The translations under genes and the position numbers were made by a program. A model generated the notes under the pieces. That model ran no database searches. It had not been told where the DNA came from and worked only from the letters and a program-made list of their open reading frames with translations. A stretch of DNA of 24,000 bases from Nitrospira sp. CR1.1 (GTDB lineage Bacteria; Nitrospirota; Nitrospiria; Nitrospirales; Nitrospiraceae), in contig WIAF01000015.1 in assembly GCA_014055465.1 (NCBI GenBank), positions 64,612 to 88,611 on the forward strand. The letters run 5' to 3'. This document shows, in pieces, positions 1 to 24,000 of the stretch (within the stretch, counting starts at the first letter, position 1; the number at the start of each line of letters is the position of its first letter).

Positions 1-283
1 CTTGTTCTCGTAATTGTTCGAGGATTTGTCCGACGGGACGCTCGCCGTCCCTGCCCAGCCGGAGATGCATGATAGTCTCCCGAAGGTACCAGATTCGCTG
101 TCCTGCATAGGCAATGGTGAGGATTGCCACAATGGAGAAAACGAGGGGGTGGATCTGTCGTCCTGTCCACCATTGAATCCATCCGTACATTGCGAGGGTG
201 ATGAAGACGAGTGAAGGGATGAGCAGGTCGCTAATTTTGTCTCGAAGTGCCTGTATTCGCTCGTCGAGGGATTGCCCCGGCAC
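1..283 (-). CDS. Partial CDS (3' end beyond the window): two predicted TM helices followed by the start of a NERD-like (nuclease-related) domain
   Basis: Minus-strand frame is open from GTG at 283 to the window edge, so it is absent from the ORF track. Translation: VPGQSLDERIQALRDKISDLLIPSLVFITLAMYGWIQWWTGRQIHPLVFSIVAILTIAYAGQRIWYLRETIMHLRLGRDGERPVGQILEQLREQ. It has two hydrophobic stretches, then an LGRDGERxVGxxLExL motif that resembles the G-x-x-GE opening of NERD domains. The start codon is uncertain (GTG 283 or ATG 190). Confidence 0.4.
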   Translation of the reverse strand, partial: MPGQSLDERIQALRDKISDLLIPSLVFITLAMYGWIQWWTGRQIHPLVFSIVAILTIAYAGQRIWYLRETIMHLRLGRDGERPVGQILEQLREQ

Positions 284-426
284 CCTAAGCGGAGGGACGT
301 TAAATGATTGGCGCCGATGCTGGAGATTGGTACGTCAGGCTGGCTCAGACATAGGCGAAGGGTTGCTTCGTTTGGCAAGGATGAGTGCGTTCCGGTAGGG
401 TGAATCTCAACGCTCTGACTTGTCCA

Positions 427-2052
427 TTAGCTGAGTATGTCGCTCAGCCGATTAAATCCAGGAGGATGCTTGAAAGCCGCGCGAATTATGCGCTCGAGTA
501 TATGAACATTCGGAACGTTGATATATGAGAGTCCGCTGTATATTTTGTCGTCTGTGGAGGAGCCAATCTGAAAATGCCCATCATTGATCCATATCTTTGT
601 ATCGTGCCACGAACACCATACCGATTCATCCCCGAACATTTTATGTTTCGTTAGCAAGACACTGTCATCTTTCACAACGACATCTCCGATGGATATTTCC
701 TCCCCGTCGCGCAATTTCCCAAGTAGGTCGATTGAAAGACGTGTGCCTACAGAGAGCCATAGTTTTTCCACAATGGACAGAAAGACAGGTTCCCGCGACA
801 GTGAGATTATTGCTTCTGATATGGAATCTCCAAACGCGATCGTATACTGTATTACGCCTGCTGACTGACGAACGCCTCCCCAGCGTACGCGTGTGATAGA
901 TGCCAAGCTGTAATTTTTGTTCTTCCACTCGATGCCTTCCGCCGAGATTCGAAACGTCTGTTTGAACAGGATTCCAATCTCAACCTGGTAGGTGATCGCG
1001 CGTCTCCATTCGTCGAGTTCTGCTACCGTTTGCTGCTGGGCTTGAATGATTTGCTGTAGAGTGGCAGCATCCTCCTCAACCCGCTCTCGAACCTCAGGCA
1101 ATTCAGCAAAAACGCTTTGAATGAGATTTGTTAAGCGCTGTGATTCCGCTACACAGCCATGCTTATTCGTCAATGTTATGGCTAGTCCTCTAATGTTAAG
1201 CGCTACCTCACGGCTGATTTCATGTTGTTGGCCTCGCGCTTTGGCGTTTAATTGAATCGGTTGAGCCACGGTATCCCAATTCCGGACTACGTGGACCAAT
1301 ACATCAATGAACTGATTAACAGCAACGCCTTTCTGTTCCGCCTCCGATTCGATGGTCGACACGATTTTCTCGATGTTGGTGGCCTCTTGCTGAAGAAATG
1401 GTTGGCTTTCTACTTCATAAGCGCCAACTACTTCATCGATCAGCATAGGTGGATTTACGCTGCCGCTCTTGGTAGCGTTATCGACCGCCAATGTAACTGC
1501 CTTAATGAGCTCAGCTGTGGGTATACGGTCTAGACACTCTTTGATCGCGGTTCGATAGTAATAAACTCGCTCTTGTAACTCGTTTGAAACGGTTTCTGCG
1601 GTTACCGGCGGAAACCCCGCTATGCTGCGATCTTCATTAAGCGAGAGGGTGATCGCCTCAGGAATGCAGTCACTAGCAAGGTTCGCCAATCGTTCAATGA
1701 GATTAGCCATCGTGAGCGCATTAACTGTATCGTCAAGACGTTCAATGGCGGCCGCGATAAGATTCGCATGAGTTAAAGCGGGCAATCCGGTTTCATCTGT
1801 AATGGACATGGGATGAGTGAGTGCTTTTTGGGCGAGTTGAGTAGCCCGATTCGGGGCTAGACCTGGCAACCAACTGAGCTCCGCTGTTAAGCGCGTACGG
1901 GGGTTGCTCAGATCAGCCCGGGCTTTTTGACAGGCTTGTGCATCGTGCTCCAGCGAACGCTCGTCGGCCAGCTCAATCAACCTCCGTCGATCATCCCTCG
2001 TCGATGCACCGAGTACCCAAAACGCGTTTTGTTCCAACGCGGTAGTGGTCAT
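427..2052 (-). CDS. 541-aa protein with a degenerate J-domain-like N-terminus (no HPD) and a beta-rich C-terminal region; last gene of the Hsp70 operon
   Basis: Long ORF whose ATG overlaps the upstream stop (ATGA at 2049-2052). The N-terminus NAFWVLGASTRDDRRRLIELADERSLEHDAQACQKARADLSNPRTRLTAELSWL follows the J-domain helix I-II / loop / helix III pattern, but EHD replaces HPD. I recognise nothing else in the protein. Confidence 0.6.
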   Translation of the reverse strand: MTTTALEQNAFWVLGASTRDDRRRLIELADERSLEHDAQACQKARADLSNPRTRLTAELSWLPGLAPNRATQLAQKALTHPMSITDETGLPALTHANLIAAAIERLDDTVNALTMANLIERLANLASDCIPEAITLSLNEDRSIAGFPPVTAETVSNELQERVYYYRTAIKECLDRIPTAELIKAVTLAVDNATKSGSVNPPMLIDEVVGAYEVESQPFLQQEATNIEKIVSTIESEAEQKGVAVNQFIDVLVHVVRNWDTVAQPIQLNAKARGQQHEISREVALNIRGLAITLTNKHGCVAESQRLTNLIQSVFAELPEVRERVEEDAATLQQIIQAQQQTVAELDEWRRAITYQVEIGILFKQTFRISAEGIEWKNKNYSLASITRVRWGGVRQSAGVIQYTIAFGDSISEAIISLSREPVFLSIVEKLWLSVGTRLSIDLLGKLRDGEEISIGDVVVKDDSVLLTKHKMFGDESVWCSWHDTKIWINDGHFQIGSSTDDKIYSGLSYINVPNVHILERIIRAAFKHPPGFNRLSDILS

Positions 2053-2747
2053 CTAATTATCCTGCTCCTCTCGCGGGGCCCTGTTTCTAAGTTCGGAGTT
2101 ACGGGATCGGAAGAGTTATGGAACCGCTTCGCACCTTCCGCTTCCAGGCGAGCGCGCTGGAGTTCCACTGCCCGTTGTGCCGCCTCATAAGTATCGTGAT
2201 GATATCGATTGTGGGAACATCGTCGATTGTAGTCGGCTATCATGCCGTCGTACCGAAAGACTTCGTACTTGTCATCAGTTTCCTGGACTTGCAGTGAGGC
2301 AGCATCGAGTCGTATCGCTTCGGCCAAGCAATATTTAAGTTGAGCAGAGGTCAAGATGCGGTCACTACCTACGGGGGGCATGTCTTCCGTAAACTCTTGC
2401 GAGAAATCGGACGGAGGAGTTGGCTTACCTGCGGCTGGTGATACTGGCCTGGAGGCACGGGGCTGAGGGGTGTTCTGGTATATGGAATAGAGGAACACCA
2501 GTACAAATACGATTCCCACGCCTGTCACGAACATTCGAACGAAAGGTCTAGGGGATTTGTCACTCGGCTGCTTTTGGCCAGTTGGATGCGAAGAACTGTG
2601 CGTGGTAGATACTACTTCGGATGGAAGACTGCTAACCGCGGCGTTTCCAGAAGATTGTGATGCCATCCAGCGGGCAACATGGACAAGACTGTCCACATCC
2701 GAAAGCATGATGGCCAATCCCTTAAAGCCAATCGCCCTGTCTTTCAT
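2049..2747 (-). CDS. Single-pass membrane protein, function unknown
   Basis: 232-aa ORF with one strongly hydrophobic segment (FVRMFVTGVGIVFVLVFLYSIY). That segment is flanked by a Ser/Pro-rich linker and a charged C-terminal domain of about 110 aa. It sits inside the operon. Confidence 0.6.
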   Translation of the reverse strand: MKDRAIGFKGLAIMLSDVDSLVHVARWMASQSSGNAAVSSLPSEVVSTTHSSSHPTGQKQPSDKSPRPFVRMFVTGVGIVFVLVFLYSIYQNTPQPRASRPVSPAAGKPTPPSDFSQEFTEDMPPVGSDRILTSAQLKYCLAEAIRLDAASLQVQETDDKYEVFRYDGMIADYNRRCSHNRYHHDTYEAAQRAVELQRARLEAEGAKRFHNSSDPVTPNLETGPRERSRIIR

Positions 2748-2773
2748 TCAAAAATAAGATCCTTTGGTTATCC

Positions 2774-4201
2774 TTAAACGAAGCCAATGCGGGCCGTGTT
2801 CGCGTTATCCGTTTGACGGGTTGGTGTTGCGTGCAAGGCCGCTAGCATATGTGCTTGCCCCAACCGTGCCTTTCCCGACCTGGCGGCCAATCGTGCGCCC
2901 TCTCGCACCATGAATGAGACATCAGACAACGGTCGTCCAGACAATGCCTTGGCGAGTGGTGTGATTTCGACATCGGGTTCAGTGGGTAAGGAAGACAGTA
3001 GGGTTGTGAGAAGATCTGCGATTTCTGGCTGAGTGGCATTCCCTACGAGGATGATATGGTCAAACCGTCCTCTTCTAAGAATGGCGGGGTCTATCATTTC
3101 AATTTTATTAGTCATGGCAACGACGAGCACTCCATGATGGACCGCTTCAGGAATCCGTCGAAGAAACTCGGCGACTTCTTCTACGCGATGATGTCCGACT
3201 CCGGGTGCTCTTTCGGCTAAGAACGCTTCCATTTCGTCAATGACGATGATTGAAGGTGAATGCTCTATGGCATCCGTAAAAACTTGAGCGACTTTTCGGC
3301 TAGTCTCGTGGATGTATGGACTCGCCACACTGGAAGCATTGATTTCGTAGCTAGGCCACCCTAAAAAATCGATCAACCGCTGCACCGCAAATGTTTTGCC
3401 ACATCCAGGTGGGCCATGAAGGACGACTGCCGATGGAAAGGTGATCCCAAGCGCCTTATAACGATCCGGATGTTCGATGATATCCACGACATGTTCGTTG
3501 AAAAACGTTTCGAGTTCTGGTCGCCCTGGTAATTCGAATCGGGCTTGGGGGGTGGTGGTACTTTTAGCGGGCTGAAGGGATGGTTGAGCGACTGCCACTG
3601 AATTGGGCGAAACGGGCTGAGAGTCCACCAGTGGTCCTTCATTGACGGAGAAGCCCGCCTCCTCAACGATATCCTTTAGGTGAGTGGCATCTAGCCAATT
3701 CAAAGTGTGAGTGAGACGCCGAAAGGATGTCACTGGGATTCGAGCACCTCCTGTGAGCCAATACCCCAACACGGTGGCATCATCGGTACAAGAACTGATG
3801 CTATAGGTAGGCAAAAGGCGTTGAAGCTTTTCGATGTAGAGTGAGTCCTGGAGCGGCGAGACACTGTCGCATGCTCTGGTCGCTTTGAGTGCGGTGGCAA
3901 AAGCAAGGGCTTCACTCTTCGAATTTGGGGCAGGTCCGGAGGAGACCGGACATAATAACTGGTCCGCAGGACTAGCGATCATAGAAAGCTGCAACGTGCC
4001 GAAGCAAAACCGAGGAAGTGTATTAGACGCTAATAAACCTGCGCAGATCCATTTTTCAGTGAGGTCTGCGGTGGCGAGCAGAGCGCGATTGCCGCCGACT
4101 GTTTGAACGATTTGCCAGCCCTGTCCCTCATACAGTGCTTGTCTCGTGGAACTACCATCGGGCAGGTGAAATCCAATTGGGAGCCAATTTACGAGCGCCA
4201 T
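2774..4201 (-). CDS. Classical-clade AAA+ ATPase (single AAA module, Cdc48/FtsH/Vps4-like) with an unrecognised N-terminal region of about 235 aa
   Basis: Walker A LHGPPGCGKT, Walker B IIVIDEMEAF, sensor-1 region VVAMTN, and second region of homology DPAILRRGRFD. The ATG lies 2 nt after the Hsp70 stop. Confidence 0.85.
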   Translation of the reverse strand: MALVNWLPIGFHLPDGSSTRQALYEGQGWQIVQTVGGNRALLATADLTEKWICAGLLASNTLPRFCFGTLQLSMIASPADQLLCPVSSGPAPNSKSEALAFATALKATRACDSVSPLQDSLYIEKLQRLLPTYSISSCTDDATVLGYWLTGGARIPVTSFRRLTHTLNWLDATHLKDIVEEAGFSVNEGPLVDSQPVSPNSVAVAQPSLQPAKSTTTPQARFELPGRPELETFFNEHVVDIIEHPDRYKALGITFPSAVVLHGPPGCGKTFAVQRLIDFLGWPSYEINASSVASPYIHETSRKVAQVFTDAIEHSPSIIVIDEMEAFLAERAPGVGHHRVEEVAEFLRRIPEAVHHGVLVVAMTNKIEMIDPAILRRGRFDHIILVGNATQPEIADLLTTLLSSLPTEPDVEITPLAKALSGRPLSDVSFMVREGARLAARSGKARLGQAHMLAALHATPTRQTDNANTARIGFV

Positions 4202-4203
4202 AG

Positions 4204-6690
4204 TTATCCAAGGACAATATTTGTTGGAGCTACCATATCGTCGTCGGCCGCGGTGCCGATCCTGGCACCCTCCAGCTGAGCAACAATGTGACGGACTTTC
4301 TCCATATCGCTCGCCCTGAGGGCTTCAGTACCGGCCGCTACCAGCTGCGCGTGTTCTTGGCAGTCAGGATATAAATGCACGGCCTCGGCAAACATCTTAA
4401 AGCGGTCAATCACGAACCAATCTTGCCTCCAAAGAATGAGGAAGTTCTTCCCGCGAAGTTCATCCAGATGCGATTCGAAGGTACTACTATAGCGCATGAT
4501 GACACTTTCAGCGGTCTTCACCAAATTTTCGAAGGTAGATATCTCCGAGGGGCGTGCGTGAGGACGCACATGCTTCTGAAAAAATGTCACAGCTTTGTCT
4601 AGTTCGAGCTGACGAATTGTCTTTAGATGTGTTTGACGAGTTTCAGCCAGCAGGCGTTTTAACTGTTGGACATCGTCGAGAGCCTGTTTGGTAGTCTCGG
4701 GATCCATCATCCCGACGGCGGTTTCAGCACGGCTCAGTCGTTCTTGGACTTCAGTCAAGCGCGGGTCGTCGACCTTTGAGACCATCTCGTCGAGGCGATC
4801 CTGGACCTGGCTGGCCTGTTCTTGAAGCAACTTGGCGGCCTTGCTGTAATCAATTTGACCCTCTTGGCGAGAATAGAAGTTTCGACTGTTTTGAAATGAG
4901 CCGCTGATTGAGGGAACTGATACTCCGAGGATGATTTGCCCGGAATCGAGAATCTCATACTCGCAGTGAAGCTCCGCTCCTGCGGATATGGCGCCATCCG
5001 AGAAATCTTGACCAGTAATTTTGAAGAGCCCGATAAAGCGATTATCCGTGATGGGGTCCTTGCAATCACCCTCCCAGAGTTTGAAATTTATTGAGTCGGC
5101 AGTGCCAGCCTTCAAGGACGTCTCAGCACGAAAGGATAATGCTCCCTTTTTGGGTAGAGGCTCGCCTTCCTGAATTAAGTAAATTAGCCCAACCGCACCG
5201 CCGATCTTGTCCTTGGCAGCGACGCCAATAGAGTGGGAAGCTGGTATGGCATCAATGGTCGCAGCTGTTCGAGATATTATCAGGTGAGACGTGTCAAGGG
5301 TTAGCGGTGACCCAGCGGCATCCAGCACATACACCTTGAAGCTATTCTCTCCCGGCCGGCTGAGGACCACGTCCACTGAGGCCCCGTCGCGAAGGGAAAG
5401 ACGACCGGAAGACCATCCGTTATCGAGACAGTCGATTTGAAACTCTGTGCCGAGGGCAATTGTGCCACTGACTTTTGCTAGAATCTTGGCTTTCAGATCA
5501 GGCGTCCGGCTTGTGTAGACAAAGGAAACCGAGACGGGTCCGCCGATCGTGATCGTTCCGCGCGATTTCTTCCGTTCTCGATTGGTTGTACTCCAGTCTA
5601 TCGATTCGGCAAATATTGCGGCCCCCTCCGCAACTGCGGTCATGGGGTTGATTTCACTCGAAGCGGCAATACCCAGTTCAGAAGATATTTTGTCGCGCAG
5701 TGGTTTGTATTGAGTGGGGCCTCCGACGAATATCATTCTTTCGACGTCTTGCGGCTCATATCCCGCTTTCCGCAAGGTAGTGCGAGCGGCCTCAATGGAA
5801 TCTAAAATTTTTGGAGCAATAAGTTCGTCAAATTCCTGTCGTTTGAACGGTACATCGACGTAAAGTTCTCTTCCGTTCTCATCTGTCAAATTGAGTTCTG
5901 TCTCGGAAAGGCTGATTAGGCTATCTTCTCGTTGTGATAACTCGATTTTAGCCTTTTCAGCCGCCCAGAGAGCCATCCGAGCCAGAGGCTTATAGCGCGA
6001 TTGCCTGTCAAACTCATCGGGTAAAGAGAAAGTGTGAAACAACCATGGCTTAACTACGGCATCGAAAATCTGGCGATCAAAGTCAGCTCCTCCGCACATC
6101 GCAATTCCGCCACCAGCTAAAAGGCTCACCCGTCCGGCTGTGCTCTGGGCGACGGCAATGTCCAGGGTGCCGCCTCCTAGGTCATAGATGCAAAAAAGGC
6201 CATCCTGCTTTCGTTGGCGCATGACGCTCATGACGGCGGCAACTGGCTCTTGCATCAGAGCGACTTGCCCGATCTGGGCAAGTGTGGCTGCAGTCGTTGT
6301 AGCGTCTTTTTGCATTTGATTGAATGCTGCTGGGACAGTGATGACAGTGCCGACTTCGTCACTATTTCGGATTTCTTCCGGTAGGTACCCAAACAGAGTC
6401 CGCAGGATTTCAGCAGAGCATTCTTCTGGCGTCATGGTGCGAGGCACAGCTGATAGATCAATTGGCGTATTAGTGCCCATGAACCGTTTAAATTTGACGG
6501 CAGCACGTTCGGGGCTTCGGGCCGCGCTTGCATATGCGCGCGAGCCGACATATTTCCCCCGTTTATCAAAAAAGATGGCTGAAGGCGTAACGTCATGTTG
6601 GTCCGGGCTCTTGTAAAGGCGTACAGTTTCACCGTTGTATGAACAAATGGCGCTATTGGTGGTGCCTAGATCGATGCCAACGTAATTCAT
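4204..6690 (-). CDS. Atypical Hsp70/DnaK-family ATPase (828 aa)
   Basis: Phosphate-1 motif GIDLGTTNS at the N-terminus, phosphate-2 IYDLGGGTLDIAV, and adenosine motif FVGGPTQYKPLRDKI. A DnaK-like beta substrate-binding segment is present (IDAIPASHSIGVAA ... NFKLWEGD ... NRFIGLFKITG). It is about 190 aa longer than DnaK. Confidence 0.9.
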   Translation of the reverse strand: MNYVGIDLGTTNSAICSYNGETVRLYKSPDQHDVTPSAIFFDKRGKYVGSRAYASAARSPERAAVKFKRFMGTNTPIDLSAVPRTMTPEECSAEILRTLFGYLPEEIRNSDEVGTVITVPAAFNQMQKDATTTAATLAQIGQVALMQEPVAAVMSVMRQRKQDGLFCIYDLGGGTLDIAVAQSTAGRVSLLAGGGIAMCGGADFDRQIFDAVVKPWLFHTFSLPDEFDRQSRYKPLARMALWAAEKAKIELSQREDSLISLSETELNLTDENGRELYVDVPFKRQEFDELIAPKILDSIEAARTTLRKAGYEPQDVERMIFVGGPTQYKPLRDKISSELGIAASSEINPMTAVAEGAAIFAESIDWSTTNRERKKSRGTITIGGPVSVSFVYTSRTPDLKAKILAKVSGTIALGTEFQIDCLDNGWSSGRLSLRDGASVDVVLSRPGENSFKVYVLDAAGSPLTLDTSHLIISRTAATIDAIPASHSIGVAAKDKIGGAVGLIYLIQEGEPLPKKGALSFRAETSLKAGTADSINFKLWEGDCKDPITDNRFIGLFKITGQDFSDGAISAGAELHCEYEILDSGQIILGVSVPSISGSFQNSRNFYSRQEGQIDYSKAAKLLQEQASQVQDRLDEMVSKVDDPRLTEVQERLSRAETAVGMMDPETTKQALDDVQQLKRLLAETRQTHLKTIRQLELDKAVTFFQKHVRPHARPSEISTFENLVKTAESVIMRYSSTFESHLDELRGKNFLILWRQDWFVIDRFKMFAEAVHLYPDCQEHAQLVAAGTEALRASDMEKVRHIVAQLEGARIGTAADDDMVAPTNIVLG

Positions 6691-7139
6691 ATGTGCGCCT
6701 TTCGAAGCATCACTGTTCCGGCTCTTTTTAGACCTGTGGGGCCCATGATAATCGGTTCGATCATCTGATCAATTAGTAGGGGTGCGTCGGATGGGAAGTC
6801 GGCAAGGTTGACAGGGTCGGCAGCAATTCCAGAATCAAAGGGCTGACCTTCTAGGTTGACGAGCGTCAGCCCAACAGCCTGAAGCTTTTCTTCTATTTTC
6901 CGGTGAAAGTATCGAAGTTGATTCGCATAGCGATCACCATCTCCAGCATCAAGTCTAGAAAGGACCTTTTGAAATAGTTTCGCGAATCGCCAACTTTCGA
7001 TGGTCATTTCGATTATGAGTTGCTGATAGGAGCCAACTGTGAGGTCGTCGCTATTGCGATCCATTTTTTTAGTAGACGTATCTGAATACAAATGCCGGGA
7101 TTGAAGAAAGCACGTCACTGCAGTGAACGGGCTCACCAT
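6687..7139 (-). CDS. Short GrpE-like nucleotide-exchange-factor candidate
   Basis: 150-aa ORF overlapping the Hsp70 start (ATGA). The C-terminal half, LQAVGLTLVNLEGQPFDSGIAADPV...IDQMIEPIIMGPTGLKRAGTVMLRKA, resembles the GrpE pattern (G-x-x-FDP ... hydrophobic ... R-x-A-x-V-x-V). It lacks the long N-terminal coiled coil. Start uncertain (ATG 7139 or ATG 7064); no clear SD. Confidence 0.45.
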   Translation of the reverse strand: MVSPFTAVTCFLQSRHLYSDTSTKKMDRNSDDLTVGSYQQLIIEMTIESWRFAKLFQKVLSRLDAGDGDRYANQLRYFHRKIEEKLQAVGLTLVNLEGQPFDSGIAADPVNLADFPSDAPLLIDQMIEPIIMGPTGLKRAGTVMLRKAHI

Positions 7140-7332
7140 CGATCACGTGTGTGAAACAAATGAAACGGAGGCAGTATACTGAAATTGATTGTATCTGGGC
7201 CACAGCCCATAAGGGGGGTACCTGAAGAAAAGTTCTCTCCCTCCAAGCGTAATGGATATAAGTTTCTATAGAATGGCAGCTAATTCTGGAAGATCTTGGA
7301 AACTTTGAGTAGTCGAGCAAAGTAGGTGGACA

Positions 7333-7760
7333 TTTGGCCGTTCCGATGGCGAGTGCCGGATCGGAATGAACGCATTGTTCCATGCGTCTGGTTTGCTCCG
7401 TGAGGTAGCGGGCGTCGATGGCGGCGGCTGTCCGCTTTAGAGGATCGAAGTTGACCTTTCCCGCGAGGAGGCGATGGCCGATTCTCTTGCAGGTTTCAAT
7501 CAGTTTATTCTGTTCCGAGCTTATTTCGTCGGAGGGGGATGCGCTCCTATATATGTGATAAGAGCAGTGATCGCTTTGCCAGCCAGATGATCCGGCGCCA
7601 AAGGTCCGAAAGTACGCAGCTTCTTGGACTTTGATGATCCCTGAGATGGATATTTTGAGTCGTGGGTATCGATGCCTACAGCATCGGCCATGAAGCGGCC
7701 AAATGTTGTATCAGACAAGTTGAGCACATAGCCGCTGACCGAGTGGAACGGTTCGTTCAA
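7333..7760 (-). pseudogene. Frameshifted and 3'-truncated Abi-like (AbiJ N-terminal / Abi_C type) abortive-infection gene remnant
   Basis: The 79-aa ORF (7521-7760) carries SGYVLNLSDTTFGRFMADAVGIDTHDSKYPSQGSSKSKKLRTF. I recall the GYVLDFS..F..F...IDIYD.KY...SKA.RLR.F N-terminal domain from Abi-type proteins. After its stop, an adjacent frame reads on as SEQNKLIETCKRIGHRLLAGKVNFDPLKRTAAAIDARYLTEQTRRMEQCVHSDPALAIGTAK. That ends in the Abi_C-like DP..AIG.AK motif, after which similarity is lost near 7333. Confidence 0.4.
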
Positions 7761-7794
7761 CGTATGTCCTTTCGATAGTCAAGGAACTCATATG

Positions 7795-8136
7795 TCATGA
7801 GTGAACTGTTGCTGTTTCAGCGTCGATCGCCGTCAGGCCTGCGACTTCAACAGGCGGATGATCCGGGAATTTTGCGATGATCGACAGGCTGCCTCCCATG
7901 GCTTCGATGTAGCTGCGCAGTGTTGAAATCAAGAGGTCGCTGCGCTTTTCGAGGCGGGACACCCCTTCCTGTCCGATGCCGAGGGTTTCGGCAATGCGTT
8001 CCTGGGTGTGCCTGTGGGCCTGGCGCAATTCACGCAAGGTCATTTCCTGCGCGATCAGTTGAGCCGCGCGCGCTTCGACCTTCTTCCGGCGCGCCGCCGG
8101 CAGCTTCTTCATTTTATCTTTCAGTGTGGTAGCCAT
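7795..8136 (-). CDS. XRE-family HTH antitoxin (HigA-like)
   Basis: MATTLKDKMKKLPAARRKKVEARAAQLIAQEMTLRELRQAHRHTQERIAETLGIGQEGVSRLEKRSDLLISTLRSYIEAMGGSL is the typical architecture of antitoxins paired with the toxin below. I prefer the ATG at 8136 over the track start at 8181, because 8181 would overlap the toxin gene. Confidence 0.8.
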   Translation of the reverse strand: MATTLKDKMKKLPAARRKKVEARAAQLIAQEMTLRELRQAHRHTQERIAETLGIGQEGVSRLEKRSDLLISTLRSYIEAMGGSLSIIAKFPDHPPVEVAGLTAIDAETATVHS

Positions 8137-8140
8137 GATG

Positions 8141-8470
8141 TTAATTCTTTCGTTTTCTCGTCGCGCCAAGATGCCGGTCAAACCTGTTGTCGGCCTTGCG
8201 GATCAACTCTTTGTAAAACTGCTTTTCACTTCCACCTGACTTGTCTGCGGCAACGAGCACGACGGCACGGCGGCGGCGATCAAAGGCAAAAGCCACCCGC
8301 CAGACCCCATCCGCGGCATTGAACCTCAGCTCCTTCATATTCGCATGCCTGGAGCCTTTTGGGGTGTCGGCCCATGGGTGTCCGAGTACAGGGCCGAATT
8401 CCCCGAGAAGGTGAAGATGAGCCAGCAGCTCGTCGAACTCCAGGGCCAAGTCTGTATAAAAATGCAACAT
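8141..8470 (-). CDS. RelE/ParE-superfamily (HigB-like) type II toxin
   Basis: HLLGEFGPVLGHPWADTPKGSRHANMKELRFNAADGVWRVAFAFDRRRRAVVLVAADKSGGSEKQFYKELIRKADNRFDRHL matches the recalled family pattern (GP.LGRP..DT.KGSRH.NMKELR ... R..FAFDPRR.A.LLVAGDKSG ... Y...I..AD..Y..HL). Gene order is toxin first. Probable start is ATG 8470 (MLHFYTD...) rather than 8521. Confidence 0.75.
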   Translation of the reverse strand: MLHFYTDLALEFDELLAHLHLLGEFGPVLGHPWADTPKGSRHANMKELRFNAADGVWRVAFAFDRRRRAVVLVAADKSGGSEKQFYKELIRKADNRFDRHLGATRKRKN

Positions 8471-8486
8471 CTCATGCCACAGAACA

Positions 8487-8515
8487 AGTATGCCTTTAAA
8501 TACATATGTTTTCAA
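8487..8515 (-). promoter_or_regulatory. Possible sigma70-type promoter for the TA pair
   Basis: Minus strand reads TTGAAA (8515-8510), a 17-nt spacer, then CATACT (8492-8487). The spacer contains the 8-bp palindrome ACATATGT, a possible operator. The resulting leader to ATG 8470 would be very short, so this is tentative. Confidence 0.25.
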
Positions 8516-8782
8516 TAACATGATCTGCCTTTAATATATTCCTGTGCATAATGATTCAAATATGGATCCTGGCGTTTCCGTTCGATTTTCTGTGGGAGCG
8601 GGGCCATAAAGGCATGGGCAGTTGGGCGGGGTAGGGGTGAGATAGATCAAGGGGGTAGGATCCCAACACCTAATTTCAAAGGGAAGCAATTTGTCTACGC
8701 GCATTGTAAGCTCCCGGTAAATCACGACACTCAGTAAGGAGAACGTTTTGGCACAATAGTCACCCTCAGCTGGGAGGTTCCC

Positions 8783-9581
8783 ATTCGCCAGTCGAAGTTC
8801 ACTGAAACGCAGATTGTCTCCATTCTGAAAGAGGCTGACGCCTGTCGCCCGGTCAATGAGATCTGGCGGTACTACGGCATCAGCTCCGCCACGTCCGACA
8901 AGTGGAAAGCCAAGGATGGCGGTCGGAAGCTTCTGATGTGAATCGGCTGAAAGAATTGGAACAGGAGAATAGCCACCTCAAGCGGATGTATGCGGATTTG
9001 TCGTTTAAGAATCTGGCCCTGAAGGATTTCATCGCAAAAAAGCTCTAAGGCCTGCTGAACGGCGGGAGGTCGTCACGCATCTGGTGACGGTCAATGGCCT
9101 TCCGGTTCAGCGGGCCTGTCGTGCCGTGGGATTGCATCGAGCCACATACTATCGGCCGCTCATGGATTGAGTGCGGCAGGATGCGCCGGTAATTGCCGCG
9201 CCCACGACGCTCGTGGCAGCGAAGAGTCGCTGGGGCTTCTGGAAATGTTATGCCCGTCTGCGGCTCGATGGGCATCCCTGGAATCACAAGCGACTCTAGC
9301 GGGTGTACGGGCAGCTCCGACTGAATCTGCCTCGTCAGACGAGGAAGCGGCTACCAGTTCGAGTTCGACAACCGCCCGTCGTCGTCCCACAACCCAACGC
9401 CGTGTGGACCATCGACTTCATGAGGGACACCTTGTATGACGGACGACGATTCCGAACCCTCAATATTCATGACGAAGGCGTGCGGGAGGGCCTGACCATC
9501 GAAGTGGATACGTCGCTACCCGCTGAGCGCGTGGTGCGCGTCTTGGAACAGGTCGTCGCCTGGCGGGGACGGCCGCAGGCC
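8783..9581 (+). mobile_element. Decayed, 3'-truncated IS3-family insertion sequence (orfA/orfB pseudogenes)
   Basis: OrfA-like IRQSKFTETQIVSILKEADACRPVNEIWRYYGISSATSDKWKAK sits behind an SD (GGGAGG 8772-8777), but ATT stands where ATG is expected. A frameshift near 8932-8941 precedes the leucine-zipper part SDVNRLKELEQENSHLKRMYADLSFKNLALKDFIAKKL. The IS3-type slippery heptamer AAAAAAG is at 9036-9042. OrfB-like sequence (RPAERREVVTHLV...GLHRATYYRP ... PNAVWTIDFMRDTLYDGRRFRTLNIHDEGVREGLTIEVDTSLPAERVVRVLEQVVAWRGRPQA) has in-frame TGA and TAG stops. It ends before the expected DNGPEF/DDE continuation. Confidence 0.8.
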
Positions 9582-10055
9582 ACGTATCGGACCAATCTTG
9601 AAGCCCGAAGTGTTCCATTATCAGTGCCGCCTTGACGGGGGAGCTTACAGTTCAGGGAGGTCTCTGGGGGGATTGCTTTTCAAACCCAAGTTTCAGCGTT
9701 CTGCTTTGCTACTTGCAATGAGCCAAATGAGTGGAGGCTCGCCGTGACTCCAGAACAGCAATCACCGGTAAGTGCTGCTGACTCCATATTCGCAAGAGTC
9801 ATAGCAGCAATAACGGCATGGAAGGCAATAATGATTGTCAACCTTCCTGGTTATGCAGTGAGCAGCTCCGGATGCTTGACTCCATAGAGATATAAGTCTA
9901 CTGTCATCCCAGGTAATTCACTGTAGTTGTACGTATCGCTACGTCGAAAATCGCCCAATTACCGAGTACCGCTGGCAGGAGACGTGACGCTCCTTACATC
10001 CGGAATCACTCGAGAAGACAATCAGTAGCACATATCAATCTATCTAGGAGGCAGA

Positions 10056-10856
10056 ATGTATTCCAGGATAGCACCGGCAATAGCACTCGCATGTATTCTG
10101 AGCGGTTGTACGGGTGTACGCTTCGCGAATCAAACTGTGGACGACGGTCTTCCTAATGACTATACCAACCGCACACGCATAGCCAATTCTGCAGATTACC
10201 GATTCAATTTGCCAGATAATATTGGAGCAATTTTGGAGGAAGATCCGACTAAGCCTGGCTTATACAGGTTGGCAGCTACGAGTGTTATTCGTCCCGAGGG
10301 ATTCAATCCGAAAGAAATATTTTTGGCCAAGGAGGACAATCAAGTTTACAACGGAAAAGTCACTGCTGGAGGCCAGACATCTGGGAATTATACTGCAGTT
10401 GGATTGTCTCTTGAGGCCAATCAAGTGGCAGAAATTTCGATAGTCGACGTGTCCCGTGCAGATATCCCCACACCAGAAATTCCGGTGGCCGCACTTCACA
10501 ATTATGCACAGACTAAGCCTGCTCAGAAGCAGTATTGGATAAAAAGTCTTTTGCTGTCGCGATTGCTAAAGAGGATATATGTCGAACAAAAAGCGGATTT
10601 TGCAGCGTCTGGTCCTGCCTTCGGAGCGAATGGGAAGGTATATGGGACAACAGCTATTCAGTCGAACGACTTTAATTTAACGGCTGTATTAATTGATATT
10701 GATACATACAAAACCACAAAGCCGCATATCACTGACAAATCCTTCGGTGACGACCTATCTACAAATGTGCCCGGAGTGGTAACTCTCAGGTCACTATGCG
10801 CACAGCCACTCAAAAGCAACTCGACTCCGGGCTCTATTTCTAATTGTCCTCGCTAA
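10056..10856 (+). CDS. Lipoprotein, function unknown
   Basis: SD AGGAGG lies 5 nt upstream. The signal peptide has a lipobox (MYSRIAPAIALACILSGC). I recognise no domain. Confidence 0.7.
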   Translation: MYSRIAPAIALACILSGCTGVRFANQTVDDGLPNDYTNRTRIANSADYRFNLPDNIGAILEEDPTKPGLYRLAATSVIRPEGFNPKEIFLAKEDNQVYNGKVTAGGQTSGNYTAVGLSLEANQVAEISIVDVSRADIPTPEIPVAALHNYAQTKPAQKQYWIKSLLLSRLLKRIYVEQKADFAASGPAFGANGKVYGTTAIQSNDFNLTAVLIDIDTYKTTKPHITDKSFGDDLSTNVPGVVTLRSLCAQPLKSNSTPGSISNCPR

Positions 10857-11142
10857 TTTGGGATACCGACGGAGACATGAGTAAATGGAAAATCACAGTG
10901 GCAGTAGGGCCATGGCGCAAATACCAGGACTTCTGCCACGTTCTAACTAGATCATCTAAAAGCGTATGCCGCTCGCTTTCGTTCTGACGCTTTTCCCAAA
11001 TAGGAAAGGTGAGTCGAATTCGGTCCATCGTTATTTGCCAGAAGGTTCTCATTTTTATGCAGAATCGATCTGCGAGCAGCTTGCGCTTTTGTCTTCGGAG
11101 ACGTGAGAGGTGGCCTTTTCCGTTTAGATCGGGATTAAGAGC

Positions 11143-12114
11143 TTACTTCCAGAGACCACAGGCTTCAGACCGTTTTTTATTAAAAATCGGATTTGATTTC
11201 ACTACACCCTCGCAGAAATATTTATAGGTATCATGAAAAAAAGGATCGCGTTGATGCTCCTCACGAGTCGAAGTGACCTCTGCTACAGAGCCTTGAGTTT
11301 GAGCTTGAATCCCCGCCGCAATTTTTCTGCATTCTGCCTCTGGATTGCTTCCCCCATCTAACCAACTAGTATTATCCTTCCATGGCTGTATAGATTGCCA
11401 TTTCTCAACACCATGGGTGTTGTGACGACAAGTTGAGTAACAAGCTTCTGGAAACGGAATCTCCGATTCAATTCCTGCCAATGCATTTCTCTTAGAAATA
11501 AGATTAATCGCAAGTGAGATCGGGACTATATCGTTATTTTCTGTGCCAGGTAATGTCCCGCCTTGCACCAATCCCATCACTCTCCCGTCCTCATTAAATA
11601 CTGGCCCCCCACTAAACCCACCCTCAAGAAAACCATCTACTTTGTGAAATCCTCTTTCGGACTGCAAGTTAATTATCGAAGAACTAGCCGAGGTCAAACC
11701 AAGGTGGGCGGGAAAGCCCAAGGCTAATACCGATTCCTGAACTTCTGCATTTTTCTTAGTCAGCGTAACAGTGTGTTTGCATGTCTGAGATTGAGGGAAT
11801 TGCCATAAAGCAACATCATTTATTTCGTCCACTTCTCTAAGGACTAGAGGGAACCGTGTGCCAAAGCGCGCTCCCACTGTCGACCACATCGTCTGATTCG
11901 GGCTCGCTTTGAGATGCGCCACTGTTACGACATAGCCGTCATGCGACACAACAAATCCTGTTCCAGAATTGACTACTTGACTAGTTTCGTTATCAGTTAC
12001 TTCTAGGTACACGATTGCCGGCGTATTGATTTCCAGAATTTCTTTTTTGGTCGCGGCAAAACTTTGAGCTGAAGTCGCTAACAACAATAGAGCTAACCAA
12101 GCAATCGCTTGCAT
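11143..12114 (-). CDS. Secreted trypsin-like (S1 family) serine protease with a Cys-rich C-terminal extension
   Basis: Signal peptide MQAIAWLALLLLATSAQSFA. Catalytic-triad contexts are GTGFVVSHDGYVVTVAHL (His), NDVALW (Asp) and GFSGGPVF (Ser). SD AGGAGG overlaps the stop of the upstream gene. The tail of about 100 aa contains 5 Cys. Confidence 0.8.
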   Translation of the reverse strand: MQAIAWLALLLLATSAQSFAATKKEILEINTPAIVYLEVTDNETSQVVNSGTGFVVSHDGYVVTVAHLKASPNQTMWSTVGARFGTRFPLVLREVDEINDVALWQFPQSQTCKHTVTLTKKNAEVQESVLALGFPAHLGLTSASSSIINLQSERGFHKVDGFLEGGFSGGPVFNEDGRVMGLVQGGTLPGTENNDIVPISLAINLISKRNALAGIESEIPFPEACYSTCRHNTHGVEKWQSIQPWKDNTSWLDGGSNPEAECRKIAAGIQAQTQGSVAEVTSTREEHQRDPFFHDTYKYFCEGVVKSNPIFNKKRSEACGLWK

Positions 12115-12122
12115 GACTCCTC

Positions 12123-12875
12123 CTAAACAATCCTAATGTAAGTATTAAACTTTATATCTACAGGGACGCGTTTTTTATTTATCGTTCTTTTTGTCCTGAC
12201 TGCATCTAATGCATACGGTGTTTGGCAAATCCTAGAGTTCTTTTCTTTGGTTTGGTTGCCGCCAAGGCATACAATTTGAGTGTCGGTTGGATTTGGTAGT
12301 TTAGCTAAGAATGCAACATGTCCTAGTCCAACAGACTTTGTGGTGTTGATCTCATAGCAAGTAAATACTGCAAGATCACCTATCTTTGGTATTTTTGTCT
12401 GTTCGAAGAAGTTTTCGTTCAGGAATGATTGAGATTTCGGACTGCCGCTCGTCTGTCGGCCAGAACGTTTTAAGCACCAATTCACAAAAGCTGCACACCA
12501 CGGAGTCAGATCATTTTCGGCCCTATAGTTTGTAGCACTAAAAAATTCGACAATTAAGGGATTCCATGAGGCGGCTTGTGGCCACTGGGTTATAACCTCA
12601 GCGTCTGTTTTCTCAAAGCTCAGAAAGTAATTTGCTATGTCGTAAGGTGCTTTGCCTTTAGGGGCACCCTCCCAGATCGCCTTTGCCCTCTTGTATTGCT
12701 CCTTGTCGGGTGCATGCGTGCCAAACGGTCTAGACTCATTAATTAGATCGAACGACGGATACTGAAGCTCGTCCAGTGTATCTTGTGCATCATCCGCCGC
12801 TCTTCCTAATGATGGCGCACGCAACAAGAATGGTAATGTGACGGCTAGGCGGATAAACGACCGGCGGGAGTGCAT
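12123..12875 (-). CDS. Tat-exported CHAP/NlpC-P60-like cysteine peptidase (TIGR02594-like, probable cell-wall hydrolase)
   Basis: Twin-arginine signal MHSRRSFIRLAVTLPFLLRAPSLGRA. The catalytic Cys context is TPWCAAFVNWCLKRSG. The downstream GDLAVF ... GLGHVAFL provides the His context. This pattern is as recalled for the TIGR02594/CHAP-like family. Confidence 0.65.
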   Translation of the reverse strand: MHSRRSFIRLAVTLPFLLRAPSLGRAADDAQDTLDELQYPSFDLINESRPFGTHAPDKEQYKRAKAIWEGAPKGKAPYDIANYFLSFEKTDAEVITQWPQAASWNPLIVEFFSATNYRAENDLTPWCAAFVNWCLKRSGRQTSGSPKSQSFLNENFFEQTKIPKIGDLAVFTCYEINTTKSVGLGHVAFLAKLPNPTDTQIVCLGGNQTKEKNSRICQTPYALDAVRTKRTINKKRVPVDIKFNTYIRIV

Positions 12876-13266
12876 AAGTGTACCCTTTTTATTTTATGAG
12901 TGAATTGTCTGGGCGGAGCTTGCCAGATGGCTCTGCGAGCTCTCTAAATAAAAAGCGGTGAGAGAGGCCACAAGCCTCAGCCCGAGCCGATTGTGGTAAT
13001 GTCAATTTGTTCGCCGACTACCAAGGTGGTCAGCGCCCATCACGTAATCAGGTGTCATATGCCCCACCTGAATATTCAGCTAGCAGGCTCCGCCAGGACT
13101 AAGTTCTCAATAGGTGCTACGGAATAGTTGCGAATTGTTCGATATTCTTGATGCCGCAAGATGCAGCATCGAGAACGTCCTTTTCTTCACTACGACGATT
13201 ATATGCAAATAGACGTATGTACACCAGATGCAAAAAATGCATGTATATACAGTTCAGTAGTACATT

Positions 13267-13563
13267 TTAAGACCTTTCACGCCTGATCGCCCGAAAGAAC
13301 GCGGCCTGAGTCTCCGCAAGGCTCATCGGTACGAATGTCGAGGTTAAAGGCATGGTAGCCTCACGTGTCCTAGGTTTCGGTGCTGCGTGGGCTAACGGCC
13401 CTGTCCGTTTCGCCCCTGGACGGCCCGCCCCATTAGTGAGGCGGGCCAACGCCAACCGCTTGAAGTGACGGCTGCGTTGATACGGGGGAAGCCGAACTAG
13501 CCACCGAAACAGTCGCATATCGTCCGCTGACTTCTCCGAGAAATAAACTGTGACTCTAGGCAT
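13267..13563 (-). CDS. Small basic protein, ParR-like (possible ribbon-helix-helix) partner of ParM
   Basis: ATG 13563 overlaps the ParM stop by 8 nt. MPRVTVYFSEKSADDMRLFRWLVRLP... is compatible with a beta-strand then helix (RHH) start. Position downstream of parM matches parMR organisation. The 174-aa track ORF is an unlikely N-terminal extension inside parM. Confidence 0.45.
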   Translation of the reverse strand: MPRVTVYFSEKSADDMRLFRWLVRLPPYQRSRHFKRLALARLTNGAGRPGAKRTGPLAHAAPKPRTREATMPLTSTFVPMSLAETQAAFFRAIRRERS

Positions 13564-14629
13564 GCGAGGCCTTCTGTGCAGACGCGTCACCCTGTGGGGA
13601 ATCCTCAGCCCCCTGATCCTGCGCGCGTGTCTGATCTGTACTGGTGAGGCGGATGTATTCCAGATAGCCGGCCGCATTGGTGAACTGACTCTCCGGCAGA
13701 ATCGAATAGTCGTCTCTGAAGTGGCCGAGATAGGAAGCGAGCAGAGCTGATCCGCCGCCACAGTAAAGCAAGTGATCGATGCCTGGTGCACCTTCCTTCC
13801 ACAGTCGTGTCATCTCGTTGTGGAGCCTCGTAGCCAACGGTCGCACATAATGCTGAACCAGCGCCTCTAAGGCTTGCCGCTCGACCACACCCCCTTTAAT
13901 CTTGATCGGCTTGTCCTCGCGCAACGCCCAGTCCACCTCGTAGGCATCAATCGGTCGTTGATGTTGGGAAGACAATTTCTGGGCCACTTGTGTATACACC
14001 TGTCCAACCCCCAACACGACCCCCGCCGATTCGTGGTTCAAGTACTGTCCATTGGAGAAACAAATGAGTTCCGTTGTGCGGCTGCCGATATCGACTAAGG
14101 CCACCCGTCCTTGCGCGAGTGCGGAGTTGGTGCTGATCGCGAGGCACAGCGCGCCGAATCCTTGAGGTAAGACGGCCACGGCGGGAGCTTTGAGCGCCTT
14201 CCGGAAGACGTCGCTAATTTGGTGCTGGGCCCGCTGAGAGCCGAAGATATGTAGGGGAATGCCTGTCACGATGCGGGAGCCTGGTGGAACGAAGTTGGCG
14301 CCGGCATAGTGCAGCAGCGCTTTGTAGCGCGTGGTCATCCACCAGCCGTCATATTCCTCGCTAAAGCGAAACCCACGGGTCACTGCCGCTTGGCCAACAA
14401 TATACTCTGCACCCTCGAGTTTCACGGTCTCCTGGGGATCGGACAAGCTCAGGTCGATATTGGAGAGCTCCGCCGGCGCCACCAGAGACGGGAAGACGTG
14501 CGCCTGTCCCTCCTGAGTCAGGATCTTCGTGTATCCATACCCGACGTCGATCGCGACCCATGGAGCCGAGGACGCGGGGCGTTGGCGTCCACGAGACGCT
14601 TTCGGTTGTTCAACAGTCGCCTTACTCAT
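13556..14629 (-). CDS. parM: ParM/StbA-like actin-fold segregation ATPase
   Basis: SD GGAGG upstream. Actin-fold phosphate motifs are WVAIDVGYGYTKIL and ALVDIGSRTTELI, and the adenosine motif is LLYCGGGSALL. Confidence 0.75.
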   Translation of the reverse strand: MSKATVEQPKASRGRQRPASSAPWVAIDVGYGYTKILTQEGQAHVFPSLVAPAELSNIDLSLSDPQETVKLEGAEYIVGQAAVTRGFRFSEEYDGWWMTTRYKALLHYAGANFVPPGSRIVTGIPLHIFGSQRAQHQISDVFRKALKAPAVAVLPQGFGALCLAISTNSALAQGRVALVDIGSRTTELICFSNGQYLNHESAGVVLGVGQVYTQVAQKLSSQHQRPIDAYEVDWALREDKPIKIKGGVVERQALEALVQHYVRPLATRLHNEMTRLWKEGAPGIDHLLYCGGGSALLASYLGHFRDDYSILPESQFTNAAGYLEYIRLTSTDQTRAQDQGAEDSPQGDASAQKASHA

Positions 14630-14769
14630 ACACAGCCTCCGTTCGTCATGCGGTTCAGATCGGGCCCACTCAGTTAGGGATGTATTACTAACTTCGTGGC
14701 GCTAGAACGGGCCAGTACAGCACTAAATCCATTTGTCATACATGTCAGACAAATAAGTAAGACATTTCG

Positions 14770-15063
14770 CTGTCGTGCGTACGCAGATCTAAACGAGAAT
14801 CCAGTGAGTGCACAACGAGTTCATTGGATCGGCCTGACATCCACGGTTGTGTGGGGGAGGCGGCCCCCCAGGATAGGAGTAATGTCATACACCTGTTCGG
14901 CGGATGGTTCGCGAGTGCGCCAGGGCATGGATTTAGCGCAAGCTGTCCGGCAGCGCGGCCCACGTCTTTTCAACACTCCCTCGGCGCTTTCCCGTCACCA
15001 TCACGCTGGCCGATAGCGACGTACGCACTGTGAGTAGGGTGCGGCAGCACTGTCGCGTACGCA
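14770..15063. promoter_or_regulatory. Candidate parC-like centromere/operator region in the 540-bp divergent spacer
   Basis: There are three sites with a palindromic CGTACG core: cTGTCGTGCGTACGCA (14770-14785, containing the 10-bp palindrome TGCGTACGCA), GCGACGTACGCA (15016-15027) and cTGTCGCGTACGCA (15050-15063). TGTCATAC occurs twice and GCACTGT twice. Confidence 0.3.
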
Positions 15064-15174
15064 TTTCGTATACCGGATGCATATATGGTGTCTTATATTG
15101 AGACTTGTCATCGTCCTCCCACTTGCCCCCTGACGGCGTTCCGTATCCGGTAATACCTCCCCCAGGAGGTGCCT

Positions 15175-15588
15175 ATGCCACGGCAGCGAGGGGGAGCGTT
15201 ACACGAAGAGTACATGAATCGCTTTTACGAGCTGTTGCACGAGGCAAGAGTCCGATCACCACGCTTGGTGGGTCTCTGGCTCAATATCCTCTTGGATGAA
15301 GATTCGCCCAGGATCAAGCGACGCTTTCGAGGGCTCGACCGGTACATTGAACAGATGATTCTCAAGTATCCGGCGTACTCGGCGCGGGCATTGAATAATT
15401 TGGTGAGGAAGCAGCGCCAGATGGGACTCAATGCAGAGCATGTGGTTCGGTCGCGGATTCGGATGGTCAAAGCGAAACTCCGCTCTCGGGCTTACCGCCA
15501 AGCCAAGAAAGCCTCGCTTGCCGGGGATGTGCAGTGGATCGGGCGGGAAGAAGATGCGCGTCATCTCCAGAATACAGGTGACGCATGA
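15175..15588 (+). CDS. Hypothetical basic protein
   Basis: AGGAGG (15164-15169) lies 5 nt before ATG 15175. The stop overlaps the next start (ATGA). No recognised domain. Confidence 0.6.
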   Translation: MPRQRGGALHEEYMNRFYELLHEARVRSPRLVGLWLNILLDEDSPRIKRRFRGLDRYIEQMILKYPAYSARALNNLVRKQRQMGLNAEHVVRSRIRMVKAKLRSRAYRQAKKASLAGDVQWIGREEDARHLQNTGDA

Positions 15589-16097
15589 TGGGGCGAACGC
15601 ATTGCCTGGTGCCAGCCGCGCTGGCAGCCTGGCTTTTTGGCCCAGACCCCACGATTCTGTTGATCTCAGCAGGAACTGGGCTCTTGCCGGACATTGACGA
15701 GCCGCAATCGACCATTGGCTATCGATTGTTTCTCTTGGCCAAAGGATTCAAAGGGCTGGTAGGCCATCGCACCTATAGCCATTCGTTGGTCGGAATTGTG
15801 ACTGCCGCTTGCCTGGCCGTCATCTTTGATTTGCCATGGATATGGATCGAAGCGGGCTTGATCGGCTGGGTGAGTCACCTTGTATTGGATGCACTGAGCG
15901 GGGGTGTGCCGTTATGGTGGCCATTGTATGCGACGAATCGGGAGCGGTGGGTGTTGGCGCGATGGAAGCCGTTTGGGTTTGCCGATCATCTGATCTTAGT
16001 TCTGGCAGGGGTAGCGTTGGGCGCAGCGGCGATTCATGGAAACTGGCTGGGGTGGTGGATCGAGCTCCTGAAGCGGGATATCAGCGTGTCGCAATGA
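15585..16097 (+). CDS. Membrane-bound metal-dependent hydrolase (DUF457/YdjM-like)
   Basis: MMGRTHCLVPAALAAWLF, LLPDIDEPQSTIG, HRTYSHSLVG and SHLVLDALS motifs, with 4-5 hydrophobic helices, as in the YdjM/DUF457 family. Confidence 0.7.
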   Translation: MMGRTHCLVPAALAAWLFGPDPTILLISAGTGLLPDIDEPQSTIGYRLFLLAKGFKGLVGHRTYSHSLVGIVTAACLAVIFDLPWIWIEAGLIGWVSHLVLDALSGGVPLWWPLYATNRERWVLARWKPFGFADHLILVLAGVALGAAAIHGNWLGWWIELLKRDISVSQ

Positions 16098-16108
16098 GAG
16101 CGGGACTG

Positions 16109-16134
16109 CCGGCGCGAGCGCATGCTCGCGCCGG
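16109..16134. terminator. Perfect GC-rich hairpin downstream of the hydrolase gene
   Basis: CCGGCGCGAGC-GCAT-GCTCGCGCCGG has an 11-bp stem and a 4-nt loop, 12 nt after the stop. No U-tract follows, so intrinsic-terminator function is uncertain. Confidence 0.4.
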
Positions 16135-16469
16135 CCCTACGGCCACAGCGTGTATGGCCGTGGAATAGAGACCGAGGCCCTGCCGTCGGGGAACCATTCC
16201 GGAAAGCGCGCGAGCGCATACTTAATAGCCACATGACTATGGCAGAAGACTCCAGTGGGCAGTAGCAGAGGAATGTGTAGGTAGGCGTCGCGGCGAGCGT
16301 CGTCGCGAGCCCCTGCCGAAGGCCTCTTCTTGTGCGGGAGCGACGTGGAGAAGAGCGCGGACAGCACCGCGACGATAGGATCGCTATGGCCATTGATACT
16401 GTCCGCCGTGCGCTGTCGGTCTTCTTGTGGAAGAAGACAGCTACGCTAAAACATAGGTGATGTAAGACT

Positions 16470-16658
16470 TCACAGTGTGATGCGCGACTGTCCAGCTCGG
16501 ATCGCGCGGGCAATGGCGCCGACGTCCTTCTTATCCATCTCTCGGTCCTGTGCACGGAGGCGAGCCAAGGTATCGACGGATTGCTGCTCCGTTACATGAC
16601 GAAGCGTGCGCAGTTTCAAGGTTTCAGATATGGGCAAATGAAAGCCGGTGTGTCTCAT
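16470..16658 (-). CDS. Small hypothetical protein (62 aa)
   Basis: AAGGAGG lies 5 nt before ATG 16658 (MRHTGFHLPISETLKLRTLRHVTEQQSVDTLARLRAQDRE...). No recognised family. Confidence 0.5.
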   Translation of the reverse strand: MRHTGFHLPISETLKLRTLRHVTEQQSVDTLARLRAQDREMDKKDVGAIARAIRAGQSRITL

Positions 16659-16739
16659 AGGGACCTCCTTGTGGTGAACAGTCACAGGAAGCCGACCCTG
16701 CGAGCGTAGCGAGCCGCAGGTGGGAGATGCAGGACGGGG

Positions 16740-17150
16740 TTACGGGAACGGAGACAGCTGCGGAGGCCCATCCGAGCAAGTTGTGAACAGGTGCTCGATG
16801 AGCGTTTCCACCTTACACCAAAACTCATAGTGCGCATTATCGTAGGTGCGGCCGCTTTGGCCGCGTCGTGTCAGGGTGTACCGCGGGTACGCCGTGGAGA
16901 TCTGATACATCTGGTATTTCATGTCACGCACACAGGTGAGATAGTGGAGCGCATAGCGGTCACGATTTAGCTCATCCTGCGTCGCATAGCAGCTCATGAC
17001 AAATTGTCCCTGTGAGGATGTGCGAGAGAGATTGTGAAATGTACAGTCTCGACAGGTCTCATATTGGATGAGACCGAGAGTCGAGTGTTCGATCACCGTG
17101 TCTGGGCCAACTTCCTGACACTGGGGACAGAGCGGTGTAGTGCGGCCCAT
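16740..17150 (-). CDS. Hypothetical protein with a putative zinc ribbon (CPQC ... CRDC)
   Basis: SD AAGGAG upstream of ATG 17150. Two CxxC pairs in the first 40 residues. Confidence 0.55.
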   Translation of the reverse strand: MGRTTPLCPQCQEVGPDTVIEHSTLGLIQYETCRDCTFHNLSRTSSQGQFVMSCYATQDELNRDRYALHYLTCVRDMKYQMYQISTAYPRYTLTRRGQSGRTYDNAHYEFWCKVETLIEHLFTTCSDGPPQLSPFP

Positions 17151-17198
17151 GCGATCTCCTTTGGTGCCAGTGTGTGTCGCAGGGACTTCCCTGCGTTC

Positions 17199-17561
17199 CT
17201 ATGAATGTACGACAGAGTACGTGGCTCCTCTGACCTGACAGGCATCGATCATGTGTTTCGTGCCGCGCGACCGGCCATCCCAGAAAATCAGGATCAGATA
17301 CGACGGCACCTCGAGGGTTTCGTGGAGCATGGCAGAATTTCTGAGCATACCAGGTGATTTGCCATATCGGTCCCAGTCTGCCGGACGTCGGGACACGGGC
17401 ACTCCGGCTAAACGTGCGGCTTCTTCTGCCCACGAGTCGACTCCCCTGGCACAGCCATGGATCAGACAATCGCCCGCACGGAACGACTTCCGCATCACGT
17501 CCATGACCAATTCCTTGGAGGGAAAGTCGCGACTACCCGATACGAGCACGACTCGTTTCAC
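17199..17561 (-). CDS. DUF2493 / SLOG-superfamily protein
   Basis: GTG start behind GAGGAGG. RVVLVSGSRDF ... LIHGCARGVDSWAEEAA ... PADWDRYGKSPGMLRNSAML ... LILIFWDGRSRGTKHMI matches the recalled DUF2493 pattern (GsRd ... HGgA.GaD ... W..yGk.AG..RN ... fwdG.S.GT). Confidence 0.7.
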   Translation of the reverse strand: MKRVVLVSGSRDFPSKELVMDVMRKSFRAGDCLIHGCARGVDSWAEEAARLAGVPVSRRPADWDRYGKSPGMLRNSAMLHETLEVPSYLILIFWDGRSRGTKHMIDACQVRGATYSVVHS

Positions 17562-17622
17562 AGGACCTCCTCGAAGAGTTCAGCTGCGTAGAGCGTTTCT
17601 ATGAGGCTTGGGTATCGACGGG

Positions 17623-18021
17623 TTAGGGCGTCGGCACGCGGAAATCTGTGGCCAGCTTCACCGGAGGGTAGGTGTACACCGTGGGCCAGGTGAGACGAAT
17701 GGTGACCGTACAGATGCGAGTATAGCGATCATAGTGGTTCGTAATGTCGATGATCGGATCGGAGGTCGGGCGTACTGCCAGCGTCCTGAGCATGTGCGCG
17801 TGGCTTTTGGCGAGGGCTAGTTGAGCTTTGGGTAACGCCAGACGACAGGCGCGCGCCTGGTCCGACACGGGATAGCTCGCACCTTGTCCTTCGACAAACG
17901 GCATCTCTATGAGCGTGGGTTCGATGGTCGGGAGGGTGTTAGGGGTGATCTCCTCCGCTTTCACAAGATTGGAATGAACCCCGAGAACGAGGATGAGCAT
18001 CACAAGAGCGAGCATGCGCAT
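17623..18021 (-). CDS. Small secreted protein, unknown function
   Basis: SD GGGAGG upstream. Signal peptide MRMLALVMLILVLGVHSNLVKA. Confidence 0.6.
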   Translation of the reverse strand: MRMLALVMLILVLGVHSNLVKAEEITPNTLPTIEPTLIEMPFVEGQGASYPVSDQARACRLALPKAQLALAKSHAHMLRTLAVRPTSDPIIDITNHYDRYTRICTVTIRLTWPTVYTYPPVKLATDFRVPTP

Positions 18022-18161
18022 AACAGCCTCCCGACAGACGTGTTTTTACAGCGTGATTCATGCGAGTGATCGTGCCGAGGCGGCCTGCCCGCGTAGCGGG
18101 CCTGGACTGGAGGGGTCTGCCTCGAATTGGCGGTGGAGTCACTCAGCCATCGACAGCTGTA

Positions 18162-18980
18162 TTACTGGCCAGGGGCAGGTGTCACCTGTGAGTGGCGCAA
18201 GCGTGGAGGCAGAATGGAGAGGGGTAACTCAGGAAAAAAGACATGATTGGTGGCTGCGTGGCGCGCGAAGAAGTCAACGCGTGCATTACCGTACTCTCCG
18301 TTATGCGCCTGGATTTTGGTCCATGTGATGCGGACTCTGGAGGATGCCACTCGCTCACGATAGCGTTGTGTCCGGACCGCATTGGTCCGCCACGTGCCGT
18401 TCGCCCAATGGGCGAGGCCGGTGTAGTCAAACCGAATCTCGATGTCCGTGCAGTCATGAGCCCGACACCATTCTAGGACCTGTTCGACCGCGTGACACTC
18501 CCCGGCCACGTTGCGAAGACTCAATGCGTCTGGGTGTGAGATGGAGCCGGCCTGGCCGTCGATGGATTGGCCCTCGCGCCAAATTTCGAAAGCCCAGCCA
18601 ATGTGCGCGTTGTGGTCTTGCTCGCAATAGGAGCCATCGACGTAGGCAACAGTCGATCCTGCTGCCTGTGTAATGGGAGCCACCAGAGGCATGGGGTGTG
18701 GGAGCAGCAGCGTATGAAACTCTTGGAGTAGCACATCGTACAAACCATCCGGCCAGTTCTTGCCCTCCTTCACGAACGAGGTCTTGTCTTTGCCCACATA
18801 GAGGACCGCGTGCAGCGTGTGGGGAAGGGAGGGATGAGCGAGCGATACCTTGTGACCGTAGTTAACTGGGGCACCGACGGTGGCCGTGTATCCGGACTGT
18901 GTTAGTCGACCGATGAATGTGTCGGCAAGCCGTCGGGCCTGCTCGCTTGCACGCTGGGCCTGGGTGTGGTGTGGGATCAT
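18162..18980 (-). CDS. RNase H (type 1) domain protein with an unrecognised N-terminal domain of about 120 aa
   Basis: GGAGG lies 5 nt before ATG 18980, preferred over the track start 19052. The DEDD-type contexts are VAYVDGSY, GECHAVEQ, IEIRFDY and AHNGEYGNARVDFFA. Confidence 0.7.
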   Translation of the reverse strand: MIPHHTQAQRASEQARRLADTFIGRLTQSGYTATVGAPVNYGHKVSLAHPSLPHTLHAVLYVGKDKTSFVKEGKNWPDGLYDVLLQEFHTLLLPHPMPLVAPITQAAGSTVAYVDGSYCEQDHNAHIGWAFEIWREGQSIDGQAGSISHPDALSLRNVAGECHAVEQVLEWCRAHDCTDIEIRFDYTGLAHWANGTWRTNAVRTQRYRERVASSRVRITWTKIQAHNGEYGNARVDFFARHAATNHVFFPELPLSILPPRLRHSQVTPAPGQ

Positions 18981-19048
18981 GGTGGACCTCCTGGGTGACA
19001 CCTGACGATCACCTGCCCGCGCAGCGGGCCTATGGGGATGGGCGCATC

Positions 19049-19459
19049 TCACGGCACCCGTGGAGCCACGGTCAGGGACGAATCGGCGTAGGGGCGGACA
19101 TCACAGACGCACCCGGTGCCTTGAGCCTCGATCCACATGGAGAACCGGCCGGTCCCATCGCGGTCAAACCAGTAGAACAGTGGGGCTGGCAGAGTCTCCA
19201 CGACAGTGTTCTCGAATTCATTGTGGAGAACGTTCACGATTTGTCTGGCGGTCCGGTAATTGACCGTGCGAGATCCGCCTACGGCATAGTCGCGGACATA
19301 GAAGCCGGTGGCGATGTTCACATCTTCGTCCACTAACTGAGTGTCTGAAGGTTCCTCTGGAATGGGCGGGATGGATTGGGACTGTGCCCAAGACATGTTG
19401 GTGACGACAAGCAGCAGGAAACAGAGGAGTCCGATCAGAAGCGGACGAGTAGAGTGCAT
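19049..19459 (-). CDS. Small secreted protein, unknown function
   Basis: SD GGAGGG upstream. Signal peptide MHSTRPLLIGLLCFLLLVVTNMSWAQS. Confidence 0.6.
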   Translation of the reverse strand: MHSTRPLLIGLLCFLLLVVTNMSWAQSQSIPPIPEEPSDTQLVDEDVNIATGFYVRDYAVGGSRTVNYRTARQIVNVLHNEFENTVVETLPAPLFYWFDRDGTGRFSMWIEAQGTGCVCDVRPYADSSLTVAPRVP

Positions 19460-19564
19460 AATCCCTCCGTCAGGAGGCCTGGTGTTAGGGTGGGGCGATC
19501 CAGACGCAGTGTGGGTTGATCACGAGAAGGTGCACAGTCGAGGCGTGAGACGGGTGTCTCGGCG

Positions 19565-19912
19565 TTAAGCGGCCGCCTGTGTCTTGGCGCGGCGCGATGA
19601 CACGATTTGAATGCTGGACTGTGCTGCGGCCTCGTTACGTGCCCGTTCGATGAGCGTCCGCATATGAGGGGCAGTGGCGCGGTGGATTGTTAACAGGTAC
19701 TCCTCTGCACTCGCTGTTTTTCGGGTGATCGTGTACCCGCCCGTATCGGCCGCATCGTGCGGATTCTCGACGAGGTAGGTACACGAATGTGCGGAATACG
19801 GTTCCGGGGAATGACAATGATACCCGTAGGCACGGATGAGGGCAGTCAGAGCAATTCCCACACTCATGGGACTCGGAAAGGTATACCGTTTCGCCGCAGC
19901 GGGTTTGGACAT
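19565..19912 (-). CDS. Hypothetical protein (115 aa)
   Basis: GGAGG lies 6 nt before ATG 19912 (MSKPAAAKRYTFPSP...). No recognised domain. Confidence 0.5.
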   Translation of the reverse strand: MSKPAAAKRYTFPSPMSVGIALTALIRAYGYHCHSPEPYSAHSCTYLVENPHDAADTGGYTITRKTASAEEYLLTIHRATAPHMRTLIERARNEAAAQSSIQIVSSRRAKTQAAA

Positions 19913-19990
19913 ACACACCTCCATTAAGGTCATCGAGCGAGGACTCTGCCCGCAGGGCCAGCAGGAGATTTCAGCCCCTGACGCGTGCGG

Positions 19991-20173
19991 TCAGGAGCGA
20001 TGCCGATTGGGACGGTAGACAGGGGCGAGGTGTCGGAGTTCGAGGGAGAGTGGGTGGCGTTGATAGTGCCGTCGTCTTTTGTTGTGCAAGATCCGGCGGA
20101 GGAACGGGTGGCCGACACTGATTCCGACGAAGAGCCCGCAGATGATAATCGCAAGGATCGGAGCGTTCTGCAT
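19991..20173 (-). CDS. Possible small single-TM protein (60 aa)
   Basis: GGAG lies 8 nt before ATG 20173. MQNAPILAIIICGLFVGISVGHPFLRRILHNKRRRHYQ has a hydrophobic helix followed by a basic tail. It is short and overlapped by spurious GC-rich ORFs, so it is tentative. Confidence 0.35.
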   Translation of the reverse strand: MQNAPILAIIICGLFVGISVGHPFLRRILHNKRRRHYQRHPLSLELRHLAPVYRPNRHRS

Positions 20174-20248
20174 AGTGGTCTCCAGAGCTAGGGGAAAGAC
20201 CAAAGGTTGGAACGGGGAGGCGTTCAGGTGTGCAAGAAACTGCGCCGC

Positions 20249-21649
20249 TCAAAGCGTAGGGGATAGCACGATGTGCGTCGAACGTGCTCGGGCCTCTTTG
20301 GGGTGTGTGATTAGGGTTTGCATAAAGTATCCGTACCCATCGCCACGCTGAACCAGTTTGCAGTATCGATACGAAATTCCTTGAATGAATTCTTTGCCGG
20401 TCCAAATGTTGAAGCTGCCTGAGACGCGTACTGCTACGCGCCCTTGGTAGGTTCCTGACTTCTTGCCCGAGGGCACGTTGGCCTTGACCAGATCCCCGGT
20501 TTGAAAGCCGTTGACTAGTTTGTGACGCATCAAGTGGCAACGCGGAAAGCCGTTTTTGCTGAGCCTGGTGCGCTGATATCTTCCGCGCCCCGTGCAGCGA
20601 AGCTCCAGGGTGTTTCGCTGCCAGCCCTTCAGCACGCTGAACTCGCCCACACACGCTGCATCGAGGGCATGAGTCTTGGGCACATTGAGGCGCTGGCGGT
20701 TGTACTTCGTGAGACCACCCGAGGCCAACTCCACCGGTAGGCCGGTTGAGTGCAGCGCCTGGGCAAGAGCCCAGCGCGTTGTGTTGACCGCTGCCGCATC
20801 CTTGAGCGGGCGCTTGGCCTGGTCCTGTATACGGCGCAGTGTCTCGGGCTGGTGAGCCAGGAAGATTTCGATCGGCTGCGCAGCCTTCTTCTGGTTGCAA
20901 CACTGGCACGCCAGCACCAGGTTGCTAATCCGGTTGCTGCCGCCCAGTGCCTTGGGTTGGAGGTGCTCAATTTGTAGCGGAGTGTCTTTGGCCTCGCAGT
21001 AAACGCACTGCCTGCCGAATTTTTCCAGCAGGTACTCTCGAACTTCGTAACCAGCCAGCGTGCCTTGCTGGTACTCGGTGCCGGAAATTTCTGGATTCTG
21101 CATCGCCTGCATGTCGAATCGTACCAGTTCGCAACTGATGTCCTTGATGGGGGCAAAGCGTTGAAGGCGTTTGACCCAGGCCAGCGTGGTATCTATGCGG
21201 TGCTGTAGGCTGGGTGGAAGCCAACCGGCAGAGCGAACGCGATTAAGAATGCGGGGTGCGCGGTAGCGCAGGTTGCCTCTGCGCCGACGACGCATGTGAC
21301 GGCGGGCTGTCAGTGACTCACTGATCTGGCGACCACGGTGCTGTAGCTCAAAAAGGCTCAGCACGGTAATAGAGGCTGGGGGCTGGTGCCGCACCAGCGC
21401 CATGCCCGTAGCCTTGCTGCCTGGATCGACTTTAAGGCGCACCGGCTGCACGATGGCTTCGGTGCGATTCTTAAGACGGATCACCAGAGGTACAGCGCGA
21501 TGGACGACAGCCCGTCCTTCTTTGAGAAGTTGCCTGGCCCTGGCGGGGTGGCAGGGCATCAGTGTCTGTCCTTCTCTGTTCAACACAAAAACCTGTGATT
21601 GAATTGGATTACTCCTTTGTTCTCGCCTTTCGGCGGTGACGTGTGCCAT
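20249..21649 (-). CDS. iscB: IscB RNA-guided endonuclease (OMEGA system; RuvC with HNH insertion)
   Basis: PLMP-domain motif GQTLMPCHPARARQLLKEGRAVV, RuvC-I LKVDPGSKATGMALV, and Arg-rich bridge helix RRHMRRRRRGNLRYRAPRILNR. GWLPPSLQHR and RuvC-II ISCELVRFD follow. The HNH is CVYCEAKDTPLQIEHLQPKALGGSNRISNLVLACQCCNQKK, and RuvC-III is KTHALDAACVG. The C-terminal region is GFQTGDLVKANVP...GRVAVRVSGSFNI. The exact start is uncertain (ATG 21649 or 21658; the track GTG 21730 probably lies inside the ncRNA). Confidence 0.88.
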   Translation of the reverse strand: MAHVTAERREQRSNPIQSQVFVLNREGQTLMPCHPARARQLLKEGRAVVHRAVPLVIRLKNRTEAIVQPVRLKVDPGSKATGMALVRHQPPASITVLSLFELQHRGRQISESLTARRHMRRRRRGNLRYRAPRILNRVRSAGWLPPSLQHRIDTTLAWVKRLQRFAPIKDISCELVRFDMQAMQNPEISGTEYQQGTLAGYEVREYLLEKFGRQCVYCEAKDTPLQIEHLQPKALGGSNRISNLVLACQCCNQKKAAQPIEIFLAHQPETLRRIQDQAKRPLKDAAAVNTTRWALAQALHSTGLPVELASGGLTKYNRQRLNVPKTHALDAACVGEFSVLKGWQRNTLELRCTGRGRYQRTRLSKNGFPRCHLMRHKLVNGFQTGDLVKANVPSGKKSGTYQGRVAVRVSGSFNIWTGKEFIQGISYRYCKLVQRGDGYGYFMQTLITHPKEARARSTHIVLSPTL

Positions 21650-22000
21650 GCGGCACATCTCCCCTCGACCATGTTGCAACCCAGCGTGGATGGCGGGGCC
21701 GTTTCGTAGCCACCCGTGCCTTGTCTGCACCGCCGCCTTCGAGTGCCTGGGACTGAGGAAGCATCCCAGGGTCGGTTCTTTAGCTCTAGTTGCAACGTAG
21801 ATTGGGACCTACCCATTCTTGATCTGGTCAACCTCGAGCTTGCCGGGAATCCTTTCTGCAAGCTCCTTCCTTTAGGGGAGGGGCGGTTGACTACTCCTTA
21901 GAGGGAAGCGGATTCCAACCCGCCTGGCTGCTTCAAAGCCTACCTTCCTGAACGCCTTACACTGAGAGGGATGATTCTGTTAGTCCGCAGAATCCACGGG
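21650..22000 (-). ncRNA. Candidate IscB omega-RNA scaffold (the 5' guide would lie further upstream; boundaries approximate)
   Basis: About 450 nt lie between the ssb stop (22100) and the likely iscB ATG, with no convincing ORF. On the minus strand, GGAATCC pairs with GGATTCC about 55 nt later. A hairpin CTGGGA-N11-TCCCAG is present, GTTGCAAC occurs twice, and GTGCC-GCAT-GGCAC spans the candidate start codons. Known IscB loci encode their omega-RNA directly upstream on the same strand. Confidence 0.45.
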
Positions 22001-22041
22001 CGACGATCGATGTGTGGGGATCGTCTACCCACATGGCCGGG

Positions 22042-22080
22042 ACCGGGACTCTGTCAGCGAGGGCCGATCTGAGTCCCGGT
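22042..22080. repeat. 10-bp-stem hairpin (ssb terminator and/or IS200/IS605-type left-end subterminal palindrome)
   Basis: ACCGGGACTC-N19-GAGTCCCGGT sits 20 nt downstream of the ssb stop on the minus strand. A second, weaker hairpin (TGTGGG-N9-CCCACA on the minus strand) lies at about 22007-22035. Confidence 0.4.
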
Positions 22081-22099
22081 GGCAGGCCGACGCACTGTC

Positions 22100-22483
22100 T
22101 TAATGATGCTTGCCCTCGCGGATCAGTTTGTACTCGAACGCGGCGACTTCCAAGGTGGACCGCTTGGTTTGTGTAGACTCATCAATCCATTCACGGTAGT
22201 CGAGGGTACCGAGGAGGAGAACCTGATCGCCCTTCCGTAAGGCATTGGCGAACTCTTCGGGCTTGTCGCCACGGTATGTAAACGGCACCCAGTTGGTCTT
22301 CTTGGCCGTTTGGCCATCCTTCATGTAGTTCCGATGAGAGGCCAATGAGCCGGTAACGATTATCCGGCCAGAGGTTAACGCGACGATCTCGGGATTCTGG
22401 CCGAGCTGACCGGCGATCTCGATTTTATTGGTGTCGCGATACGGTTTCTTCATTTCCTGGGGAGTCTGGGTGGATGTGTTCAT
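22100..22483 (-). CDS. ssb: Single-stranded DNA-binding protein (OB fold), short form
   Basis: AGGAGG lies 6 nt before ATG 22483. NKIEIAGQLGQNPEI ... KKTNWVPFTYRGDKPEEFANALRKGDQVLLLGTLDYREWIDESTQTKRSTLEVAA follows the SSB OB-fold pattern. The 236-aa track ORF is an Arg-rich, implausible upstream extension. Confidence 0.75.
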   Translation of the reverse strand: MNTSTQTPQEMKKPYRDTNKIEIAGQLGQNPEIVALTSGRIIVTGSLASHRNYMKDGQTAKKTNWVPFTYRGDKPEEFANALRKGDQVLLLGTLDYREWIDESTQTKRSTLEVAAFEYKLIREGKHH

Positions 22484-22637
22484 AGTTACCTCCTGCACAC
22501 GTGATTCGTTCAAGCACCCTATGTGCCTGAATCGTGACGCTGTGATGCCTGCCCGCTGCGCGGGCCTTCGTGCGGCCTGGTGCGTTGTGCGGGTACGCGC
22601 TGTGGTGAATTGGTAGACGGAGTCATGGGGCCGTGTC

Positions 22638-23129
22638 TTACGTGGACGATGACGGGCGAGCCGGTGCGATAAGGGAATGGATGATCTGTCGCTCCGGATG
22701 TTGATTGAAAGCTTCCTGCGGAATGTTGAGAAGTGCGAACACGCCGCAGGTGACGGGGTCGAGTTGATAGGCGCGACCTGGCCACCTGGTCTCGATCGTC
22801 TGTACGACATCGTTTATGGGATGCTGTGGATCGAGCACGAATAGGTGTTGTTCGGCTGGGGCGTGCAGTGAGAGGTGCCAGACTTGGCAGCGGTCTGGCG
22901 TCAAGTTGGTGGTCTCGTTGACGGCAGGAAGTGACGATAGCCGTGGGCATAGGTCCTCGTTCAACAAATCCGTCGGCGGCTGCTTCTTGGCCAGAGCCTG
23001 CGTGAGCTTGGCATAGATGCGTTGAGCACCTTGCGTCCACGAGGGGTGCGCGGGGAGGCCGAGAAAGGCGGCTTCCGATGCGCGTTTTTCATCATAGGTA
23101 AGCGGACGAGGAGTGGGTGAGGTGTCCAT
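22638..23129 (-). CDS. Hypothetical protein (163 aa)
   Basis: GGAGG lies 7 nt before ATG 23129. No recognised domain. Confidence 0.55.
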   Translation of the reverse strand: MDTSPTPRPLTYDEKRASEAAFLGLPAHPSWTQGAQRIYAKLTQALAKKQPPTDLLNEDLCPRLSSLPAVNETTNLTPDRCQVWHLSLHAPAEQHLFVLDPQHPINDVVQTIETRWPGRAYQLDPVTCGVFALLNIPQEAFNQHPERQIIHSLIAPARPSSST

Positions 23130-23253
23130 GAGGGGCCTCCTATTGGATGTGGGCGTGGCCGGTCATCAGATGGAGATAGACGTCGGTCACGAACACCGGC
23201 AGTTGTCATGCTGCCGCCGGAGAATGCGGCGGCCGTTGTGCGAGGGGTATTGC

Positions 23254-24000
23254 CTAGGAGGCTTGGACGAGGGATATGAGCCGTGATGGCACGGGCTTGA
23301 GCTGTCCTCGCGAGGCGGTGGTACGTGCCAACACCCGGGAGAGGACTGCGTCCGATTCAATGGGGCTGTCATGTAGTGAGAAGGTCATGGCCTGGAGAAT
23401 GGTCGTCGCGTCGAGATGCAACCCATTGGCATTGGCTTCTTCGATGCATTCCCACAGAATCGGCTGAGGCCCGTGCTGTAGGGTGGCGAGTGCTCCGTGA
23501 TGTCCGATGACGATCAGTTTGCCTTTGGCCCGGGTCAGGGCGACATTTATCAGTTTGTGCGGGGCCGCATCGTCATAGGCCCAGCCTAACATTGATCGGG
23601 TCGCATTCTCCGTCGTGACCGTATCGAAGATTACGACGTCGCTCTCCCGTCCCTGGAAACGATGGATGGTGCCCACGCGCACGAGCTCATCCAGTTCTTC
23701 CAGGCGCAATAGTCGTTCGATGAGGTTGACCTGGGCGCGATAGGGACAAATGATGCTGACGGTAGGCAAATGACCGGATGTGGAGAGGGCCTGTTGCGCC
23801 AAGCGGACTGCAAGCAGTGCGTGATAGAGGTTGAAGGGAGAGCCTTTTGCGTCCCGAACAGTGACGGGGTGAGCAGGTTCGGTGTTGCAGAAGATGAGGG
23901 AATGTCCTGGTGCCGGCGCGGCCTCAGCGGTCTGGCTGCGGTCCGTCAACGTGGACGGGGCGGAGACATAGCTGAGCCCAGCGCGTGCGTAGAGACGACG
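23254..24000 (-). CDS. Partial SF1 (Upf1/DNA2-like, AAA_12-type C-terminal domain) helicase; the 5' end lies beyond the window
   Basis: The frame is open to the right window edge. Motifs SIICPYRAQVNLIERLL, VGTIHRFQGRESDVVIFDTV and INVALTRAKGKLIVIG correspond to SF1 helicase motifs IV-VI. Confidence 0.75.
   Translation of the reverse strand, partial: RRLYARAGLSYVSAPSTLTDRSQTAEAAPAPGHSLIFCNTEPAHPVTVRDAKGSPFNLYHALLAVRLAQQALSTSGHLPTVSIICPYRAQVNLIERLLRLEELDELVRVGTIHRFQGRESDVVIFDTVTTENATRSMLGWAYDDAAPHKLINVALTRAKGKLIVIGHHGALATLQHGPQPILWECIEEANANGLHLDATTILQAMTFSLHDSPIESDAVLSRVLARTTASRGQLKPVPSRLISLVQAS

Follow-up and report, generated by a model that had tools for sequence, protein, structure and literature searches.

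A mobile five-gene operon encoding an atypical Hsp70, a Cdc48-like AAA+ ATPase and membrane partners, a candidate conflict system

Five tightly coupled genes lie on the minus strand between positions 7139 and 427 of the window (the whole 24,000-nucleotide stretch of Nitrospira sp. CR1.1 DNA analysed), as seen from the open reading frame list and direct reading of the junctions. ATGA overlaps, also read directly, join A to B at 6687-6690 and D to E at 2049-2052; gaps of 2 nt (4202-4203) and 26 nt (2748-2773) separate B from C and C from D, respectively. Coordinates, overlaps and gaps all agree with a sequence-only reading of the locus. Searches of the five genes with Pfam, PADLOC and equivalog profiles recognised neither a toxin nor a nuclease domain.

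6687..7139, minus strand: gene A, small subunit (ORF of 150 aa; likely product about 125 aa)
4204..6690, minus strand: gene B, atypical Hsp70, 828 aa
2774..4201, minus strand: gene C, classical AAA+ ATPase, single module, 475 aa
2049..2747, minus strand: gene D, bitopic membrane protein, 232 aa, a short variant of its family
427..2052, minus strand: gene E, universal Hsp70 partner, 541 aa

A membrane-protein gene with a Pfam NERD domain begins 144 nt downstream of the operon. The spacing and the domain had been described correctly, but the proposal that it supplies the nuclease effector of the system was rejected, since the gene is interrupted by an in-frame stop and is missing from 80/80 other loci; as judged from these loci it is a lineage-specific neighbour outside the system. 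The HigBA-like toxin-antitoxin pair and IS3 remnant reported nearby were recovered as a Gp49 (HigB-like)/HTH pair and an rve fragment, and the supposed Abi pseudogene (7521-7760) gave no match at all.

The Hsp70 and the AAA+ ATPase contain the following regions.

5605..6681, minus strand: Hsp70 nucleotide-binding domain, aa 4-362 (Pfam)
4207..5604, minus strand: Hsp70 C-terminal half, with a beta-rich insert, an SBD-like beta domain and a long helical region (AF2 and Foldseek)
3632..4201, minus strand: AAA+ N-domain, orphan, aa 1-190, well conserved
3041..3427, minus strand: AAA+ module core, aa 259-387, ahead of the second region of homology (Pfam)
2777..2794, minus strand: AAA+ extreme C-terminal tail ARIGFV, consensus RRIGF[VI] (alignment of 28 orthologues)

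The B product matches Pfam HSP70 over aa 4-362 (E 1e-53), scores far under the DnaK and HscA equivalog cut-offs and is conserved over its full length, with a mean column identity of 87%. Phosphate-1, K68, E148, phosphate-2 (D170-T175) and the adenosine motif (G323-G324) are invariant in an alignment of B with 12 relatives, and from these intact motifs B is predicted to be an ATPase-competent Hsp70. There is no canonical DVLLLD-type linker in the sequence. A PDB sequence search with the C-terminal half was empty; its AF2 model has good helices and a poor beta part, and the best 50 Foldseek matches in PDB were all Hsp70 substrate-binding domains (E about 1e-4), consistent with an SBD-like fold in a low-confidence model (pLDDT 58).

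The C product has a Pfam AAA match at aa 259-387 (E 3e-28), and its Walker A (GPPGCGKT), Walker B (DE), pore loop (Y-I-H) and arginine fingers (RRGRFD) are invariant in the alignment. Its closest solved relatives are Cdc48, p97, VAT, NVL and AFG2 (E 1e-62 to 1e-55), and it is predicted to be an unfoldase of Cdc48/p97 type, single-ringed and with its pore loop intact. The N-domain has no relative in Pfam or PDB; the conserved C-terminal tail could serve as a docking peptide.

Relatives of A measure 123-125 aa as against the 150-aa ORF found here; because they are about 124 aa long, the true start is probably M26 (nt 7064) and not 7139. The gene, whose family forms 749 clusters at 50% identity, always lies directly upstream of the Hsp70 gene and overlaps it. 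A single hhalign profile-profile match, to the C-terminal domain of GrpE (P 5.7e-4, score 29.5), with 200 column shuffles giving 12.3+/-2.3 and 0/200 reaching the score, moderately supports a GrpE-like nature of A, a probable nucleotide-exchange-factor-like protein of the Hsp70. The earlier "GrpE-like" label finds support in this match, but not in Pfam, which has no model or match for A, or in PDB, which has no match either. In sister branches A is fused to EVE or HSDR_N (restriction-nuclease) domains, or to transmembrane regions, such that some versions are membrane-anchored; the EVE-A and HSDR_N-A fusion genes overlap the Hsp70 gene.

The remaining two products, D and E, carry the features below.

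2691..2729, minus strand: D N-terminal cytoplasmic tag GFKGLAIMLSDVD (family consensus KGFAGLSSLVSDVD)
2478..2543, minus strand: D transmembrane helix, aa 69-90 (seen as a hydrophobic stretch in the sequence)
2103..2390, minus strand: D periplasmic domain, about 90 aa, two invariant cysteines (alignment of 34 sequences)
1729..2052, minus strand: E N-terminal helical domain, "J-like" and lacking HPD (conserved consensus)
430..990, minus strand: E C-terminal PH-like domains, a beta-sandwich plus helix in tandem (from the model's secondary structure)

The D family ranges from 202 to 718 aa. Its 14-residue tag, borne on a flexible low-complexity tether, follows the strict pattern in 42/59 D proteins, with near-matches in most others, and recurs on additional proteins of the operon (clusters 3 and 9), giving up to three tagged envelope proteins per operon; a distant (Sinorhizobium) branch has D without the tag. 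The periplasmic domain, whose alignment takes in that branch, has no PDB relative and, from its cysteines, is predicted to be of a disulfide type. In relatives, extracytoplasmic domains follow the transmembrane helix: among the longer ones (n=49) we found PG_binding_1 in 24, PG_binding_2 in 4, SLT in 2 and SH3_3 in 1. The window D consists of the 90-aa core domain only, without an enzymatic or binding module. The sequence-only reading had overlooked the tag and the peptidoglycan-binding domains of relatives, and likewise the EVE/HSDR_N fusions of sister branches and the small universal core described below.

E is kept in all distant branches examined. Its AF2 model is of high mean pLDDT (89), and Foldseek found nothing significant among PDB or viral folds; the best match of the C-terminal domains, Rtt106 tandem PH (probability 0.72), is not significant, and two relatives have a transmembrane tail in place of the PH-like region. 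The N-terminal consensus is NPFxxLGATTRDxRRxIVELAEEKSLELDHDxCQKARSDLTNPRxRL. As had been claimed, HPD is truly absent, with no conserved substitute at its place in the alignment; the J-likeness, however, is weakly supported, by an hhalign match of 5.9% probability over 28 aligned columns (helices I-II), a score that 0/200 shuffles reach, and the N-terminus has no J-domain match in PDB.

The genes and their order were found again in 80 genome loci of other species, more than expected by chance, and at least 80 species of about nine phyla carry the gene set. Counted over the 55 loci long enough to judge, A, B, C and E are present in 55/55 and D in 52/55, and the order is ABCDE in 47. The universal core comprises A, Hsp70 and E and is commonly joined by the AAA+ and D; branches without D (L090-L092) retain all three core genes. 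Hsp70 identity is 57-67% across the phyla, which include Pseudomonadota, Desulfobacterota, Planctomycetota, Acidobacteriota, Verrucomicrobiota, Nitrospirota and Armatimonadota.

The loci of relatives share no conserved flanking gene; a P4-type integrase, seen in 12 loci, forms the largest cluster of flanking genes. The window copy is on a conjugative element, adjoining F-type T4SS TraN and SLT genes; elsewhere the operon is cargo of a Tn7-like transposon on an IncP plasmid, is carried by four further plasmids, and resides on P4-type integrase islands. Among 5,426 complete E. coli genomes a single one carries it, on an island beside RADAR rdrB, a dptF fragment (Dpt), IS elements and an integrase remnant. 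Spread across phyla, unconserved flanks, mobile carriers and rarity in E. coli together support the earlier proposal of an accessory module that moves horizontally, rather than a part of core proteostasis. It was not found in phage genomes, which we treat as neutral.

Defence genes often lie close to the operon. In a raw tally, the defence neighbours within 6 kb are Hhe/PDC-S37 in 4 loci and PDC-M27C in 2, together with type I RM, AbiEii, SoFic, PDC-S21, PD-T7-1, PD-T7-5, NsnA and C3a139. The distant Sinorhizobium branch adjoins a TaqI-like enzyme and a pair whose annotation is Gabija-like, a UvrD-helicase with an ATP-dependent endonuclease. Housekeeping genes (TGT, QueA, aconitase) also occur among the neighbours of the operon, and in about 20 loci the operon is extended by secreted, membrane and RDD-family proteins.

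Several known systems resemble the operon in part. With DnaK-GrpE-DnaJ and ClpB it shares an intact-motif Hsp70 with an SBD-like domain, a small adjacent GrpE-C-terminal-like protein and a pore-loop AAA+ unfoldase partner. However, its Hsp70 falls below the DnaK/HscA cut-offs and has no canonical linker, there is no HPD J-protein, the predicted AAA+ ring is single and Cdc48-like and not a two-ring Hsp100 with M-domain, and the operon has private membrane partners and is mobile and rare, not core. In membrane-protein extraction by Cdc48/p97 (ERAD, or Msp1/FtsH-type dislocation), the likeness lies in an AAA+ nearest to Cdc48/p97/VAT, a bitopic candidate substrate with a long flexible cytoplasmic tail, and an Hsp70 in the pathway, and by analogy the operon AAA+ may extract D; the operon differs in its single ring, unrelated N-domain, lack of ubiquitin-like tagging and bacterial, mobile nature. 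The mitochondrial presequence translocase motor (mtHsp70, Mge1, Tim44, Pam18/Pam16) also unites a membrane-near Hsp70, a GrpE-type factor and an HPD-less J-like protein, and the exchange-factor-like subunit is membrane-anchored in some operon branches. This is analogy only: the operon has no translocation channel and has an AAA+ in addition, and homology of the membrane parts is not claimed.

Among conflict systems, those with GAP1-N2 are predicted to use HSP70 and GrpE (Kaur, Burroughs, Iyer, Aravind 2020, PMC7159879). Like the operon they have their own Hsp70, exchange factor and co-chaperone-like adaptor with a predicted conflict role, but they possess GAP1-N2 GTPases and FNIII-repeat proteins with true DnaJ domains or TPRs, none of which occurs in the operon; they lack both the Cdc48-like AAA+ and the tagged peptidoglycan-binding protein types of the operon, and their spread is actinobacterial/firmicute, unlike that of the operon. 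A further defence precedent is provided by CoCoNuT/McrBC systems, which contain Hsp70-like domains, and by DnaK-like-EACC1 protease fusions (PMC11090510, PMC12642450). There the Hsp70-type domain is fused to McrB/McrC or to a protease-effector module and has degenerate ATPase motifs or has lost its lid, whereas the operon Hsp70 is free-standing, catalytically intact by motifs and provided with its own cofactors, without McrBC or a protease. The best PADLOC match of the AAA+ is IetA (Gao_Iet), at 71 bits against a cut-off of 510; IetA is likewise an AAA+ defence ATPase, but the match is at domain level and the operon has no IetS protease. The likeness to Zorya, in which a membrane component that binds peptidoglycan is coupled to effectors in the cytoplasm, is conceptual only, and the operon has no MotAB-like ZorAB proteins.

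The sequence-only reading had recognised no named defence system here, and PADLOC indeed returned domain-level AAA matches only, with no description of the gene set found in Pfam or the literature. Our main reading, to which we give a probability of roughly 45%, is that the operon may be an undescribed, widespread and mobile conflict (anti-phage or anti-mobile-element) system operating at the inner face of the membrane through a dedicated Hsp70 cycle. A would act as exchange factor for B, and E would be a targeting or regulatory cofactor, probably at the membrane, replacing a J-protein without HPD chemistry. The D tag could be the client peptide gripped by the AAA+ N-domain or by the Hsp70. 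The trigger would be infection-associated proteins, or damage to the envelope felt through the wall-bound domain, whereupon the unfoldase might thread the tagged tail and pull or extract D, or remodel E, and the altered envelope integrity would halt the infected cell or the invader. The conserved gene set, its mobility, the defence genes nearby, the invariant motifs of Hsp70 and AAA+ and the variable heads on A speak for this reading, as does a link to membrane and wall, seen in the tag, transmembrane helix and PG-binding, SLT and SH3 relatives of D, in anchored A and in TM-tailed E. Against the conflict reading, the Hsp70 (87%), AAA+ and A are unusually well conserved for arms-race genes, the five-gene version lacks a recognisable toxin or nuclease, housekeeping genes are among the neighbours, the GrpE-like and J-like homologies are weak, and the SBD call comes from a pLDDT 58 model.

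The main rival, which we consider unlikely, is a mobile envelope and proteostasis fitness module with no conflict role, in which a dedicated Hsp70 with its exchange factor and a Cdc48-like extractase would repair or remove damaged membrane and wall proteins. Mobile stress islands are an established precedent, and by analogy with the transmissible locus of protein quality control/locus of heat resistance such a module would raise host stress tolerance. The chaperone and unfoldase composition with intact catalytic motifs, the lack of toxin and nuclease domains, strong purifying selection on all cytoplasmic components and the envelope nature of the partners all fit. A private tagged client family would, however, be superfluous for general quality control, and the EVE and restriction-nuclease-like fusions of A, the repeated adjacency to defence systems, the extreme rarity within E. 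coli and the absence, in domain searches, of all the usual heat-resistance-island genes argue against it.

Quite improbable, in our estimation, is a self-contained machine for biogenesis or turnover of its own tagged membrane proteins, whose Hsp70 and AAA+ would insert, hold or recycle D-/H-type wall-binding proteins, the output residing wholly in the envelope proteins, for example as adhesion, remodelling of the wall or surface exclusion on behalf of the carrier element. The tag common to up to three envelope proteins, the extended operons, the variable periplasmic domains and frequent carriage on conjugative elements are consistent with this, but the three core genes persist in branches devoid of D, D is untagged in the distant branch, and the window D is reduced to its core domain. 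Very improbable is a TA-chaperone-like module for addiction to, or stabilisation of, the mobile element, in which Hsp70 would restrain a toxic membrane protein (D or E): carriage on plasmids, ICEs and transposons, the adjoining HigBA-like pair and the precedent of chaperone-dependent TA systems with antiphage roles (10.1101/2024.02.24.581848) speak for it, but 7 kb and five to eleven genes are far above addiction-module size and profile searches found no similarity to SecB-type TAC components. An addiction role overlaps with an abortive-infection version of the conflict reading.

Under the conflict reading, the EVE (modified-base reader) and restriction-nuclease heads on A suggest that one Hsp70-based engine may be shared across the family and equipped with differing sensor or effector heads.

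Five minus-strand genes, here called A to E, were recovered as open reading frames in the window, and their junctions are those described by the sequence-only reading, with ATGA overlaps at 6687-6690 and 2049-2052 and, elsewhere, one gap of 2 nt and one of 26 nt.

7139-6687, minus strand: gene A, small subunit, open reading frame
6690-4204, minus strand: gene B, Hsp70, open reading frame
4201-2774, minus strand: gene C, AAA+ protein, open reading frame
2777-2794, minus strand: C-terminal tail of the AAA+ protein (consensus RRIGF[VI]), conserved at the extreme C-termini of orthologues
2747-2049, minus strand: gene D, membrane protein, open reading frame
2052-427, minus strand: gene E, open reading frame

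A scan for promoters and terminators returned sites no more numerous than in shuffled sequences. When one genome was scanned for each species, relatives of the Hsp70 turned up in at least 285 species, and full-length relatives of this 828-aa protein number in the thousands, with nearly constant length. Eighty loci were retained (57-67% identity) from alpha-, beta- and gammaproteobacteria, Desulfobacterota, Planctomycetota, Acidobacteriota, Verrucomicrobiota, Nitrospirota and Armatimonadota. Gene content was counted in the 55 loci whose sequence runs on for at least 8 kb past the Hsp70 start, a co-occurrence check proposed in the sequence-only reading: A, B, C and E occur together in all 55 and D in 52, with the order ABCDE in 47 and ABCE..D in five.

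The product of gene B contains an Hsp70 nucleotide-binding domain (NBD) at residues 4-362 (Pfam PF00012, E 1e-53), in which 12 relatives show no variation at the phosphate-1, phosphate-2 and adenosine motifs or at the catalytic K and E. The Hsp70 superfamily is defined by an actin-like NBD with these motifs and a beta-sandwich substrate-binding domain (SBD) with a helical lid; by Pfam match and motif positions the NBD of B belongs to it, and B is predicted to be a catalytically competent Hsp70. The C-terminal half beyond the NBD had no sequence match in Pfam or PDB, and the beta part of its AF2 model was poor (pLDDT 58); when this low-confidence model was searched with Foldseek, the top 50 matches were all Hsp70 SBDs (E about 1e-4). 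On this modelling, B may be read as a divergent yet complete Hsp70, comprising a beta-rich insert, an SBD-like domain and a long helical tail. The canonical DVLLLD-type interdomain linker is absent from the sequence. DnaK, HscA and HscC score above the NCBIfam equivalog cut-off, have a DVLLLD-type linker and are about 550-640 aa long; assignment of B to any of them was rejected, with 192-195 bits against cut-offs of 620-822, 828 aa and no linker motif. The C-terminal end of the Hsp70 is conserved as ...NIV(R/L)(S/G).

The Hsp70 gene overlaps that of a small subunit, A, whose family forms 749 clusters at 50% identity. Profile searches of A against Pfam, NCBIfam and PDB gave no significant match. 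An hhalign comparison of its C-terminal helix-plus-beta part with the GrpE C-terminal domain gave P 5.7e-4 and a probability of 29%, and the score of 29.5 (12.3+/-2.3 in column shuffles) was reached by 0 of 200 shuffles. This resemblance suggests but does not prove kinship to GrpE (PF01025), whose members match the family model and combine a four-helix bundle and a C-terminal beta domain with a long N-terminal helix for dimerisation; relatives of A are only about 125 aa long, so the long GrpE helix is absent.

Gene C encodes a classical AAA module (residues 259-387, Pfam PF00004, E 3e-28) in which the Walker A and B motifs, the pore loop (Y-I-H) and the second region of homology (RRGRFD) are invariant. 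Its closest PDB relatives are NVL, VAT, p97, Cdc48 and AFG2 (E 1e-62 to 1e-55). The classical clade is recognised by Walker A/B, by an aromatic residue in pore loop 1 and by arginine fingers in the second region of homology, and C falls among its Cdc48/p97-like members; it is predicted to be a competent Cdc48-like unfoldase, differing from Cdc48 itself in having a single ATPase module. C scored far under the cut-off of every named AAA family in NCBIfam, and its 190-aa N-domain has no known relative in Pfam or PDB profile searches. The conserved RRIGF[VI] tail is similar to an HbYX-type docking tail or an Hsp70-binding peptide.

The product of gene D is bitopic, running from a conserved cytoplasmic N-terminal stretch (the tag; family consensus KGFAGLSSLVSDVD, window copy GFKGLAIMLSDVD) through a low-complexity tether and one transmembrane helix to a 90-aa domain with two invariant cysteines. 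A profile search of this periplasmic domain against PDB gave nothing significant, and Pfam finds no domain in A, D or E of the window. Among 49 longer D relatives, several of which have Cys-rich repeats, PG_binding_1 was found in 24, PG_binding_2 in four, SLT in two and SH3_3 in one, and the D C-terminus is therefore predicted to be periplasmic and wall-directed. The tag is also present on further envelope proteins encoded by the operon. Where relatives seemed to have a further gene between D and E, the additional length belonged to D or E itself. A proposed association of the tag with the presence of the AAA+ protein was dropped, the few branch comparisons being uninformative. About 20 loci have an extended operon that adds secreted, membrane and RDD-family proteins.

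L087:19578-23385 (a comparison locus), 3' of E: extended operon, in the order 214-aa protein, 165-aa secreted protein, 350-aa tagged membrane protein, 218-aa secreted protein, RDD-family protein and 92-aa membrane protein; equivalents in L019, L022, L024, L026, L040, L042, L049 and L053

In Pfam searches, the additional operon proteins (F, G, H and I) gave RDD and sub-threshold matches only. The RDD-family and 92-aa membrane proteins have an N-terminal MAYEDPNAPS motif in common.

An AF2 model of E was confident (pLDDT 89); its N-domain and middle are helical, and its C-terminus is tandem PH-like. Foldseek with this model found nothing at E <= 0.001 in PDB and viral structures. The N-domain gave only a weak RecR helix-hairpin-helix-like match (E 0.1) in a PDB profile search. 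The sequence-only reading had called the N-terminus J-like and lacking HPD. The second half of that description holds, for neither HPD nor a conserved substitute was found, and the loop at that position varies among 28 orthologues. Membership of the J-domain family (PF00226), which is marked by a four-helix J domain with the HPD tripeptide between helices II and III, was rejected: there was no Pfam match and no J-domain among the PDB matches. An hhalign comparison with J-domain helices I-II was above shuffles, at a probability of 5.9% over only 28 columns.

More distant branches vary this set of genes. The A domain forms the C-terminal part of larger proteins with EVE, HSDR_N (restriction-nuclease-like) or transmembrane regions, and all three kinds of fusion gene still overlap the Hsp70 gene.

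L091:1696-2925, L092:1279-2508 and L090:8001-9590: A-domain fusions (EVE- and HSDR_N-proteins), genes overlapping the Hsp70 start
L088:4773-11777: Sinorhizobium meliloti pSymA branch, in the order p577, E-like, D-like, A-like, Hsp70, p86

The EVE-A branch has the Hsp70, the AAA+ protein and an E fused to GYF_2 and a zinc ribbon; a separate GYF_2 protein is encoded upstream. The HSDR_N-A branch keeps the Hsp70 and E. In the pSymA branch (Hsp70 identity 34%), A-like, D-like (untagged) and E-like (without PH domains) proteins are kept, the AAA+ protein is missing and a nucleotidyltransferase-like protein is added. The contents of these branches thus identify A, Hsp70 and E as the universal engine, with the AAA+ and tagged wall-binding proteins as its commonest additions. 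The nucleotidyltransferase-like p577 has a GDVDLEVH motif. Four A-domain proteins (P0413, P0435, P0424 and P0401) have one or several N-terminal transmembrane helices and a low-complexity linker, and in these branches the exchange-factor-like subunit is itself predicted to be membrane-anchored.

The flanks of the operon are unconserved; P4-type integrases make up the biggest cluster of flanking genes (12 loci), and excisionase-like and WYL proteins come next. The window proteins were found, exact, on a 72.7-kb contig adjoining F-type TraN and SLT genes. On an IncP plasmid of Aeromonas caviae, the operon comes directly after TnsABCDE, and four other plasmids carry it as well. Of 5,426 complete E. 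coli genomes, one has it, on a CP4-like island adjoining IS3, RADAR rdrB, a dptF fragment and an integrase remnant. A protein search of phage genomes gave DnaK-type NBD matches only, with a full-length copy in none, and megablast with the locus as query matched nothing in plasmids or E. coli genomes. Mobile carriers, unconserved flanks and the failure of any named system to match all favour the view that the module is accessory, mobile and unnamed.

Within the window, the operon has the following neighbours.

1-283, continuing into L001:10443-11200 (a Logan contig), minus strand: NERD-domain membrane protein gene (Pfam NERD), 144 nt downstream of E
7521-7760, minus strand: 79-aa open reading frame
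7795-8181, minus strand: HTH_3 antitoxin-like gene, overlapping the HigB-like gene
8141-8521, minus strand: HigB-like Gp49 toxin, just upstream of the operon
9303-9635, plus strand: rve integrase-core fragment, IS3-type remnant (domain match)
10000-12900: low-GC stretch (44-46% against 51-60% elsewhere)
10056-10856: putative lipoprotein, in the low-GC stretch
11143-12114: secreted trypsin-like peptidase, in the low-GC stretch
12123-12875: CHAP-domain protein, in the low-GC stretch
13556-14629, minus strand: ParM-like actin (ALP_N)
18162-19052, minus strand: RNase H-domain protein
20249-21730, minus strand: RRXRR+HNH endonuclease

The NERD gene, previously put forward as a nuclease effector, has an in-frame stop after '...KPLHGHSK' and neighbours the operon at 0 of 80 other loci; it is probably a pseudogene, and on these two grounds it is a neighbour and not a component. 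The HigB-like Gp49/HTH_3 pair and the IS3-type remnant were correctly recognised in the sequence-only reading, and the pair also lies on Logan contigs L001 and L004; the 'Abi pseudogene', the 79-aa frame, has no Pfam or PADLOC match. The low-GC stretch may be a cargo module of its own, with activity directed at the cell wall. The ParM-like, RNase H and RRXRR+HNH genes fit a typical plasmid or ICE backbone, in agreement with TraN and SLT on L001.

No complete known defence system lies within the window. PADLOC was run on 242 neighbour proteins within 6 kb of the operon at about 45 loci, and strong matches were Hhe/PDC-S37 in four loci, PDC-M27C in two, and also type I RM, AbiEii, SoFic, PDC-S21, PD-T7-1, PD-T7-5, NsnA, C3a139 and type II methyltransferases. 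Housekeeping genes are among the operon neighbours too, and the defence-neighbour evidence is qualitative. The pSymA branch adjoins a TaqI-like enzyme and a UvrD-helicase paired with an ATP-dependent endonuclease, a pair that looks Gabija-like from its annotation. In L007, L010, L042, L044 and L061, a giant DUF4011/MTES_1575 helicase-nuclease (PADLOC Hhe/PDC-S37) and a WYL regulator lie directly upstream of the operon, a recurrence that may reflect a shared island type or a functional pairing.

Full-text literature searches returned no published description of the gene set. The heat-resistance locus, or transmissible locus of protein quality control, is an island that unites small heat-shock proteins and ClpK/ClpG with an FtsH paralogue and a DegP-type protease; these signature genes are absent from the operon proteins and the scanned window ORFs. 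IetAS (Gao_Iet) pairs the IetA equivalog with an adjacent IetS subtilisin-like protease; C scores 71 bits against a cut-off of 510 for NCBIfam IteA_antiphage, the PADLOC IetA match covers the AAA module only and the operon has no protease. As the sequence-only reading had anticipated, PADLOC found no system among the operon proteins, its AAA matches (IetA, TRIP13) being at domain level only. Two further systems were compared by their published descriptions. In the GAP1-N2 Hsp70/GrpE conflict systems, a TRAFAC GTPase of the GAP1-N2 type is accompanied by an FNIII-repeat protein that carries a DnaJ or TPR fusion (PMC7159879); GTPase, FNIII, DnaJ and TPR domains are all missing from the five proteins. 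CoCoNuT/McrBC systems join a McrB-type NxD GTPase and a McrC/DUF2357 partner to a fused or adjacent Hsp70-like unit (PMC11090510); neither McrB nor McrC domains occur in the operon or its conserved neighbours. Lacking defining components of each of these systems, and defining features of DnaK/HscA/HscC, the module lies outside them all, and it appears to be undescribed. Hsp70-like domains have precedents in defence, none with the module's architecture (PMC11090510, PMC7159879). Its closest working likeness is the DnaK-GrpE-ClpB bi-chaperone crossed with Cdc48-type membrane extraction, and it bears a formal resemblance to the mitochondrial import motor.

The analysis establishes a dedicated, competent Hsp70 with two obligate partners, a Cdc48-like unfoldase and a tagged, wall-linked membrane protein, carried on mobile elements and often among defence genes. 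In the mechanism we propose, A would act as exchange factor, E as a membrane-proximal cofactor without HPD and the D tag as client peptide; upon a trigger, the unfoldase would thread and pull the tagged D tail, altering the envelope. In the sister branches, nucleic-acid-directed heads would replace this envelope output.

We put the probability that the module is a conflict system at roughly 0.45; the evidence for a putative anti-phage or anti-plasmid function is contextual, consisting of mobile carriers and defence-gene neighbours. The main rival, a mobile envelope-proteostasis module, we consider unlikely: strong sequence conservation and the lack of any toxin domain would suit it, and against it stand a tag private to the module, fusions to EVE and nuclease domains, the nearby defence genes and how rarely the module occurs within a species. 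If correct, this rival reading would add a novel type of transferable stress-tolerance determinant, with carriers including Pseudomonas, Aeromonas, Legionella, Serratia and E. coli. The specific sensor and nuclease mechanism of the sequence-only reading is not supported.

Under the conflict-system reading, a further and more tentative proposal is a new form of prokaryotic immunity, in which an Hsp70 cycle with a GrpE-derived factor, an HPD-less cofactor and a Cdc48-like unfoldase would mechanically couple the cytoplasm to the wall via tagged bitopic proteins, the engine being re-used in sister branches with EVE or restriction-nuclease heads. The family is large and sharply defined, with a fixed partner set, and three of its five proteins have no Pfam family; the tag, the orphan AAA+ N-domain and E are direct handles for tests under either reading. 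A defence system of this kind would be the first built on a full Hsp70 cycle and a Cdc48-like unfoldase, and a bacterial counterpart of eukaryotic membrane-extraction and import-motor logic. If this is true, Hsp70 would be a general bacterial immune sensor and actuator, like the STAND and MoxR ATPases.

Follow-up and report, generated by a model that had tools for sequence, protein, structure and literature searches.

The iscB gene of Nitrospira sp. CR1.1 described here very probably belongs to a fixed, non-autonomous ISC element of the IS200/IS605 type, whose IscB–omega-RNA complex would be aimed at the allele of the same locus that carries no iscB. We consider the element fixed because its far-end hairpin has decayed and no usable TnpA was found in the genome, and we regard the IscB-less allele as the predicted target because it is the only natural sequence found that combines a match to the guide with a motif of the family type. 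Positions are counted along the window, i.e. the whole stretch of 24,000 nt that was analysed (WIAF01000015.1:64612-88611), in which the locus comprises the following features:

19991..20173, minus strand: small hydrophobic ORF of 60 amino acids, the downstream neighbour (ORF list)
20225..20233, minus strand: 9-nt junction stretch common to the IscB and IscB-less alleles
20234..21889, minus strand: segment confined to those backbone copies that bear iscB (blastn against 22 related loci)
20234..20275, minus strand: degenerate IscB-distal transposon end, which aligns with the conserved end of the family
20249..21658, minus strand: iscB ORF (Pfam RRXRR and HNH, PDB matches, invariant catalytic residues)
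21653..21891, minus strand: omega-RNA scaffold, a HEARO RNA (full-model match to Rfam RF02033)
21892..21907, minus strand: putative 16-nt guide, flank-derived and directly 5' of the scaffold
22100..22483, minus strand: ssb, the upstream neighbour on the same strand (Pfam SSB, E 1.6e-16)

The extent of the element is given by the comparison of backbone copies with and without it. Scanning metagenomes with the SSB protein yielded 20 loci of the same backbone, three of which (L065, L068 and L071) carry a colinear element, each with a HEARO match. At 16 loci the element is absent: sequence homologous to the window runs as far as 21890 and is found again from 20233, and the interval is occupied by a highly conserved, unrelated, non-coding stretch of 212 nt. 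The one further locus, L077, contains a variant of this stretch in which only the first 88 nt are common to the others. The element-specific segment is 1656 nt long, with an ambiguity of 2 nt at the end facing ssb and of 9 nt at the opposite end; the element itself we take to span 20234-21891 on the minus strand. The two allele types are found on nearly the same background, as the backbones of L065 (with IscB) and L066 (without IscB) are both about 99.5% identical to the window.

The neighbouring genes encode, according to Pfam, a ParM-like actin (ALP), a CHAP peptidase, SSB, RNase H, a SLOG protein and an SF1 helicase, and on account of this set plasmid/ICE-like is a fair description of the backbone. 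The contig, of which the window forms the end, is 88.6 kb long and has a GC content of 54.7%, compared to 58.3% for the genome. These observations agree with the preliminary description, which had placed the gene just downstream of ssb in a plasmid/ICE-like backbone and had seen no tnpA; none is present in the window. A megablast search of the locus against the plasmids in PLSDB gave no match. Among 39 genomes of the same genus, the backbone was detected in only two others, as the whole 4.2-kb region with the element at 99% identity in one and as a 617-bp fragment in the other, and no empty site was found in this set. The nearest genomic match, L006, comes from a metagenome-assembled genome with the label Nitrospira sp. 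RBC083; this contig aligns colinearly to 7.7 kb of the window (95.8% identity) and provides a second, diverged allele type of iscB.

The protein is read from a long minus-strand ORF that spans 20249..21730 in the ORF list of the window, and its size is 466–469 amino acids, the 466-residue form being the reading from the ATG at 21649. The start codon remains slightly uncertain, as it could be the ATG at either 21649 or 21658: L006 lacks the former, and the latter is in frame in both allele types. In the 466-residue reading, the Pfam family RRXRR (PF14239) is covered from 1 to 174 of its 174 positions (E 2e-68), HNH, HNH_5 and HNH_4 all match residues 215-257, and PF01844 and PF14279 are placed on residues 215-256. 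A sequence search of the PDB returned IscB, IsrB and small Cas9 entries only, the best matches being TbaIscB (9K30, E 4.8e-42) and OgeuIscB (7XHT, phmmer E 3.5e-24, a distant similarity that covers only part of the protein), and the DPG, CEL, HNH and H..D motifs are in register in the alignments with the PDB IscB entries.

An alignment with nine homologues of 64–83% identity, on which all calls of invariance are based, confirmed that IscB is intact as far as its sequence can tell, with every catalytic and zinc-binding residue conserved. Invariant positions include M31-P32 of the PLMP-type motif TLMP (residues 29-32), D75, E174, H327 and D330, as well as C215, C218, H229, N243, C248, C251 and N252 of the HNH domain. 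The RuvC-II residue E174 and the RuvC-III residues H327/D330 fall on the corresponding motifs of solved IscB structures, the Arg-rich helix extends over residues ~116-133 with the arginine run starting at residue 120, and residues 335-441, corresponding to the C-terminal TAM-interacting region, contain many invariant columns. The preliminary description had read the same hallmarks from the sequence, i.e. the TLMP motif, the RuvC-I aspartate, the Arg-rich bridge helix, the RuvC-II glutamate, an HNH domain with two CxxC pairs (C215/C218 and C248/C251) and a histidine (H229), the RuvC-III H..D motif and a C-terminal TAM-interaction-like domain. All of them are borne out, and although it had allowed that a homologue alignment might reveal disrupted catalytic residues, in the alignment these are invariant.

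The protein is small and has no REC lobe, its homologues ranging from 418 to 541 amino acids, and its C-terminal tail is shorter than in the family. The family is very large, with at least 8000 candidates at E < 1e-3. Among the matches listed, the best named relatives are proteins of Diaphorobacter (72% identity), Malikia and Paraburkholderia that carry the name 'RNA-guided endonuclease IscB'; the nearest named relatives are uncharacterised Burkholderiales proteins of 65–72% identity. In IMG/VR, only distant relatives of IscB were found, and no relative of the window SSB.

Upstream of iscB and on the same strand lies the scaffold of the omega-RNA. HEARO was reportedly recognised as the IscB omega-RNA by Altae-Tran et al. 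in 2021. The Rfam HEARO model RF02033 is matched over its full length (1-211 of 211) with a score of 99.1 bits (E 1.5e-19; gathering score 83); this is the sole Rfam family found in the whole window, and the genome contains one HEARO copy, at this locus only. The link between HEARO and the omega-RNA of IscB is described by Meers et al. (bioRxiv 10.1101/2023.03.14.532601). The preliminary description had anticipated a structured omega-RNA over some 350-450 nt upstream of the gene; its presence on the same strand stands, and its length has to be revised, as the scaffold measures 239 nt, with a 3' end that overlaps the start of the iscB ORF. This 3' end is not fixed by the HEARO match, because parts of the RNA at its 3' side may be missing from the Rfam model (Meers et al., bioRxiv 10.1101/2023.03.14.532601). 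A z-score of -2.2 was obtained for the minimum-free-energy fold, the first HEARO stem is present in the model alignment of the window, and all four copies tested score 89-99 bits. In two inspected stems (at 21791 and 21748), the differences found in L006 keep the pairs as G-U wobbles, as judged by eye.

The border between guide and scaffold can be placed from related elements, in which GTCAAY opens the conserved scaffold in 25 of 25 cases and is preceded by unrelated sequence, as expected of a guide derived from the flank. A covariance-model scan and an alignment of upstream regions, both proposed in the preliminary description, have located the RNA and the point at which conservation begins: the former gave the full-model match above the gathering score, the latter the GTCAAY start. 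The window element opens with GTCAAC, and its near-end terminus and first hairpin are intact. Taking the guide length of 16 nt from published IscB systems, we assign the putative guide to the nucleotides directly before this motif. The 16-mer has no second match with two or fewer mismatches in the 4.45-Mb genome, and what comes next at its own locus is scaffold DNA and not a target motif. The rest of the interval, ~190 nt at 21908-22099 that reach to the ssb stop, is backbone, also present in copies without IscB. On the minus strand of the interval between ssb and the omega-RNA, neither a sigma-70-like promoter nor a terminator-like site was found, which makes read-through from ssb a reasonable source of the RNA; we infer that the omega-RNA is probably made in this way. 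Such read-through fits the bias towards the same orientation as the upstream gene reported by Meers et al. (bioRxiv 10.1101/2023.03.14.532601).

The IscB-less allele shows what the complex might recognise. At its junction, the 16-nt guide match is followed by GT and then by GATGAT (GT|GATGAT), with no sign of a duplication. This allele does not qualify as a clean empty site, as it also holds the 212 nt that have no counterpart in the IscB allele. In the family, the far end consists of a 7-8-bp hairpin, a conserved run and 3-4 nt, followed by GATGAA (29 of 39) or GATGAT (5 of 39), after which the similarity between members ends. Considering empty sites, Kapitonov et al. (2016, PMC4810608) described GT|GG, GT|RA and N|ATGA targets of ISC elements, without target duplication, and ATGA is cited as the TAM of AwaIscB in a review (PMC11278801). 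Insertion according to GT|GA reproduces the left junction of the window exactly; insertion according to N|ATGA was rejected, as it places the left junction off by 3 nt. With a guide ending just before GTCAAC, the ATGA of the IscB-less allele lies 3 nt beyond the protospacer instead of abutting it, and the register of the TAM is uncertain. We estimate the probability that GATGAT occurs by chance within a few bases of the junction at a few in a thousand, and GT|GATGAT in the IscB-less allele is likely to be the target motif of the element. An excess of substitutions in the guide-matching target of IscB-less alleles, as a sign of escape, was not seen: their density does not exceed that of the next 20 nt.

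The ability to move appears to have been lost at the far end. The sequence at 20234..20275 is the homologue of the subterminal hairpin region of the family and overlaps the last codons of iscB; its stem has 4 bp (-4.1 kcal/mol, z-score 0), compared to 7-8 bp in multi-copy relatives. The window's element is not followed by a GATGA motif, and a hexamer of the GATG type is found at this place in 39 of 48 relatives. The only Y1_Tnp match in the genome is weak (36.6 bits) and its ORF stops after the HUH region; judged by eye, it is a truncated, RAYT-like (REP-associated) fragment. A usable TnpA was not found in the genome, a 32-contig assembly in which such a gene could sit in unassembled repeats.

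It is very improbable, in our estimate, that the element is a currently mobile member of IS200/IS605. An intact near end, with GTCAAC and the first RNA hairpin, would suit mobility, and so would the fact that most iscB genes have no adjacent tnpA and rely on supply in trans (Meers et al., bioRxiv 10.1101/2023.03.14.532601). However, the genome contains a single IscB copy, all six element-bearing loci have the element at the same site, the 4-bp far-end stem is not followed by GATGAA, and the sole candidate for a Y1-type transposase is the weak, apparently truncated match. On these grounds the element looks immobile and is probably fixed in place.

A fixed element might be expected to decay, and an IscB and RNA that are already out of use, with disabling mutations yet to accumulate, would explain why the element is immobile, why its far end is degenerate and why the C-terminal tail is shortened with respect to the family. 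The window-type copies, being at least 99% identical to each other, carry little information on selection and leave room for such a relic. The more distant comparison speaks against it: between the window-type and L006-type genes, dS is 0.23 and dN 0.065, giving a dN/dS of 0.28 over 1365 nt, and this alignment contains neither an indel nor a stop. In addition, the catalytic residues are all invariant, and the RNA still reaches 89-99 bits in four of four copies. We therefore see signs that iscB has been kept under purifying selection and consider a decaying relic unlikely. The low ratio has to be read with the history of the locus in mind, as identity between the window and L006 is 81-89%, falling to 59-77%, over the 3' half of iscB and the adjoining 90 nt downstream, compared to 97-100% in the flanks; a divergence so much higher than that of the flanks indicates that recombination has shaped the locus. 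Part of the iscB divergence, and hence of the low dN/dS, may have arisen elsewhere and arrived by recombination.

For the fixed, non-autonomous element, the simplest history would consist of an insertion and a subsequent deletion. The element would have inserted downstream of ssb in the plasmid/ICE-like backbone, at a target of the GT|GA type that is still visible in IscB-less copies. Later, a deletion of ~221 nt between short similar sequences would have removed the target motif together with the 212-nt stretch. The deletion step is suggested by the 9-nt junction stretch at 20225..20233, which resembles the terminal nucleotides of the family at 7 of 10 positions, a similarity judged by eye. 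An intermediate with both the element and the 212-nt stretch was not found among the loci examined.

IscB binds an omega-RNA and cuts DNA that matches its 5' guide and carries an adjoining TAM. As the putative guide at 21907-21892 is a copy of the flank, the complex would recognise the uninterrupted, IscB-less allele. A break in this allele could then be repaired from the IscB-bearing copy, which would amount to homing, or the rival copy could be lost. This outcome, conversion or rival loss through a complex aimed at the IscB-less allele, is a tentative proposal to which we give about one chance in three. Going further, the immobilised IscB–omega-RNA module might be kept by selection as an allele drive or as a killer of competing backbone variants, cutting IscB-less variants at the guide match next to GT|GATGAT, upon which repair would put the nuclease cassette in place of a conserved, structured RNA leader of 212 nt upstream of the small membrane-protein gene; this we regard as conceivable but rather unlikely.

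The module could also have been taken over by the backbone, either to exclude competing variants or invaders or for RNA-guided regulation. A module that is fixed while its gene is conserved, within a block of replication and establishment genes, would be compatible with a backbone function, as would the occurrence of either allele on backbones 99.5% identical to the window (L065 versus L066). In contrast, the guide is plain flank, as in any ISC element, shows no sign of retargeting and has no other match in the genome, and we find such a takeover decidedly unlikely. A fixed ISC element whose complex would be directed at the IscB-less allele is the reading that we prefer.

With respect to known systems, the preliminary description had noted that IscB as a family is already described, and the window protein is indeed a typical member of this well-described family. 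It shares, in the same order, the PLMP motif, RuvC-I, the bridge helix, RuvC-II, HNH, RuvC-III and the C-terminal TAM-interacting region with OgeuIscB (7XHT, 7UTN), TbaIscB (9K30), AwaIscB and GstIscB, and the TAM cited for AwaIscB, ATGA, is contained in the end motif of the window's family. The RNA agrees with HEARO RF02033 in matching the full model, in its place upstream of iscB on the same strand, in the 3' end overlapping the ORF and in a variable 5' guide derived from the flank, with no notable difference. In line with ISC transposons (PMC4810608), the element is ~1.66 kb long, contains a single iscB and no tnpA, has a 5' GT(CA) terminus and a probable target of the GT|GA / ATGA type in the uninterrupted allele, with no target-site duplication seen; unlike them, its far end has lost the target motif and most of the hairpin, and 212 nt of backbone are gone. 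The donor-joint model of targeting by TnpB and IscB (Meers et al., bioRxiv 10.1101/2023.03.14.532601) is matched by a guide equal to the flank, by a natural uninterrupted allele with guide match and motif, and by the orientation relative to the upstream gene. The IscB-less allele differs from a simple donor joint by the 212 nt that the IscB allele lacks, so that conversion would be expected to replace sequence and not only to insert it.

IscB, omega-RNA and ISC transposons have all been described before, and the locus adds a member and not a principle. It provides a natural test case, in which the guide, the likely target motif and the boundaries can be read off by comparing near-identical backbones from public metagenomes that carry or lack the element, and it presents an RNA-guided nuclease gene that stayed intact after its transposon had apparently become unable to move. 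Should the nuclease prove active, guide and target could be taken directly into a cleavage assay, and a homing test between plasmid variants could be built on the two alleles.

The 212-nt stretch of the IscB-less allele has features of its own. It sits upstream of the small membrane-protein gene and has no credible Rfam match even at E values up to 10 and no match in plasmids, in genomes of the genus or in the genome that contains the window. A miniature transposon and an orphan omega-RNA were both discarded as explanations of the stretch, as it was seen nowhere else in these searches and has no similarity to HEARO. An ORF of 28 codons within it was likewise rejected as a gene, given that six of the six substitutions counted by eye are non-synonymous and that the ATG is lost in one lineage. 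The 60-aa ORF downstream of the element matches no Pfam family; in L006 its N-terminus has diverged, but the Shine-Dalgarno sequence and the ATG are still there.

Immediately 5' of the 60-aa hydrophobic ORF, copies of the backbone lacking the IscB element carry a conserved non-coding stretch, found here in an IscB-less copy (L066):

L066:5595-5806, downstream of ssb; 212-nt non-coding stretch; its position in the window would fall between 21890 and 20233

The stretch occurs downstream of ssb in 16 of the 20 backbone copies; judged by eye, its conservation remains about 93% even among copies whose flanks share only about 70% identity. It gave no credible Rfam match, and searches of plasmids, the genus and the window's genome found no occurrence outside the backbone copies. 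Supporting changes within the predicted hairpins fall at columns 20/45 (C-G to U-G to U-A) and columns 109/131 (A-U to C-G). Considering its position directly upstream of the hydrophobic ORF, the stretch may act as a leader or as a small-RNA region; that it is of the type I toxin-antitoxin kind is an idea only. One backbone copy, L077, carries a variant:

L077:4595-5031; variant of the 212-nt stretch

Here only the first 88 nt are held in common, followed by unrelated sequence, so the 88-nt part behaves as a module of its own.

Just past the ssb stop codon lies a further feature:

Window 22040-22095, minus strand; 9-bp inverted repeat with no U-tract

This repeat is part of the backbone and not of the omega-RNA, and it explains some of the stems that the preliminary description noted upstream of iscB.

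Comparison with L006 (a Nitrospira sp. RBC083 contig with a diverged iscB allele) and with L068 and L071 (backbone copies with the IscB element) delineated a mosaic:

Window 20140-21100, minus strand; mosaic region

In the 3' half of iscB, at the degenerate end and over the first dozen codons of the small ORF that follows, the allele types share 59–89% identity, whereas the flanks on both sides share 97–100%; a mosaic this sharp indicates that diverged copies of the locus have probably recombined.

The genome assembly contains a single Y1-transposase-like ORF:

G000:C20:115426-115674 (L058:1120-1794); Y1-transposase-like ORF

The HUH motif is present and a stop precedes the expected catalytic tyrosine region; the ORF looks like a truncated REP-associated transposase. 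Three contigs of the assembly (C10, C12 and C13), 88–95 kb each, have a GC content of 54.7–55.7% versus 58.3% for the genome; more than one mobile element, extrachromosomal or integrated, may be present in the assembly.

Elsewhere in the window is an ATPase pair:

Window 2774-6690, minus strand; 828-aa protein and adjoining 475-aa AAA+ ATPase

The proteins flanking the pair have no Pfam match. The N-terminal ATPase of the 828-aa protein is Hsp70-like, and its pairing with an AAA+ ATPase is unusual for a mobile element.
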